Positions 1 to 64,000 of a stretch of 64,000 nt of DNA are shown here, piece by piece (position 1 is the stretch's first letter; each line of letters opens with the position of its first letter). The stretch comes from Nitrospirota bacterium (GTDB lineage: Bacteria; Nitrospirota; UBA9217). Both the position numbers and the translations under genes were made by a program. The notes under the pieces are model-generated. The model worked only from the letters and a program-made list of their open reading frames with translations, was not told where the DNA came from and made no database searches. The stretch lies in contig CAWIYV010000007.1 in NCBI GenBank assembly GCA_963840455.1, positions 192,001-256,000 of the forward strand. Reading direction: 5' to 3'.

Positions 1-189
1 GAAAAAGATCTTCTGGAGCTGGCTCAGCGCCGGCTTGGACCAGTGCAAGTACTGGGACCCAACCCCATGGGCAGTGTCACAAGGTTACAGGAAGATGAAG
101 GAAAGAAAGTGAAACCACGCCCTGTACGAGCTGTTCCACGCGTAAAGGCCGGGCGCAGACAGAGCGCGCTCAGAAAAAAGGGGAAGTAA
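1..189 (+). CDS. 3' end of a CDS, probably MvhD/FlpD-like hydrogenase iron-sulfur subunit (partial)
   Basis: Frame 1 is open from base 1 to TAA at 187-189 (EKDLLELAQRRLGPVQVLGPNP...). LGPNP resembles the MvhD C-terminus, and the position before metV-metF matches the Moorella hdr-mvhD-metVF order. Confidence 0.4.
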   Translation, partial: EKDLLELAQRRLGPVQVLGPNPMGSVTRLQEDEGKKVKPRPVRAVPRVKAGRRQSALRKKGK

Positions 190-246
190 CAGTCCCTGTG
201 TTCTATTGTGGATTGTAATAATACGTCCCATGAAGGGGGAGAGAAC

Positions 247-918
247 ATGATTATTGCGGAATGGAAGCCCCTGCCGGAACTGGTGGATAAATTAAGAGGA
301 CATACCAATGTTCTCGTAGCGGGATGCGCTACCTGTGTGGCAGAGTGCGCGGCGGGCGGGGAGCGTGAAGTGGAGACCCTTGCGCCGCTGCTTCAGATGG
401 CGCTCAAGAAAGAAGGGCACACGATCACCGTGCGTACCAGGACGGTGGAGCGGCAGTGTGAATGGGAATTCGTGGAGGAGCTGGCCGAACTGGTCCCTCA
501 CGTGGATGCGATCGTCAGCCTTGCCTGCGGCATCGGCATTCAGGCGGTGGCCGAGCGGTTTCCCGATCTGGCGGTATATCCCGGCGTGAACACGACGGCC
601 CTGGCGATCCGGCAGGAGCCGGGAATGTGGATCGCGCGGTGCGCGGCCTGCGGCGACTGTGTTCTTGGCGAAACCTTTGGCCTGTGTCCGGTCGCCCGCT
701 GCGCAAAAAGTCTTTCAAACGGACCGTGCGGCGGCACCAGAAAAGAAGGCAAATGCGAAATCGATGAGAACCTCGACTGCGTGTGGTTCCAGATCTACGA
801 GCGGGCAAAATCCCGCGGGAAAGTGAAGCAACTCCTTAAAGTGCGGAAGCCCAAAAACTGGTCGAACTCAGGCCATGGAGGTCCCAAGCGGGTGGTACGG
901 GAGGATCTGCGGCCATGA
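247..918 (+). CDS. metV: MetV-like Cys-rich subunit of methylene-THF reductase (MTHFR C-terminal domain family)
   Basis: Motifs GCATCVAEC, RQCEWEF, ACGIG and CAACGDC...CPVARCAKSLSNGPCGG; overlaps the metF start. ATG at 247 follows a purine-rich RBS. Confidence 0.85.
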   Translation: MIIAEWKPLPELVDKLRGHTNVLVAGCATCVAECAAGGEREVETLAPLLQMALKKEGHTITVRTRTVERQCEWEFVEELAELVPHVDAIVSLACGIGIQAVAERFPDLAVYPGVNTTALAIRQEPGMWIARCAACGDCVLGETFGLCPVARCAKSLSNGPCGGTRKEGKCEIDENLDCVWFQIYERAKSRGKVKQLLKVRKPKNWSNSGHGGPKRVVREDLRP

Positions 919-1853
919 TGAAAGCAGGGACCAGACTCGAAAAAACGCTCCGCGCCGGACAGTTCGCCCTGACCGTCGAGGTGGGACCGCCGCGCGGCCC
1001 CAACCCCGAGGATATCCTTCGCAAAGCGCGGCTGCTCAAGGGCGTCGCCGACGGGTATAACGTCACCGACAATCAGACCGCGGTGGTGCGCATGTCGAGC
1101 ATTGCCGGCGCCCGGCTTCTTCTCGAGGCCGGATGCGAACCGATCATGCAGATGACGTGCCGTGACCGCAACCGCATCGCCCTGCAATCCGACCTGCTGG
1201 GTGCCTGGGCGCTCGGAATGCGCAACTGCCTCTGCATTTCAGGCGACCACCAGAAAGCGAGCGCATCAGGAAAGCTGAAAGGCGACCCCGGCGCCAAGAA
1301 CGTCTTTGACGTCGACTCGATGCAGCTGATCTCGATCATGAAGAACATGCGTGACGCAGGTGTTCTGGTGAGCGGCGACCTTCTTTCGCAGCCGACGCCT
1401 TTTTTTATCGGCGCAGCCTGGACGCCGTTTGCACCTCCTGAAGAGTTCCGTGTATTGCGGCTTGCCAAGAAGATCGAGGCGGGCGCCGACTTTATCCAGA
1501 CCCAGGCCGTCTTTGACATGAAGCGGTTCGCAAACGCTGTCGCAACGGCCGAGGAGATGGGGCTCACCGAAAAGACCGCGATTCTGGCCGGTATCATTGT
1601 TCCAAAATCCGCCAGAATGCTCGAATATATGAATGCCAACGTGCCGGGCGTGGAAGTACCGGACGCCCTCATCAAGCGGATGGCTGCCGCAAAGGACCAG
1701 CGCCAGGAAGGGTATCAGATCACTGTTGAACTGATCCAGGCCGCCCGGAAGATCCCGGGTGTGAAAGGCGTGCACCTCCAGGCCATTGAATCCGAAGAGG
1801 TTCTGCCCGAGATCATAAAATCCGCTGGACTCCTGCCCCGACCGCAGGTTTAA
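915..1853 (+). CDS. metF: Methylenetetrahydrofolate reductase
   Basis: Motifs NVTDNQTAVVRMSS, QMTCRDRNRIALQSDLLGA, ISGD and KKIEAGADFIQTQ. Confidence 0.92.
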   Translation: MMKAGTRLEKTLRAGQFALTVEVGPPRGPNPEDILRKARLLKGVADGYNVTDNQTAVVRMSSIAGARLLLEAGCEPIMQMTCRDRNRIALQSDLLGAWALGMRNCLCISGDHQKASASGKLKGDPGAKNVFDVDSMQLISIMKNMRDAGVLVSGDLLSQPTPFFIGAAWTPFAPPEEFRVLRLAKKIEAGADFIQTQAVFDMKRFANAVATAEEMGLTEKTAILAGIIVPKSARMLEYMNANVPGVEVPDALIKRMAAAKDQRQEGYQITVELIQAARKIPGVKGVHLQAIESEEVLPEIIKSAGLLPRPQV

Positions 1854-1881
1854 ACTCGCTGTTCCCGGATGGTAAGAAGAC

Positions 1882-3351
1882 ATGTCGAAGAAATATCACA
1901 TCAGGATTGATCCGGCGCCCGCCCGCTATCCGGGCGTACCCAAGTATTCCGTGCTGGAAACCGAGGGATGTCTGGGCTGTTTGAAGTGCGTTAAGCGGAC
2001 CTCGTGCGTGTACTCCGCCTATGACGAGCGGTCGTTCGATCCCAAGGCGATCGTGGACAAGACCGACACCATGTGCGTTGGCTGCATGCAATGCGTCCAG
2101 GATTGCAAAAAGAACATTCTCAGCCGGGGAAAGAACCCCCGGTTCGAAAAAATGGGCAATGCGTACTGGACGCCCTCGGTCATCGCGGGCATCTGGAAAC
2201 AGGCCGAGAATGGCAAGATACCCGTATCCGGCGCCGGTTACCGCGGTCCGTTCAGCGGTGCCGGATTCGATCAGATGTGGACAGACATGTCGGAAATCGT
2301 CCGGCCCACCCGCGACGGCATCCACGGCCGCGAATATATCAGCACGCTCATTGAACTTGGCCGGAGGCCGTCCAGACTTGTTTTCGACGCCCGGGGCGGC
2401 ATGGTGACCGAGCCTCCTCCGTTCATCGAGTTGCCGGTTCCTCTTGTATTGGAAATTCCCGATTCCGCCCACGTGTCGGCCCAAACGATAGAGGCTATCG
2501 CCCGTGCCGGCCATCGCGCCGGGACGCTGCTGATCGTCGATGCCAAAACCGCAAAGAACATCCCACCACGTCTTAAAGACCGGTTGATGGTGATCTTTGA
2601 TCCGGCGGTCGACAAGGCCGCCGTTCTCAAGGACATTCCCGCGGTCCAGATGGCCTATTCGGCATCCGTAATGAAAGATGCCGCCAAGCTCAAGCGTACC
2701 CGGCCTGACCTGGTGATTTCGGTGCGCGTGCCACTCGATGAACATGCGGTGAAACGCGCTGCCAAACTTGCCGCCGACGGGGCGGAGGTGGTCCATCTCT
2801 ATGCAGATGGAAAGGGCAGGGGGCTGAAAAAGCGCAAGGCCGACTTTGTTACCGCCCTTATGAAGGAAGTGCACTTCAAGCTGGTGGATGAAGGCGTGCG
2901 CGAAGAGCTGACGCTTCTGGTTTCCGGCGGCATTGCAATGGCCGAGCATGTCGCCAAGGCAATGCTCTGCGGAGCCGATGGTGTGGGCGTTGACACCGCG
3001 CTGTTGGTCGCTCTGGAGTGCCGCGTCTGCACGATGTGCAAATCCGAGATCGTATGCCCGGTGGAACTGGAAAAGGCGCCGGTGGAATGGGCCGAGAAGC
3101 GGATCGTGAACCTTCTTGGTTCATGGCACTCCCAGCTTATCGAAATGATGGGCGCAATGGGAATCCGCGAGGCGCGCCGCCTGCGGGGAGAGCTCGGCCG
3201 GGCGATGTTTTTTGATGACCTGGAGCGGGAAAACTTCGGGCCGCTGTTCGGAGAGCGGGTAAAGGGAGATCAGGCCGCGCCGGTATTGCCGAACGAAATA
3301 CCCGTCCCCCATCACGGGAACGGTCGTCTTCAAGACGCCGGGCGGCATTGA
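1882..3351 (+). CDS. Degenerate glutamate synthase FMN-barrel protein with N-terminal ferredoxin-like cysteines
   Basis: CLGCLKC and CVGCMQCVQDC, SGAGYRGPF, SGGI...AKAMLCGADGV, CRVCTMC..C; lacks the EIK/QGAKPG.GG segment. Confidence 0.75.
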   Translation: MSKKYHIRIDPAPARYPGVPKYSVLETEGCLGCLKCVKRTSCVYSAYDERSFDPKAIVDKTDTMCVGCMQCVQDCKKNILSRGKNPRFEKMGNAYWTPSVIAGIWKQAENGKIPVSGAGYRGPFSGAGFDQMWTDMSEIVRPTRDGIHGREYISTLIELGRRPSRLVFDARGGMVTEPPPFIELPVPLVLEIPDSAHVSAQTIEAIARAGHRAGTLLIVDAKTAKNIPPRLKDRLMVIFDPAVDKAAVLKDIPAVQMAYSASVMKDAAKLKRTRPDLVISVRVPLDEHAVKRAAKLAADGAEVVHLYADGKGRGLKKRKADFVTALMKEVHFKLVDEGVREELTLLVSGGIAMAEHVAKAMLCGADGVGVDTALLVALECRVCTMCKSEIVCPVELEKAPVEWAEKRIVNLLGSWHSQLIEMMGAMGIREARRLRGELGRAMFFDDLERENFGPLFGERVKGDQAAPVLPNEIPVPHHGNGRLQDAGRH

Positions 3352-3358
3352 TGTCACC

Positions 3359-4849
3359 GTGAAACTCGACCCTTCCCGCTACCGCAACCAGTTCGGCAAA
3401 TATAAAGTGGTGCGGACCTCCGCCTGCATCGCATGCGGCAAGTGCGCCGAGGTGTGCGCCTATGGCGTGCACGTCAAGGCGGGCAGCCGCATGCTCGCCC
3501 CCAAATCCCATCTGTGCCGGGGTCGTGAACACTGCCGCGGCAACAAACGGTTTTGCGCCGACAGCTGCCCGGTGAACGCCTTGCGGGTCGGCAAAGACCC
3601 GCTCTTCGAGACGATCGGCGATCCCCGGTGGACCGCTGACCTGTTGCTGGCGACCTGGCATCAGGCCGAGACCGGCCGTCCGCCGGAAGGCGGCCTTGAG
3701 TACCGGGTGGGAGAGTCGGGCGGCGGGTTCGATCGCATGGACTTTAAATTCCCCGAACAGCTTCCCGATCCCTCACTGAAGCCGGAGGACGTGGACCTTT
3801 CCATTCCGCTGAATCGAAGAAAGGACGGACGGCCTGAGGTCATGATCGGCTTTCCCGTATATGGCGGGGGAATGAGTTTCGGATCCGTAAGCCTCACCAC
3901 CATCCTTTCGCGGGCGCGAGCCTATGTCGCGATGAATTCTTTCACCTGCACCGGCGAAGGCGGTTATCCTGACGATCTTAAGCAATACGACGACCATGTG
4001 ATCACTCAGATCGCCACGGGGCTCTTTGGAGTGCGGGAAGAGACCATCCAGCGGGTGCGCATGGTTGAATTCAAATATGCCCAGGGCGCCAAACCGGGCC
4101 TCGGCGGTCATCTGCTGGGAGACAAGGTTACTCCCGCCGTGGCAAAGATGCGGGAAGCAGTGGTCGGCTCCGCTCTTTTTTCTCCCTTTCCGTTCCACTC
4201 GGTCTACTCGGTGGAGGATCACAAGAAACACGTCGACTGGATCAAGGCGATCAACCCCAAGGCGCTGGTGTCGGTCAAGGTTTCCACACCTTCGGACGTG
4301 GACATGGTGGCCGTGGGCAGCTTTTATGCCGGCGCCAATGTCATCCATCTTGACGGAAGCTATGGAGGCACAGGAGCCGCTCCCGATATAGCCAAAAAGA
4401 ATATCGCCATGCCGATCGAGTACGCCATACCCAAGGTGCACCGTTTCTTGGTCGCTGAGGGGATCCGCCCCGAAATGACGCTCATCGTGTCGGGCGGTCT
4501 GCGCACGGCCTGGGATGTCGCCAAGGCGATCGCCCTGGGCGCCGATGGCGTGGTGGTGGGTACAGCGGAGATGGTGGCGCTTGAATGCATCCGGTGCGCA
4601 AACTGCGAGAGCGGACGGGGGTGCCCGCGCGGCATAGCCACTACCGATCCCAAGCTGAGCGCAATGTACGATGAAACCTGGGGTTCTCAGCGGATCATGA
4701 ACCTTTTCCATTCCTGGGCCCTCCAACTCCAGGATATTCTCCATCGTTTCGGTATGAAAAGTGTTCGTGAGCTGGTGGGTCGGTCTGACCTGTTGCTTCA
4801 CCGCGACTACGAAAAACGCGCGGAATACCGCAGAGTGGAGTCAGGATAA
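3359..4849 (+). CDS. Glutamate synthase FMN-binding (synthase) subunit with 4Fe-4S domain, split GltB type
   Basis: CIACGKCAEVC, GGMSFGS, TGEGG, QIATGLFG, EFKYAQGAKPGLGGHL, SGGLRT, CIRCANC..GRGCPRGIAT. The start is uncertain (GTG with no RBS). Confidence 0.88.
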   Translation: MKLDPSRYRNQFGKYKVVRTSACIACGKCAEVCAYGVHVKAGSRMLAPKSHLCRGREHCRGNKRFCADSCPVNALRVGKDPLFETIGDPRWTADLLLATWHQAETGRPPEGGLEYRVGESGGGFDRMDFKFPEQLPDPSLKPEDVDLSIPLNRRKDGRPEVMIGFPVYGGGMSFGSVSLTTILSRARAYVAMNSFTCTGEGGYPDDLKQYDDHVITQIATGLFGVREETIQRVRMVEFKYAQGAKPGLGGHLLGDKVTPAVAKMREAVVGSALFSPFPFHSVYSVEDHKKHVDWIKAINPKALVSVKVSTPSDVDMVAVGSFYAGANVIHLDGSYGGTGAAPDIAKKNIAMPIEYAIPKVHRFLVAEGIRPEMTLIVSGGLRTAWDVAKAIALGADGVVVGTAEMVALECIRCANCESGRGCPRGIATTDPKLSAMYDETWGSQRIMNLFHSWALQLQDILHRFGMKSVRELVGRSDLLLHRDYEKRAEYRRVESG

Positions 4850-7503
4850 TGAATTCCAAATCAACCAGTAAACATAATCCATGGAACGGTACGGGCCGTG
4901 ATCCGCGGTTCCCCGAAATAATCACCGCCTCCCGCGCCGACCTCGTGTCCGGCGCTCCGAACGCCCGGGAAAAATCAGCCGAGGAGGGCGGTTGCGGCGT
5001 GGTAGGTTTCGCGGCCACCGTACCGGTACGGGGACGCCATATCTTCGAGCCTTCTATGCAGATGCATAATCGGGGCAACGGCAAAGGCGGCGGGATCGCC
5101 GCCGCGTCTCTGCAACCCGAGGACCTCGGGGTGGACGAGGCAACGCTGAAGAACGATTACATCCTTCAGATCGCGCTGATCGATCCGGCGGCAGAGCGGG
5201 AAGTGGAGGAGTTCGGCATCGCTCCCTGGCTCGAGGTGCAGCACAAGACCCGCATTCATCCGGTTGCAGACCATCGGGACGTCGGGCTGGAAGTGAAGCC
5301 GCCGGACATCGTGCGATACTTTGTGCGTGTCAAGGACAACGCGCTCACTCGATTTGCCAAGGAGCATGGGTTGGGCAAATCGGACCGCCGTCTGGTTGAG
5401 GATGAGTTCATTTTCCGCAACAGCTTTCAGATCAACCGCCGGTTCTACGCTTCCCTGGGAGACAAACGCGCCTTTGTGCTCTCCCACGCGCGCGATCTGC
5501 TCATATTCAAGATCGTGGGGTATGCCGAGCAGGTCGTGAAGTATTACGGCCTCACCGATATGCGCGCCAAGATCTGGATCGCCCATCAGCGCTATCCTAC
5601 TAAAGGCAGGGTGTGGCATCCTGCGGGCGCGCATCCGTTCATCGGAATGAATGAGGCGCTGGTCCATAACGGCGACTTTGCAAACTACTTCGGCGTGACC
5701 GAATACCTGCGGCAGCGCAACCTCGTGCCACAATTTCTGACCGACACGGAGGTCTCGGTCCTCCTGTTCGATCTGCTGACCCGCGTTTATGGGTATCCGC
5801 TGGAGTATGTCATCGAGGCGATGGCTCCCACCACCGAGATCGACTTCGACGCACTCCCCACAGGCAAGAAGAAGATCTACCGGGCCATTCAGGCCCAGCA
5901 TATGCACGGATCGCCCGACGGCCCCTGGTTCTTCATCATCGCGCGCAGCGATCCGGACCAGTGCCAATACCAGCTTCTGGGGATCACTGACACCTCCATG
6001 CTCAGACCGCAGGTGTTCGCCATCCAGGAGGGGGATGTTTCCATCGGCCTGATCGGTTCCGAGAAACAGGCCATCGACGCCACGCTGCAGTCCCTTGCCG
6101 AGGAAGATGCGCGGTTCCGCCATGTCGCCGACCGATACTGGAACGCCCGGGGTGGCAGCTACACCGACGGCGGCGCCTTCGTCTTCACGGTAAATACGTC
6201 TGGCAACAATACGACACTTGCCTGCGCTGACAAGTTCGGCAAGCCCATCAGCGCGCCTGCCGGGCAGTGGAGGATCAATCCTGACCGGAAGGTGGCGATC
6301 GCGGACAAATGGAGCGCCCGGATCACCAACGGCCTCTCCGCTGCCGCCGCTCAAGAGTTGTTCGGCGACCTTACGGCTGAGTTCCTTTCCTGGGACCTTG
6401 ATCAGATTCGTGTGGCGATCGATAAGATATACACGGCTGCTGCGGTTGATGACCGGAGCTTCGAGACCGCATTGCAGGTGCTTACGTTATTGCAGGACCG
6501 TCGCTACGATTGTGGTCCCAATAAAAGAAGCGCGATTCTCCACCTTCTTCAAAACGGGGTAAGCAGGCTTCTTGACTCGGTTCCGTCGATAACAAAACGT
6601 GACCCGGGCCGATATCAACGGGTGGACTTCTCCACACGCGATCAACTCGGTGCGCCGCAACGAGAAGAGGGGACGCTGGTGGTCTATAGCCGGGATTTCC
6701 CGCCCGAAGGAGACGATTGCGATGCTCTGCTGATGGCCCAGGCCTTTCGGCAGGGCTGGAAACGGTTCATCGTATACGGGCTAAAGGGACAGCGGTTCAC
6801 CGGGTGCAGCTTCGGGCCTGCGACCGACGGCGTCCGCATCGACGTGTATGGCAGTTCCGGCGACTATCTCGCATCCGGGATCGATGGCATGGAGGTCCAG
6901 GTCCACGGCAACGGCCAGGACCAGCTCGGTCAGATACTCAAGCGCGGTACGCTTGTGGTTCACGGCGATGTGGGACAGGCATTCATGTATGGCGCCAAGG
7001 GCGGTGAGATATTCATCATGGGTAATGCAGCAGGGCGTCCCCTCATTAATGCGGCAGGCCGTCCGCGCGTGATCATCAATGGTACCTGCCTGGATTTTCT
7101 CGCGGAATCCTTCATGGCCGGTGATCCGCACCAGGGCGGTGGGTTCGTCGTATTGAACGGCGTTGAATTCGACGACAGGGGCGTGGTCCGCGACCAGAAA
7201 GCGCCCTATCCCGGATCAAACCTTTTTTCGCTCGCTTCCGGCGGCGCGATCTTCGTACGCGATCCCCACCATACGATCGGCAGGGAAAAGCTGAACGGCG
7301 CTGAGTTCGCCGAGATGTCCGTGGAGGATTGGCAGCTCATTCAACCGTATCTTCAGGCAAATGAGCGCCACTTCGGCATTTCGATCGAACGGGATTTGCT
7401 GATGGTTGACGGCAAAACCAGTTCACCTCAATCGGTGTACCGGAAAGTGCGTCCGGTGAAAACGGCGGCGCTTGCCAAAAAGGTGGAAGAATCTGATGAA
7501 TAG
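4849..7503 (+). CDS. Glutamate synthase class II glutamine amidotransferase domain fused to GXGXG beta-helix domain
   Basis: EEGGCGVVG (Ntn Cys after a propeptide), MHNRGNG, HQRYPT, AHPF, HNGD, TDTE; C-terminal GXGXG repeats. Confidence 0.85.
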   Translation: MNSKSTSKHNPWNGTGRDPRFPEIITASRADLVSGAPNAREKSAEEGGCGVVGFAATVPVRGRHIFEPSMQMHNRGNGKGGGIAAASLQPEDLGVDEATLKNDYILQIALIDPAAEREVEEFGIAPWLEVQHKTRIHPVADHRDVGLEVKPPDIVRYFVRVKDNALTRFAKEHGLGKSDRRLVEDEFIFRNSFQINRRFYASLGDKRAFVLSHARDLLIFKIVGYAEQVVKYYGLTDMRAKIWIAHQRYPTKGRVWHPAGAHPFIGMNEALVHNGDFANYFGVTEYLRQRNLVPQFLTDTEVSVLLFDLLTRVYGYPLEYVIEAMAPTTEIDFDALPTGKKKIYRAIQAQHMHGSPDGPWFFIIARSDPDQCQYQLLGITDTSMLRPQVFAIQEGDVSIGLIGSEKQAIDATLQSLAEEDARFRHVADRYWNARGGSYTDGGAFVFTVNTSGNNTTLACADKFGKPISAPAGQWRINPDRKVAIADKWSARITNGLSAAAAQELFGDLTAEFLSWDLDQIRVAIDKIYTAAAVDDRSFETALQVLTLLQDRRYDCGPNKRSAILHLLQNGVSRLLDSVPSITKRDPGRYQRVDFSTRDQLGAPQREEGTLVVYSRDFPPEGDDCDALLMAQAFRQGWKRFIVYGLKGQRFTGCSFGPATDGVRIDVYGSSGDYLASGIDGMEVQVHGNGQDQLGQILKRGTLVVHGDVGQAFMYGAKGGEIFIMGNAAGRPLINAAGRPRVIINGTCLDFLAESFMAGDPHQGGGFVVLNGVEFDDRGVVRDQKAPYPGSNLFSLASGGAIFVRDPHHTIGREKLNGAEFAEMSVEDWQLIQPYLQANERHFGISIERDLLMVDGKTSSPQSVYRKVRPVKTAALAKKVEESDE

Positions 7504-7639
7504 GCGCGCCCCTCAGACCACAGCGCAATGTCCTGCGTTGTCATCTCTTCCTTAGATACAACATTCATTTTCTGTTTCGCCACATGCAATGACATAAGTC
7601 CATCGGACTTCCGAAAGGAACTTTTTGAGGAACAGTATC

Positions 7640-8656
7640 ATGAGCAAGACGCTTCATGCGATCCTCTCTATTCTTGACAAGCATCCGACCGTGGTCGGTT
7701 CTCGGGAGATCTCGCGGCAGTTGAAGCTGCGCGGCGTGGAGATCACCGAACGGACGGTCCGGTATTATCTGAAAATGCTTGATAAGAAAGGCTATACGGA
7801 AGTATTTGGCAAGGAAGGCCGAAAGATCACCGCCGCCGGAAGGGAAGAGCTCAAACACTCCCTCGTTTCCGACAAGATCGGATTTGTGATCAGCAAAATT
7901 GAAACGCTCTCGTACATGACCACCCTGGACATGGCGACCATGGAAGGCGATGTGATCCTGAACATCTCGTATTTTCCGCGAAAGCACCTTCGTCAGGCGC
8001 TGCGATTGCTCAAACCCGCCTTCTCGTCACCTTATGTGATGAGCGATCGGGTGATCCTTGCACCCGAGGGGGAGAAGATCGGGGATGTAGTCGTTCCCAA
8101 AGGAATGGTGGGGTTGGGCACGATCTGCAGTGTGACGATCAACGGTATATTTCTTAAGGCGGGCATTCCCGTCGCCTCGCGGTTTGGCGGGGTCGTGGAG
8201 ACCGCGAATGGCAAACCCCTGCGGTTCGTTTCCCTGATCAGCTATGACGGATCATCCCTCGATCCTCTCGAAGTGTTCATCAAGAGCAAGATGACCGCAG
8301 TCTCCAAGGCCGTGGCTGACGGCCGCGGCAGGATACTCGCCAGTTATCGGGAGATCCCCGTGGTATGTCTGGACAAGGCAAAAAAGCTCGCCCGCACCCT
8401 GGAAGATCGGGGCATACGCGGCATTCTGCTTATCGGCAGTCCGAACAAACCCCTTCTGGAAGTACCGGTCGGGATCGACCGGGCCGGCATCGTGATCGTC
8501 GGCGGACTCAATCCGGTGGCCGTCCTGGAGGAGCACGGGATCACAACGGAGAGCAAGGCCATGTCGACCCTCTTCGAATATTCCCGCTTGATGCCGTTCA
8601 AGGGCATCATGCGCTCTGCGCTCTCTCTTGCGAGGACTCTTTCCTGCGCTGCATAG
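7640..8656 (+). CDS. nrpR: NrpR-family (DUF128) nitrogen-responsive transcriptional repressor
   Basis: N-terminal winged HTH (ITERTVRYYLKMLD...GRKITAAG) plus NRD domain motifs (TICSVTINGI, ISYDGSSLDPLEVF, GGLNPVA). Confidence 0.8.
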   Translation: MSKTLHAILSILDKHPTVVGSREISRQLKLRGVEITERTVRYYLKMLDKKGYTEVFGKEGRKITAAGREELKHSLVSDKIGFVISKIETLSYMTTLDMATMEGDVILNISYFPRKHLRQALRLLKPAFSSPYVMSDRVILAPEGEKIGDVVVPKGMVGLGTICSVTINGIFLKAGIPVASRFGGVVETANGKPLRFVSLISYDGSSLDPLEVFIKSKMTAVSKAVADGRGRILASYREIPVVCLDKAKKLARTLEDRGIRGILLIGSPNKPLLEVPVGIDRAGIVIVGGLNPVAVLEEHGITTESKAMSTLFEYSRLMPFKGIMRSALSLARTLSCAA

Positions 8657-8718
8657 CCACTGCCGCCCCATAACGATCGCAACGGCAACAATTTCGACCA
8701 CTCTAGCCCAATTTTCGC

Positions 8719-8748
8719 TTGACAGTTGAGCTTAACCCGGTGTATTGT
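8719..8748 (+). promoter_or_regulatory. Putative sigma70 promoter
   Basis: TTGACA-18 nt-TATTGT upstream of the second glutamate synthase operon. Confidence 0.5.
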
Positions 8749-8784
8749 ACTCATCCGAAATCGCACGGCAATGCATTGCCGTCG

Positions 8785-8812
8785 AAAAGCCCCTTTAAAA
8801 GGGGCTTTTTTT
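8785..8812 (+). terminator. Intrinsic terminator hairpin (bidirectional appearance)
   Basis: AAAAGCCCC-tttaaaa-GGGGCTTTT continuing into a T tract. Confidence 0.75.
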
Positions 8813-9051
8813 GCAGTTGTTTGGGGACATAAACCACTGGCCCTTTGTTCGCCTGGAGAGGGTTGTTCTCGCCGGTAGTCCGGGCCCCCCCGATGAACAG
8901 AACTTGGCCATAGCTAACACACCAAATCCGATACATCCAGTCTATAATATGATGGTAGACTGGCTGGGTATCGCATGCTGATATTTGCATTTGGCTACAC
9001 ACCCGGGTGTTTTCTCCAAACATTACCGGCTGTAAGAAGAGGAGCAACAGT

Positions 9052-10161
9052 ATGTGCCGTTTGAGCGCGATCACGTCGGGCGATTATTTCTCCCCCATGG
9101 AGAACATCCTGGCTCTGGAGACCATGAAGGAAGGACACGACGGGTCCGGTCTCGGCCTGATGCTGAAGGACTTGGGCGGCCCCTTTGCGGAGTTCAAGGG
9201 GTATCCGGTCCTGTCCGTCGTCTGCTCCAACAAGGGACTCCTGTTCCTGGACGAATACATGAAGGCGCAGGGGTTCAAGGAAAAGTTCACCTGGGCGCCT
9301 ACTATCAAGAACGTACGGGGCATCGAACGACGGGAGCACTATCTCGCAAAGGTGTACGATTATCCTGAGAGCTACCGGGACAAACCGATGCGTGAGCAAG
9401 AGGACCTGCTGATGAATACGCGGCTGTCCCTCCGGAAGGTGGGTGAGCCCGATGAGTCCATCTTCGCCTTTTCGTTCTATCCCGATGTTCTCACCCTGAA
9501 GGAAGTAGGAGATCCGCTCCATGTCGGCGAGTTCTTCGGACTGGACACATCAGACATTTCGGCAAAGATCGTTTTAGCCCAGGGCCGGCAGAACACGAAC
9601 TATGCCATCTATCTCTACTCGTGCCATCCTTTCTTCATCCAGGGTTACGGCACCATGACGAATGGCGAGAATACCGCCTTCGTGCCCATCCGGGAGTTCC
9701 TGATGGGGCGCGGCAATCCCGGCTACATGGGGTACAACTCGGATTCCGAGGTCTTCACGCACATCCTGCACTATACGAACAGGACCCTCGGCTATCCGAT
9801 GCACTACTATAAGGATGTCATCACGCCGCTGAAAGAAAGCGAGATCGAGAAAAGGTCCGACGCAGCGGCGCTCCGTCTGCTCAAGAAGTCGCTCCGGCCG
9901 CTCTGTATCGACGGGCCCAACTGCGTCATCGGGTTCACGCCCGATGGATCGTGCTTCATGGTCCACGACGCGAAGAAGCTGCGGCCCGGCGCGGTAGGCG
10001 GGAAACCCGGCAAGTACGCGCTCATGTCCGAGGTGTGCGGTGTGGACCGGGCGGTCCCGAACCGGGACAAGGCCACGGACATCTTCCCGATGAAGTACGA
10101 CATGGTCATCATCGCGCCCGGCGCGCGGGAGGTCAAGGTATGGAATCAGCTGCACGGTTAG
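9052..10161 (+). CDS. Stand-alone class II glutamine amidotransferase (glutamate synthase domain 1)
   Basis: N-terminal M-C-R-L nucleophile after an AGGAG RBS; GHDGSG, QGRQNTN, CHPF, NGENT, SDSE motifs. Confidence 0.88.
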   Translation: MCRLSAITSGDYFSPMENILALETMKEGHDGSGLGLMLKDLGGPFAEFKGYPVLSVVCSNKGLLFLDEYMKAQGFKEKFTWAPTIKNVRGIERREHYLAKVYDYPESYRDKPMREQEDLLMNTRLSLRKVGEPDESIFAFSFYPDVLTLKEVGDPLHVGEFFGLDTSDISAKIVLAQGRQNTNYAIYLYSCHPFFIQGYGTMTNGENTAFVPIREFLMGRGNPGYMGYNSDSEVFTHILHYTNRTLGYPMHYYKDVITPLKESEIEKRSDAAALRLLKKSLRPLCIDGPNCVIGFTPDGSCFMVHDAKKLRPGAVGGKPGKYALMSEVCGVDRAVPNRDKATDIFPMKYDMVIIAPGAREVKVWNQLHG

Positions 10162-11795
10162 ATCAGAACCATCAGCTCACGCTGAAGGAATTCCCCTATA
10201 TCATCCAGTGGCGCGAGGACCGGTGCACCCGCTGCGGCCGCTGCACGGCCGTCTGCCCCATGAAGTCAATCGAACCGGCCGTGCAGGTTCAGCGCCTCGT
10301 GCGCTCCGAGGGCGACAACCCATCGCCCAAGATATCGCGTACCGTCTCCCACGTGGTGAAGCAGGTCACGGACATCGAACGCTACTGCATCGGCTGCGGG
10401 TCCTGCACGCTCGTCTGCCCGACCGATGCCATCTTCCCGGAGTACAACTTCCAGCACAAGTTCTACCACTTCAAGAACAAGGGCGGCATCCCGTACATGC
10501 GGGGCGGCCGGCGGAACGACCCTTCGGTCTCGACGCTCGACAAGCTCAAGTTCACCCGGATCTCCATGCTCACCGACCCGGCGCTCGACGCGGGGCGGCA
10601 CGAGTTCCGCATCCGCACGCTCCTGGGCAGGAACCTCCCGGCTGAGCAGCTTCCCCTCAGGGTGTCGGGCGAAACGCTCAGCATCGGCGATGGTACCTTC
10701 ATCCCGCCGGTCCGCGAGATATATCCCATCCGCATCGGCAGCATGTCCATCGGCGCGCTCTCGCCCCACATGTGGGAGGGGCTCGCCATGGGGATCACGT
10801 ACCTGAACGAGGTCGAGGGCCTGCCGGTGGTGATGTGCTCCGGCGAGGGCGGCATGCCGCCCTCCCTCTTGAAATCGCGCTACATGAAGTACTTCATCCT
10901 CCAGATCGCGTCGGGCTATTTCGGATGGGATGAGATCATTCGGGCGCTGCCAGACATGATCGAGGATCCCTGCGCCATAGAGATCAAGTACGGGCAGGGC
11001 GCGAAGCCCGGCGACGGCGGGCTGCTCCAGGCGTACAAGGTGCTGGGGCTCATTGCCAAGATCCGGGGCGTACCGCAGTTCGTTGACCTGTCTTCACCGC
11101 CCACTCACCAGACGCAATACTCCATCGAGGAATCGGTCGCTAAAATGATACAGTCCATGTCAATGGCTTGGGGTTTCCGTGTGCCTGTGTATCCCAAGAT
11201 TTCGGGCAGCAAAACAGCGCGGGCAGTGCTTAATAATCTCGCGCGGAACCCTTATGCGGCAGCGCTCTGCATTGATGGCGAGGACGGCGGCACGGGCGCG
11301 GCCTACAATGTATCCATGGACAAGATGGGGCATCCCATCGCGTCGAACATCCGCGATTGCTACCTGGACCTGGTGAAGCAGGGCAAGCAGAACGAGCTGC
11401 CGCTCATCGCTGCGGGCGGCGTGGGCAAGGGCGGGAACCTCGCGGCGAATGCCGCTGCGCTCATCATGCTGGGAGCATCGGCGGTGGACATCGGAAAGTA
11501 CATCATGCAGACCGCGGCAGGCTGCTTCGGCGATGAGCATAACCGCTGCAACGTCTGCAACCTCGGCAGGTGCCCGCGCGGCATAACGACGCAGGACCCC
11601 AAGCTCTACCGCAGGCTCGATCCCGACAAGGTCGCCGAGCGCGTGGTGGAGGTCTTCAAGGCGGCCGACGTGGAGCTCAAGAAGATCTTCGCGCCGCTGG
11701 GCAGGAGCACCGAGCTTCCCATCGGCATGTCCGACGCGCTCGGTGTGGGGGACAAGGACATCGCGGATAGGCTGTCGATCAGCTACGTTTGTTAA
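10140..11795 (+). CDS. gltB: Glutamate synthase FMN-binding subunit with two 4Fe-4S motifs
   Basis: CTRCGRCTAVCP, CIGCGSCTLVCP, GSMSIGALS, SGEGG, EIKYGQGAKPGDGG, CNVCNLGRCPRGITTQD; ATG at 10140 after GGAGG. Confidence 0.85.
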   Translation: MESAARLDQNHQLTLKEFPYIIQWREDRCTRCGRCTAVCPMKSIEPAVQVQRLVRSEGDNPSPKISRTVSHVVKQVTDIERYCIGCGSCTLVCPTDAIFPEYNFQHKFYHFKNKGGIPYMRGGRRNDPSVSTLDKLKFTRISMLTDPALDAGRHEFRIRTLLGRNLPAEQLPLRVSGETLSIGDGTFIPPVREIYPIRIGSMSIGALSPHMWEGLAMGITYLNEVEGLPVVMCSGEGGMPPSLLKSRYMKYFILQIASGYFGWDEIIRALPDMIEDPCAIEIKYGQGAKPGDGGLLQAYKVLGLIAKIRGVPQFVDLSSPPTHQTQYSIEESVAKMIQSMSMAWGFRVPVYPKISGSKTARAVLNNLARNPYAAALCIDGEDGGTGAAYNVSMDKMGHPIASNIRDCYLDLVKQGKQNELPLIAAGGVGKGGNLAANAAALIMLGASAVDIGKYIMQTAAGCFGDEHNRCNVCNLGRCPRGITTQDPKLYRRLDPDKVAERVVEVFKAADVELKKIFAPLGRSTELPIGMSDALGVGDKDIADRLSISYVC

Positions 11796-11800
11796 CGGAC

Positions 11801-11864
11801 GGAGCCAGGAGTCAGGAATCGAGAGAAAATCGATTTTCTTCTGGCTTCTGGCTCCTGACTTCCT
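11801..11864. repeat. Intergenic palindromic unit of inverted heptamer-like repeats
   Basis: GGAGCCAGGAGTCAGGA ... TTCTGGCTCCTGACT around the perfect palindrome AGAAAATCGATTTTCT (11824-11839). Confidence 0.6.
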
Positions 11865-11878
11865 ATTCTGAGGTATAC

Positions 11879-14203
11879 ATGATCATCCAAGGCAATGTGA
11901 ACGGAAAACGGGTCTCTTCGAAGGACCTCGAGGCGCAGCTCCAGAAGGCCGTCAAGGAGGGCGCGAAGGACCTCACGGTCAGGGCCGACGGCCAGCACGG
12001 CATCGGCGGGAGGATCTGGCCGCAATTCGGCACGGTGAAGGTGACCATCGAGGGAACTGCGGGGCAGCGCATCGGCAGCATGGGCATGGACGGCACCGAG
12101 ATCGTGGTGAAGGGCTCGACATCCGACGATACGGGCTGGCTCAACTGCGGGGCCGTGATCACCGTGCTCGGCGATGTGGCCAATGGGGCGCATAATGGAG
12201 CCGCCCAGGGCAAAATGTATGTGCAGGGCGGGGGCGGCGCTCGCTGCGACACCATGACCAAAAAGAATCCCCGCTTTTCAGACCTCGAGTCCTGGTATTT
12301 CCGGGGAGTAGGGGACTCCTTCGCCGAGTTCAAGGCCGGCGGCATCGCTGTGGTTTGCGGCGTGGACCCACGCGATCCGGAGAACGTCCTCGGGTATCGA
12401 CCCTGTGTGGGCATGGTCGGCGGAACGATCTATTTCCGTGGTCCCATTAAGGAGTACAGCAAGGGAGCCGTGAAGCTTGTAGACCTTACTCCCCAGGACT
12501 GGGAGTGGCTTACCGCGAACATGAGGCCTTACCTCGAGGCCATCGACCGCATGTCTTTCTACGAGGACCTGACAAAGGATGTCACTGTCTGGAAGAAACT
12601 GATCGCTTCTACCCCGGCCGAAAGGGCCAAGGTCAGGGGCAGGCTCAAGATGGGCCTGACAGAGTTCCGCCTGAACGTGTGGGAGAAAGAAGTGGGCAAA
12701 GGCGGCATGTTCGGCGCCTACCTGACCCACGACCGCTCTGTGCTTCCCTATATCACGACTGGGGAGGAACGGCGGTGGAAGCCGAGCTGGAAGAACGACA
12801 AGTACCTCCCGCCCTGCGCATATGCTTGCCCGTCGCGGATCCCGTCGCACAAACGGGCGACCCTGCTCCGGCAGGGGAGGACCGCCGAGGCCTTGGCGCT
12901 CGTTCTGCAGTACAGCCCGCTGCCGGCCACGGTCTGCGGCCAGGTCTGTCCGAACCTCTGCATGACCGACTGCACGCGTGGCAGGATCGACCAGCCCCTC
13001 AACATCAAGGAGTACGGCGCAGTTGCGCTGGACCTTAAGGCGCCCAAAAAGGCGAAGCCCACGGGCTTCAGCGTCGCTATCATCGGCGGCGGCCCCGGCG
13101 GCCTTTCCGCTGCCTGGCAGCTGGGCCTCAAGGGCCATTCCGTGGACCTCTACGAGGCTGGCAGCAAGATCGGCGGCAAGCTCGAAATGTGCATCCCGCG
13201 CGAACGTCTGCCCAAGGAGATCCTGGACAAGGAACTGTCGCGCTTCGCCGAGATCGGCGTGAAGGTCCATGTCAAGACGCCGGTTGACCGCACAACGTTC
13301 GACAAGATCTACAAAGACCATGACGTCGTGGTCGTAGCCGTGGGCGCCCACGAAGGCCGGGTCATCCCGTTCCCGGGCCACGAGGACGTGGTCAAGGGCA
13401 TCGACTACCTGAAGGAGATCAACTTCGGGAAGCCGAAGAACCTGAAAGGCGGGAAGGTCGTCGTGATCGGCGCGGGCAATGTGGGCATGGACATTGCCTG
13501 TCAGGCCTGGGACCAAGGCGCTGGCAGCGTGACCTGCGTGGACATCCAGAAGCCCGCTGCATTTGGCAAGGAGCTGGAGCTGGCCACATCCAAGGGGACC
13601 AAGGTTCTCTATCCGAAGGTGACCGAGAAGTACGACGCCAAGGCGAAGAAGATCTTCTTTACCGACGGCACGTCCCTGGACGCGGAAATGGTCATCATCT
13701 CTATCGGCGAGAAACCGGTGCTCGACTTCCTACCGCCCGAGGTGCATACGGACCGCGGGTACATCGTTGTGAACGAACTTGGCCAGTCCTCGGACGTGAA
13801 GGTCTTTGCCATCGGCGACGCCACCAAGCCGGGCCTCGTGACCCATGCCATCGGACAGGGCAAGGTGGCCGCCGACGTGATCAACGCCCAGCTGATGAAC
13901 TTCGACTATGTGCCGGAAGAGCGGCGGGTGATCCCCTATGAGCGGATCAAGACCCAGTATTATGAGGTCTGCCGGATGGTCGGCAAGTTCTCGGCGAAGA
14001 AGGAGGCCGACCGCTGCATGAGCTGCGGGTCCTGCCGCGACTGCGGCATGTGCGTGGAGTCGTGCTACTACGGCGCCATCACGCGCAAGACCCTGCCGAA
14101 CAAGTCCTACGAGTACGTGGTGGACGAGAGCCGCTGCATTGGCTGCGGCTTCTGCGCGGGCATCTGTCCCTGCGGCGTCTGGGAGATGGTTGAGAACGTG
14201 TAG
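11879..14203 (+). CDS. gltD: GXGXG domain fused to GltD-like FAD/NAD(P)H oxidoreductase and C-terminal ferredoxin
   Basis: N-terminal GXGXG repeats; PPCAYACP/CGQVCPNLCMTDC; IIGGGPGG; VIGAGNVG; CMSCGSCRDCGMC and CIGCGFCAGICP. Confidence 0.82.
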   Translation: MIIQGNVNGKRVSSKDLEAQLQKAVKEGAKDLTVRADGQHGIGGRIWPQFGTVKVTIEGTAGQRIGSMGMDGTEIVVKGSTSDDTGWLNCGAVITVLGDVANGAHNGAAQGKMYVQGGGGARCDTMTKKNPRFSDLESWYFRGVGDSFAEFKAGGIAVVCGVDPRDPENVLGYRPCVGMVGGTIYFRGPIKEYSKGAVKLVDLTPQDWEWLTANMRPYLEAIDRMSFYEDLTKDVTVWKKLIASTPAERAKVRGRLKMGLTEFRLNVWEKEVGKGGMFGAYLTHDRSVLPYITTGEERRWKPSWKNDKYLPPCAYACPSRIPSHKRATLLRQGRTAEALALVLQYSPLPATVCGQVCPNLCMTDCTRGRIDQPLNIKEYGAVALDLKAPKKAKPTGFSVAIIGGGPGGLSAAWQLGLKGHSVDLYEAGSKIGGKLEMCIPRERLPKEILDKELSRFAEIGVKVHVKTPVDRTTFDKIYKDHDVVVVAVGAHEGRVIPFPGHEDVVKGIDYLKEINFGKPKNLKGGKVVVIGAGNVGMDIACQAWDQGAGSVTCVDIQKPAAFGKELELATSKGTKVLYPKVTEKYDAKAKKIFFTDGTSLDAEMVIISIGEKPVLDFLPPEVHTDRGYIVVNELGQSSDVKVFAIGDATKPGLVTHAIGQGKVAADVINAQLMNFDYVPEERRVIPYERIKTQYYEVCRMVGKFSAKKEADRCMSCGSCRDCGMCVESCYYGAITRKTLPNKSYEYVVDESRCIGCGFCAGICPCGVWEMVENV

Positions 14204-14285
14204 GACAGGATCCCGTACAGACACCGAGGCCCTTTATCGTATACCGGTAAAAGGCCTTTTCATTTCTGAGGTCTGCACATCCCTA

Positions 14286-14314
14286 TTGACACGGTCTGTG
14301 CTATGCCATAAACT
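14286..14314 (+). promoter_or_regulatory. Putative sigma70 promoter
   Basis: TTGACA-17 nt-TAAACT upstream of the ORF at 14353. Confidence 0.55.
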
Positions 14315-14352
14315 GGAGCACAGGAGATGTATCGAGGGACGAGGAGGGGTTC

Positions 14353-14691
14353 ATGGCGGAATTCTTGAAGAAACTGAAGGTGAGGTCGATCCTGATCGCG
14401 ATCGCTGCTTTCATTGTGGTGATCCTCTGGAGCTACTTTATCCCGGATACGATCATGACCAAGATCACCGATGCCCAGATGGCCAAGGTGGACGGCAGGT
14501 TCATGATCGCCACCGAGGACCGGCCGCTCATTAATGAGGATGCCAAGTACCGGTTCAAGTTCAACTCAGGGAACCTCCAGAACGAAGCCATCAGGCTCAG
14601 GGGGAAGGCCGTCCGGATCAGGAAGTACGGATGGCGGGTGCCGATGCTGTCCTGGTACGAGAACGTCGTGAAGATCGAAGAAGTGAAATAA
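14353..14691 (+). CDS. DUF1523-like membrane-anchored protein
   Basis: Single TM segment, NEDAKYRFKFNSGNLQ and YGWRVPMLSWYENVV; strong GAGGAGG RBS. Confidence 0.65.
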   Translation: MAEFLKKLKVRSILIAIAAFIVVILWSYFIPDTIMTKITDAQMAKVDGRFMIATEDRPLINEDAKYRFKFNSGNLQNEAIRLRGKAVRIRKYGWRVPMLSWYENVVKIEEVK

Positions 14692-14752
14692 CGCCACGGC
14701 CGTACATCCGCCTCGGCACGCATCCATCCAAACGCCCCGCCACCTTGTTACA

Positions 14753-15280
14753 CTATTGCCCCGACCCCGGAAATTCTAGGTTCAGTCTCCGATCCACATC
14801 AGGGGACAATCGAATGTAGACAGTGACCTTGCCGTCCTTCAGCGTATAGCTCACGAGCAGCGGGTCCGTCCCTCCGACATCGTAGTAAGGATACCGGGGG
14901 AGTATCTCGTAGCCGATCGTACCGTTGTTTCCGTCCGGGATCCTGTGGACCCGGAGCTCGGTGACCGTGTGAATGCCGCACCGGACGAACGCATCCGCCT
15001 CGGCAAGAGCCTTGTCTGCCGGAAGGCCCCGCTTGACCTTGTAGGATGTGGCCGGCACGTAGAGTTCCACCATGCCTGCCTTGTCAGGAGCTATCAGGAA
15101 CGCAGCATGTTCGATGTCGTCGGGATACCGGCAGCCATAGGTGTAAAGATCGTAGGTGCCCTGAATCCCCTTCGGATCGGCCGTCTCGGTCTGGAGCTGC
15201 GTGCCCAACGCGCAACCGGACAGGGATGCAGCGATCAGGAACAACGAGAAAAGCAGCAACACAGGTCTTGGATTATTCAT
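14753..15280 (-). CDS. Hypothetical lipoprotein
   Basis: Signal peptide with lipobox LSGC; GGGAGG RBS. Confidence 0.7.
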   Translation of the reverse strand: MNNPRPVLLLFSLFLIAASLSGCALGTQLQTETADPKGIQGTYDLYTYGCRYPDDIEHAAFLIAPDKAGMVELYVPATSYKVKRGLPADKALAEADAFVRCGIHTVTELRVHRIPDGNNGTIGYEILPRYPYYDVGGTDPLLVSYTLKDGKVTVYIRLSPDVDRRLNLEFPGSGQ

Positions 15281-15439
15281 ATATTATCCCTCCCTTGCGC
15301 TAATTACTTCCCTGCTTGTATCTACCAAGCCATTATACCACTGAACAGCCGATATGATGAGCCTCATGCCCGGCGGATATGCAGGGGATGGGCGATTGCC
15401 GGTCCATAAGGACACGCAGGAGCGGGAAGAAATTCATTT

Positions 15440-16669
15440 TCATTCCCCGATGATATCCTTCTTCCTTTTGGTATACGCGGTGATGAATACGCTGCCGCAA
15501 ATGAGCCCGCCCAGGGCGAAGGTAAGGGGGGCCTGGATCCAGTGCGCAACGGTTCCGGCGAACAGGCTACCGAAAGGGGTAAGTCCGCCGAAGGACATGG
15601 TGTACAGGCTCATCACCCTGCCGCGCAGCCGGTCCTCTGTGTTCAGCTGGACCGTGGTGTTCGCCATACCGAAGAACGTAACCATGGACCAGCCCGCGAG
15701 GGCAAGGAGGACGGCGGTCAGGCCGTAGGACTTCTGGAACCCGATCAATATCAAAAAAAGCGACAGCCCCAGGCCGCCGCCGAGCATATAGCCGGGCTTG
15801 GGCTCCCACCGGCTCAGGAACGCAAGCGAGGCCGCTCCGAACAGAGCGCCGACCCCAAACGACGACATCAGAAAACCGAAGGCTGCCGCGTCGCGGTGCA
15901 GTTCCATCCTCACGAACACCGGGACCAGGACATTGAAGTTCGTCCCGAAGATACTGACCACGGACACCAGCGAGATGGTCGTCAGGACCAACGGCGTGTC
16001 CCGAATGTACTTCAGCGCCTCGGAAATGTCGCGAAGGATGTCATAGGACGGCGGCGCTCTGCGGGAGGCGGCCGTTATTCTCATCATCAGAAGGCCTGTG
16101 ATCACAGCCATGAAACTGAGGCCGTTCACAAAAAAACAGAACGCTGTGCCCAGTTTGCTGATGAGCAGGCCGGCGATCGCGGGACCGATCGCCCTCGCCG
16201 CGTTGAAGATGGACGAGTTCAGGGCAATGGCGTTCATCAGGTCCTCTTTTCCTACCAGCTCGATAAGATAGGACTGGCGCGCCGGCATATCGATGGTGTT
16301 TACGACGCCCAGCAGCGTCGCCAGGACAACGATATGCCAGTATCGGACCGTCCCAGTCCAGACGAGGAGCGCGAGGACGAAGGCCAGCGCCATCAAGACG
16401 GCCTGGGTCCAGATGATGGTCCTGCGCTTGTCGAAATAGTCGATGAGCGGGCCGGTGAAGAACGAAAGGAACAGCATGGGCAGGAACTGGAGCGCAGAGA
16501 TCACGCCGAGCTTGAAGGACGAATGGGTCAGTTCCAAAACCAGCCAGGCCTGCGCCACGGTCTGCATCCAGGTGCCGATGAGCGACACGAGCTGGCCGGA
16601 CCAGAAGAGGCGGAAGTTCCGGTGCCGCAGCGAGCGAAAAAGTGTTTTTATCTCTGCGGTGATTTCCAT
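15440..16669 (-). CDS. MFS transporter
   Basis: About 12 TM segments; FRSLRHRNFRLFWSGQ, PARQS, LRGRVMS. Confidence 0.88.
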   Translation of the reverse strand: MEITAEIKTLFRSLRHRNFRLFWSGQLVSLIGTWMQTVAQAWLVLELTHSSFKLGVISALQFLPMLFLSFFTGPLIDYFDKRRTIIWTQAVLMALAFVLALLVWTGTVRYWHIVVLATLLGVVNTIDMPARQSYLIELVGKEDLMNAIALNSSIFNAARAIGPAIAGLLISKLGTAFCFFVNGLSFMAVITGLLMMRITAASRRAPPSYDILRDISEALKYIRDTPLVLTTISLVSVVSIFGTNFNVLVPVFVRMELHRDAAAFGFLMSSFGVGALFGAASLAFLSRWEPKPGYMLGGGLGLSLFLILIGFQKSYGLTAVLLALAGWSMVTFFGMANTTVQLNTEDRLRGRVMSLYTMSFGGLTPFGSLFAGTVAHWIQAPLTFALGGLICGSVFITAYTKRKKDIIGE

Positions 16670-16741
16670 GATATTGATTCTAGTATAGCATTTATGTGGG
16701 AACACAGAGAAGAGAGAGCAGCAGGGTGATGCGGGAGTGGA

Positions 16742-17050
16742 CTATTGATCGGTGTGATACCTGATGGGGTGAGGCGTATCTGCAGCAATGATTTGAGGGA
16801 CGGGCGTTTCATCGTCGTAACACGGCGTGTCGGAACGAAAGCCGCACACATAAACCGTGATATTCGGCTGTCGCTGATAGGGCTTGATCAGGAAAGCTGA
16901 AAGAGGTTCCCTGGCAGCGGCGACTTTTTGAGAAACCTCCATAGAGCCGAGTTTAATGAGCCAGACGGAGTAGTACTGGCGGCCGCGATGCCAGTCAGGG
17001 TGATCATGAATAGGTGAGGGGAGGGTTCCTCGGTTCTGGCGGGGCATTTT
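16742..17050 (-). pseudogene. Truncated 2'-5' RNA ligase / 2H-phosphoesterase-like remnant
   Basis: DHPDWHRGRQYYSVW...YQRQPNITVYVCGF resembles the N-half of 2H proteins, with His->Asn in the HxT motif and no second half. Confidence 0.4.
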
Positions 17051-17316
17051 TTGCCTCGGCGTTATGGCTTGTCTTACTCGACATAACTTCACCGGGGAAT
17101 TGAACAAGAAAGTAAAGTCTACGGACCCGCAGGAAGTCAGATTGACGGGGACGGCACAGCGCCCTCACTTTCGGAGCATGGAGGAAAAGGGAAGAATAGA
17201 TCTTGAATATTGCCTCAACCCCCGTCGCATTCACGTTGCGAAAATTGACAGGCGAGAATGATGAACTTCATCTTCGACGATCAAATCGTACCAAGTCATC
17301 GGGAGCTCCGAGCTTG

Positions 17317-18093
17317 CTACTTTTTATCGATCCATTCGAGCAGCTTGTCTTCCGGGAGAAATCCGGAAAGCACCGTTCCGTCGGCACGCACCATCGTGGG
17401 CGTGCTGTTGAAATTGAGAGACCGGGCCAGCGCGGTGTTCCGATCCATCGCATCAGCGGTGCAGTTTGCAGGCGGCTCCGGCGTCATCTTTCCCGAAAAC
17501 GCGTCATGGAGCATCTTGACCGATTTCGAGCACAGGATGGACTGGACTTTTTTAGGAGCATCCTTGTGCATCGGCAAGGGATACAGGATCTCAATGAATG
17601 CAATATCATGCCGCCTGGCGATGACCTTCTTTATGCTCTCGTGAAGCGTCCGGCAATAAGGACAGTCGGGGTCGGTGAAGACGATTACTTTTTTTGCGGC
17701 ATTTTTTGCACCCACCGTAATGGAGTCACCCAAGGGGATCTTCGAGACATCAACCTTTTGAGGGGTCTGCTGCGCCTGGATTTGATTGAGATAGACCTCG
17801 AGCGGTATAAGCTGGATCAGGTATTTTCCCGAACAGTCGAGAAATATCGACCCGCGCTGCCCTTTGCTTTCAACACCGATCTCCCACACATCCTTGACCG
17901 GCGACTCTTTGATATCCACGGTATTGCCGTCGGGAACGACCTTCTTGACAATGGCGTCCACCTTTTTCATTTCAAGTTCGGGGCATTTTTCGGCAATGTT
18001 TTTTTCGCTTTTGTCCGCCGTCTGACATGCGGGCGTGAACATAACCATGAACAACACTGCGAAGATACCTGCAACACCCTGAAACGTTTTCAT
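17317..18093 (-). CDS. dsbC: DsbC-family thiol:disulfide isomerase (exported)
   Basis: Signal peptide, N-terminal dimerisation-like segment, FTDPDCPYC, STPT cis-Pro loop. Confidence 0.82.
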   Translation of the reverse strand: MKTFQGVAGIFAVLFMVMFTPACQTADKSEKNIAEKCPELEMKKVDAIVKKVVPDGNTVDIKESPVKDVWEIGVESKGQRGSIFLDCSGKYLIQLIPLEVYLNQIQAQQTPQKVDVSKIPLGDSITVGAKNAAKKVIVFTDPDCPYCRTLHESIKKVIARRHDIAFIEILYPLPMHKDAPKKVQSILCSKSVKMLHDAFSGKMTPEPPANCTADAMDRNTALARSLNFNSTPTMVRADGTVLSGFLPEDKLLEWIDKK

Positions 18094-18284
18094 TGAGAAC
18101 CCTCTTTCCCGAGTCATCCAAGTATAGTTTGCAGATCAGAGATGCAATCAAGAAGAAGTAAGCATCGTAAAGCTTAAGAACCTCACTGAGTTTCGCCTTT
18201 TGGTCCTTACGTTCGCAGGCACTTCCGGACCTTGCCCCTATGTTCACCTCGGGATAAAGAATGAACAATAATTATATTCTGCTC

Positions 18285-18356
18285 CCGCAAGACCCTTTTA
18301 TCGCCGACCCGATGAAGCAGCTTCTGCGAATCGAGAAATTCGAAGATCAGTACGGG
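18285..18356 (-). repeat. Diverged duplicate of the selB 3' end
   Basis: Encodes [20 protein letters not shown] versus Sel[21 protein letters not shown]; exact 19-mer CAGCTTCTGCGAATCGAGA at 18318-18336 and 19240-19258. Confidence 0.85.
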
Positions 18357-18404
18357 TTGTATTATAATATCTGTACTCGATTCGTCAATATACAAGACGC
18401 GGCT

Positions 18405-18851
18405 CTAAACGTTGCTCGTCTGGGTGTCGCGCGTGAGCCTGCGCTGCAGGAAGAACAGAATAGTGAGCGACAGCGTGAAAATGAGCCAGATAATATCAAC
18501 AGCTTTAGAGAGCATCGTCGGTTCGTTGACGGCAGAGAGCAGAGAACCGGCAGAAAGGATGAGGTCGAAAGGACTCACGGTGTGCCCGGACAAACAGTAT
18601 GCTATGCCCAGGATGAGGCCCGCATTTTGTCCTTTCAGCATCAGGGGGACCACGGCAAGGGAGCCGACGGTCGATATCGTCATATGGTAGACCACATACA
18701 GCCCCAGAGTGGTCCTGCTCTGAAAGAACTGCGGAAGCATTCGGGCCAGGCCCATGAACCGTCCGGAATACAGGAAATGGATGCTTTCGAACAGGAACCA
18801 GCAGAGCAGCAGTTTGCCCGCACTGTCGATGATCTTTGCTCGTGTATCCAT
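18405..18851 (-). CDS. Hypothetical membrane protein (about 4 TM)
   Basis: Hydrophobic ORF; start uncertain (frame is open to 18974). Confidence 0.5.
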   Translation of the reverse strand: MDTRAKIIDSAGKLLLCWFLFESIHFLYSGRFMGLARMLPQFFQSRTTLGLYVVYHMTISTVGSLAVVPLMLKGQNAGLILGIAYCLSGHTVSPFDLILSAGSLLSAVNEPTMLSKAVDIIWLIFTLSLTILFFLQRRLTRDTQTSNV

Positions 18852-18919
18852 TCTTCTCGCCAGGTGTTTTGGTGACAAAATAAAGATCGCGCTGTGCGTA
18901 GGGGTGAACGCATCATGGC

Positions 18920-19108
18920 TTATTTTGAGCGATTGCCTTTGTTGTTCTTCGGTTCGGCGTGCTTTTCGTAGCATTCCTCGCAGTACAGCCCATCGTCATC
19001 AACCTGGCTCGGCTGCCACCTGATCTTGCCGGAGGTGGTGATCGTGCTCAGCCGTCTGCCGCAGTCGACGCAGACCGATCGCCGCTTTGTGTTCATATTA
19101 GAGCTCAT
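18920..19108 (-). CDS. Small putative zinc-binding protein
   Basis: CVDC...CEEC cysteine pairs; GAGGTG RBS upstream. Confidence 0.55.
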   Translation of the reverse strand: MSSNMNTKRRSVCVDCGRRLSTITTSGKIRWQPSQVDDDGLYCEECYEKHAEPKNNKGNRSK

Positions 19109-19200
19109 GTCGCTTCACCTCTCTGGATCCAGGAACGAGCACATTCCCGCAGCTTGCTGCAGGGAACTATAATTAATAATACGGAGGAAATGACGATACG

Positions 19201-21102
19201 TCAACCCCTGAGCACACGTTTATCACCCACCCGCTGGGTCAGCTTCTGCGAATCGAGATATTCAAGGATCGGCACGGCGAACTTGCGGGAGGTCTTGGCG
19301 ATGTCGCGGAACTCGGCAACAACGATCTCCTTCTTCTCCTGCAGAAACTTCACCAGGTCGGTCTTGATCGATTCCAGGACCGCTTTGTCCAGGTAGAGCG
19401 AGTCGTTGATGCGCACCACGCGGCCTTCATCAGCCAGCAGCTTCAGAAGGTCTTTCGCATCCCTGTCCGTGATGCCAAAGAGCGCGGGAAGCTCATCCCG
19501 CACCGGCGGCTGGCTGCCGCCTTTCTTGATCGCCTCGACGATCTTGTCCTTGTACAGCCCCTGGTCCTTGCCCACGGCCGGCTTGAAGCCCGGCAGCCTG
19601 AGCTTCGACCCCTCGGTTTCGACCTGCTTCTTTCTGATGAGGCCGTCGATCGCCATGCCCAAGGCCTTGGGATGGAGCCGAACCTTCAGCATGCCCTTGA
19701 CCTCTTCCTTGTCGATACCGGGTTTGAGCGAGTTCGCTTTGTGGAATTCGGCGATAAGGTCCAGGACCTTTTTTTCGAGCGCTGCGAGATGGTTCGTATG
19801 GACATAGAGGTTATCCACGCGGACGATAGCCTTCTTCTGAGCGAGAGCGGCAAGGGCGGCAAGGATCTCCGCTTTGTCCGCGGCGACAGAACCGATGACC
19901 TCGGCCTCTTCCATGCCGGCAAGCGCCCTGCCGGCAACAATGACCCCAAGCCGTTCATCCAGGCTCCCCTTATTGAGGATACCGAGGTCCTTGGCCGATT
20001 CCTGCATGGTGCTGTTCCGGTGGCGCCGCGGGTGGGGGTTCAATACCATGCCGCCGCCCAGGGTCTCCATGGGCGAATAGAACCGGATGATGAACCGGTC
20101 GCCATGCTGGATCAGGACCGGCTGTTCCAGCCGGAACTGCACATAGCCCTCATCACCGGGGTTCAGCTCATTGCTGCCAACGAGGGTAACTCTGCCGATG
20201 GCTTCCTGCGTGTTGTTGTAGAACCTGATGCGTGTGCCGGTCTTGATGCCGCGGGTCGCCTGCTTGAGCATGAAGAGGGAGCAATCGAGGTTCCTTGTCG
20301 TCTTGAAGAAACCTTTGGTGACGATGGTGTCGCCCCGTGAGATCTGGTCTTTTTCAACACCCTGGAGGTTCACTGCGGTGCGCTGTCCGGCGATCGCCCG
20401 CTGGGCTGCCTGGTTGTGCGACTGGATGCCGCGTACCTTCGTGGTGATGCCTTTGGGGAGGATGTCCACTTCCTGGTCCTGGCTGATCGTGCCGGAGAGC
20501 AGGGTGCCGGTAATGACCGTGCCGAAGCCCTTCATGGTGAAGACGCGGTCGATCGGCAGCCGCAGGATGCCATTGGGCGATTTCGGCGCGACCGCTTTCG
20601 CGAGCTTGTCCAGCTCCTGCTTCAGCCTGTCGAGGTTCTCGCCCGTCTTGGCCGATACCGGGACGATGGGCGCCTTCTCGAGGAACGTGCCCTTGATGAA
20701 GTCGCGGACCTCGTCCTGCACCAGGGCGAGCCAGTCCTTTTCCGCAGCGTCCATCTTGGTCAGGGCGATGAGGCCCTGTTTGACATGCAGCAGGTCGCAG
20801 ATGGCGAGGTGCTCGCGCGTCTGAGGCATGATGCCCTCGTCCGCGGCGATGACGAGCATTACCATGTCGATGCCGCCCACGCCGGCCAGCATGTTCTTGA
20901 TGAGGCCTTCATGGCCGGGCACATCCACGATGCCGAGCCGGTTGCCGCCGGGAAGGTCCAGGGAAGCGAAGCCGAGGTCAAGCGTGATGCCGCGCTCCTT
21001 CTCTTCCTTCAGGCGGTCCGGGTCCGTGCCGGTGAGGGCCTTGACGAGCGTGGATTTGCCATGGTCGATGTGGCCTGCTGTGCCGAGGATGGTATATTTC
21101 AT
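19201..21102 (-). CDS. selB: Selenocysteine-specific elongation factor
   Basis: [26 protein letters not shown]; C-terminal winged helices ending [13 protein letters not shown]. Confidence 0.97.
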
Positions 21103-21105
21103 GAG

Positions 21106-21247
21106 GACAGAAGTCAGGAGTCAGAATTCAGAATGAATGAAAAGTTACGATACAACAAGAGCGGAAGAGCGCAAGTGCTGAGTCAGCCGACGTTGCAAAG
21201 GAATGATCCGTTCCTCTTCTGACTACTGTCTCCTGTCTCCTGTTTCC
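21106..21247. repeat. Inverted heptamer-repeat element between selA and selB
   Basis: Left arm ACAGAAGTCAGGAGTCAGAATTCAGAA; right arm TTCTGACTACTGTCTCCTGTCTCCTG overlapping the selA stop. Confidence 0.55.
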
Positions 21248-22644
21248 AGCAGTAGAATCTTCACCGCTTCCACGATCTTCCCGATCTCCCTGTCGTTCAG
21301 CGTCCGGGGATCGAAGAGGACCATGCCTTCCTTGATGCGCGTGATGATCGCGTGCTTCCCGAGCCTGAGCCCGGACTCAAGCTTGTTCGCGCTCATGGTC
21401 GTGTGGCCGATCGCGACGACCTTCGTCGGCAGCTTGCCTGTTGGAAGCGCGCCGCCGCCTGTCTGGGACAGGTCGTCCTGAATGGCGACCGTAAGCCCGC
21501 CGTGGCCCAGTGACCTGATGCTCGTAGCGAGCAGGTCCGCCTTCCGCTCGATCTCCGTGAGTGGCTGGGTCAGCATCCAGAGCGTAGGGATCTCGCGTAT
21601 GGCCTTCTCTTCATCAAGGTACTGGGTCAGGGTCGCTTCGAGCGCAGCCAGGGTCATCTTGTCGATGCGCAGCGCGCGGGCAAGGGGGTTCGACCGGATG
21701 GGATCAAGGTACTGCTTCTTCCCCAGGACCATGCCTGCCTGGGGTCCGCCCAGGAGCTTGTCGCCGCTGAAGGTGAGGATGTCCACGCCGGCGTCCATGG
21801 CCTGCTTCACCGTCGGCTCGTCGCCCACGCCGTAGGAGGCCAGGTCGAGGAAGCTGCCGCTCCCGAGGTCCCACATCACCGGGACCTTGTGCTTCTTCCC
21901 CAGTTCGGCCAGCTCGGCAGGGGAGACCTCTTTGGTGAAGCCCACGATCTTGTAGTTGCTTGTGTGGACCTTGAGCAGCAGGCCCGTGTTCTCGTTGATG
22001 GCCTTCTGGTAATCCTTCAGGTGGGTCTTGTTCGTTGCGCCGACCTCGCGCAGGATGGCTCCGCTTCGCTCCATGACCTCAGGAACGCGGAACGAACCGC
22101 CGATCTCCACAAGTTCGCCGCGCGAGACCACGACCTCCCTGCCCCGTGCCAGGGTGTTCAGGCAGAGCAGGACCGCAGCCGCGTTATTGTTCACCGCTGT
22201 TGCCGCCTCGGCGCCGGTGAGCCGGGTCAGAATGCCCTCGATGTGAGTATACCGCTTGCCGCGCTCGCCTGCAGCGATGTCGTACTCGAGGTTGGAATAA
22301 CTGCGGTTCACCTCGATGATGCGCTCGATAGCGGCCTCGGAGAGAAGCGAGCGGCCGAGGTTGGTGTGCACCACCACGCCCGTGGCGTTGATGAGGGGAC
22401 GGAGGCTCGGCGAGGACAGTTCGGTGAGGATGCCTTCCGCGCTGTTCAAGACGGCCGGCACGGATAGGTCGATCTCCTGCGCGCCTTTTCCCGAATGCTC
22501 GAGCACCGCCTTGCGTTTTTTGTCCACTGCTGTCCTGAGCGCGTCGAGCACCAGGACGCGGGGATGCGTCCCGAGCCACGCCTTGACTCGGTCCTCTTTC
22601 AACAGTTCATCGACGGACGGCAGCTGCCGCAGGAGCTCTTTCAT
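21223..22644 (-). CDS. selA: L-seryl-tRNA(Sec) selenium transferase
   Basis: INATGVVVHTNLGR, VNNNAAA, SRGELVEIGGSFR, FSGDKLLGGPQAG; probable start MKELLRQ. Confidence 0.97.
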   Translation of the reverse strand: MKELLRQLPSVDELLKEDRVKAWLGTHPRVLVLDALRTAVDKKRKAVLEHSGKGAQEIDLSVPAVLNSAEGILTELSSPSLRPLINATGVVVHTNLGRSLLSEAAIERIIEVNRSYSNLEYDIAAGERGKRYTHIEGILTRLTGAEAATAVNNNAAAVLLCLNTLARGREVVVSRGELVEIGGSFRVPEVMERSGAILREVGATNKTHLKDYQKAINENTGLLLKVHTSNYKIVGFTKEVSPAELAELGKKHKVPVMWDLGSGSFLDLASYGVGDEPTVKQAMDAGVDILTFSGDKLLGGPQAGMVLGKKQYLDPIRSNPLARALRIDKMTLAALEATLTQYLDEEKAIREIPTLWMLTQPLTEIERKADLLATSIRSLGHGGLTVAIQDDLSQTGGGALPTGKLPTKVVAIGHTTMSANKLESGLRLGKHAIITRIKEGMVLFDPRTLNDREIGKIVEAVKILLLETGDRRQ

Positions 22645-22808
22645 GGACAGTAACATAACATAGATGTCATTGAATATCAACAGCTTGATTGGTGCTTTTG
22701 CCGTGATCAGCGCGCTGCCGAGGACTTCTCTGTCCTTGACAGGGAAGGGAGGATGTGTCACCTTAACACCATTGTCATAAAGCGCGGACGAGAAGAAAGG
22801 AGCCTGCC

Positions 22809-23039
22809 ATGAAATGCTATGAATGCGCGAAAAAAGGGAAGAGCACGGATGCTGTCGCCCTCTGCATGGTTTGCGGCATGGGGCTGTGCATGGACCACGC
22901 CATCCGGGAGAACTTGCCGGTGATCGACATCATCGACTGGGGGTTCGGCAAGGAGGAGCACCGCTATCCTGTGGACATCCCCCGGTTCCTCTGCCGGGAG
23001 TGCAAGAACGCCGTGGACGAGAGAAGGAAACTGAAATAA
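22809..23039 (+). CDS. DUF2180-family Cys-rich small protein
   Basis: MKCYEC...AVALCMVCGMGLCMDH...LCREC; AGGAG RBS. Confidence 0.75.
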   Translation: MKCYECAKKGKSTDAVALCMVCGMGLCMDHAIRENLPVIDIIDWGFGKEEHRYPVDIPRFLCRECKNAVDERRKLK

Positions 23040-23169
23040 CAGTGATTAAAGGAGCCATATCACCACAGCGGCCAAGCGGGTATCACGTGATGCTGATCTG
23101 ACGTATTACCGAACCTTATTCGTTTTCTTAGCGTCTCCCGCTTTTTGACAAATTTTTCATCGGTACCTT

Positions 23170-24189
23170 ATGCAGAGACGAGAATTCATAAAGACGCTGG
23201 CCCTGTCCGGTGCCGCAGTAACCGGATCTTCGCTCCTGGGCGAACTGTTCGTCCCTTTTGCCGAGGCTGCGGACATCCCGAAGTTCAGCTTCGCGCACAT
23301 CACGGATCTGCACCTGGAAGTAGGAGGGACGAGCACGTGGCTGCACCGGGAGAAGAGCGTCCCGCTGTTCATCGACACCCTGCGCCAGCTCGGGAGGCTC
23401 CAGAAACTGAAGTTCGTCATCTTCGGCGGCGACCAGGTCCAGGCCGGCCCGCGCGACCGGGCCTCCTTGTTCGTGTTCCAGGAATGGACGAAGCAGCTTG
23501 ATCTGCCGTATTACATCCTTCTCGGGAACATGGAAGTGTCACCTGTCCCCGGGGCGTCGAAGCTTTCCAAGGCGGACTACCTGCTGGCCTGGCGGGGGCG
23601 GGGGGTGGGCCCGGGGAGGTCCTCGTGGTCCTTCGAGCCGGAGAAAGGCGTCAGGATCATCGGTCTCGACGTGACCGTGGACGGGAAGCCCTACGGGGAG
23701 GCGGGCCCTGCGGCGCTCGCGTGGCTCAGGAACGAGCTGGAGACAAACCGGAAGGCGCGCCTCATCACAATCGTCACCCACCAGCTCCTGAATCCTACGA
23801 CGCAAAAGGACACAATGCCGGAATGGTCCCTCTGGATGGTGCGGAACCGGACCGCGGTGCAAGAACTCCTCGAGCAGTATCCGAACGTGAGGCTCGTCAT
23901 CTCGGGCCACCACCACGTGTCCCGGGTGGAGACGGTCGGGAACATCACCTATGTCGCCGATCCGGCGATCGTCACCTATCCCTGCGCCTTCAGGGTCTTC
24001 ACGATCAGCCGTGACGGCATCCATCTCAAGAATATCGGGCTTGACGAGACGGCCATGGTCAACAAGGCGCGTGAGCTCCTCGCGGCCGACCCCTACGCCC
24101 GCCTCTACGACCCCGACAACCCCCGGAACGTGCTTGCCTACAGCCTGGGCCTCACCGAGCAGGACCGAGAGACCACGATACCCCTGTGA
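23170..24189 (+). CDS. Tat-exported calcineurin-like metallophosphoesterase
   Basis: RREFIK Tat motif; DLH, GD, GNME and GHHH motifs. Confidence 0.82.
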   Translation: MQRREFIKTLALSGAAVTGSSLLGELFVPFAEAADIPKFSFAHITDLHLEVGGTSTWLHREKSVPLFIDTLRQLGRLQKLKFVIFGGDQVQAGPRDRASLFVFQEWTKQLDLPYYILLGNMEVSPVPGASKLSKADYLLAWRGRGVGPGRSSWSFEPEKGVRIIGLDVTVDGKPYGEAGPAALAWLRNELETNRKARLITIVTHQLLNPTTQKDTMPEWSLWMVRNRTAVQELLEQYPNVRLVISGHHHVSRVETVGNITYVADPAIVTYPCAFRVFTISRDGIHLKNIGLDETAMVNKARELLAADPYARLYDPDNPRNVLAYSLGLTEQDRETTIPL

Positions 24190-24277
24190 GGAGCGGACGC
24201 GGAGACTCGGGGACAGGGAGAAAAACTCGACAAGGGGACAGGGGACAGGAAGACAAATCATTGCGGATTGCGGAAGA

Positions 24278-26431
24278 TTATTCTTCGATCAGGGAAAAAT
24301 CGATCTTCTTTCGCTCACGGTCAACGCGGTCCACACGGACACGCACGCTGTCGCCGATGCGGTAGACGCGCTTCCGGCGCTCTCCCCGCAGGCAGTGGCG
24401 GTTCTCGATGTAGTGGTAGTAGTCGCCCGTGAGGGTCGAGACATGGACGAGGCCCTCGACGAACAGGTCCCGGAGCTGCACGAAGAACCCGAACTGGGTG
24501 ACGCCGGTGATGATGCCGTCATAGGTCTCGCCCAGCTTGTCCTCCATGAAACGGACCTTCAGCATGGCGACCACGTCCCGTTCTGCCTCCATGGCAAGGC
24601 GCTCGCGCTGGGAACAGTGGACGGCTGACGCGGGCAGCCCTGCGGCCAGTTCCTCCCGCGCCTCCTCGCTGCGGTATTTTCCCCGGATCACACCCTTCAC
24701 GATGCGGTGCACGATGAGGTCCGGGTAGCGCCGGATCGGCGACGTGAAGTGGGTGTAGGTTTCGGCGGCCAGCCCGAAATGCCCGATGTTCTCCTCCGAA
24801 TACCTCGCCTGCTTCATGGTGCGGAGCACCACAGTGTTCACCAGGGCCTCCTCGGGAGAATCCCGCACCGAGGCGATGGCCTTCTGGATGTTGCGGGGCT
24901 TGAGCTTTCCCGCGGGCGGGAGGGCGATCCCGATGGTGGCCAGAAAGTCGACCAGGTCCGCCAGCTTCTCCTCTGCCGGCTCCTCGTGGACGCGGTAGAT
25001 CAGCGGCACCTCCAGCTTCTCGAGGTGGCCTGCCACGGTCTCGTTTGCCGCGAGCATGAACTCCTCGACGAGCTGGTGCGCCATGTTGCGCTCCGCGCGG
25101 ACGATGTCCGTCATCTGGCCCTGGAGGTCCATGATGATCTCGGGCTCGGGCAGGTCGAAGTCGATGCTGCCGCGCTTGGAGCGCTTCGCTCTGAGGACCT
25201 CCATGAGCTCGGCCATGAGCTCGAACTGGTGGAGGAGGGGCTCGTACCGCTTCCGCATCTGCTGGTCCCGGTCCACAAGGATCTGGCGGACGGCCGTGTA
25301 GGTCATGCGCTCGTTGCTGTTGATGATGCTCTCGTAGAGGTCGTGACGCACCATGGCGCCATTCGCATCGAAGTCCATCTCCGCCGTCAAGGTGAGCCGG
25401 TCGACCTGCGGGTTCAGGCTGCAAATGCCGTTCGAGAGCTGCTCCGGCAGCATGGGAATGGCGCGGTCGGGAAGATAGACGCTGGTGGCACGCGCGTAGG
25501 CCTCCTGGTCGAGCAGAGAGCCTTCCCGCACATACTGGGCCACATCGGCGATATGGACCCAGAGGCGCCAGCCTCCGCGGTACTGTTCGATGGAGACGGC
25601 GTCGTCGAAGTCCCTGGCCTTCTCGCCATCGATGGTGACCGTAGGGAGGTCGCGCAGGTCGCGGCGGCCCTTCCGCATGGCGGCGGAGACTTCCTGGGGG
25701 ATGGCCTTTGCCTCGGCCAGGGACGCCGGCGTAAACGCCACCGGCAGCTCGTGCTCCTCGATGATGAGGTCGGACTCGATGCCGGGATCTCCCGGCCGCC
25801 CGATGATGCGGGTGATCCTGCCCTCGGCCGGCCGGCCGCGGTCGGGGTAGGTGACGATCTCTGCGGAGACCAGGTCTCCCGGCTTGGCCCCGCCAGCGTT
25901 CCCCGTACCCACAACGAGGTTCTGCGTGATCCGCTGGTTGGTGGGCGCCACGAACCCGATCACGCCGCCTTTCGTCACGCCCGGCTCGTAGGTGCCCACG
26001 ATCCTCGTGTGGGCGCGCTCAAGGACCTGGATGATGACGCCTTCGCGCTTCCCCGACGCCTTCCTCCTGCCCGAGGGCGGCGATACCCGTACGGTCACCG
26101 TGTCGCCGTCCATGGCGTCCAGGCGCCCTGCAGCAGGAACATAGACGTCCGTTTTGCCCTTGATCCCCGGCATGACGAACCCGAATCCCGAGGGATGGGC
26201 CTGGAAGAGGCCCTGCTCGATGTCCATCTTCGCGGCCTTGCCGGCTATGCCGTAGCGGTTCCCGCGCGACTTCACGATATGGCCTTCGGCTACAAGCCCG
26301 GCGAGCATGAGCTTGAGGTCATGCCGGTCCTCGGCCTTGAGCTTGAGCTGGCGCATGATCTCGCGCACCAGGAGCGGCCTGCCGGGGCGGGTCTTGAAGA
26401 AGGTGATGAAGTCTTTTTTCGTTGGTTTCAT
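24278..26431 (-). CDS. rnr: Ribonuclease R
   Basis: TIDGEKARDFDDA, HFGLA...YTHFTSPIRRYPDLIVHR, C-terminal S1 domain. Confidence 0.95.
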   Translation of the reverse strand: MKPTKKDFITFFKTRPGRPLLVREIMRQLKLKAEDRHDLKLMLAGLVAEGHIVKSRGNRYGIAGKAAKMDIEQGLFQAHPSGFGFVMPGIKGKTDVYVPAAGRLDAMDGDTVTVRVSPPSGRRKASGKREGVIIQVLERAHTRIVGTYEPGVTKGGVIGFVAPTNQRITQNLVVGTGNAGGAKPGDLVSAEIVTYPDRGRPAEGRITRIIGRPGDPGIESDLIIEEHELPVAFTPASLAEAKAIPQEVSAAMRKGRRDLRDLPTVTIDGEKARDFDDAVSIEQYRGGWRLWVHIADVAQYVREGSLLDQEAYARATSVYLPDRAIPMLPEQLSNGICSLNPQVDRLTLTAEMDFDANGAMVRHDLYESIINSNERMTYTAVRQILVDRDQQMRKRYEPLLHQFELMAELMEVLRAKRSKRGSIDFDLPEPEIIMDLQGQMTDIVRAERNMAHQLVEEFMLAANETVAGHLEKLEVPLIYRVHEEPAEEKLADLVDFLATIGIALPPAGKLKPRNIQKAIASVRDSPEEALVNTVVLRTMKQARYSEENIGHFGLAAETYTHFTSPIRRYPDLIVHRIVKGVIRGKYRSEEAREELAAGLPASAVHCSQRERLAMEAERDVVAMLKVRFMEDKLGETYDGIITGVTQFGFFVQLRDLFVEGLVHVSTLTGDYYHYIENRHCLRGERRKRVYRIGDSVRVRVDRVDRERKKIDFSLIEE

Positions 26432-26548
26432 AGAGTAATGTATTACCGCCAGAACGCGAAGGACGCTCGGGAACCTCTTTCTCCAGATTTGATGAGGCAG
26501 TCCCCGCGCTCTTCGGACCTTCGCGGTTCAAGGATTTTTTTTCTGATC

Positions 26549-26944
26549 TCAGATCTTCAGCAGTTTTCCTTTCGCTTCCGCCACAACGATCAGGCCTTTC
26601 GAGACGATCGCTTCAGCCTCGATGAGCCTGCTGGCCTCCTTCACGATCTTTCCCGTGATAGCAAGCTCTTCTCCCGGAGCAGCCGGGGCCTTGAACTTCA
26701 CCGTGATCTCGGCACTGACCGCGTGAATGCCGAGGTGCGCCGCGAGCTTGACCATGGCCTCGTCGAGCAGGGCCGCCACGATGCCTCCGTGCACGATGCC
26801 CTGCCATCCCTCATGCTCCTGCCTCGGGGTGAACCGGCCAATGATGGTCCGGGTGTTCTTGTCGACCTCGAATACGGCCTGGAGCCCCGCGGGATTGTCC
26901 TTCCCGCAGACGTAGCAGCGCTGGTTGTCACGAAGTTCTTTCAT
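26549..26944 (-). CDS. PaaI/hotdog-fold thioesterase
   Basis: CYVCGKDNPAGL, GIVHGGIVAALLDEAM. Confidence 0.85.
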   Translation of the reverse strand: MKELRDNQRCYVCGKDNPAGLQAVFEVDKNTRTIIGRFTPRQEHEGWQGIVHGGIVAALLDEAMVKLAAHLGIHAVSAEITVKFKAPAAPGEELAITGKIVKEASRLIEAEAIVSKGLIVVAEAKGKLLKI

Positions 26945-27124
26945 GCATGAGGAGGAGCAGCCATAGTGACCCCTGGCCCGCGAGATCGGGCCCATGGTTT
27001 AATTCTCCGGCGGGAGCACGGTTCAAGGACCATACGTCACCATGAGTCCCGACCACATAGTGATCAGTGGTTATACACTCTTCCTTCCTTGTTTCCGCAA
27101 CCGCTTGTCAGTATAATATAAAAA

Positions 27125-30100
27125 ATGACCAATAACAACGAAATATCGATGGATCCCGCTGTCCTTTCCGCGGCAGGCATCCAGGACGCGGTCCAGGCGC
27201 TCAGGAACCTGGAACTGGTCCGGAAGCGGCTGGGCCCCGACGCCTTTGCAGCGCTCCTTCCTTCGCTCCTGCTTTCTCTCAAGCGGAGCGGTGACCCGGA
27301 CATGGCGCTGAACCATCTCGAGCGGTTCCTGAACGAGTTCGAGCCAGTGTCGCAGTTCGTTCAAGAGGTGAGGACGAGGCCGGCCGTGCTCACGGACCTG
27401 ATCGTGCTCTTCGGGGCAAGCAGGTTCCTCGCCTCCCATTGCATCGCAACAGCGTCATCGACCTTCCCGCTCCTGTGCCATCCCGCCTACCTCGCTCATC
27501 CTGCTGACAAAGAGCTCCTCGCTGGCCGGCTTGCCGCAATGCTGCAGGGACTCACGAGAGAGGAGGACCTTTTCCGCAGGCTGAGGCTGTTCCGGAAGCA
27601 GGAGATGCTCCGCATCGGGCTGCGGGACCTCCTGGTCATGGCGGACCTGACCGAGACCGTGGCAGAGCTGTCGAACCTGGCAGAGGTCTGCCTGCAGGCC
27701 GCGTACGAGCGGGCGAACGCCGAGCTCCGCAGCAGGTTCGGAGCCCCACTCATTCAGAGCGAGGACGGATCCACGCGGACCGCCGGATTTGCGGTCATCG
27801 GCATGGGCAAGCTGGGCGGCAAGGAGCTCAATTTCAGCTCGGACATCGACCTCATGTACGTCTATACCGCCGACGGAGAGACCGGGGGCGTTCCCGGACC
27901 GGACGGAGCCCCGGCGAACCGCATCTCGAACCACCAGTACTTCATCAAGCTGGCGGAGAAGCTGAACGCTGCCATTGGCCAGAACACTGACGATGGGTTC
28001 GTGTTCCGCGTGGACCTCCGGCTCCGGCCCGAAGGCCAGCGCGGCCCCCTGGCGCAGAGTCTCGGCGGTTACGAGATCTACTATGAGTCCTGGGGCCAGG
28101 TCTGGGAGCGCTCGGCGCTCATCAAGGCCCGCCCCGTAGCGGGAGACGAGGCGGTGGGACGGGAGTTCCTGGAGCGCATCACGCCCTTTGTGTACCGGAA
28201 ATACCTTGACTTCGGTGCTATCGTCGAGATCCGCGAGATGAAGCAGAAGATCAACCGGGACGTGGAGCAGAAGGGAAAGACGCACCGCGACGTGAAGCTG
28301 GGATACGGCGGCATCCGTGAGATAGAGTTCCTGGTCCAGGCGCTCCAGCTCATTTACGGCGGCCGGGACCGGGGACTTCGAGAACGGAACACCGTCATAG
28401 CGCTCCATACGCTCGCGCAAAAGGGTCTGCTGACATACCAGGAGATCGCGGAGCTGTCGAAGGCCTACGCTTTCCTCAGGACCGTTGAGCACCGCATCCA
28501 GATCCTGAACGACCTCCAGACCCAGACACTGCCCGCGGGGGATGCCGAGCTGCGCGCCCTTGCGCGGCGGACGGGATACCACGAGCCGGGCAGGGAAGCT
28601 GAGGCGCTGTTGAGCGACTATGCTGCACATGCGCACCGGGTGCGCAGCATCTACGACAAGCTGCTGAGCCAGTCCGACCAGGCGCGGGACGAGGAGCGGC
28701 AGCAGCCGGTATTCTCTGCGCTCCTCGGGCCGGAGATCAGCGAACAGGAGGCGGTCGACATCCTTGGCCGCTATGGGTTCCGCGACCCTTCCCGGGCGTT
28801 CCGGAACATCGTCCTGCTCCGGGAAGGGCAGGCCTTCGTGCACCAGACCCCGCGCAGCAGGCGGGTGTTCAACGAGATGTTCCCGTTGCTGTTCGAGGAG
28901 TTCGCAGCGTCGCCTGACCCCGACATGGCGTTGAACTACTTTGAGTCCTACCTCGCGTCGCAGGGCTCGTGGGACGCCTTCCAGGCGTTCATGCGGCAGG
29001 ACGTGCGGGCGCTGAAGGTCCTGGTCTCCGTCTTCGGGAACAGCGAATACTTTTCCCGCATGCTCGTCCGAAGCCCGGCCCTGCTGGAGGACCTGATGGA
29101 CGCAAGCCGCGAGATCGGGCTCGGCTCATCGGCCTTCCTGGAGCATGGACTCAACACCGCACTCGGCAAGACCGCGACCATCACCGACAAACTGGACGTC
29201 CTCCGGCGGTTCAAGCACCGCGAGGAGCTGCGCATCGGCATGGCCGATCTCATGGGCGCGATCCCGTTGCCGACCATCTGCAGAAGCCTGTCGCGGCTTG
29301 CCGATGCCTGTCTCGGTGCGGTGCTCGACCTTGCGGCACACGAGACCGCGAAGCGGTGCGGTGTTGACGGAAGCTGCGGAGGCCTTGCCGTCATCGGCGC
29401 GGGCAAGTTGGGCGGCAGAGAGCTCATCTACGGTTCCGACCTCGATATCCTGTTCGTGTACGATGAAGTGCGCGCGTCAGCACCGCCGCCGGGTATGACG
29501 GTGTTCGAATATTTCAGTAAGATGGCCGAGCGGACCATCTCCTACCTTACGACCATGACCCGCGAGGGATTCGCGTACCGCGTGGACACGAGGCTCCGCC
29601 CCTCGGGGTCCAAGGGACCGCTGGTCCAGAGCCTTTCGGCGTTCAAGGCCTATTTTTCCTCCCAAGCAGAGACCTGGGAGCGGCAGTCACTGGTGAACTC
29701 ACGGTGCGTCGCAGGCGACCGGAGCGTGGGAAGGGACCTCCTGGACACGCTGCAGGGCCTGATCTACCGGGACGACGACCCCGCCGGACTGGCCGCCGAG
29801 GTCAGGGCAATGCGGAAACGAATGCAGGAGGAGCGGGGCAGGGAGGATGCAGCGCAATACAACATCAAGCAGGGGACCGGCGGGCTGGTGGACATCGAGT
29901 TCCTGGCACAATACCTCCAGCTCAGACACGGGAAGAAGCATGCCTGGGTCAGGCTGCCCGGGACGATCAACGCGCTGCGGGCGCTCCGGAAAGAAGGTCT
30001 CCTGTCTCGGGAGGACCACCGCCTTCTGTGCGATGCCTATCTTTTTTTGCGCCGCCTCGAGAGCCGTCTCCGTATCGTAGCGAACCAGTCCACGAGCTTT

Positions 30101-30247
30101 CTTGCTCGCGACCCGGACAGGCTCCGGACCCTTGCGAAGCGGATGGGCTACGACGACAGCGACGGGTTCGCAGGGAAGAAGCTTCTTGCCGAATACGAAC
30201 GGACTCGCGCCAGGGTGCGGGGGATGTTCGATCGGATCCTGGCATGA
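27125..30247 (+). CDS. glnE: Glutamine synthetase adenylyltransferase / adenylyl-removing enzyme
   Basis: Two nucleotidyltransferase domains (GMGKLGGKELNFSSDIDL; GAGKLGGRELIYGSDLD), RVDLRLRP, KLGYGGIREIEF. Confidence 0.95.
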   Translation: MTNNNEISMDPAVLSAAGIQDAVQALRNLELVRKRLGPDAFAALLPSLLLSLKRSGDPDMALNHLERFLNEFEPVSQFVQEVRTRPAVLTDLIVLFGASRFLASHCIATASSTFPLLCHPAYLAHPADKELLAGRLAAMLQGLTREEDLFRRLRLFRKQEMLRIGLRDLLVMADLTETVAELSNLAEVCLQAAYERANAELRSRFGAPLIQSEDGSTRTAGFAVIGMGKLGGKELNFSSDIDLMYVYTADGETGGVPGPDGAPANRISNHQYFIKLAEKLNAAIGQNTDDGFVFRVDLRLRPEGQRGPLAQSLGGYEIYYESWGQVWERSALIKARPVAGDEAVGREFLERITPFVYRKYLDFGAIVEIREMKQKINRDVEQKGKTHRDVKLGYGGIREIEFLVQALQLIYGGRDRGLRERNTVIALHTLAQKGLLTYQEIAELSKAYAFLRTVEHRIQILNDLQTQTLPAGDAELRALARRTGYHEPGREAEALLSDYAAHAHRVRSIYDKLLSQSDQARDEERQQPVFSALLGPEISEQEAVDILGRYGFRDPSRAFRNIVLLREGQAFVHQTPRSRRVFNEMFPLLFEEFAASPDPDMALNYFESYLASQGSWDAFQAFMRQDVRALKVLVSVFGNSEYFSRMLVRSPALLEDLMDASREIGLGSSAFLEHGLNTALGKTATITDKLDVLRRFKHREELRIGMADLMGAIPLPTICRSLSRLADACLGAVLDLAAHETAKRCGVDGSCGGLAVIGAGKLGGRELIYGSDLDILFVYDEVRASAPPPGMTVFEYFSKMAERTISYLTTMTREGFAYRVDTRLRPSGSKGPLVQSLSAFKAYFSSQAETWERQSLVNSRCVAGDRSVGRDLLDTLQGLIYRDDDPAGLAAEVRAMRKRMQEERGREDAAQYNIKQGTGGLVDIEFLAQYLQLRHGKKHAWVRLPGTINALRALRKEGLLSREDHRLLCDAYLFLRRLESRLRIVANQSTSFLARDPDRLRTLAKRMGYDDSDGFAGKKLLAEYERTRARVRGMFDRILA

Positions 30248-30280
30248 TGCATTGCCATATACCGCTTGAACGATCTTTCA

Positions 30281-30319
30281 AAAAAAAGGGACAGGCGAGG
30301 TAATGCCTGTCCCTCTTTT
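30281..30319 (+). terminator. Intrinsic terminator after glnE
   Basis: GGGACAGGC-loop-GCCTGTCCC followed by TCTTTT, with an A tract on the left. Confidence 0.7.
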
Positions 30320-30466
30320 GCTGCCATTCGAGAACTCCTGCTCTAGCCAAGAAGTAAAAATGAGTCAAGGCACCGTGACGAGAAAAGACCTGCTTCGGCT
30401 TTTACCCTCCCAACTTGTCTCTTGACTCTGCACGGCCAGGTACGTTAGACTCACGCTCAAATTATT

Positions 30467-31378
30467 ATGGCTCGCCTTCATCTGCTCCCAACTTGGCATC
30501 CCGCCTACTGGCCTACCTGGCTGGGACTCGGTGTTATGCGGATCGTCTCCCTTCTGCCGATGCCCCTCATTTGGGCAGTGGGTAATATCCTCGGCGCCTT
30601 TATCCATCTATTCCCCTCAAAGATCAAGAGAGTGGCCCTGATCAATATCGGCCTTTGTTTTCCAGAGCTCGATAAGAAAGGTCAGCAGCGGCTTGTTCGT
30701 CGTCACTTCCGCTCCCTCGGCGTCTCGATCTTGTCCTATGGTCTAGGTTGGTGGTCGTCGCCGGCCCGCCTTCACCGGCTGGTGAGGTTTCGCGATCGGC
30801 ACCACTATGACAACGCCATTGCCGCGGGAAGGAGAATCATCCTGCTCACGCCCCATTTCATTGCGTTTGACGTCTGCGGTATCTGTCTGGGTAGTGAAAG
30901 ACCGATGATCACCATGTACCGCGAGTCGCGGAACAGGCTGCTCGACCGCATGCTCAGGAAGCGTTCACGGTTCGCTGGGGTGCTCTTCGAGCGGAAATCC
31001 AACCTCAAGGCCCTCATCCGGTACCTCAGGGAAGGCAGGCCGTTCTATTATCTGCCTGACCAGGACCCGGGCGGCGCGGAAGGGATATTTGTGCCGTTCT
31101 TCGGCGTTCCCGCCGCTACGGTCACTGCCTTCAGCCGCATCGCCAAGATGACGGATGCCGCGGTCATTCCCTGTTACAATCGCGTTTTGCCCTGGGGCAG
31201 GGGATTCGAGGTGCGTTTTGAAGAACCGCTTCGGAACTTTCCTACCGACGACCCGGAAAAGGACGCACGGCGCATGAACGAGGAGATCGAGAAGGCCATC
31301 CGACGAAATCCGGAGCAATACCTTTGGGGCTACCGCCGCTTCAAGACCCGTCCCGAAGGCAGTCCGCCGGTCTATTGA
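30467..31378 (+). CDS. lpxL: Lipid A lauroyl/myristoyl acyltransferase (HtrB/LpxL family)
   Basis: N-terminal TM, LTPHFIAFD (HX4D), PDQD, VPFFG, PEQYLWGYRRFKTRP. Confidence 0.85.
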   Translation: MARLHLLPTWHPAYWPTWLGLGVMRIVSLLPMPLIWAVGNILGAFIHLFPSKIKRVALINIGLCFPELDKKGQQRLVRRHFRSLGVSILSYGLGWWSSPARLHRLVRFRDRHHYDNAIAAGRRIILLTPHFIAFDVCGICLGSERPMITMYRESRNRLLDRMLRKRSRFAGVLFERKSNLKALIRYLREGRPFYYLPDQDPGGAEGIFVPFFGVPAATVTAFSRIAKMTDAAVIPCYNRVLPWGRGFEVRFEEPLRNFPTDDPEKDARRMNEEIEKAIRRNPEQYLWGYRRFKTRPEGSPPVY

Positions 31379-31663
31379 TAAACCAGGAAAGGTCTAAGGT
31401 GGAAGGCTGTAGGAGAGGGATAGCGTAATTATTGTCTGACCTTGGTACCCTGTATCCTGTCTCTTCTCCTTCCATCCATAAATGATTTTTATAGCGCCTA
31501 TGAATGATTTAATGGAGAGATTTTTAATTTTTCTTGACAGAATCTCTATCATTATAATAACATAGCGACCGATTCAAAATACAACACCGCGATTGCATAA
31601 CGCACTGATAATGTTGCCATAATGGTCGGTATGCCTGGTAACTAAGGAGGATAAGCACAGGAA

Positions 31664-32680
31664 ATGACACAGCGGTATTCATTATTACTTATCACTGCCC
31701 TTGTTGTGGTTTTGACCGCGGGTTTTGCACACGCAGCGTCTGATGCTGTTCCGGCTGCGCCGGTCGGTCATGCCGATCCTCATGCCTCGACCGCGACAAC
31801 GGCTCCTGTTACGCCCGAAGCGCCCAGGTCCACGGTGCCCTGGTGGGTCTGGCCGCTGGCGCTGTTCATCGTGACCTTCATCCTGGGCATCCTTGCGGTG
31901 CTCGGCGGTGTCGGAGGCGGCGTGCTGTTCGTGCCTATCGTCGGCGGGTTCTTTCCCTTCAACATCGATTTTGTGAGAGGCGCGGGCCTTCTGGTAGCCC
32001 TGGCAGGCGCTCTTGCGGCGGGACCGGGTCTGTTGAAACGGAACCTGGCGAGCATCCGCCTCGCACTGCCTGTTGCGCTGATCGCTTCGGCGGCGGCCAT
32101 CGTCGGTGCGATGATCGGTCTGGCGCTCAAGCCGAATGTGGTCAATACGCTCCTCGGCGCGACGATCCTGTTCATTGTGGCCATCATGGCGACGGCGAAA
32201 AAATCCGACTTCCCTCATGTGGAGCAGCCTGACAAACTCTCGCAAGCCCTCGGCATCATGGGTATCTACCGCGAAGAGTCCATCGGCAAGGACGTGGAGT
32301 GGAACGTCCACAAGACACCGATCGGCCTGGCTCTCTTCGTCGTCATCGGCATCATGGCGGGCATGTTCGGCCTTGGCGCCGGGTGGGCCAACGTGCCGGT
32401 GCTGAACCTGCTCATGGGGGCGCCGCTCAAGATCTCGGTCGCCACGAGCAAATTCCTGCTCTCCATCACCGACACCTCCGCCGCCTGGGTGTACCTGAAC
32501 CAGGGCGCGGTGCTGCCGATGATCGTTGTGCCGTCGCTGGTCGGCATCATGCTCGGCTCCATGATCGGCGTGAAGATCCTGGCCAAGGCAAAACCCAAGG
32601 CCATCAAGTGGATGGTCATCGGTTTGTTGCTCTTCGCCGGCCTGCGGTCCCTGCTCAAGGGGCTGGGAATCTGGAAATAG
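31664..32680 (+). CDS. TauE/SafE-family (TSUP) transporter
   Basis: GGVGGGVLFVP and GMFGLGAGWANVP repeats; multiple TM segments. Confidence 0.88.
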   Translation: MTQRYSLLLITALVVVLTAGFAHAASDAVPAAPVGHADPHASTATTAPVTPEAPRSTVPWWVWPLALFIVTFILGILAVLGGVGGGVLFVPIVGGFFPFNIDFVRGAGLLVALAGALAAGPGLLKRNLASIRLALPVALIASAAAIVGAMIGLALKPNVVNTLLGATILFIVAIMATAKKSDFPHVEQPDKLSQALGIMGIYREESIGKDVEWNVHKTPIGLALFVVIGIMAGMFGLGAGWANVPVLNLLMGAPLKISVATSKFLLSITDTSAAWVYLNQGAVLPMIVVPSLVGIMLGSMIGVKILAKAKPKAIKWMVIGLLLFAGLRSLLKGLGIWK

Positions 32681-32692
32681 GGGGATACCACC

Positions 32693-33109
32693 ATGAGTGA
32701 CAAAACCAAAGCATCGGAAGAACAGATCGCCTACGCGAACGTCCTGAACATCGGGATGTGGTTCGGACTTGCGCTGCTCATCATCACCTTCTTCGTCTAT
32801 CTGTCGGGTGCCCTGCCGAGCTATGTGCCGATCGACGACCTGCCGAAGTACTGGACCATGCGGGTCCATGATTTCAATGTCGCCCTCAACGCACCAACGG
32901 GCTGGGGATGGGTGTCGCTCGTCGGGAAGGGCGATTACCTCAACTTCGTCGGTATCGCGATCCTGTCGGGCCTCACGATCCTGTGCTACCTGGTGATCCT
33001 GCCGATCCTGGCCAGGAAAAAGGACCGGGCCTACGTCGTCATCGCTATCGCTGAAGTACTGGTGTTGTCGCTCGCGGCAAGCGGCCTGCTCAAGGTCGGC
33101 GGGCATTGA
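32693..33109 (+). CDS. DUF1634-like membrane protein, TauE partner
   Basis: 3 TM segments, EEQIAYA, GWGW...GDYLNF; typical position after tauE. Confidence 0.72.
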   Translation: MSDKTKASEEQIAYANVLNIGMWFGLALLIITFFVYLSGALPSYVPIDDLPKYWTMRVHDFNVALNAPTGWGWVSLVGKGDYLNFVGIAILSGLTILCYLVILPILARKKDRAYVVIAIAEVLVLSLAASGLLKVGGH

Positions 33110-33144
33110 TCGTTCCCGAAGTGAATCTCAAGGGTTACCATGAC

Positions 33145-33175
33145 GCAGGCGGCCGAACAGACCGCCTGTTTTTTT
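33145..33175 (+). terminator. Intrinsic terminator
   Basis: GCAGGCGG-loop-CCGCCTG followed by a T run. Confidence 0.7.
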
Positions 33176-33557
33176 GTCTTCTGGTAGCCCCGGCCTATTT
33201 TCCCATTGACTCGCACCGGTCATTTGGTGTAAGTTTTTACGCGGTCCCTACTGGTATTTGAAATGAGGAAGTGAAGTGATCTTTTTTCTCGGCAGCATAC
33301 TATCCCTGTCCTTTGTATCCCTGTTCGTCCCGATGCCCGAAGTACCCATCCTGAAGTCCTATCAGCGCATGCTCATTCCCGGAACGCTCTTTCTCATCCC
33401 ATTTGCGTTTATGGCCGCGTCCGTTCGCCGGTTGTCAGGCAGCAGTGCCCTGCCGGGGAGCGGTCCGATCCCGTCATCTTGCCCCCCGCTCGTCACCTGA
33501 TGGCTATTCCGATTCACCATAGATAACAAGACTTATTCTTCCGAAAGGGACCAGCAC

Positions 33558-35312
33558 GTGTCACACGAAAAAATCAAGCCGAAGATCATCACCGTTTTCA
33601 AGCAGGGCTATTCCAGCCCGGTCTTTTTCAAGGACCTGACCGCAGGCATCATCGTCGGCATTGTCGCCCTGCCGCTTGCCATTGCCTTCGCCATAGCCTC
33701 AGGAGTGAAACCCGAGCAGGGACTGTATACCGCCATCGTTGCAGGGTTCCTCATATCGCTGCTCAGCGGAAGCCGTGTTCAGATCGGCGGCCCCACGGGC
33801 GCTTTCATCGTCATCATTTACGGCATCGTCCAGAAATTCGGGTACAACGGCCTGGTGATCGCAACGATCATGGCGGGTGTACTGCTCATCATCATGGGGT
33901 TTGCCAAGCTCGGTGCCGTGATCAAGTACATTCCCTATCCGGTCACCGTAGGTTTCACAGCGGGGATCGCTCTGATCATCGCGATGGGCCAACTCCGCGA
34001 CCTCCTGGGGCTTCACATGGAGAAGGTACCCGCGGAATTCATCGAAAAGATCGTCGCCTATTCCGAGCATGCAGGCTCGATCACACCCATTGCAGCGGTG
34101 ATCGGTATTGCGACGATCGCCATCGTTTTCCTCTGGCCACGGGTAACGCAGCGCGTGCCCGGCTCCTTGGTGGCCATCCTGGTGACGACAACAGCCGTTC
34201 AGCTCATGGATCTGCCGGTCGAAACGATCGGGAGCAGGTTCGGCAGCGTATCCGGTTCCCTGCCTTCGTTCCGTCTGCCCCAGGTCGATTGGCGCACGCT
34301 GTCCTCGCTGGTCTCTCCGGCCATCACGATCGCTCTGCTGGCCGGCATCGAGTCGCTGCTTTCAGCAGTCGTGGCGGACGGTATGACCGGCCGAAAGCAC
34401 CGGTCGAACATGGAACTCATCGCCCAGGGCGTGGCGAACATCGCCTCGCCGCTCTTCGGGGGCATACCGGCCACCGGCGCCATTGCGCGGACGGCCACGA
34501 ACATCAAGAACGGCGGCCTCACGCCGATCGCCGGGATCATCCACGCAGTCGTCCTGATGCTCATCATGCTCTTTTTCGGCAAATGGGCTGCCCTCATCCC
34601 CATGGCCACGCTTGCGGGCATTCTGGTCGTGGTCGCCTACAACATGAGCGAGTGGCATCATTTCGTAAAGCTGCTCAAGAGCCCGAAAATGGACATTGCC
34701 GTGCTGCTGGTGACGTTCTTCCTCACAATCCTCGTCGACCTGACGGTGGCGATCCAGGCTGGCGTGGTCCTCGCGGCGCTCCTGTTCATGAAGCGCATGT
34801 CCGATGTGACCCAGGTAGGCTATATTACCTCGATGGTAGGCTTCGAAGAGGAGGACGAGGAGGACGCGAAAGCGGACCCGAACAACATCAATAAGTTCTC
34901 CGTTCCCGAAGGGGTCGAGGTCTTCGAGGTGAACGGGCCGTTCTTCTTCGGCGCGGCGGAGCGGTTCAAACATACGCTCAATCTGATCGTGAAGAAACCG
35001 AAGGTCCTGATCCTGCGGACGCGCACCGTGCTGGCCATGGATGCCACGGCGCTGCACGCGCTGGAAGAGGTGTACGATATGACCAAACGGGAAAGGACCG
35101 TGCTCGTGCTTGCCGGGATCCATGCACAGCCCATGATCGCGATGGATAAGGCAGGTTTTCTCGATAAGATTGGGGTCGAGAATGTGTTCGAGAACCTCGC
35201 CGACGCGTTAAAGCGGGCGCGGGCCATCGTTGGCGCTCCCCGGCCATATCTGCAGGCGCCCGCGGACCTGGAGGTCGACTGGGAAAAGGCGCCGGGAACC
35301 AAGGTGAAGTGA
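33558..35312 (+). CDS. SulP/SLC26 anion transporter with STAS domain
   Basis: DLTAGIIVGIVALPLAIAF, QIGGPTGAF, ESLLSAVVADGM, PATGAIARTATN; STAS GPFFFG. Confidence 0.92.
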   Translation: MSHEKIKPKIITVFKQGYSSPVFFKDLTAGIIVGIVALPLAIAFAIASGVKPEQGLYTAIVAGFLISLLSGSRVQIGGPTGAFIVIIYGIVQKFGYNGLVIATIMAGVLLIIMGFAKLGAVIKYIPYPVTVGFTAGIALIIAMGQLRDLLGLHMEKVPAEFIEKIVAYSEHAGSITPIAAVIGIATIAIVFLWPRVTQRVPGSLVAILVTTTAVQLMDLPVETIGSRFGSVSGSLPSFRLPQVDWRTLSSLVSPAITIALLAGIESLLSAVVADGMTGRKHRSNMELIAQGVANIASPLFGGIPATGAIARTATNIKNGGLTPIAGIIHAVVLMLIMLFFGKWAALIPMATLAGILVVVAYNMSEWHHFVKLLKSPKMDIAVLLVTFFLTILVDLTVAIQAGVVLAALLFMKRMSDVTQVGYITSMVGFEEEDEEDAKADPNNINKFSVPEGVEVFEVNGPFFFGAAERFKHTLNLIVKKPKVLILRTRTVLAMDATALHALEEVYDMTKRERTVLVLAGIHAQPMIAMDKAGFLDKIGVENVFENLADALKRARAIVGAPRPYLQAPADLEVDWEKAPGTKVK

Positions 35313-35568
35313 GCGCCCGGCTGCCCCGGAAATGTTCTTGACTACCGTCGAGCGGTTGTAGTAAATTCTTTCTGTTCGTGCCATACGCGTTGCCGTGCAT
35401 CGCCGGCAGTACGGTATTTGATAACATGAGCATCGAAAGCAATCAACCTTCGGGCAAAGCTCCTCGTGCGCCGTTCGCGGCCGCTCTACCATCCGGGGTA
35501 TCGAAAACAGGACCTCGTACCGGGCTCTCCCTGTACCGCCTGACGTTTAGGGCCGGGGGGAGGAGAGC

Positions 35569-37611
35569 ATGAGCCTGTCGCCCTTTCTCCTGATGTCCTG
35601 TTCTTTTCTTCTCCTGGCGTTTCTCCTGCTGCTCACACCGTTCCTGCGATCCAATCAAAAGCTCCTCATCGTCTCCGGGTCCTTCCTGATGACGGTCGCA
35701 TCGCTTGCGGCCGTCGCCGCCGGTGTCTGGACCGTATCGGACGACATGGTGAGCCGCGTCGTCCTTCCGCTGGGCCTGCCTGATCTCCCGTTCCACATCC
35801 GCCTTGATCAGCTGTCAGGGTTCTTTCTGGTCGTGATCGGACTGCTTTCCTCCTTTGTCTCCCTCTATTCCCTGGGCTACCTCAAGGGATACCTGGGCCT
35901 CCGGTCGGTGACCAGCCTGGTCGTCTTCTCCGCTCTCTTCCTGGCGGGCATGTTCCTGGTGGTCCTTGCTGATGACGCTTTTTTCTTCCTCATTGCCTGG
36001 GAGATGATGGCAGCCTCGTCCTACTTTCTGGTCCTCTTCGAAGATGAACGCGTCGAGAACCGGCGCGCCGCCTTCCTCTATCTGGTTGTTGCTCATGTCG
36101 GCGCCATCGCCATCCTGCTGTCCTTCGGCGTCATGGCGGGGCTGGCCACTGGCTTCACGGGCTTCCAGAGCTATACCTTCGACGCGATGCGGGAGACCGA
36201 CTTGCCCGCGGGGCTCGCGTCGGTGGCCTTTCTCCTGGCGTTCTTCGGCTTCTCGGCCAAGGCGGGAGTCATCCCGCTCCATGTCTGGCTGCCGGAAGCG
36301 CATCCGGTCGCGCCGTCCAATGTGTCCGCCCTCATGAGCGGCGTGATGCTCAAGACCGCCATCTACGGCATCGTTCGGGTCGTCTTCGACCTCATTGGAG
36401 ACTTTCCCTGGTGGTGGGGCGCGCTGGTGCTGGTCTTCGGCCTCGTTTCGGCCGTCCTGGGCGTGCTCTACGCCTTGATGCAGCATGATCTGAAGCGGCT
36501 CCTTGCCTATCACTCCGTGGAGAACATCGGGATCATCCTCATCGGCATCGGGCTTGCCATGATCTTCACGTCCTTCGACCTGCCTCTCCTGGCCGCGCTG
36601 GCGCTCATCGCCGGCCTGTATCACACGCTGAACCACGCGCTGTTCAAGGGCCTGCTCTTCATGGGTGCGGGCGCGGTTCTCCACGCGACCCATGAACGGA
36701 ACATGGAGGAGATGGGGGGGCTCATACGCTTCATGCCCTGGACCGCGGTGTTCTTCCTCGTCGGCTGCATCTCGATCTCTGCGCTCCCGCCGTTCAATGG
36801 GTTCGTGTCCGAATGGCTCACCTACCAGGCGTTCCTCCTCTCGCCGGGTCTGCCGAGCCCGCTGTTGAACCTGCTCATTCCGCTCGGCGCAGCGCTCCTT
36901 GCCCTCACCAGCGCCCTCGCGGCAGCCTGTTTCGTCAAGGCCTTCGGCGTGACCTTCCTAGGCCACCGGCGCGGGCATCATCACGGCATCGTTCACGAGG
37001 TGGGGTGGTCCATGCGGATCGGCATGATGCTGGCATCGCTTTCCTGCCTGGCCCTCGGCGTCCTGCCCACGGTCGTGATCCAGTGGATGGACCCCCTTGC
37101 CGAGATGCTGGTCGGCGGGACGATCGCCGCCTCGGCCTCGGGTTTCGGATGGATGTGGCTCACCCCCATTGCCGCTGAACGCGCTTCCTATTCCGCCCCG
37201 GTCGCCTTCATCGGGATCCTCTCTGTCGTAGTCGTGACCTATCTGCTCCTGCATGCCCGGCCGGGAGCGCTGCATCGGGTGCCGCTCTGGGACTGCGGGT
37301 TTGAAAAGATCACCAGCCGGATGCAGTACACAGCCACGTCCTTTGCCATGCCGATCAGGAGGATCTTCGGGTTCCTCTTCAGCATCAAGGAACAAGCAGG
37401 CCAGCTTCCACCAGCTGCGCACCCGGCGTTCCCGCAGCGGCTGTACTACCACCTGCGGGTGCGGGACCGTTTCTGGATGTGGATCTACCAGCCTGTCGTG
37501 GACGCGAGCTTCTGGCTTTCCCGCAGGATCGGGAGGATGCAGCACGGCCGCATCCAGATCTATCTGATCTATTCGTTCGTGACGATCCTCGTTCTTCTGA
37601 TATTCCTGTGA
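35569..37611 (+). CDS. hyfB: Hydrogenase-4/Ehr antiporter-like membrane subunit
   Basis: AWEMM, KAGVIPLHVWLPEAHP, KRLLAYHSVENIG, NHALFKGLLF. Confidence 0.85.
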   Translation: MSLSPFLLMSCSFLLLAFLLLLTPFLRSNQKLLIVSGSFLMTVASLAAVAAGVWTVSDDMVSRVVLPLGLPDLPFHIRLDQLSGFFLVVIGLLSSFVSLYSLGYLKGYLGLRSVTSLVVFSALFLAGMFLVVLADDAFFFLIAWEMMAASSYFLVLFEDERVENRRAAFLYLVVAHVGAIAILLSFGVMAGLATGFTGFQSYTFDAMRETDLPAGLASVAFLLAFFGFSAKAGVIPLHVWLPEAHPVAPSNVSALMSGVMLKTAIYGIVRVVFDLIGDFPWWWGALVLVFGLVSAVLGVLYALMQHDLKRLLAYHSVENIGIILIGIGLAMIFTSFDLPLLAALALIAGLYHTLNHALFKGLLFMGAGAVLHATHERNMEEMGGLIRFMPWTAVFFLVGCISISALPPFNGFVSEWLTYQAFLLSPGLPSPLLNLLIPLGAALLALTSALAAACFVKAFGVTFLGHRRGHHHGIVHEVGWSMRIGMMLASLSCLALGVLPTVVIQWMDPLAEMLVGGTIAASASGFGWMWLTPIAAERASYSAPVAFIGILSVVVVTYLLLHARPGALHRVPLWDCGFEKITSRMQYTATSFAMPIRRIFGFLFSIKEQAGQLPPAAHPAFPQRLYYHLRVRDRFWMWIYQPVVDASFWLSRRIGRMQHGRIQIYLIYSFVTILVLLIFL

Positions 37612-37691
37612 CGGGACAGTGACGGAAAGAACAGGATCGACGGTAGGTACAGGATCTTGAACGCGGGTCTGGTTTTGTACGGGGGGCTTCA

Positions 37692-38636
37692 TTGAATCTC
37701 CATCCTTTCCTCATAGAACTGGCGCAGGTCGTTGTGCTTTTGTTCGTCGCGCCGCTGTTCGCCGGCTGGGTGAAGATGGTGAAATGCTGGTTCCAGGGAC
37801 GCACGTCGCCGAGCCTTTTCCAGCCCTTCCGGGACATCAGGAAACTGTTCTCGAAGGACGTGACCCTGGCCGAGAACGCATCGTGGATCTTCCGGTTCAC
37901 CCCCTATCTGGTCTTCGGTGTTTCGGTCATGGCCGGCGGCATCATCCCCATCCTTTCCCGGGACCTGCCGCTCTCGGCAACGGCGGACGTCATCGCCCTT
38001 GTCGCGCTCTTCGCCATCGCGCGGTTCTTCACGGCCCTGGCAGGTATGGACATCGGCACCGCGTTCGGCGGCATGGGATCAAGCAGGGAAATGACCATCG
38101 CGTCCCTGGCCGAGCCCGCCATGCTCATGGCCGTGTTCGCTGTTTCGCTGGTCGGGAAGTCGACGTCCCTGTCCCAGATGTCCTCCGTCATTGCGCAGGG
38201 CCATTCGCTGCTCCGGCCGTCGCTGGTCTTCGCGCTCCTGGCCTTCATCCTGATCGCCCTTGCCGAAACGGGAAGGGTGCCGGTCGACAACCCGGCGACC
38301 CACCTGGAACTCACCATGATCCACGAGGCCATGATCCTTGAATATTCCGGGAGACACCTCGCCCTCATCGAATGGGCCGGCATGATGAAGCTCTTTCTCT
38401 TTGTTGCGCTGGGGATCGCGTCGTTCTTTCCCTGGGGGACCGCGCCGCACGGAGACCCGGCCTCCATTGTCGTCGCCTTGCTGTCCCTGCTGCTGAAGCT
38501 GGGGGTGGTGGGCATCGGTCTGGTGCTGATCGAAACCGGACTGGCCAAGATGCGGATCTTTCGCATCACCGAGTTCCTCGGCAGCGCATTTCTCTTTGCC
38601 ACGATCGGGATGATGTCGTATTTCATGCTGGAGTAA
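37692..38636 (+). CDS. hyfC: NuoH/HycD-like membrane subunit
   Basis: FQPFRDIRKL, GGMGSSRE, AETGRVPVDNP..HLELTMIHEAM. Confidence 0.85.
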   Translation: MNLHPFLIELAQVVVLLFVAPLFAGWVKMVKCWFQGRTSPSLFQPFRDIRKLFSKDVTLAENASWIFRFTPYLVFGVSVMAGGIIPILSRDLPLSATADVIALVALFAIARFFTALAGMDIGTAFGGMGSSREMTIASLAEPAMLMAVFAVSLVGKSTSLSQMSSVIAQGHSLLRPSLVFALLAFILIALAETGRVPVDNPATHLELTMIHEAMILEYSGRHLALIEWAGMMKLFLFVALGIASFFPWGTAPHGDPASIVVALLSLLLKLGVVGIGLVLIETGLAKMRIFRITEFLGSAFLFATIGMMSYFMLE

Positions 38637-38730
38637 GTGGCAGGGAGACGTAGCAAATGGCAAGGAGCGCATAACGAAGGGCTGGATTCCTTCATGACTT
38701 GATCCATACCGCTTGACCCTGAGGTAAACT

Positions 38731-39396
38731 ATGAATCCCCATCTTGCGTCGCAACTGAACAGCCTGCTTGCAGCGATGATCCTGCTGACCGCCTTTGGCC
38801 TCGTTGTCCAGCGGAGGATGAACGCGTTGTTGCACCTCTTCGCCTGGCAGGGATTCCTGCTGGCCGTAAGCACCGCCATCGTGGGCTATATGGGCGGCGC
38901 GCACGACCTGTACATTTCGTCGGTCCTGACGCTCACGATCAAGGTTGTGCTGCTCCCGTACATCCTGCACAAGCTCATCGTGCAGCTCAAGATCCACAAG
39001 GAGATCGAGAGCGTGGTCAATGTCCCCACGACGATGCTGATGGGAATCGTCCTGGTGATCTTCTCCTATCACCTGACCGCACCGATCAGGGAGCTCTCGA
39101 CGCTCGTGACCCGGTCGACGCTGGCTGTTGCCCTGGCCACGGTCATGCTGGGCTTCCTGATGATGATCACCCGCAAGCACGCGGTCACGCAGATCATCGG
39201 GTTCCTGGCCATGGAGAATGGCCTCCTGTTCGCGGCCACAAGTGCTACCTACGGCATGCCGCTGGTGGTCGAACTGGGCGTGGCCCTGGACCTGCTGATC
39301 GCGGCATTCATCTTCGGTCTTTTCTTCTTCCATATCCGGACGACCTTCGACAGTCTTGATGTGGACCAGATGGCGAGGCTGAAAGAAGAGGATTAG
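38731..39396 (+). CDS. hyfE: Hydrogenase-4 membrane subunit E-like
   Basis: Multi-TM; QIIGFLAMENG, MPLVVELGVALD. Confidence 0.82.
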   Translation: MNPHLASQLNSLLAAMILLTAFGLVVQRRMNALLHLFAWQGFLLAVSTAIVGYMGGAHDLYISSVLTLTIKVVLLPYILHKLIVQLKIHKEIESVVNVPTTMLMGIVLVIFSYHLTAPIRELSTLVTRSTLAVALATVMLGFLMMITRKHAVTQIIGFLAMENGLLFAATSATYGMPLVVELGVALDLLIAAFIFGLFFFHIRTTFDSLDVDQMARLKEED

Positions 39397-39481
39397 GATC
39401 GGTTGAAGGTTAGAAAGGCGAGGAGGGAAGAAGGGCGGTCTTACCCTCTTGCCTTCTTGCTTTCGGAGGTGCTGACGTCTC

Positions 39482-40930
39482 ATGTCGCTTCTGATACTTC
39501 TCATCGTGCCGCTCATCGCATCGCTTGCCCTGGCATTCATCGGCGACCGGAAGTTCGCGCCTGAGGTGAACATCCTCGGGTCCGCGTCCACCTTCGGGGC
39601 GAGCGTCCAGCTCGCGCTCCATGTCTATGCCCGCGGCCCCATTCTCGCGGGAAACGATTTCTTCTTCATCGATGCGTTCAGCGTCTATCTCACGGTCCTC
39701 ACCGCCCTGGTCTCCCTGACCACGTCGATCTTCAGCAGGCGCTATATGCGGCGCGAACGGGAACACGGCACGGTGGGCCACCACAGGATGCGTTTCTACC
39801 ACTCCATGTTCCAGCTCTTCATCTTTGCCATGCTGCTCTGCCTCCTGACGAACAACGTCGGTGTTCTCTGGATATCCATGGAGCTGGCAACGCTCTCCAC
39901 GGTCCTCCTGGTATCGCTCTACCGCACGCCTGCGGCGATCGAGGCAGCATGGAAATATTTTATCCTGTGCGGCGTTGGTATTTCCCTGGCGCTCTTCGGA
40001 ACGGTGCTGCTGTACTTCGCGGCGGAAAAGGTGCTTGGCGCGGGCGGTGCAGCGCTCCACTGGACGAACCTTGCCCAGGTGAGCGACCAACTCGAGCCGA
40101 CCATCCTGTCCCTCGCCTTTGTATTTCTGGTAGTGGGATACGGCACTAAGGTCGGCCTGGTCCCGATCCACAACTGGCTTCCTGACGCGCACAGCGAAGG
40201 ACCCACGCCGATCTCCGCGGTCCTTTCCGGACTCCTGCTGAACATCGCGCTCTACGCGATTGTCCGGTGCAAGGTCCTTGTGGACGGTTCCACCGGGACG
40301 CACCACTCGGGAAATATCATGATGGGCTTCGGCATCATCTCCATCATGGTCGCGTCGTTCTCGCTCCTCAGGCAGAAGGACATCAAGCGACTGTTTGCCT
40401 ACTCGTCCATCGAGCACATGGGCATCGCGACCTTTGCCTTCGGGCTGGGCGGGCCGGTCGCAACATTCGGCGCGCTCCTGCACATGCTGGTGCACAGCCT
40501 CACGAAGTCATCCATCTTCTTCACCGTGGGCCACGCTTCCCAGATGCACCGGACGCAGGAAATGGACAAGATCAAGGGTCTCATCCGCGGGAATCCCCTC
40601 GTCGGATGGGGGCTCGCGCTGGGCGTGATGGCGATTGTGGGCATGCCGCCCTTCGGCGTCTTCACGAGCGAGTTCCTTATCCTGACGGCGACGATCAAGG
40701 ACGCGCCGCTTCTGGCGCCCTTCCTCCTGCTTGGCCTCGGCGTTTCCTTTGCCGCACTGTTCCGGCGCGTGCAGCCCATGGTCATGGGCACGATCCCGCC
40801 TTACCAGCATCGGCTCAAAGTAGCGCATATTCCCGTGATCCTGCACCTGGCGCTGGTCCTTGTGCTGGGATTGTACATGCCAAAATTTCTCGCCGGCTGG
40901 TTCCAGTCGGCGGTGGAGCTGTTGAAATAA
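39482..40930 (+). CDS. hyfF: Hydrogenase-4/Ehr antiporter-like subunit F
   Basis: WISMELAT, EAAWKY, GTKVGLVPIHNWLPDAHSEGP, KRLFAYSSIEHMG. Confidence 0.85.
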   Translation: MSLLILLIVPLIASLALAFIGDRKFAPEVNILGSASTFGASVQLALHVYARGPILAGNDFFFIDAFSVYLTVLTALVSLTTSIFSRRYMRREREHGTVGHHRMRFYHSMFQLFIFAMLLCLLTNNVGVLWISMELATLSTVLLVSLYRTPAAIEAAWKYFILCGVGISLALFGTVLLYFAAEKVLGAGGAALHWTNLAQVSDQLEPTILSLAFVFLVVGYGTKVGLVPIHNWLPDAHSEGPTPISAVLSGLLLNIALYAIVRCKVLVDGSTGTHHSGNIMMGFGIISIMVASFSLLRQKDIKRLFAYSSIEHMGIATFAFGLGGPVATFGALLHMLVHSLTKSSIFFTVGHASQMHRTQEMDKIKGLIRGNPLVGWGLALGVMAIVGMPPFGVFTSEFLILTATIKDAPLLAPFLLLGLGVSFAALFRRVQPMVMGTIPPYQHRLKVAHIPVILHLALVLVLGLYMPKFLAGWFQSAVELLK

Positions 40931-41032
40931 ATGACGGATCGCGGAATGAAGATTGCGGAATAAACAACAGTGACTTACAGGGCCGGGTTTACACCCCGTA
41001 CCGCTGTGGCTGATGTGAAGAATGGACCTGAG

Positions 41033-42604
41033 ATGGGCAAACTGACAGAAACGTTGTTGTCATTATTGGGAGCGGACGCGAAAGAAGTCGAAGGTCAATA
41101 CCCTTCATCTATCGCGACCTTCCTGGTGCCGAGGAAACGCTTTGCTGAAGCGGCGAAAGCGCTCAAGAAGGAATACGGCCTGCTGGCAGCAGAATGGGCA
41201 ACGGACGAAACGCACTTCGGACGGGGGTTCGGGATATATGCCTGCTACCGGAAGGAGTCCGAATATCTCATCGTGAAGACGCTTGCACCTGCCGACGATC
41301 CGACCTTCCCCAGTCTGACAAAGAAGTTCGTGCCTGCTTACCGGTTCGAACGCCAGATGAACAGTTTCATGGGCGTGACAGCCGTCGGCCATCCCGATCC
41401 CCGGCCGTGGATAAAGCATGAGGACTGGCCGGCTGGTGTCTGGCCGCTCAGGAAGACCTTTGACGCATCGCTGCGTCTGCCGCGTGTTGAAGGCGAGTAC
41501 CGCTGGATACGGGCCGAGGGCGAGGGGATCTATGAGATCCCCGTGGGGCCCGTGCATGCGGGCATTATCGAACCCGGTCACTTCCGCTTCCAGGCGATGG
41601 GTGAGGACGTCATCAATCTCGAGGCAAGACTGGGCTACGTACATAAGGGCATCGAAAAAAGGTTCGAGTCCCTCTCCTGGAATGAAGCTTTCCGCCTTGC
41701 AGGGAGGGTCTCGGGAGATACCACGGTCGCTCACAGCCTGGCCTACTCGCGTGCTTTGGAGGCCATGACCGGATGCATCCCCCCTGACCGGGCCCTGTGG
41801 CTCAGGGCGTTGTTCCTCGAGCGGGAACGCATCGCGAATCATCTCGGCGACCTGGGCGCCATCTGCAACGACGTGGCCTTCGCCATCCTTTTCTATCAGT
41901 TCTACCGTCTCAAGGAGATAGTGGTCAGGACGAACTTGAAGCTCTTCGGCCACCGGTTCATGATGGACAGGATCGTTCCGGGCGGGGTGACCGCGGATAT
42001 TGACGCGGACGGTATCGCAGGCATCAACGCGGAAATGGATTGGCTGTCAAAGGAATTCGAACGACTCGTCGTGATCTATGATGAGAACTCTTCCGTGGAG
42101 GACCGCGTCCGGGACACCGGCATCCTCAGTTCGGAAAAGGCGCGGGACCTCGGCATGGTGGGTTTCGTGGCGCGTGCCAGCGGCTTGCACCTCGATTGCC
42201 GCATGCACAATCCTTTCCCACCCTATGACCGCATCAGCGTCACGACCCCCGTGCTGGTCTCGGGTGATGTCCATGCACGCGCATGGGTCAGGGTCGAGGA
42301 GATCAGGGATTCCATCCGGATCATTCGCGAGATCCTGAGGACCCTTCCGGGAGGAGATATCGCGGTTACGGTCCCTGCGCCTGGACCGGACCGTTCGGGG
42401 TTTGCTGCTGTTGAAGGCTGGAGGGGGGAGATCCTGTATTGGATTCAGTCGGGGCCGAAGGGCGAGATCAACCGCTGCATGGTCAGGGATCCGTCGAGCG
42501 TCAACTGGCTTGGACTCGAGCAGTGCATCCACGGGAACATCGTTCCGGATTTTCCGGTGTGCAATAAGAGCTTCAATCAGTCCTACTCGGGACATGACCT
42601 GTAA
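41033..42604 (+). CDS. NuoC/D-like large subunit of Ehr complex, lacking Ni-Fe ligands
   Basis: PVGPVHAGIIEPGHFRF, LGYVHKGIE; RVSGDT replaces RxCGxC and the C-terminus DFPVCNKSFN lacks DPCxxC. Confidence 0.85.
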   Translation: MGKLTETLLSLLGADAKEVEGQYPSSIATFLVPRKRFAEAAKALKKEYGLLAAEWATDETHFGRGFGIYACYRKESEYLIVKTLAPADDPTFPSLTKKFVPAYRFERQMNSFMGVTAVGHPDPRPWIKHEDWPAGVWPLRKTFDASLRLPRVEGEYRWIRAEGEGIYEIPVGPVHAGIIEPGHFRFQAMGEDVINLEARLGYVHKGIEKRFESLSWNEAFRLAGRVSGDTTVAHSLAYSRALEAMTGCIPPDRALWLRALFLERERIANHLGDLGAICNDVAFAILFYQFYRLKEIVVRTNLKLFGHRFMMDRIVPGGVTADIDADGIAGINAEMDWLSKEFERLVVIYDENSSVEDRVRDTGILSSEKARDLGMVGFVARASGLHLDCRMHNPFPPYDRISVTTPVLVSGDVHARAWVRVEEIRDSIRIIREILRTLPGGDIAVTVPAPGPDRSGFAAVEGWRGEILYWIQSGPKGEINRCMVRDPSSVNWLGLEQCIHGNIVPDFPVCNKSFNQSYSGHDL

Positions 42605-42783
42605 CCCCATCACCGCGGAGGCACAGAATCACGGCGGAATGACAGGATCATCTTGGACTTGATAACAGGATCGATAGGATTTGTTGAGAACGCATATCAG
42701 ATGTTATCCTGTTAATCCTGTCAAAAAAAGGTTTTCATTTCTCCATGTCTCGGTAGAAGCGCTGGTTTTTTCCGGAGAGCCCT

Positions 42784-43302
42784 ATGATCCGCATCCTTAA
42801 ACAGATATTCCGCACTGGCATCGTCTCCGAGCCGGTCCCACCGGTCACGGACCCCGAGATCGAGAAGATCGGCGTCCGGCTCGAGGAGGTCATCCGGCGG
42901 CGGTTCCGGCGGAGCCTCACGATTCGGCAGGTGGACGCCGGCTCGTGCAACGGCTGCGAGCTCGAGGTCCACGCGCTGAACAACGTTTTCTACAACTGCG
43001 AGAGGTTCGGCATCCACTTCACAGCGTCCCCGCGCTTCGCGGACCTGCTGCTGGTGACCGGCCCCGTCTCCCATAACATGGAGATCGCGCTGAGGCGGAC
43101 CTATAACGCCACGCCGATGCCGAAGATCGTGGTCGCGGTAGGGGACTGCGGCTGCAACGGCGGCGTCTTCGGCGAGAGCTATGCATCGCTGGGTGGTATT
43201 CATAAGGTGATCCCCGTTGATGCCGTCATTCCGGGATGCCCTCCTACGCCTGTTGCCCTGCTCCAGGGAATACTCAAAGCCGTCGGGAATACGGCCCGAT
43301 AG
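42784..43302 (+). CDS. NuoB/HycG-like Fe-S small subunit
   Basis: DAGSCNGCELE, SPRFAD, AVGDC, IPGCPP. Confidence 0.88.
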   Translation: MIRILKQIFRTGIVSEPVPPVTDPEIEKIGVRLEEVIRRRFRRSLTIRQVDAGSCNGCELEVHALNNVFYNCERFGIHFTASPRFADLLLVTGPVSHNMEIALRRTYNATPMPKIVVAVGDCGCNGGVFGESYASLGGIHKVIPVDAVIPGCPPTPVALLQGILKAVGNTAR

Positions 43303-43451
43303 AGGGTCTCAGCCGCCGGCACATTCCTGATCGCCGATATGAGGCGTCCAGCCTGCTCTATTGTTTTGCCTCCCTGCTGTATCTCGGATATAATATCTGA
43401 CACGGGCAGATGGCATGAACATCGCCAGGCACTGCCAGGAGGTAGGCTTAC

Positions 43452-44900
43452 ATGGTCCGTCATTCTGGATCTCCCATCATTACAGCGGTCGTTCTTATCG
43501 CACTGCTGTTCTTGTCAATACCACCATCATATTCCGATACACCTTCCTCAACGATCGTCCGCGACCTGTTGGAGCGGGAATGCATCAACCTCAACAAAGA
43601 CAAGCTTTCTGCGCTCCTCTCGGCGCAGTTCGGGCCAGAACTGGAAAAAGGTCCCCCTCCAGATCTGTTCAAGATCATGGAAGGGATCATTAAACGGACG
43701 GACTTCGACGGTATTACGGAAGATAAGACAGCGGAGATCATCGGCCTGGTGTACGGAGCATTCAGGAAGGGTGCTCCTCTCGAGTTCCTTGATGATATCT
43801 TCGACGTGGCCTACGTGAACACCATCACCGTGGACCAACTCTATGCCGCGGCCAATGCCCTGAAGGAATTCCACAGCTCTGATGTGCCCCAGGACATCTA
43901 TGAAGAGTTCGTCTACCATTCCATCGAGGATGGATGGGACCCTGCCGCGGTCCCGGTCTTCACCCGGGGCCTGATCTACGGTGTAGCCCGAGGCCTCTCG
44001 CCCGAGAAGACCGCGCTCATTCTTATGCTCGACATCAGAAGCGACGAGGCAAAGAAGCAAGCACCGGAGCAGGTCGTCCTGGATTCCCTCAAGCTCGTGC
44101 GGGAGAAAGAGCCGCAGAACTGGAGGCCCTTGAACGAAGTGGAAAAGGAAATGGCGATCAATAAGGACAAACAGCGCGTGCTCGAGCAGAGAAAGCGGGA
44201 GATGGATGATACGCTCCAGCAGAAGGAACGCGTTTTTGCGCAGGCCCAGAACGAGCTCAGGGAACTGCGCGAATATCCGGCTGCGAAGGGACCCGACGTG
44301 GACGTTGAAAAGCTGAACCGGGACCTGGAACGGTTGCTCAAGAACCTTCAGGGTGAGATCACAAAGTACCAGGGCCAGCGCGGGGACATCGTCGCCGAGC
44401 TGGAGGCAACGAAAAAGTCCGTGGACCGGCAGCAGGCGGCCGCGGACCGGGAGCGGAGGGCGAAACGGGAGCGCGAACTGACACGGAAACAGGAGCGTAT
44501 TTCGACCGCAGGCAAGAGCGGGCGGCTGAACAAGGACAAGCTCTATTCAGCCGTGGACAGCTACCTCGGTACCCCGTACCGGTTCGGCGGCGACTCGGAA
44601 CGGGGTATCGACTGCTCGGCCTTTACGCGTCGTGTTTATCGCGGCCAGGGCGTGGAACTTCCCCGGAACAGCCGTGATCAGGCGCGGGTTGGAATGAGCA
44701 TCGCGTACTCGTCGGTCAGGACCGGGGACCTCATCTTCTTTGATACCTCCATCAACGGCGGTATCTCCCATGTGGGTGTTTATCTCGGGAACAACACTTT
44801 TGCCCATGCCAGCAGCAGCAGGGGTGTGACCAAAAGCTCATTGAGGGAAAAATATTACGTAAAACGGTTCGTAAAAGGCGGCAGGGTGTTCGTAGACTGA
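43452..44900 (+). CDS. Exported NlpC/P60 peptidoglycan endopeptidase with N-terminal helical and coiled-coil regions
   Basis: Signal peptide; LGTPYRFGG..IDCSAF, LPRNSRDQ, GDLIFF, SHVGVY, HAS. Confidence 0.85.
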   Translation: MVRHSGSPIITAVVLIALLFLSIPPSYSDTPSSTIVRDLLERECINLNKDKLSALLSAQFGPELEKGPPPDLFKIMEGIIKRTDFDGITEDKTAEIIGLVYGAFRKGAPLEFLDDIFDVAYVNTITVDQLYAAANALKEFHSSDVPQDIYEEFVYHSIEDGWDPAAVPVFTRGLIYGVARGLSPEKTALILMLDIRSDEAKKQAPEQVVLDSLKLVREKEPQNWRPLNEVEKEMAINKDKQRVLEQRKREMDDTLQQKERVFAQAQNELRELREYPAAKGPDVDVEKLNRDLERLLKNLQGEITKYQGQRGDIVAELEATKKSVDRQQAAADRERRAKRERELTRKQERISTAGKSGRLNKDKLYSAVDSYLGTPYRFGGDSERGIDCSAFTRRVYRGQGVELPRNSRDQARVGMSIAYSSVRTGDLIFFDTSINGGISHVGVYLGNNTFAHASSSRGVTKSSLREKYYVKRFVKGGRVFVD

Positions 44901-44910
44901 TCTCGAAACA

Positions 44911-45447
44911 ATGAGCGAGGTGACTATGAAGGGGATAGCATACATCAGATTAACGGTCCTTCTGGCAGTGATGCTGGTTGCTCTCAACGGCTGCAAGGTC
45001 GCCCAGGAAGGGAAGGTCCCCCGGAACACCCTGGCGACCGCCGAGGAGACGGTGAAGGCCTATTGCGACCTTGATGGAAAGGGCACGCGGCTTACGAGTG
45101 AAACATGGTCAAAGGTCCTACCCTATATTGCCTGGACAGAAGAAGCAGGCTGGGACCGGACGATTGTGATTGCCGATTACCGGATCGCCAAGACCCAAAA
45201 GCAGTCGGAGTCCGCGGCCACGGTCTCGGTGGAATACCAGGTCATGGGCGTTCTGTCCGGCGATTACACACCATCGCGCAGGACCGAGACGATCAAGTTC
45301 CAGGTCAAGAAGACCAGGGACGGCTGGAAGATCACGGACCCGGACTTCATGCCGCCCCATGTGCTGTTGAAGCCAATGGTCACCCATCTCGAAGGAACGA
45401 AGAACCTGGAACTCGCGGGGAAGCTCCAGGCAGCACCGAAGGAATAG
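44911..45447 (+). CDS. Hypothetical lipoprotein
   Basis: Lipobox LNGC; likely start at MKGI after GAGGTG. Confidence 0.65.
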   Translation: MSEVTMKGIAYIRLTVLLAVMLVALNGCKVAQEGKVPRNTLATAEETVKAYCDLDGKGTRLTSETWSKVLPYIAWTEEAGWDRTIVIADYRIAKTQKQSESAATVSVEYQVMGVLSGDYTPSRRTETIKFQVKKTRDGWKITDPDFMPPHVLLKPMVTHLEGTKNLELAGKLQAAPKE

Positions 45448-45448
45448 C

Positions 45449-45913
45449 ATGCGAGTCATTTTGAGAACACTGTATGCCAGTATCGGTGCCGTCCTGATCG
45501 TGGCGTCTCCCTGTCTTGCCGTTCCTGCCGATGATATCCTCGGCGTATGGTACAATAGCGAAAAGGACGCCCGGATCGAGATAGCAAAGTGCGGGGAGAA
45601 GTACTGCGGAACGGTCGTCTGGCTGAAGGAGCCGAACTATCCCGAGGGATCGATGGACGGCATTCCGGGATCGCCTAAGACCGACCATCACAATCCTGAC
45701 CCGTCGCTCAGGAAGACGCCGATCATCGGACTCCGGATCGTCCGGGATTTCAGCTTTGCCGGTGAGAACCTCTGGAAGGATGGAAAGGTGTACGATCCGA
45801 AGAACGGGAAGACCTACAAGGGCAGGATGACGCTTGTCTCGCCCGCTCAGCTCGACCTCCGGGGCTATATCGGCATCTCGCTGATCGGCAGGACGACGAC
45901 CTGGACGCGGTGA
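45449..45913 (+). CDS. DUF2147-family exported protein
   Basis: ILGVW, YCGTVVW, NPDPSLR, GKVYDPKNGKTY, LRGYIGISLIGRTTTW. Confidence 0.85.
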   Translation: MRVILRTLYASIGAVLIVASPCLAVPADDILGVWYNSEKDARIEIAKCGEKYCGTVVWLKEPNYPEGSMDGIPGSPKTDHHNPDPSLRKTPIIGLRIVRDFSFAGENLWKDGKVYDPKNGKTYKGRMTLVSPAQLDLRGYIGISLIGRTTTWTR

Positions 45914-45950
45914 GCCGGACGGGGACAGAGAAACGATCTGACGCGGGGAT

Positions 45951-46394
45951 ATGGCGACAAGAAGCCTCGGAGAAGCGTACGAGATCATGAAGGAAAGGGA
46001 ACAGGTCAGGCTGGACCAGGCCAGGGAGGCTCTTGAAGAGGCAAAAGCGCTTCTTGCCGAAGGAATGGACACCGGGTTCGTGCTGACGAACCTCTTCTAT
46101 GCGTTCTACTACCCCATTCTCGCGATCATGAACGAGGGACAGGTGCCCACCACCATGCAGAGCATCACCATCGGTCTCTTTGACCAGCAGTTCATCAAGG
46201 CCGGCATCTTCAGGCAGGAATACTCCGATGCGGTCCATCGGGTGTTCACCCTCAAGCCGAAATGCAGCGGCGAGAAGACGCCGGTGAGCGCAGACGAAGT
46301 GAACAAACTGCTCGCTCTCGCCCGGGATTTTATCGCTGATGCGCAAGAGCATTGCATCTATTTGACGGATCAATGGGACCGGAGGTCAATATGA
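45951..46394 (+). CDS. HEPN-like domain protein
   Basis: Helical pattern AREALEEAKALL...FYAFYY...GLFDQQFIKAG typical of UPF0332/HEPN. Confidence 0.6.
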   Translation: MATRSLGEAYEIMKEREQVRLDQAREALEEAKALLAEGMDTGFVLTNLFYAFYYPILAIMNEGQVPTTMQSITIGLFDQQFIKAGIFRQEYSDAVHRVFTLKPKCSGEKTPVSADEVNKLLALARDFIADAQEHCIYLTDQWDRRSI

Positions 46395-46894
46395 ATAGGC
46401 TCATGACGGCGTTGCTGATCGTTCTTGCATTTTGCACTGCGCCCTTCAGCGCTCTTGGGGCTCAAATTGACGGTGTTGATATCATCAATTACGGGATATA
46501 CGGCGCAGGCGATAAAGACGAGGTTCGCAGCGCTGAAAAAAATGCCGCGGAACAAGGAAATCAGGAGAAGGCCTGGAAGCTCCTTAACAAAGACGACCGG
46601 ATCCCGGCGAAGATGGCAACGAGCTTCGGGATCGAATATATCATCAAAGGAACTCCTGCAGGTGAGCCGGTCAAGATCACTCTTCGATATCTGCATCCGA
46701 TGATATCGAACCCGGAGACGGGCAAAAAATACACGTCACAAGAGGTCAGCATTGCCGCCCTGGTTGGCAAAAAGATCCATGAGGGATATACCTTTGATCA
46801 TGAGTGGGAGCTCGTCACCGGCGCATGGGTCATTCAGGTTTTTTACGATGGCAGGAAGCTTGCGGAGCAGTATTTTACTGTATACAAACCATGA
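46391..46894 (+). CDS. DUF3859-like exported protein
   Basis: Signal peptide; YGIY, SFGIEY, HP, GYTFDHEWELVTGAW. Confidence 0.65.
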   Translation: MNRLMTALLIVLAFCTAPFSALGAQIDGVDIINYGIYGAGDKDEVRSAEKNAAEQGNQEKAWKLLNKDDRIPAKMATSFGIEYIIKGTPAGEPVKITLRYLHPMISNPETGKKYTSQEVSIAALVGKKIHEGYTFDHEWELVTGAWVIQVFYDGRKLAEQYFTVYKP

Positions 46895-47103
46895 CCTGTC
46901 GGCATCACTGCGGCGCCGACGTAAAAGAGACCGGCCTATGGAGATCAAGCGATCTTGATCAGGCATCGCTGCGGTCATTGCAGGATTCGGAGACCCAATG
47001 GGTCGTTGTCCGTCAGTTTCCGTCAGGAATTGCCGCATTTCCTGCGTAGATTTTTTTCTCCCTCTCTGGTATAGTACATAAACGCGTTGTTCGTACCAAT
47101 CCT

Positions 47104-48093
47104 ATGAATACAGCATCATTACCCGTTAACCGGACCACCCGGAGGTACAACGCCTTCGGACAGTACATGAAGGACCTCTTCGGTCAGGCCGTATACAAAG
47201 TGAACGTGGATGCGGGATTCACCTGCCCGAACCGCGACGGCACGGTGTCTGTGGGCGGCTGTATCTACTGCAATAATGACAGCTTCCGGCCCAGCGCCTG
47301 CACCAGCACGGCTTCCGTACGCGACCAGATCGAAAAGGGGATACCCTACCTCAGGCGTCGGTATGGCGCCGAGAAGTTCATCGTCTACTTCCAGCCATTC
47401 ACGAACACCTATGCGCCGGTTGGAACGCTGGAGCGGCTGTACCGTGAGGCGCTTGAGCAGCCCGGCGTTGTCGGGCTTGCCATCGGGACCCGTCCTGACT
47501 GCGTGGACGAAGGGAAGATCGCCCTTCTCGAAGATCTGGCGTTGGACCGTTTTATCCTTGTGGAGTACGGGCTCCAGTCCATCCATGACCGGACCCTGAC
47601 GTTCATCAACCGGGGGCATGATTACGACTGCTTCAAGCGTGCCCTGGCCATGACCGCTGGAAGGGGCATCAAAGTCGGGGCGCATCTGATCCTCGGTTTT
47701 CCGACGGAGACGCGCGATGACATGCTTGCCATGGCGGACGAGCTCTCGAGGCTTCCTCTCGGTTTCCTGAAGCTTCACCAGCTTCAGGTCATCAGGGACA
47801 CGGCTCTTGCGGACCTGTATGCGGCCAAGCCGTTTGCCACGCTGGGCTATGAGGAATATATCGCGTTGGTTGCCGATTTCCTCGAGCTCCTCTCGCCGGA
47901 CATCGTGCTCCAGCGTCTGTTCGCCGCGGCGCCGGATGATATTCTCGTCGCGCCGGTCTGGAACAAGACCCGGAGCGAGTTCCTGAACGACCTTGACGCG
48001 TACCTGGAACGCAAAGAAATCCATCAAGGAAAGAAGCTTAAAACAAAGTATTTCCCCCAGAGGTCGCAGAAGAAGCCGGGTGATGATCTGTAG
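47104..48093 (+). CDS. Radical SAM protein, TIGR01212/YhcC family
   Basis: DAGFTCPNRDG..GGCIYC, YFQPFTNTY, IGTRPDC, EYGLQS. Confidence 0.9.
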   Translation: MNTASLPVNRTTRRYNAFGQYMKDLFGQAVYKVNVDAGFTCPNRDGTVSVGGCIYCNNDSFRPSACTSTASVRDQIEKGIPYLRRRYGAEKFIVYFQPFTNTYAPVGTLERLYREALEQPGVVGLAIGTRPDCVDEGKIALLEDLALDRFILVEYGLQSIHDRTLTFINRGHDYDCFKRALAMTAGRGIKVGAHLILGFPTETRDDMLAMADELSRLPLGFLKLHQLQVIRDTALADLYAAKPFATLGYEEYIALVADFLELLSPDIVLQRLFAAAPDDILVAPVWNKTRSEFLNDLDAYLERKEIHQGKKLKTKYFPQRSQKKPGDDL

Positions 48094-48335
48094 ATCCCAA
48101 TCCGGACAAGCCGGAACCAGAGGCATCTCTCGCAGAGCACGCAAAGGACGCAAAGGTATAAGCCTCAGAAGCAGGTTTTCTTTGCGAGCTTAGCAACCTT
48201 GCAGAAGTTATCCCGTATTTGCATCGAATTCACTTCAACGATCGACAAGTGTTTGTCAATGGTATAGGCCTAACCGCATGCTATGCAGCTACAGACTACT
48301 GCGATCTCTGCGGTGAATACGGCCCAGGAGTTGTC

Positions 48336-48995
48336 ATGATAGACCTGCACACACATTCATTGTTCAGCGACGGCGTCCTTGTCCCGTCGGAGCTTGTCCG
48401 CAGGGCGGTGATGAAGGACTACGAGGCGATCGCTATCACGGACCATGCAGACGCATCGAACCTGGACTTCATCCTTCCCCGGGTCACGGCGGCCTGCAGG
48501 GAGCTCGGCAAGCGCTGGAAGATCAAGGCGTTGCCGGGCCTCGAGCTGACGCACATCCCGCCCGAGACTTTCGGCCCGCTTACCAAAAAGGCGCGCAAAC
48601 TGGGCGCGATGATCGTCGTGGCCCATGGAGAGACCCTGGTGGAGCCGGTGCATCCCGGCACCAATCGCGCGGCGATCGAGGCGAAGGTGGATATCCTGGC
48701 GCATCCCGGGCTGATCACCCGGGCAGAGGCGGAGCTTGCCGCGAAGAATGGTGTCTGTTTGGAGATCACGACCCGCAAAGGTCACAGCCTGTCCAACGGC
48801 CACGTGGCGAAGATGGCCGAGGCCACAGGAGCGAAGCTCGTGATCGATACGGATACCCACGAACCCGTCGACCTCGTGACCGACGAGTTCGCTCGGAGCG
48901 TCCTGCTCGGCGCCGGCATCAGCGGGAAGAGAGCGGACGAGGTCTTCCGCAATTCACGGGAGTTGGCGGACAAGGCAATCAAAAAATTCAGATAA
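48336..48995 (+). CDS. PHP-domain phosphoesterase (histidinol-phosphatase-like)
   Basis: DLHTHS..SDG, AITDH, AHP, DTDTH. Confidence 0.85.
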   Translation: MIDLHTHSLFSDGVLVPSELVRRAVMKDYEAIAITDHADASNLDFILPRVTAACRELGKRWKIKALPGLELTHIPPETFGPLTKKARKLGAMIVVAHGETLVEPVHPGTNRAAIEAKVDILAHPGLITRAEAELAAKNGVCLEITTRKGHSLSNGHVAKMAEATGAKLVIDTDTHEPVDLVTDEFARSVLLGAGISGKRADEVFRNSRELADKAIKKFR

Positions 48996-49034
48996 CGGCA
49001 TACCACATCACCGGCCGAGGAGGAACGTTCATCG

Positions 49035-49754
49035 ATGGCGAAGATCAAGAAGAAGATCACCAAGAACATGTTGTCACCGCAAGATGAGATCAAGAGCATA
49101 ACGCATACGGTCTCCGACTACTACCAGGCCTACCGGCAGCAGGCCAATGTTGTGCTCACGCTGGTCGCACTGGTCCTGATCGTAGTGACGGTATACTCGC
49201 TGGTACAAGCAGGGAACGAAAAGAAGTCAGGACAACTGTTTGCCGCAGCCTACGACGCATACGATCCCGGCGGCGGCGCCCCTCCCAACTATCCCCTCGC
49301 ACTCCAGCGGTTCCAGGATGTGGTAAAACAGTACGGCGGGACAACGAACAGCGCTATCGCTGAGATGTATATCGGCAATACGTATGCCAGCATGGGGCAG
49401 CCCGATACAGCGCTGAAGGAGTACGAAGCGTTCACGAAAAAGCATGCGGGGGAGACGTTCCTGCTCGGGATGGTGTATCAGCGGATGGGGTATGCCTATC
49501 TCGCGGTGGGAAAGAGTGATGAGGCCGTAAAGGCGTTCAGCAAGGCGGAGACGCTTGTGGGTACGGGTACCGCAACACTGGAACTTGCCCGGCTTTATGA
49601 TCGATCGGGAAACATCCAGGAAGCCCAAAAGAAGTATAAGGCGATCAGTGATGACCTTCCTTCCTCGGCCTGGGCCTCTGAGGCGAGAGCGAAGCTCCCG
49701 CCGCCGGACCTGAGCCAGCCGAAGCCTGCACAACCGGGTGCTGCGGCGAAATAG
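49035..49754 (+). CDS. YfgM-like membrane-anchored TPR protein
   Basis: N-terminal TM followed by TPR-like helices; GAGGAGG RBS. Confidence 0.75.
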   Translation: MAKIKKKITKNMLSPQDEIKSITHTVSDYYQAYRQQANVVLTLVALVLIVVTVYSLVQAGNEKKSGQLFAAAYDAYDPGGGAPPNYPLALQRFQDVVKQYGGTTNSAIAEMYIGNTYASMGQPDTALKEYEAFTKKHAGETFLLGMVYQRMGYAYLAVGKSDEAVKAFSKAETLVGTGTATLELARLYDRSGNIQEAQKKYKAISDDLPSSAWASEARAKLPPPDLSQPKPAQPGAAAK

Positions 49755-50027
49755 CTTCGTCCCGGGAAAAGCATTTTGACAGGTCAGAAGCGGATTGACA
49801 GCGCAATCCTTTGGCGGGTGAATCAAGGAGTCAGAGCATTCCTCACAGTTTGTTGCGGGGTAAGCAATCGTTCAGGACAACAAGAGTTCCTTGAGGCTCG
49901 AAGCTCGTTGTAGTCTGGCGCGGGGAGTTTCAACTGACCATCAAGAACAAATGCTCCGTTATCTGACCCGTATCCGATTTGATCCGTATCAAATGCCGTT
50001 TATCGGTTCATGCGTCAAACCAAATAC

Positions 50028-50063
50028 AAAGAGGGCCAGGAGCTGTTCTCCTGACCCTCTTTG
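50028..50063. terminator. Bidirectional terminator hairpin
   Basis: AAAGAGGGCCAGGAG-ctgtt-CTCCTGACCCTCTTT between convergent genes. Confidence 0.7.
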
Positions 50064-50080
50064 TCGTTCTTGACTCTCGC

Positions 50081-51421
50081 TTAGATGCGGTCGACGTCCA
50101 CGACGAGCTTGATCTTTTGGCCCGCGCGGACCGAGCGGATGCCGTCGTTCCACTGTCGGATGTCCGCCACGGTGACATCGTGCTTGCTGGCGATCCGGGT
50201 GAGGTTGTCGCCGCGGCGTACGCGGTAAAGGATCTGCTGCTTTTTTCCGGTCTGGTCCGGCGACAGGTAACTGACGTCCTGCTGTTTCGCATTGGCGTCC
50301 ACCGGGATGAGCAGGTGCTTGCCCGGAATGATCCGGTTCTTCTTCAGATTATTGATATCGCGAATAGCCTCGGGCGAGGTGTTGTATTGCGTTGCGATAC
50401 CCACAAGCGTTTCTCCCTTGGCAACCAGATGGCGTTCCCAGCGGATCTTCTGATCGGCAGGTATTGAAGCGAAGCTGGCGCTAAATTGGTCGCCGGTCCC
50501 CTTGGGGACACGGAGGATGTAGTTCGTCGCGTCCGGCGGCGTGACCCAGCGCTTCAGCTCCGGGTTCAGCTCCTTGATGACATCGTAGGTGGTGCCAGCG
50601 CAGCGGGCAGCCAAGCGGAGATCGATGCTTTCGCTGATGATCACTTCATCAAATACGAACAGGTCGTAGGGCTGGATGGCGAACCCGTAGGCCTCGGGAT
50701 TCTTGGCGATGATGGTCGCCGCCATGTACTTGGGGACGTAGTTCTTCGTCTCACGCCTGATGTACCTCGATGCCTTCAGGTCCCAGAAATCCTCGGAGCG
50801 TGTCCGGAGGACCGCGCGCTGGACCTTGCCTGCGCCGGCGTTGTACGATGCCATCGCGAGCGGCCATGATCCGAAGAGGTTGTGCAGGTCCTTCAGGTGC
50901 TCGGCAGCTGCCTGGGTCGACTTGATGGGATCTTTCCGTTCATCGACCCACCAGTCGATCTTCAGACCGTAGAGCTTGCCTGTCTCGGGCATGAACTGCC
51001 AGGGGCCGACCGCGCGCGCCCAGGAGATCGCATAGGGATTGAAGCCGCTCTCGATCATGGCAACGTAGACGAGGTCTTCAGGAAGGTTTTTCTCGCGGAA
51101 GATGTCCTTCATGACGGGGATATAGCGTGCTGACCGGTCGAGCCATTTCTGGAACACGTCGCGGCCCCGGGTCTTGAAGTATTCCATATGGTTCTCAACG
51201 CTATCGTTCAGGACCATCGGGATCTGGTAGGGTTTTTCCTCGAGATAGCCGTCGAGGTTCTCGTCGATTTGGGCAATGTCCTGCTGGGGTGGCTTCAGTT
51301 CATGGGGAATGACCTGCTCGGCAGCCTGGGCTGTTGTTTCCGCGAAGGCAGTGGAGTGCTGGATGGGGAGGACAATAGCTGCGCTCAGCAACAGAGAATG
51401 AACGGTGATCCGGTAACTCAT
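50081..51421 (-). CDS. mltD: Lytic murein transglycosylase with two LysM domains
   Basis: IESGFNP, GPWQFM, SYNAG, ETKNYVPK; two LysM repeats. Confidence 0.9.
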   Translation of the reverse strand: MSYRITVHSLLLSAAIVLPIQHSTAFAETTAQAAEQVIPHELKPPQQDIAQIDENLDGYLEEKPYQIPMVLNDSVENHMEYFKTRGRDVFQKWLDRSARYIPVMKDIFREKNLPEDLVYVAMIESGFNPYAISWARAVGPWQFMPETGKLYGLKIDWWVDERKDPIKSTQAAAEHLKDLHNLFGSWPLAMASYNAGAGKVQRAVLRTRSEDFWDLKASRYIRRETKNYVPKYMAATIIAKNPEAYGFAIQPYDLFVFDEVIISESIDLRLAARCAGTTYDVIKELNPELKRWVTPPDATNYILRVPKGTGDQFSASFASIPADQKIRWERHLVAKGETLVGIATQYNTSPEAIRDINNLKKNRIIPGKHLLIPVDANAKQQDVSYLSPDQTGKKQQILYRVRRGDNLTRIASKHDVTVADIRQWNDGIRSVRAGQKIKLVVDVDRI

Positions 51422-51658
51422 TAAGCCTCCTATGATTTCTTATATTAATAAATACCCGATTAGGTTGCTAAAGTCAAGATAAAAATACCATAATATTTAG
51501 GAAAGTCATTGTTTTTCTGTATGGCTTCCCGGTAATGGGACGCCTCGAGACTGGACAGGCTATTTCGTACAAAAGTTGTATGCGGAAGCGCATTGCGGGT
51601 CTCTCCGGTGTTGTCATCTGACCTTGAATTTGCCCGTGCTGTCCTGTATCATGGCGCC

Positions 51659-52414
51659 ATGACAGCAGGCATGATCGAGGAGGTCTTCGCATCGGTGCAG
51701 GGAGAAGGGCCGAGGGCGGGCCAGCGGCACATCTTCATCCGGTTCATCGGTTGCGACCTCCGCTGTTCATACTGCGACACACCGGAAGCGGTCAAGGAAT
51801 TTGCCGAAGGGGGGCAGCAGCGGCCCTGCCGGGCGCAGGTGTCAGCCACGTCGTTCGACCGGGAGTTGGTGCCGAATCCGATCGTACCCGCAGCGCTTAC
51901 CGGTCTCTGCTCGCGGCTTCTCCTTCCGGGTCCGTCGCGTCCTGTCGTTAGCCTCACCGGCGGCGAACCGCTCCTGCATGATGTGTTCCTTAAAGAATGG
52001 CTGCCCTCTGTACGTGCACGTTTCACCATCTATCTTGAGACCAGCGGCATCCATCATGAGAACATGCACAGCCTTGCCGGCCTGGTCGATGTCGTCAGTA
52101 TGGACATCAAACTTCCCTCCTCTACTGGTGAACGTCCGCGCTGGGAAGAACACTGGAAGTTCCTGTCAGCGGCCGCAGGCCCGGTGCTATTCGTGAAAGC
52201 CGTGGTCACGCGGACGACGTCGGACGATGATGTTGCCACCGCCGCCCGATTGCTCGCACAGCATGACCGGCGTCTAACATTCATCATCCAGCCTGCCGGC
52301 GGGACCTTCGCCCCTGACCCGAAGGACGTGCTGCGGTTCCAGCACCTTGCCCTTGCATTGCTCGAGGATGTACGAGTGTTGCCCCAGGTGCACAAAGTGC
52401 TGGGAATGCCTTAA
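51659..52414 (+). CDS. queE: 7-carboxy-7-deazaguanine synthase
   Basis: EVFASVQGEG, GCDLRCSYCDT, TGGEPL, LETSG, PQVHK. Confidence 0.88.
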   Translation: MTAGMIEEVFASVQGEGPRAGQRHIFIRFIGCDLRCSYCDTPEAVKEFAEGGQQRPCRAQVSATSFDRELVPNPIVPAALTGLCSRLLLPGPSRPVVSLTGGEPLLHDVFLKEWLPSVRARFTIYLETSGIHHENMHSLAGLVDVVSMDIKLPSSTGERPRWEEHWKFLSAAAGPVLFVKAVVTRTTSDDDVATAARLLAQHDRRLTFIIQPAGGTFAPDPKDVLRFQHLALALLEDVRVLPQVHKVLGMP

Positions 52415-52489
52415 GGAATAAGGTCAAGATTCAGGAGCCCAAGAGCAAGGACGGGTCACAGGACGGATCGGCAGAGACAAGGAAACCCT

Positions 52490-53923
52490 TTGGACTTTCA
52501 ACTCCTCTCACAGGTCGTCGATGAGCTTGCCAACATCCTTCGTGGTGCGAAGGTGGACAAGGTGGTCCAAGGCCCCGGCGAAAGACTTCTCCTCGTCTTC
52601 CATCAGGCAAAAAAGAACTATTACCTGTTACTCTCTCCGGACCGTTCGCTTCCCCGCATGCATCTGGTTTCCCCGAAGCCTGCAGGTACAGGCACCCCAG
52701 CAGGGTTCTCTCTCTATCTCAGAAAACATCTTACCGGCAGCCGCGTCCAGGGCATCCGTATTCTGGACCGGGACCGTGTCGTTGAGCTCCTGTTCACAGG
52801 CCCTCATGGTCCTTCTCTCCTCATCTTCGAGCTGACCGGCTCGGTCACGAACATCCTCCTGACCGATGCCTCTCGTACGATCCTATCGGTCCTTCATCCC
52901 GTGCCGCCGGGAGACAGGGTCAGGAGGCCATTCCTTCCCGGTCTGACCTATCTTCCTCCTGAAAAACGGCCACGTACGGCAACGGCAACGCGCGGCAGCG
53001 TCACCGTCGCCCCCGTGGAAGGGTACGATGGGATTGCGCCGGTCAACAGAGCCGTGGAAGCATGGTACGAACGGGCCATTGCCGAACGAGAGGCTTCCTC
53101 GCTTAGGCAACAGCTCATTTCGGCGCTAAAAAAAGCAACGGCCCGCGCCGAGCGCAGACAGGAGGCGGTTTCCGGAGATGTCGCCGGAGCGGAGCGGGGA
53201 GACGAATACCGCCTGGCCGGCGATATGCTGCTCGCGAACAAGCACCGGATAACGAAAGGGCAGGAACGCGCAGAACTTCCCGGCTATGATGGCACGCTGG
53301 TTTCCGTTCCCCTTGACCCGGCGCGTACACCCGTGGAGAATGCCAACCGGTATTATCAGCGCTACAAGAAGGCCAAGGCCGGGCTTGCGATGATGCGGGA
53401 GCGGCTCGCGGAGGCAGGCGAAGAGGTCGCGTTCCTCAGGACTGTGCGCGAGGACCTGGATGCTGCTGAAGACCGGGAGAGGCTGCTCGCGGTCCGGTCC
53501 CTGCTGGCGCAGCGCGGGTATGTCCGGGACGCTGCAGGGAGGTCCCCGGGAAAACGCGCCGCGGCTTCGCCGCCCTTCCGGACGATCGAATTTGAAGGAT
53601 GGCACATCCTGGTGGGGAAGAGCGCTGCAGGCAATGATTATATCACCATGAGGCTTGCCCGCCCTGACGATCTATGGCTTCACGCCGAAGGCATGCCGGG
53701 CTCCCACGTGGTCGTGAGGAACCCCGGTGTACGTGACATCCCTGAGGGGGTCCTCCGAAAAGCGGCTTCCCTGGCTGCCTACTACAGCAAGGGGAAAAGC
53801 TCCGCCAAGGTCCCCGTAGCGTACACACGGGCGGCGCTGGTGAAGAAGCCGAAGGGGGCCGGTCAGGGCACGGTGGTCCTCACTGGGAGGAGGACCATCA
53901 TGGCCGTTCCTGAACTCGACTAA
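52490..53923 (+). CDS. rqcH: NFACT/RqcH (FbpA-like) ribosome quality-control protein
   Basis: LRKHLTG, DRVVEL, ELTG..NILL, VGKSAAGND, WLHAEGMPGSHV, AAYYSK. Confidence 0.82.
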   Translation: MDFQLLSQVVDELANILRGAKVDKVVQGPGERLLLVFHQAKKNYYLLLSPDRSLPRMHLVSPKPAGTGTPAGFSLYLRKHLTGSRVQGIRILDRDRVVELLFTGPHGPSLLIFELTGSVTNILLTDASRTILSVLHPVPPGDRVRRPFLPGLTYLPPEKRPRTATATRGSVTVAPVEGYDGIAPVNRAVEAWYERAIAEREASSLRQQLISALKKATARAERRQEAVSGDVAGAERGDEYRLAGDMLLANKHRITKGQERAELPGYDGTLVSVPLDPARTPVENANRYYQRYKKAKAGLAMMRERLAEAGEEVAFLRTVREDLDAAEDRERLLAVRSLLAQRGYVRDAAGRSPGKRAAASPPFRTIEFEGWHILVGKSAAGNDYITMRLARPDDLWLHAEGMPGSHVVVRNPGVRDIPEGVLRKAASLAAYYSKGKSSAKVPVAYTRAALVKKPKGAGQGTVVLTGRRTIMAVPELD

Positions 53924-53939
53924 AGTTGCAGATTGTTTC

Positions 53940-53968
53940 TTGACAAGGTCTTCCCATCTGCCTATAAT
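53940..53968 (+). promoter_or_regulatory. Consensus sigma70 promoter
   Basis: Perfect TTGACA-17 nt-TATAAT, about 30 nt before the ATG at 54001. Confidence 0.75.
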
Positions 53969-54000
53969 TGCCCATATTTTATTTACTCTCCGGTACGTCC

Positions 54001-54453
54001 ATGGAAACCATAGATCTGCTGAAAAAGAACCTGCTCTTCAAAGGCTGCACCCACGATGACTTCGAGCTTCTCTCGGGCCTGTTCGTGGAACGCAAGGTGA
54101 GCGCCAACACGACCATTTTCAGTGAAAAGATGCCGGGCGAAGCCCTGTATATCATCAAAAGCGGCGAGATCAGGATATCGCTCATGGCAGGCGAAGGCGA
54201 GGAGGTCGGCCTGCTGCAGCTCGGCCCCGGCGACTTCTTCGGGGAGATCGCCCTGCTCCAGGAATCGAGCCGTGCCGTCACCGCGCGGTCGGAGACCGCC
54301 GCTGAGGTCATCATGCTCAGCCGGAAGGATTTCCTCGCGCTTCTGGACCTCGACCCGCGGGTCGCGGCAAAGGTCACCCTCTCCATCGCACGGCTGTTGG
54401 CGATGCGCGTCAAAGCATACAGCACCAAGCTCCGGGAACACCTCCTTTCATGA
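54001..54453 (+). CDS. Stand-alone cyclic-nucleotide-binding domain protein
   Basis: LYIIKSG, GDFFGEIALL...RAVTA; no HTH tail. Confidence 0.85.
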   Translation: METIDLLKKNLLFKGCTHDDFELLSGLFVERKVSANTTIFSEKMPGEALYIIKSGEIRISLMAGEGEEVGLLQLGPGDFFGEIALLQESSRAVTARSETAAEVIMLSRKDFLALLDLDPRVAAKVTLSIARLLAMRVKAYSTKLREHLLS

Positions 54454-55409
54454 TCCTGGCCGGGATCGATATCGGCACGAACACCATCCGACTGCTGGTG
54501 ACAAAGACCAGCGACACCTCACATCAGGAACTGTATTCAGGCAGGACCATCACCCGTCTCGGGCAGGGCCTCGACCGCACCGGAGCGCTCGCTCCTGACG
54601 CGCAGGAGCGGACCCTCAAAGTCCTCGAGGAATTTGCCGCGATCATCACGAACCATGCCGTCGATCGCACGGCGGCCGTCGGGACGAGCGCGCTCCGGAA
54701 CGCTGCGAACGCCGCGGAGTTCATCACAGGAGCAAAACAGCGCGCCGGGATCGGCATCACGATCATAAGCGGCGAGGAGGAGGCGCAGCTTACGCTCACG
54801 GGTGTCCGTCACGCCCTTTCACGCGGCGGCAACGCCGGTGCGGATCCCCTTGCGTCAGCCCTGGTGATTGACATCGGCGGCGGCAGCACCGAGCTCATCG
54901 TGACCCGCCAGGGCGGTATCGCGTCTCTGGAGAGCCTTCCGCTGGGCGCCGTATATCTTACCGAACGATTCGTGCATCACGATCCCCCCTCAAGAGACGA
55001 ATTGGACAACCTCCGAAAGGCCGTCACGCGAGAACTGGATGCTCTTCATGCAAAGCACATCCGTCCTGCTTCCCTCACGACCTGCGCGGGTACGGCCGGC
55101 ACGATAACGACCCTTGCCGCCATGGACCAGGAGCTCAAGGCATATGATCCCGACAGGATCAACGGATACGTGCTGTCGAGAGCATCCCTCGACAGCATGG
55201 TGGCCGTGCTGTCCGTGACCACGCTGGATGCAAGAAGAACGATCGCAGGCCTCGAGCATGGTCGTGAGGACATCATCCTGGCCGGCGCCATCATTGCCCA
55301 GGAGATCATGGACCGCTGTGGCGCCCAAGGGATGCTGGTGAGCGACTGGGGGCTGCGCGAAGGGATAGTGTTCGATCTGTACGAGAAATCGAGAAACGGC
55401 AAAGGATGA
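54450..55409 (+). CDS. ppx: Ppx/GppA-family phosphatase
   Basis: IDIGTNTIRL, TSALR, ISGEEEA, DIGGGSTE, GLREG. Confidence 0.88.
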   Translation: MILAGIDIGTNTIRLLVTKTSDTSHQELYSGRTITRLGQGLDRTGALAPDAQERTLKVLEEFAAIITNHAVDRTAAVGTSALRNAANAAEFITGAKQRAGIGITIISGEEEAQLTLTGVRHALSRGGNAGADPLASALVIDIGGGSTELIVTRQGGIASLESLPLGAVYLTERFVHHDPPSRDELDNLRKAVTRELDALHAKHIRPASLTTCAGTAGTITTLAAMDQELKAYDPDRINGYVLSRASLDSMVAVLSVTTLDARRTIAGLEHGREDIILAGAIIAQEIMDRCGAQGMLVSDWGLREGIVFDLYEKSRNGKG

Positions 55410-55741
55410 AAGGCTCTGCCGCGGAGGCGCAGAGGTCGCAGAGAGAACGCTCGTTGCTGATGGCTTATAGCTGAGCGCCATGACCGAGGGGCCGAGAGCC
55501 GCATGACCATGATGGATACCGATGGGAACGGATGGGGCATCACGTATCCCGCTGATTTTTGCCTGTGTATTATCCCTGAAAAGTGTAAAGCCGTACGCAT
55601 GAGTGGAACATCTGTAGCGCATCTGGGTTCCTCTGTGTTTTCGGTGCCTCTGTGGCGAAAACGATCCGCTTTTTGCTTCATATGGCCTTTTGTCATACAG
55701 CATGATTTCATAGTATAATTGATCATGAGAGGGCCTTCCCG

Positions 55742-57112
55742 ATGCCTGATGCACGCATACTCATCATGGACGACGAAGCGCAGGAACGCCACAGGATCGG
55801 CTCGTTCCTGAAACACAGGGGTTACGAGGTCACGGCCCTGGAGAGCGTGGCCGAAGCCATGACGGCCATGCAGCGCGAGCGCTACGACGTGTTCCTGACG
55901 GACTGCAACATTCCGGGCGTGGATGCGCTCCAGACTTCGGGCGAGGCCCGGAGGATCAATCCCGACATGGCGGTCATCATCATGACCTCCTTCGGCACTA
56001 TCGAGACCGCGGTCAAGGCCATCAGGGCCGGCGCCTACGACTACCTGCCCAAGCCCATCGATCTGGAACAGCTCGTCGTACTCATCAACCGCATCTCCGA
56101 ACGCCAGAGCCTCCTACGGGAGAATGCTTCGCTCCGGGAGCAGCTCCGGGAGCGCTACGCGTTCGAGCAGATCACCAGCACCAGCCATGCCATGGAAGAG
56201 GTCATGAACATGGCGGGACGCGTTGCGTCGAGCAATGCCACTGTCCTCTTGCGGGGGGAGAGCGGTACCGGCAAGGAGCTGATCGCACGGGCCATCCATT
56301 ACCACAGTCCCCGCGCGAGCCAGCCCCTCATCAAGGTGAATTGCGCCGCCCTGCCCGAAACGCTCCTGGAGAGCGAGCTCTTCGGCCATGAAAAGGGCGC
56401 CTTTACAGGCGCGGCGGGGAAGCGCATCGGACGGTTCGAGGCTGCGGACAAGGGGACGCTGTTCCTGGATGAGATCGGGGACATACCGTTGTCCGTTCAA
56501 GTAAAGCTCCTGCGGGTCCTCCAGGAGAAGGAGTTCGAGCGCATCGGCGGCAACGAGACCATCAAGACGGACGTGCGGCTGGTCGCGGCCACCAACCGTG
56601 ACCTGGAAAAAGCGATGAAGGACGGATCGTTCAGGGAAGACCTGTATTACCGGCTGAACGTGGTGACCGTCGCCATTCCTCCGCTCCGTGACCGGAAAGA
56701 GGACATCCCCGCGCTGATGGAACATTTCATCAAGAAGTACAGCATGGAGAACAAGAAGAAGATCACCGGTGTGACCGCGGAAGCGCGGGACCTGCTGATG
56801 CGCTACTCCTATCCCGGGAACGTGCGGGAGCTCGAGAACATCATCGAACGTGCCGTCGTACTGGTGAAGAGCGAGACCATTACCTCAGCGGAGATCCCGC
56901 TGCATCTGAAGACCGTGGAGATCGAGGAGAAGATCTGCGTGGCGAAGCGAGACGGGTCCTTGACCGACACCCTTGAAACGCTGGAGCGCGGCATCATCAT
57001 GGAAGCCATGAAGGCCGCTGGAGGCGTCCAGACCCGGGCAGCGGAAAAGCTCGGCATCAGCGAGCGGGTGTTGAGGTATAAGCTGACGAAGTACAAGATC
57101 AAGGAGCAATAA
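55742..57112 (+). CDS. Sigma54-dependent response regulator (NtrC family)
   Basis: Receiver domain, [29 protein letters not shown], Fis-type HTH. Confidence 0.93.
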
Positions 57113-57113
57113 G

Positions 57114-57347
57114 ATGAAAAGTACCTGGTCGCTGATCATTGTCGCTGCTGCCGTCCTTCTCCTTCTGTTCTTCCTGTCATCCGCCGGAAAGAAGCCTCCC
57201 CTTATTCCTCTCGATAGCCTTCATGCCGATCTCAAGACGAATGAAGCATGCCTGCTCTGTCATGCACCCGGGAAGAGTGCTCCGCTGAAAGACACGCATC
57301 CCCCAAAGGAACAATGCGTTGTCTGTCATAAGCCTGGGAAAGGATGA
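57114..57347 (+). CDS. Small membrane-anchored dihaem cytochrome c
   Basis: N-terminal hydrophobic helix; CLLCH and CVVCH with two additional His. Confidence 0.7.
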   Translation: MKSTWSLIIVAAAVLLLLFFLSSAGKKPPLIPLDSLHADLKTNEACLLCHAPGKSAPLKDTHPPKEQCVVCHKPGKG

Positions 57348-57450
57348 GCGCTCGTTATGATACGGGCCGTTTGCTACTTCCTGATACATTCACAGAAGCC
57401 ATGATCATTCGGAGTACGATGTTCATTGAGAAATTGTCGGCTCTTCTATT

Positions 57451-57720
57451 TTATCTATTACAGGATTTCAGATTATTTGATTCGAAGGAGTTTATGTATA
57501 GTCGACTATTAAGAAATGCCCTTAACTCGATCAACGCATTGATTATACAAATATCACATGTTTTAGGGGAAAGAGATAGGGTCAGCGAAAGTGCTTTGAC
57601 CTGGCGCATGGAAAAAGTGCTTATCGAGGAAATGACGGAAACAGGAATGGTTCGACTAATATATCTCGAAAGACTGTCCCGAAAAATGCCTTTAATAGTA
57701 ACTAACGCTATAGAAAACAT
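57451..57720 (-). pseudogene. Remnant of a pilin-associated ABC transporter permease (Geobacter Xap-like)
   Basis: MFSIALVTIKGIFRD...ISTFSMRQVKALSLTLSLS resembles, from recall, the N-terminus of permeases found next to Geobacter pilA; truncated. Confidence 0.45.
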
Positions 57721-57756
57721 TTGGACGGTCCTTCAAAACCAAGAAGAAGCAGTAAT

Positions 57757-57792
57757 AAAAAAATCAAGGGTTGAGGAGCAGCCCTCAACCCT
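57757..57792 (-). terminator. Intrinsic terminator downstream of the pilin genes
   Basis: AGGGTTGAGG/CCTCAACCCT stem (57767-57792) with a minus-strand T tract. Confidence 0.7.
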
Positions 57793-58048
57793 CTGTCGTA
57801 ATCTGCTATAACTACCAAAATTAGATAGCCGTCTCTGAAGTGCAGTAGGTAGGTTTTCCGTTTATAAACGGCGTTGCAGTAGTAGGAGGCATTGACTGCA
57901 GTCCTCCGTTCGTATCATTTGACGATTGATACTATGCAGCGGCACAATATCCCATAGGAATAGACTTAATGTTAACAGTTACACCTGTCGAAGAAGCGTA
58001 CGTACCTCCTCCGAATATTGTTGAAACCATAGTGCAATTATTTTTTCT

Positions 58049-59426
58049 GGCTCTTCCGACTTTTCAATGGGCCTAAATTAGGCCCTGATAGCAATTTCAT
58101 CCGCCACTGGTGCGGTTAACTCGCTTTGCTTGTTCTTTGAAAACTTGACACGTTTGGGTGCAGGGAGTAAGGTCTTGTCTCATGAAAAGGACCTCGCTCC
58201 AGTCGCTCTACAGTTTTCCCGGTTTTCGAGCTCTCGCCACGCTCAAGGAAGCCCCTGGTGATCCAAGTGGCCGCGTTATTGTTCTTCGACGGCGGCAAAA
58301 AAAACGACCTGTTCCTGCGGGCACCGTCAAAAGGGCTTCTACGATCGGACAACCCATCAGATCCGGGACCTGGACGCTGGCGGCATCAGCATCTACTTGG
58401 AGTTCGAGTACCGCCGGGTGCGCTGCAAGAGGTGCCAGGCCGTGAAGCGAGAGACCTTGGCATGGCTTGCATCCTCCAAGCGCTTTACCGGGCGGTTCGA
58501 GCAGGCCATCGGCCGCCAGTGCCGGGAGATGTCCATTGCCCGAGTGGCCGAGATGAATCGCTTAAGCTGGGACCAGGTCCAGCGCATCGAGAAGAACTAT
58601 ATGCGCCAGCTCGTTGCCCAGCATCCGCCGTCAGATAATCTTCGGGCCATCGGAATCGACGAGGTTTCCATCTCCAAGGGCCATACCTATGCGATCGTCG
58701 TCGCCGACATGGATCAGCAGCGCCCGATCTGGCTTGGCGGCGAAGGCCGCAAGGAAGAGGATATGGACCTCTTCTTCAAGGAAATCGGGCCGGATCGAGC
58801 GAAAAGCATCCAACTCGCAGTCATGGACATGTGGAAGCCCTTCAGAAACTCCACGCTGAACCATGCGCCATCCGCCCAGCTTGTCTTCGATAAGTTCCAT
58901 GTGCTGAATCATCTTTCAAGAGCCATGGATGACGTCAGGCGGCGCGAGTACAAACGTGTCAGTGAGAAAGAACGACGGTTCATCAAGGGCCAGCGGTACA
59001 CGCTGCTTTCCAACCGGGAGAACCTGGATTTGGACGGCAAGCGGGCCTTGACGCTCCTGCTCAAGGCCAACAGCCGTATCCACAAGGCCTATCTTCTCAA
59101 AGAGTCTTTCAGCCAGCTCTGGTCGTACAACAATCCGACCTGGGCGCGGAAGTTCTTTGAGAACTGGAAAGCGCAGCTCCGATGGAGCCGCTTGGAACCC
59201 TTTCAGAAATTCGCTGCAATGATCGAGCGGCATTGGGATGGCATCATCAGCTACTGCCATCCCGATCACAAAGTCTCCCTCGGCTTCATGGAGGGATTAA
59301 ACAACAAGATACGAGTGATTCAACGTCGGGCCTACGGCATCAAGGACAGGGAGTATCTGCGACTCAAAGTGCTGACTTCCTTCCTCCCAGATGCCAAAAA
59401 GGACCCACACTAAACCCGGAAGACCC
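58049..59426 (+). mobile_element. ISL3-family insertion sequence (1378 bp)
   Basis: Terminal IRs GGCTCTTCCG / CGGAAGACCC; 8-bp direct repeat TTTTTTCT at 58041-58048 and 59427-59434. Confidence 0.93.
58182..59413 (+). CDS. ISL3 transposase (two frames joined by a -1 shift at an A8 run)
   Basis: ORF1 ...RRRQKK, then in the -1 frame TTCSCGH...CKRC zinc finger; GIDE, MDMW, FDKFH, EGLNNKIRVIQRRAYG. Confidence 0.88.
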
Positions 59427-59565
59427 TTTTTTCTTATCGTCGTTTCAGCAGATGCAGGTCCTGCAATTGCGAAGCAGAATATTACCGCGATCATTATAAC
59501 AATAATCTCTTTCATCTAAGGAGCTCATTTCTCAAGATGTTCTGAGATATGGTAATCGAGACTAA

Positions 59566-59769
59566 CTAAAAAACAGGATATGCCTGAGTATCAAGCACGG
59601 ATGCTTCCATCAGGGTCTTGAAATTTCTGAGATCGCTTTGGGCCGCTGCGTTGTAAGCTTTCACACGATATGACGCGAACTGCGGGATGGCGATGGCCGC
59701 CAGGATGGCGATGATTGCCACCACGATAAGGAGCTCGATAAGGGTAAAACCTTTCTTGTTCTTAAGCAT
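59566..59769 (-). CDS. pilA: Short type IVa major pilin (Geobacter PilA-N type, 60-aa mature peptide)
   Basis: KKG|FTLIELLIVVAII...IAIPQFASYRVKAYN..A.SDLRN; GGAGG RBS. Confidence 0.92.
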   Translation of the reverse strand: MLKNKKGFTLIELLIVVAIIAILAAIAIPQFASYRVKAYNAAAQSDLRNFKTLMEASVLDTQAYPVF

Positions 59770-60224
59770 TGTCCTACCTCCCATAACACGTGTTAGATCG
59801 TTGTTTCCTAGCCTTGTTTAAGCAATTTGTGCTAAAGGCCGATTAGAGAAAGCAAAAAATGCTAGAAATGGCTGCAACTCTCAGCGATCGTTCACACATT
59901 TGAATCATGAGATGACAATTACTTTTATAATAACGCCAGGAAAGTGTCTGTGATTCGAGTTACAATATCTTGGGATACCTATCATATGGTTGTTGAAGGT
60001 TCACGCCTCGTCGGCATATGTCAAGAGCGGAGCGCCTGCGGTGATGCTACCCGATAGTAATGACGAACCCCTGATTATTGTACCAGTTAGAGATTTGTAC
60101 TTTTGAGTCGTGATGGCTCCCATTTTTTTGCACTGATCTGCAATTTTCAACCCGTATTCTGCTCTTATTGTCTATCGAGTTTTAGTGCGTACTTGTAGGC
60201 GAACTAATATAATTTGAGAGGTGA

Positions 60225-60935
60225 ATGATGGCAAACTATCTTCTCATACACGGAGCCATGCGCGGCGCATGGCTGTGGGACAAGCTGATGCCGCTCTTGA
60301 TGAAGGGCGGGGGGAACCCCATCGCGGTCGACCTGCCGGGCCACGGTGACCGGAAGGCTGACAGTTCATGGGTGACCATGTCCAATTACATAAGCGACGT
60401 CATCGATTTCATCAGGAAGGAGAACCTCAAGGACCTGGTGCTCGTGGGCCACAGCATGTCGGGGATCATCATAAGCAAGGTGGCGGAAGAGATGCCGGAA
60501 AGGATAAAGCACCTGGTCTACCTGGCAGCGGTGGTGCCGAAGGACAACGAGGCGCTCATCGACCTGCTCACGAAGGAACGTCAGGAAACGCTCCAGAAGC
60601 TGCACGGGAAGGTGAAGGAGGTCTTTGGAACGCCGGAGCAGCTGGGGCCGATGTACTTCACCGACCAGGAAGGCGAGGAGAAGGAATTCTACATGAAGCA
60701 GCTGACGCCACAGCCGCTTGCGCCCTTCTTCGAGAAGATCCACTTCAATCAGTTCCCGAAGATCGATACCCCCAAGACCTATATCCTGGGGCTCAGGGAC
60801 AAGAGCCTGCCGCCTGAACTGACGAGAAAGTTTGCCGAACGGCTGGAGGTGACGCCGGTGGAAATAGACGCGGGCCACGACATGATGGTGTCGCGGCCCG
60901 ACGAAGTAGCGAAGGTACTGCTGCATATCGAATGA
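60225..60935 (+). CDS. Alpha/beta-fold hydrolase (esterase family)
   Basis: LIHGA, DLPGHG, nucleophile elbow GHSMSG, catalytic Asp and AGH. Confidence 0.88.
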   Translation: MMANYLLIHGAMRGAWLWDKLMPLLMKGGGNPIAVDLPGHGDRKADSSWVTMSNYISDVIDFIRKENLKDLVLVGHSMSGIIISKVAEEMPERIKHLVYLAAVVPKDNEALIDLLTKERQETLQKLHGKVKEVFGTPEQLGPMYFTDQEGEEKEFYMKQLTPQPLAPFFEKIHFNQFPKIDTPKTYILGLRDKSLPPELTRKFAERLEVTPVEIDAGHDMMVSRPDEVAKVLLHIE

Positions 60936-60968
60936 ACCGAGCAGTCACAAAAGGGTGAGGGGGTAGTG

Positions 60969-61295
60969 CTAATCCTTGTGACAGCGCTTGCAGCTGTTCG
61001 CGTCCTTTACATCGAACGCTTTTGTGCCATCGTGGCATTTCCCACAGAAGGCGCCCTTGGTCAGGGCGCTCATTTCGATTTTATACGACGTTCCGCCCAT
61101 CTGGAATGTCTTGTAATGGCAGTCGTTGCACTTGAAGCCCTTGAGGGTCACGTGTTGTTCATGCTTGAACAGCACCTTGCCGGCCCCTTTGGGATTGAAC
61201 TCCACATCACCGCCACCGACCTTGGACAGGGCCGTGAACGGCGCAAGGGTCATCGCCCCCGCCAGGAACGCAGTCGCCACAATGGCTGCCTTCAT
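60969..61295 (-). CDS. c7-type trihaem cytochrome c
   Basis: Signal peptide, FKHEQH, CNDCH, CGKCH, CKRCH. Confidence 0.9.
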   Translation of the reverse strand: MKAAIVATAFLAGAMTLAPFTALSKVGGGDVEFNPKGAGKVLFKHEQHVTLKGFKCNDCHYKTFQMGGTSYKIEMSALTKGAFCGKCHDGTKAFDVKDANSCKRCHKD

Positions 61296-61313
61296 AATGA
61301 TGTCCTCCTTGGA

Positions 61314-61628
61314 TCACCTCTTGTGGCATCGGGTGCAGTTCTTTGCTGAAGCTGCGTCAAAGCTTTTCATGCCGTTATGGCAGTGCGAGCAAAAATCGCG
61401 CTTGGTGATCGATTCCTTTTTCATTTCGTACCCCTGCCCCTTGGAGAACTTTTGGAAGTGGCAGGCCGCGCACTTGAGTCCCCGGGCTTTTGAATGGAAG
61501 TCGTGACTGAACTGCACGGGGTCGACACCCACAGGCTTGAATTCGATGTCCCCGCCGCCGACAGCAGATGCCGTCGATGCCGCGGCAAGGAGGAACAGTA
61601 TGGCGTTCAACAATAATGCGTTCCGCAT
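61314..61628 (-). CDS. c7-type trihaem cytochrome c
   Basis: Signal peptide, FSHDFH, CAACH, CSHCH, CTRCH. Confidence 0.9.
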   Translation of the reverse strand: MRNALLLNAILFLLAAASTASAVGGGDIEFKPVGVDPVQFSHDFHSKARGLKCAACHFQKFSKGQGYEMKKESITKRDFCSHCHNGMKSFDAASAKNCTRCHKR

Positions 61629-61645
61629 GGTACCCCCGGAATGGT

Positions 61646-61966
61646 CTATTTATGGCACTTGGCGCAGTTTTCCGTGGCCTTCACATCGAAGGATTTCTGT
61701 CCGTTGTGGCACTTTCCGCAGAAATCCCCCTTGGTGAGCTTGCTCATGTCCATCTTGTACGAACCCTGCGCCATCTGGAATATCTGGTAATGACAGCCGG
61801 TGCACTTGATGCCCTTGTCCTTGACGTGGGCCTCATGGCTGAACGTCACCGGGCTCGCGTTCTTGGGCGTGAACTTGATGTCTCCGCCACCGACCTTCTG
61901 TGCGGCGGCCGTATACGGGACAACCAGACACATAACCAGAAGCACGGTCACTGCTATTTTCTTCAT
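61646..61966 (-). CDS. c7-type trihaem cytochrome c
   Basis: Signal peptide, FSHEAH, CTGCH, CGKCH, CAKCH; GGAGG RBS. Confidence 0.9.
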   Translation of the reverse strand: MKKIAVTVLLVMCLVVPYTAAAQKVGGGDIKFTPKNASPVTFSHEAHVKDKGIKCTGCHYQIFQMAQGSYKMDMSKLTKGDFCGKCHNGQKSFDVKATENCAKCHK

Positions 61967-62011
61967 CAGTCAATACCTCCCCCTCATCAATAAAATAACC
62001 CTATGTCACGG

Positions 62012-62020
62012 ATTATAGCA
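62012..62020 (-). promoter_or_regulatory. Extended -10 promoter for the cytochrome cluster
   Basis: Minus strand reads TGCTATAAT about 45 nt upstream of the first c7 gene. Confidence 0.5.
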
Positions 62021-62123
62021 TAGTGGTCACGAAACACAAGCCTTTCTTTATGAATATCATACGGTTGAATGCGGCTTCTGGTATAATTGAACCGTACAAA
62101 CATTCCCTTCGAGAGGTGACGCC

Positions 62124-62927
62124 ATGCTCAAGGAAAGCACGCAGCAAATCATCCGGGATTCTCTCGGACCGCTGAAGCAGCCGGTCAGGGTAGTGCTGTT
62201 CACAAGCGATACGGGCTGCGATATATGTCCGGACGCTATCCTTACTGCCCGCGCCATGAAGGCCGCATCGGCCAAGATCGCGCTAGAGACCTATGACATC
62301 GCCATGGACCGTGACAAGAGCGATGAATACGGCGTGAAGAGGGTCCCGACCTTTGCTGTTCAGGCGCAGGACGGGAGGATGATCAAGTTCAGCGGCACGC
62401 TGGAAGGGGTATCGCTCCTCCTTCTTTTAGATACCGTGCACAGCATCGCGGGAGCCCGGCCATGGTTTCCCGAGAAGATCCGCAGCACCCTCAAGATGCT
62501 CTCCCAGAAGATCCCGGTCCAGGTGCTCCTCGAGAATGACTGCGCCCTATGCAAACCCGTGGCAGAGACGGCGGTCGGCCTTGCACTGACGAACAAGCAC
62601 GTTTCGACGGAGGTCATCGTTGCCGACGATTATCCGGAACTGCTGTCGACGCTCAAGGTGAAGATCCTGCCGTTCACCGTCTTCGGCAAGCAGCTCACCC
62701 TGGAAGGCCATGTGAGCGAGAGCTCGTTCCTGGAGATGCTTTTCAGGGCAGAGGGGCAGAAGGCCGCAGGCCTGGACGTGCGGTGCGTTGTGTGCGGTCA
62801 GCCGTCGCCCGAACTTGTCTGCAGATCGTGCAAGACAAAGATCCAGGCGGAAGCGGTGGATCACAAACGGAAGGACGAAAAGCTCTCTGACCGGGGCAGC
62901 GCCATGGGGCCGCACAACCATGGGTGA
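62124..62927 (+). CDS. Two-domain thioredoxin-fold protein disulfide oxidoreductase with C-terminal Cys4 motif
   Basis: CDIC..VPT and CALC..LPF in two thioredoxin folds; tail CVVC...CRSC. Confidence 0.75.
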   Translation: MLKESTQQIIRDSLGPLKQPVRVVLFTSDTGCDICPDAILTARAMKAASAKIALETYDIAMDRDKSDEYGVKRVPTFAVQAQDGRMIKFSGTLEGVSLLLLLDTVHSIAGARPWFPEKIRSTLKMLSQKIPVQVLLENDCALCKPVAETAVGLALTNKHVSTEVIVADDYPELLSTLKVKILPFTVFGKQLTLEGHVSESSFLEMLFRAEGQKAAGLDVRCVVCGQPSPELVCRSCKTKIQAEAVDHKRKDEKLSDRGSAMGPHNHG

Positions 62928-63081
62928 ACTGGAGGACCGAATGCCGGATCCAGAAGCGAGCGCATTCTCGGTAGCTTGCTGCGGGATTGGCGAGCGATGA
63001 GCGTAATGATAATTCCTTGAGGATTGAAGATTCCCTGAAGCATGCTGAAGGGAGCTTCAATGACCGACCGGAGCGCATATC

Positions 63082-64000
63082 ATGAAACAGGCGATGTTCC
63101 AGGAGCCCAAAGAGGGGAACAAGGTCCTGTGCGGTCTTTGTTCCCACCGCTGTCTGATCGCACCAGGCCACCGCGGCATTTGCGCGGTCCGCGAGAACCG
63201 CGACGGGACACTGGTCAGCCTTGTCTATGACCGGATCATCGCCCGGAACATCGACCCCATCGAAAAGAAGCCGCTCTTCCATTTTCTTCCCGGGAGCCTG
63301 TCCTTTTCTATTGCCACGCCGGGATGCAATTTTCGCTGCAAACACTGCCAGAACGCCGACATCTCGCAGCTCCCCCGCGACCGGGGGGGCGTGGTCCCGG
63401 GCGAGCCCGTGACGCCCGCAGAGATTGTGGCATCCGCCCTGCGGTACCGCTGTGCCAGCATCTCCTATACGTACACCGAACCAACCATCTTCTTCGAACT
63501 GGCCTATGACACGGCGAAGCTGGCCCGTGAGAAGGGCCTCAAGAACGTCTTTGTGACGAACGGCTACATCACGCCCGAGGCGCTGCGGGAGATCCGCCCT
63601 TACCTCGATGCGGCGAACATCGACCTGAAGGGATATACGGACGATTTTTACAAGAGTGTCTGCGGCGCCCGGCTGCAGCCCGTGCTGGACTCGATCCGGC
63701 TGTACCATGAGCTGGGCATCTGGATCGAGATCACGACGCTCGTCATTCCGGGCCATAACGATGGTGACGCAGAGCTCGGCCAGATCGCTGCATTCGTCCG
63801 ATCCGTTGGCGCGGAGATCCCCTGGCACGTGACACGTTTTCATCCGACCTACAAACTGACGGATCAGCCGCCTACGCCGCTCGGAACACTGAAACGGGCC
63901 CGACAAATCGGTCTCGATGCCGGGCTCCGGTACGTATACGAAGGGAACATCCCTGGCGAGGGAGAAGAAACGCTCTGCTGGACCTGCCGGAAGTCGCTGG
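63082..64000 (+). CDS. amrS: AmmeMemoRadiSam system radical SAM enzyme (partial, runs off the window)
   Basis: Translated by hand: CGLCSHRC...GICAVREN, DPIEKKPLFHF, GCNFRCKHCQN, SYTYTEP, VTNG. Confidence 0.9.
   Translation, partial: MKQAMFQEPKEGNKVLCGLCSHRCLIAPGHRGICAVRENRDGTLVSLVYDRIIARNIDPIEKKPLFHFLPGSLSFSIATPGCNFRCKHCQNADISQLPRDRGGVVPGEPVTPAEIVASALRYRCASISYTYTEPTIFFELAYDTAKLAREKGLKNVFVTNGYITPEALREIRPYLDAANIDLKGYTDDFYKSVCGARLQPVLDSIRLYHELGIWIEITTLVIPGHNDGDAELGQIAAFVRSVGAEIPWHVTRFHPTYKLTDQPPTPLGTLKRARQIGLDAGLRYVYEGNIPGEGEETLCWTCRKSL

Follow-up and report, generated by a model that had tools for sequence, protein, structure and literature searches.

Our analysis supports the conclusion that six genes at the left edge of the window (the whole 64,000-nt stretch of Nitrospirota DNA analysed here) constitute an undescribed, conserved unit coupling MvhD/MetVF genes to a glutamate synthase (GOGAT) without the GltD subunit. 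The block runs mvhD, metV, metF, two genes each joining a Fer4 domain to a barrel (FMN1 and FMN2), a GATase-GXGXG fusion and nrpR, and is followed by a second GOGAT that contains GltD (Table 1). Profile matches identified, all on the + strand, every gene named in an earlier note on this DNA, and the 28-nt gap reported there between metF and FMN1 was borne out (1854-1881). No Pyr_redox_2/GltD-type domain was found among the six genes, in keeping with the claim that the block has no GltD of its own, and the complete GltD-containing GOGAT does lie immediately 3' of it. The mvhD gene suspected upstream was found as well, with only its last 189 nt inside the window. As to interpretation, the idea of a conserved unit joining MvhD/MetVF to a GltD-less glutamate synthase found support; the methylamine/N-methylglutamate alternative offered beside it did not. 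Full-text literature searches, covering the main text of articles, turned up no paper in which mvhD, metVF and glutamate synthase genes are described as one cluster. Two further Glu_synthase-like genes and a second nrpR sit just 5' of the window; this second nrpR, the origin of the FMN pair from a split fusion and the status of the cluster MetVF as a second copy are points absent from the earlier note.

Table 1. Features of the block and its surroundings (window coordinates unless stated otherwise).
Feature	Position	Strand	Assignment
mvhD-like	-365..189 (= C7:191636-192189 = L001:18635-19189)	+	PF02662 FlpD, E 9.1e-19; 184 aa; 3' end (1..189) in window
metV	208..918	+	PF12225, E 3.7e-32; predicted Fe-S subunit, MetVF-type methylene-THF reductase
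metF	915..1853	+	PF02219, E 1e-37; predicted flavin TIM-barrel methylene-THF reductase subunit
FMN1	1882..3351	+	Fer4 (N-terminal 2x[4Fe-4S]) + weak Glu_synthase match, E 2.5e-15; divergent (beta/alpha)8 barrel
Linker with 1-nt insertion	3320..3360	+	Insertion near 3327; stop 3349-3351; GTG restart 3359; from alignment with five Nitrospirota relatives
FMN2	3359..4849	+	Fer4 + Glu_synthase PF01645, E 6.9e-91; N-terminal Fe-S domain + GltB-type FMN/synthase barrel
GATase-GXGXG fusion	4849..7503	+	PF13522 + PF01493; 884 aa; class-II (Ntn) glutamine amidotransferase + GXGXG beta-helix
nrpR, downstream copy	7625..8656	+	PF01995, E 2.3e-86, + HTH domain
Promoter-hairpin-terminator module	8719..8811	+	Before second GOGAT; twin before mvhD at -638..-550
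Second GOGAT, NAD(P)H type	9007..14203	+	GATase 9007-10161; Fer4 + Glu_synthase (FMN) 9951-11795; GXGXG + GltD + Fer4 11789-14203

The neighbourhood survey comprised the 80 best loci, all from metagenome bins or single cells, and gene order was counted on the 50 with at least 5.6 kb of upstream DNA. The order mvhD-metV-metF-FMN1-FMN2-GAT/GXGXG is intact in 39 of these 50, an adjacency far above chance expectation by per-locus counts. Since so many loci across many phyla keep the six-gene order, its conservation, which the earlier note had made decisive, is well established. Nine of the 50 carry mvhD-FMN1-FMN2-GAT/GXGXG without metVF, so that MetVF is dispensable for the synthase. The hosts are uncultured Nitrospirota, Planctomycetota, Chloroflexota, Desulfobacterota, Fibrobacterota and members of other phyla. 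The GATase-GXGXG fusion itself matches 7678 database clusters at E <= 0.001 among 8000 scored, a figure in which MvhD-type forms are pooled with "bare" ones; the bare forms lack MvhD and MetVF, and examples that also have no Fer4 on FMN2 exist. Acetyl-CoA synthase (ACS) is present in 17/17 genomes with an MvhD-type cluster and in 1/8 with the bare form, against a background of 150/301, 49/251 and 34/201 in three phyla, counts to be read with the reservation that ten genomes were hand-picked, related genomes are non-independent and MAGs are incomplete. RNA-library contigs of relatives cover all the genes and span the metF-FMN1 spacer, although such contigs cannot prove a single transcript and may reflect DNA carry-over; the runs contain only 5-10% of the words, at 90-99% identity, and the matches are therefore ascribed to relatives.

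The surroundings of the cluster point to nitrogen. Recurrent neighbours among the 80 loci include nrpR (11 loci), amtB (9), glnA (8), P-II (7) and also gdh. Annotation of ten of the 25 most recurrent flank families yielded PPDK_N-like, AmtB, GlnA, P-II, GDH, NAD synthase, a sigma-54 activator, lipoyl ligase, a secretion ATPase and a His-biosynthesis enzyme, NrpR being recognised by means of the window's own proteins. The cluster provides the sole strong Glu_synthase match in two genomes (G001 and G002); another GOGAT exists in the present genome and in 3/5 others.

The two FMN genes of the earlier note are two ORFs in this genome, but the five closest relatives have a single ORF of 988 aa in their place. 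A 1-nt insertion (+1) in the linker has split the present copy into products of 489 and 496 aa; of 63 loci compared, at least 50 encode FMN1-FMN2 as one protein of about 985 aa. The FMN2 half aligns with residues 880-1169 of Azospirillum brasilense GltB (E 3e-54) and retains C1102, C1108 and C1113 together with one extra Cys, giving a four-Cys motif; its motifs are near-invariant in 60 sequences. FMN1 lacks the GltB substrate motifs and has an invariant block of its own at residues 133-153. Its AF2 model contains a confident barrel at 155-435, for which the best Foldseek matches were generic FMN-dependent alpha-hydroxy-acid oxidase barrels only, a result that fits a central domain as well as an active flavin site. 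PF04898, the central domain that lines the ammonia tunnel, gave nothing over the threshold except a weak hit within FMN2; FMN1 is a full barrel and may act in the central-domain role. The Fer4 domains of FMN1 and FMN2 are both of the 2x[4Fe-4S] type with conserved Cys. Given the frameshift and a leader terminator that is degraded in this genome, the present copy of the cluster may conceivably be decaying.

In the fusion protein, the presumptive catalytic Cys49 of the GATase lies behind a 48-aa propeptide, and its column is Cys at a frequency of 0.97 in 76 sequences. This domain gives PurF/GlmS-type matches, while the GXGXG domain (PF01493, E 2.5e-12) occupies residues 659-818; the homologues listed likewise combine the two in one protein. 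The GATase of the second GOGAT is divergent (E 4e-11 against the fusion). This second enzyme also adjoins the cluster in three other loci (L003, L005 and L103).

On the side of the one-carbon genes, the mvhD product is, judging from its sequence, a [2Fe-2S]-type adaptor, with Cys 24, 53, 78 and 83 invariant in 31 orthologues. MvhD is always encoded on the opposite side of MetVF from FMN1, and where MetVF is missing it is fused to FMN1; fusion to FMN1-FMN2 was found at two loci (L031 and L043). Orthologues of metV start at residue 14 (window 247) and share 13 invariant Cys; no relative of MetV has a solved structure. The metV and metF frames overlap by 4 nt, and aligning MetF to the Thermus MTHFR (1v93) showed that its FEFFPP, RGD and ITQ motifs have retained their Glu, Asp and Gln. 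The genome has another metF copy (C10:303503-304432), part of an Hdr-MvhD-MetVF set adjoining ACS, and 6/6 genomes possess a MetF outside the cluster, which makes the cluster copy an additional paralog. Hdr-like genes flank 7 of 16 other MetF loci in ten cluster-bearing genomes and the present one. The cluster MetFs fall largely into one clade (35/44, SH-aLRT 100), and cluster-type MetFs branch among those located beside Hdr genes. Neither the block nor the flanking regions of the 80 loci contain HdrA, HdrB or HdrC. The Met_synt_B12 model (PF02965) gave no match in this genome.

Both nrpR copies of the genome are found at this locus (E 2.3e-86 and 7.2e-86), and their product is, by homology, related to the 2-oxoglutarate-sensing nitrogen repressor of methanogens. 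The methanogen NrpR operator is GGAA-N6-TTCC; this motif does not occur within C7 180000-260000, and genome-wide it was counted 108 times against about 55 expected. The promoter-hairpin-terminator module that precedes both mvhD and the second GOGAT has eight instances in five Nitrospirota genomes, and its twin promoters, with 10-of-12 matches, were the best found in the promoter scans. Consensus scans for alternative promoters and terminators gave no excess over shuffled sequence. The strict sigma-54 motif TGGYAY-N5-YTGCH was present in 0/53 regions of up to 450 nt 5' of mvhD and in 5/1060 random control windows. Against Rfam, the 20 kb upstream yielded nothing, and two sub-threshold matches in window 1-16000 were taken as chance.

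A structural model of MetV against the MvhD+FMN1 complex scored 0.62, compared with 0.40 for the best control and 0.00 and 0.00 for unrelated partners. The mark used is passed by 58/80 solved complexes and 2/110 mismatched pairs, a calibration that is only approximate because our own alignments were used. MetV is placed on MvhD and on the ferredoxin domain of FMN1, with its Cys40-47 region lying against FMN1's first cluster motif. At least 78% of runs agree on the contacts, and partner pLDDT does not fall below 84. The margin over the best control is only +0.22, and since the MetV score stays at 0.40 when FMN1 is replaced, most of the signal comes from the MetV-MvhD pair. Together, the fusions and the predicted complex point to a physical association of MvhD/MetVF with the synthase.

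We infer, with support from the above, that the genes specify a single complex that functions as a GOGAT and is controlled by nitrogen. In the reading we prefer, to which we assign a probability of roughly one half, the six genes would encode a single nitrogen-regulated, GltD-less GOGAT holoenzyme with MvhD/MetVF supplying the electron path. Ammonia would be released from glutamine by the GATase half of the fusion and combined with 2-oxoglutarate at the FMN2 barrel, where the imine would then be reduced. The role of scaffold would fall to the GXGXG beta-helix and to the FMN1 barrel, the latter at the position of the GltB central domain. An Fe-S chain leading to FMN2 could comprise the ferredoxin domains of FMN1 and FMN2, MetV and MvhD, with the MetF flavin at its distal end, so that MvhD-MetVF would assume the role of GltD in NADPH-GOGAT. 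Electrons might enter at the MetF flavin site, with 5-methyl-THF, which these acetyl-CoA-pathway anaerobes have in abundance as an intermediate, as reductant; this direction of flow is put forward tentatively. It is somewhat doubtful that MetVF replaces GltD to the point of making a 5-methyl-THF-dependent glutamate synthase, in which case the methyl-/methylene-THF couple would serve acetyl-CoA-pathway anaerobes as reductant for nitrogen assimilation. We count as an analogy for the proposal the scheme of two-flavin enzymes with an Fe-S wire such as GltBD, in which, in the relevant part of PMC8097209, the donor is oxidised at one flavin and the acceptor reduced at the other.

Several observations weigh against the proposal. 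MetF is the acceptor in the Moorella complex, as that complex is presented in part of PMC5736913; MetVF is missing in 9/50 loci; and other GOGATs exist in this genome and in 3/5 others. Moreover, the ferredoxin domains could accept electrons from ferredoxin directly, making MetF a second acceptor rather than a donor. This last point leads to a different reading, unlikely in our estimation though deserving attention, in which reduced ferredoxin supplies the Fe-S chain by way of MvhD and the ferredoxin domains, and both flavin sites act as acceptors, FMN2 yielding glutamate and MetF 5-methyl-THF. The conserved-Cys 2x[4Fe-4S] domains on both FMN1 and FMN2, the MetVF-less clusters, the branching of cluster-type MetFs among Hdr-adjacent ones and the Moorella precedent all favour it, and the ACS association fits a ferredoxin-centred metabolism equally well. 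However, such a dual reductase leaves unexplained why a second MTHFR should be co-expressed with genes of nitrogen assimilation when 6/6 genomes already own another, and the existence of bare forms with neither MvhD nor Fer4 on FMN2 means that the synthase core can be reduced without the chain.

MvhD-MetVF and a split GOGAT could also be two separate enzymes, co-transcribed from one operon through shared regulation or horizontal transfer and not binding each other. Neither MetV nor MetF is fused to a GOGAT part in any of the 80 loci, a spacer of usually 20-360 nt separates metF from FMN1 while mvhD, metV and metF often overlap, and the MetV score of 0.40 persists without FMN1. Against this stand the gene order held across many phyla, the dedicated MetF clade used by the cluster, the modelled contact of the MetV Cys40-47 region with FMN1 and the fact that MvhD, distal to FMN1 across MetVF, becomes fused to it when MetVF is absent. 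On balance we consider two unlinked enzymes improbable. Quite improbable, too, is a bifurcation module in which MvhD docks the synthase, and MetVF too, on an HdrA-type flavoprotein encoded elsewhere, exergonic glutamate synthesis helping ferredoxin reduction: MvhD is the HdrA-docking adaptor of Mvh-Hdr (NCBIfam VhuD and HdrA2 matches), and the genome has an HdrA-MvhD beside the other MetVF as well as a QmoB-type HdrA-MvhD, but these HdrA proteins already have their own MvhD and the flanks of the 80 loci show no recurrent gene for HdrA, NuoF or a hydrogenase. Finally, an N-methylglutamate/methylamine route or some other amination chemistry in place of glutamate synthase, suggested by the invariant 133-153 block of FMN1, to which no role is assigned, and by the three GltB domains shared with N-methylglutamate synthase, is very remote in view of the near-invariant GltB synthase motifs and Fe-S cysteines of FMN2, the neighbouring nrpR, amtB, glnB, glnA and gdh, the lack of methylamine-pathway genes among the ten annotated recurrent flank families and the two genomes in which the cluster is the sole strong Glu_synthase match.

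Nitrogen enters biomass mainly through glutamate synthase. To our knowledge, the electron donors of GOGATs are NAD(P)H via GltD, ferredoxin and possibly F420. The cluster would represent a fourth glutamate synthase architecture, widespread in uncultured anaerobes. If MetVF feeds or shares its electron chain, one-carbon and nitrogen metabolism would be coupled within a single enzyme, and if the donor is indeed 5-methyl-THF, the oxidation of methyl-THF, a thermodynamically awkward step, would gain a high-potential sink in the synthase. These considerations bear on the redox partner of MetVF-type reductases and on the cost of ammonium assimilation in energy-limited anaerobes.

Among known systems, the N-methylglutamate synthase MgsABC consists of GltB-like GATase, GXGXG and FMN parts and is tied to C1-folate metabolism. 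The cluster differs from it in the GOGAT motifs kept by FMN2 and in its hosts, anaerobes with the acetyl-CoA pathway; the distinction was drawn from the neighbourhood rather than from sequence comparison, gamma-glutamylmethylamide synthetase and N-methylglutamate dehydrogenase genes not being among the annotated flank families. The archaeal-type split glutamate synthase has a three-gene layout. It shares with the cluster an FMN subunit with an N-terminal ferredoxin-like domain, the lack of GltD and an anaerobic setting; unlike it, the cluster fuses GATase to GXGXG, adds an FMN1 barrel that most relatives carry on one chain with FMN2, and nearly always comes with MvhD and usually with MetVF. 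Genes for single GltB domains exist in Archaea, as noted in a section of PMC8097209. The ferredoxin-dependent GOGAT of Synechocystis (PDB 1LLW, 1OFD; match of FMN2, E 5.5e-50) is likewise GltD-less and served by an external one-electron carrier, but it is a single chain of 1500 aa without the extra ferredoxin domains, MvhD or MetVF.

The HdrABC-MvhD-MetVF complex of Moorella, described in the portion of PMC5736913 concerned, has the same consecutive mvhD, metV and metF (PF02662, PF12225, PF02219). In the cluster, by contrast, HdrABC is missing, glutamate synthase genes take the place of Hdr and regulation appears tied to nitrogen through nrpR; in this genome the Moorella-type set occurs at C10 only, with the other MetVF copy and next to ACS. 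The closest counterpart of the synthase itself is GltBD of A. brasilense (PDB 1EA0, 2VDC, 6S6S). Common to both are an Ntn glutaminase whose N-terminal Cys follows a propeptide, an FMN/synthase barrel with three [3Fe-4S] cysteines and the GXGXG beta-helix; a second, degenerate barrel between these parts may be comparable to the central domain outlined in a portion of PMC8097209. Where GltBD has GltD, the cluster has none; the four GltB domains are divided between a Fer4-barrel'-Fer4-barrel protein and a GATase-linker-GXGXG protein, with a fourth Cys at the Fe-S site, two extra 2x[4Fe-4S] domains, and MvhD and MetVF in addition.

The gene block that the earlier note proposed to be a methylene-tetrahydrofolate reductase module joined to a split glutamate synthase (GOGAT) forms a six-gene cluster, which ends with a GATase-GXGXG fusion gene (see table; negative positions lie 5' of the window). 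A domain search detected no GltD-type domain in any of the six products, confirming the note's statement that the block lacks GltD; its second, GltD-containing glutamate synthase was also found downstream, as was an mvhD-like gene upstream. The host genome (4.03 Mb, 14 contigs; window at C7:192001-256000) has Nitrospirota metagenome bins as its closest named relatives. Another nrpR and two further Glu_synthase-like genes precede the window. None of the genome's Glu_synthase-domain genes (five) or nrpR genes (two) lies outside this locus. The two Glu_synthase-like genes, 5' of the first nrpR, encode paralogs of 530 and 526 aa that share a Cys-rich N-terminal motif and match Glu_synthase in part (E 1e-14 to 1e-16); neither matched an NCBIfam family, and a homologue precedes mvhD in loci L003, L004, L072 and L077.

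Features of the locus, leader modules and related loci (L001, the window's own locus with flanks; other L numbers, fetched loci; G000, host genome; other G numbers, other genomes)
Feature	Position	Strand	Remarks
mvhD-like	window -365..189	+	PF02662, E 9.1e-19; last 189 nt inside window
metV	208-918	+	PF12225
metF	915-1853	+	PF02219
metF-FMN1 spacer		+	28 nt
FMN1	1882-3351	+	2x[4Fe-4S] domain and barrel, weak Glu_synthase match
FMN2	3359-4849	+	Fe-S domain and Glu_synthase, E 6.9e-91
GATase-GXGXG fusion	4849-7503	+	884 aa
nrpR (downstream copy)	7625-8656	+	
Second glutamate synthase	9007-14203	+	includes GXGXG-GltD-Fer4 protein
selB and selA	19201-22761	-	
530- and 526-aa paralogs	L001:13841-15433, L001:15583-17163 (window -5159..-1837)		
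Leader modules, this locus	window 8719-8811; L001:18362-18450 (window -638..-550)		
Leader modules, other loci	L003:4487, 13934; L004:4628; L005:4666, 12910; L007:4475		
Bare-form loci	L098-L101, L104-L106, L110		large Planctomycetota and some Chloroflexota genomes
ACS with MvhD-type cluster	G000; G001-G005; G007-G010; G109, G121, G183, G236; G568, G683, G638		

A search with the fusion protein against one genome per species gave 211 confirmed relatives, and the window proteins were placed by tblastn on the best 80 of these 211 loci. Since this set samples the homologues nearest to the fusion protein, the following shares describe that neighbourhood rather than the whole family. FMN2 was present in 68 of the 69 loci with at least 1.7 kb upstream, and FMN1 together with FMN2 in 59 of 60 with at least 3.3 kb. 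Among the 50 with at least 5.6 kb, the order mvhD-metV-metF-FMN1-FMN2 was found in 39, bearing out the adjacency of metVF and glutamate synthase genes in other genomes; nine had mvhD-FMN1-FMN2 without metVF, and the remaining two were truncated (L023) or lacked metV (L078). Record titles of these best 80 of 211 loci, every one a bin or single cell, name Nitrospirota, Planctomycetota, Chloroflexota, Thermodesulfobacteriota and other Deltaproteobacteria, Fibrobacterota, Verrucomicrobiota, Myxococcota and Poribacteria. Recurring nitrogen neighbours in the same set were nrpR (11), amtB (9), glnA (8), P-II (7) and gdh (6); genes for hydrogenase, HdrA or NuoF did not recur in the flanks.

The best sigma-70-like sites of the two leader regions, at window -638 and 8719, are twins (10/12 matches) lying just 3' of an nrpR gene and 230-260 nt 5' of an operon. 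Each is followed by a CGGCAA-NNNN-TTGCCG hairpin (6 bp) and then by an intrinsic terminator, degraded in the window's mvhD leader. Eight such modules occur in five Nitrospirota genomes, directly 3' of each nrpR gene and 150-260 nt 5' of each GOGAT operon; the one at L005:4666 carries a compensatory stem change. The palindrome is found only three times in the host genome, and the module had no match in Rfam. The module may represent an attenuator or a small RNA under nitrogen control. According to PMC9765008, the NrpR of methanogens represses nif and glnA in a 2-oxoglutarate-dependent manner; no methanogen NrpR operator was found on contig C7 between 180000 and 260000. All genes were covered by contigs 90-99% identical from soils, in three RNA libraries and one library guessed to be RNA. 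Two contigs cross the metF-FMN1 spacer (one spanning 1832-2157, another across 1864) and others the metV/metF and FMN2/GATase junctions, although such contigs do not prove a single transcript.

In at least 50 of the 63 loci with FMN1, FMN1 and FMN2 are joined in an ORF of about 985 aa; in 10 they are separate. The two FMN genes of the earlier note are indeed separate in the window but correspond to a single 988-aa ORF in the five closest relatives. An additional linker base, near 3327, causes FMN1 to stop at 3351, with FMN2 restarting from a GTG at 3359. This is either a true split or an assembly error; because natural split forms exist, function may well be kept in the host. Two loci carry in-frame MvhD-FMN1-FMN2 ORFs (L031:6393-9833, 1146 aa; L043:6474-9884, 1136 aa). 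Together, as judged from sequence, these fusions argue that MvhD is a component of the synthase and that FMN1 and FMN2 work as a pair.

FMN2 aligns with residues 880-1169 of Azospirillum brasilense GltB (E 3e-54), and its synthase motifs are nearly invariant among 60 sequences. In the fusion protein the Ntn nucleophile is Cys49, following a leader (Cys frequency 0.97 at this column, 76 sequences). FMN1 is 31% identical to FMN2 and shares its Fe-S cysteines and barrel (at 155-435 in the AF2 model); the substrate-loop motifs are missing from it, and residues 133-153 form an invariant block peculiar to FMN1. The GltB central domain is presented in PMC8097209 as a truncated barrel, perhaps an FMN-barrel duplicate, that lines the ammonia tunnel. 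A central-domain role would fit FMN1; an active second flavin site is possible. Of five other genomes, two had no strong Glu_synthase match outside the cluster and three had a canonical GltB in addition.

The MetVF of the cluster is a dedicated copy. Its MetF keeps the Glu, Asp and Gln aligned with the FEFFPP, RGD and ITQ motifs of the Thermus reductase, with roles that we take to be those known from E. coli work. A second host MetF, on contig C10, belongs to a set of HdrCB, HdrA-MvhD, MetV and MetF about 9 kb from acetyl-CoA synthase (ACS). At least two reductase matches were found in all five other genomes with the full cluster, and in five of five genomes whose cluster lacks metVF, MetF lies elsewhere. 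Sixteen other-copy MetF loci fetched from these ten genomes and the host comprised seven with Hdr-like genes beside MetF, five with MetV and MetF alone, three with MetF alone and one without a tblastn match. In a quick LG+G4 tree (56 rows, those below 280 aa excluded), 35 of 44 cluster MetFs formed one clade of mixed phyla (SH-aLRT 100), four a second clade, and five lay near MetFs with Hdr neighbours. In the C10 set, the MvhD part (L082:10303-10983) has a single in-frame TGA, possibly coding for selenocysteine; selB and selA lie within the window.

ACS (PF03598) was present in all 17 genomes where an MvhD-type cluster was seen, against 150/301 Nitrospirota, 49/251 Planctomycetota and 34/201 Chloroflexota in random samples. 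The random samples also yielded a bare form, FMN1-FMN2-GAT/GXGXG without MvhD or MetVF, of whose eight holders only one had ACS. No evident donor gene was found near these eight loci, six of which have an FMN2 without the N-terminal 70-85 residues. Across Nitrospirota the fusion protein has a patchy distribution (7/301). The counts on ACS and the bare form include related, non-independent genomes and incomplete bins, and ten of the genomes were hand-picked. A third MvhD domain of the host forms the C-terminus of a QmoB-like HdrA protein (L111, C11:515001-531000), whose gene neighbours in the same row encode ATP sulfurylase, an AprA-like flavoprotein and QmoA- and QmoC-like proteins; this row suggests that the host reduces sulfate in addition to possessing the acetyl-CoA pathway.

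FMN1 and MvhD (residues 1-150) were folded with MetV as partner, using 31-row alignments for each. MetV scored 0.62 (runs 0.60, 0.62 and 0.63), compared with 0.40 for the best control, in which FMN1 was replaced, and 0.00 and 0.00 for unrelated partners. Among solved complexes, 58 of 80 attain the score mark, as do 2 of 110 mismatched pairs; this calibration is rough here as we used our own alignments. Contacts agreed in at least 78% of runs, with a partner pLDDT of at least 84; MetV 41-70 was placed on MvhD 58-67 and 99-108 and on FMN1 28-36, the first cluster motif of FMN1. Because no MetV relative has been solved, the score does not reflect memory of a known structure. The model supports binding of MetV to MvhD and FMN1.

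The complex would thus comprise a GltB-like core and a long Fe-S chain with a flavin at either end, those of FMN2 and MetF. The main rival reading has the chain fed by ferredoxin, with two acceptor sites, and accounts more simply for clusters without metVF. In GltBD, one flavin takes electrons from the donor and the other passes them to the acceptor (PMC8097209). By analogy, we favour MvhD-MetVF taking the place of GltD, with 5-methyl-tetrahydrofolate as electron donor; the dedicated, additional MetF and the co-occurrence of the cluster with ACS agree with this. The potential of the folate couple is near -200 mV. That of the GltS FMN is -240 mV (PMC8097209). Imine reduction would draw the reaction onward.

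No description of an mvhD-metVF-glutamate synthase cluster was found in the literature searched by full text, and databases name the fusion protein 'glutamate synthase' or 'GXGXG domain-containing protein'. Points added here are the split of a fused gene in the host, the co-resident Hdr-type MetVF, the ACS association as against the bare form, the twin leader modules and the MetV-centred complex model. FMN2 resembles A. brasilense GltB in keeping its three [3Fe-4S] cysteines and differs from it in having a fourth Cys.
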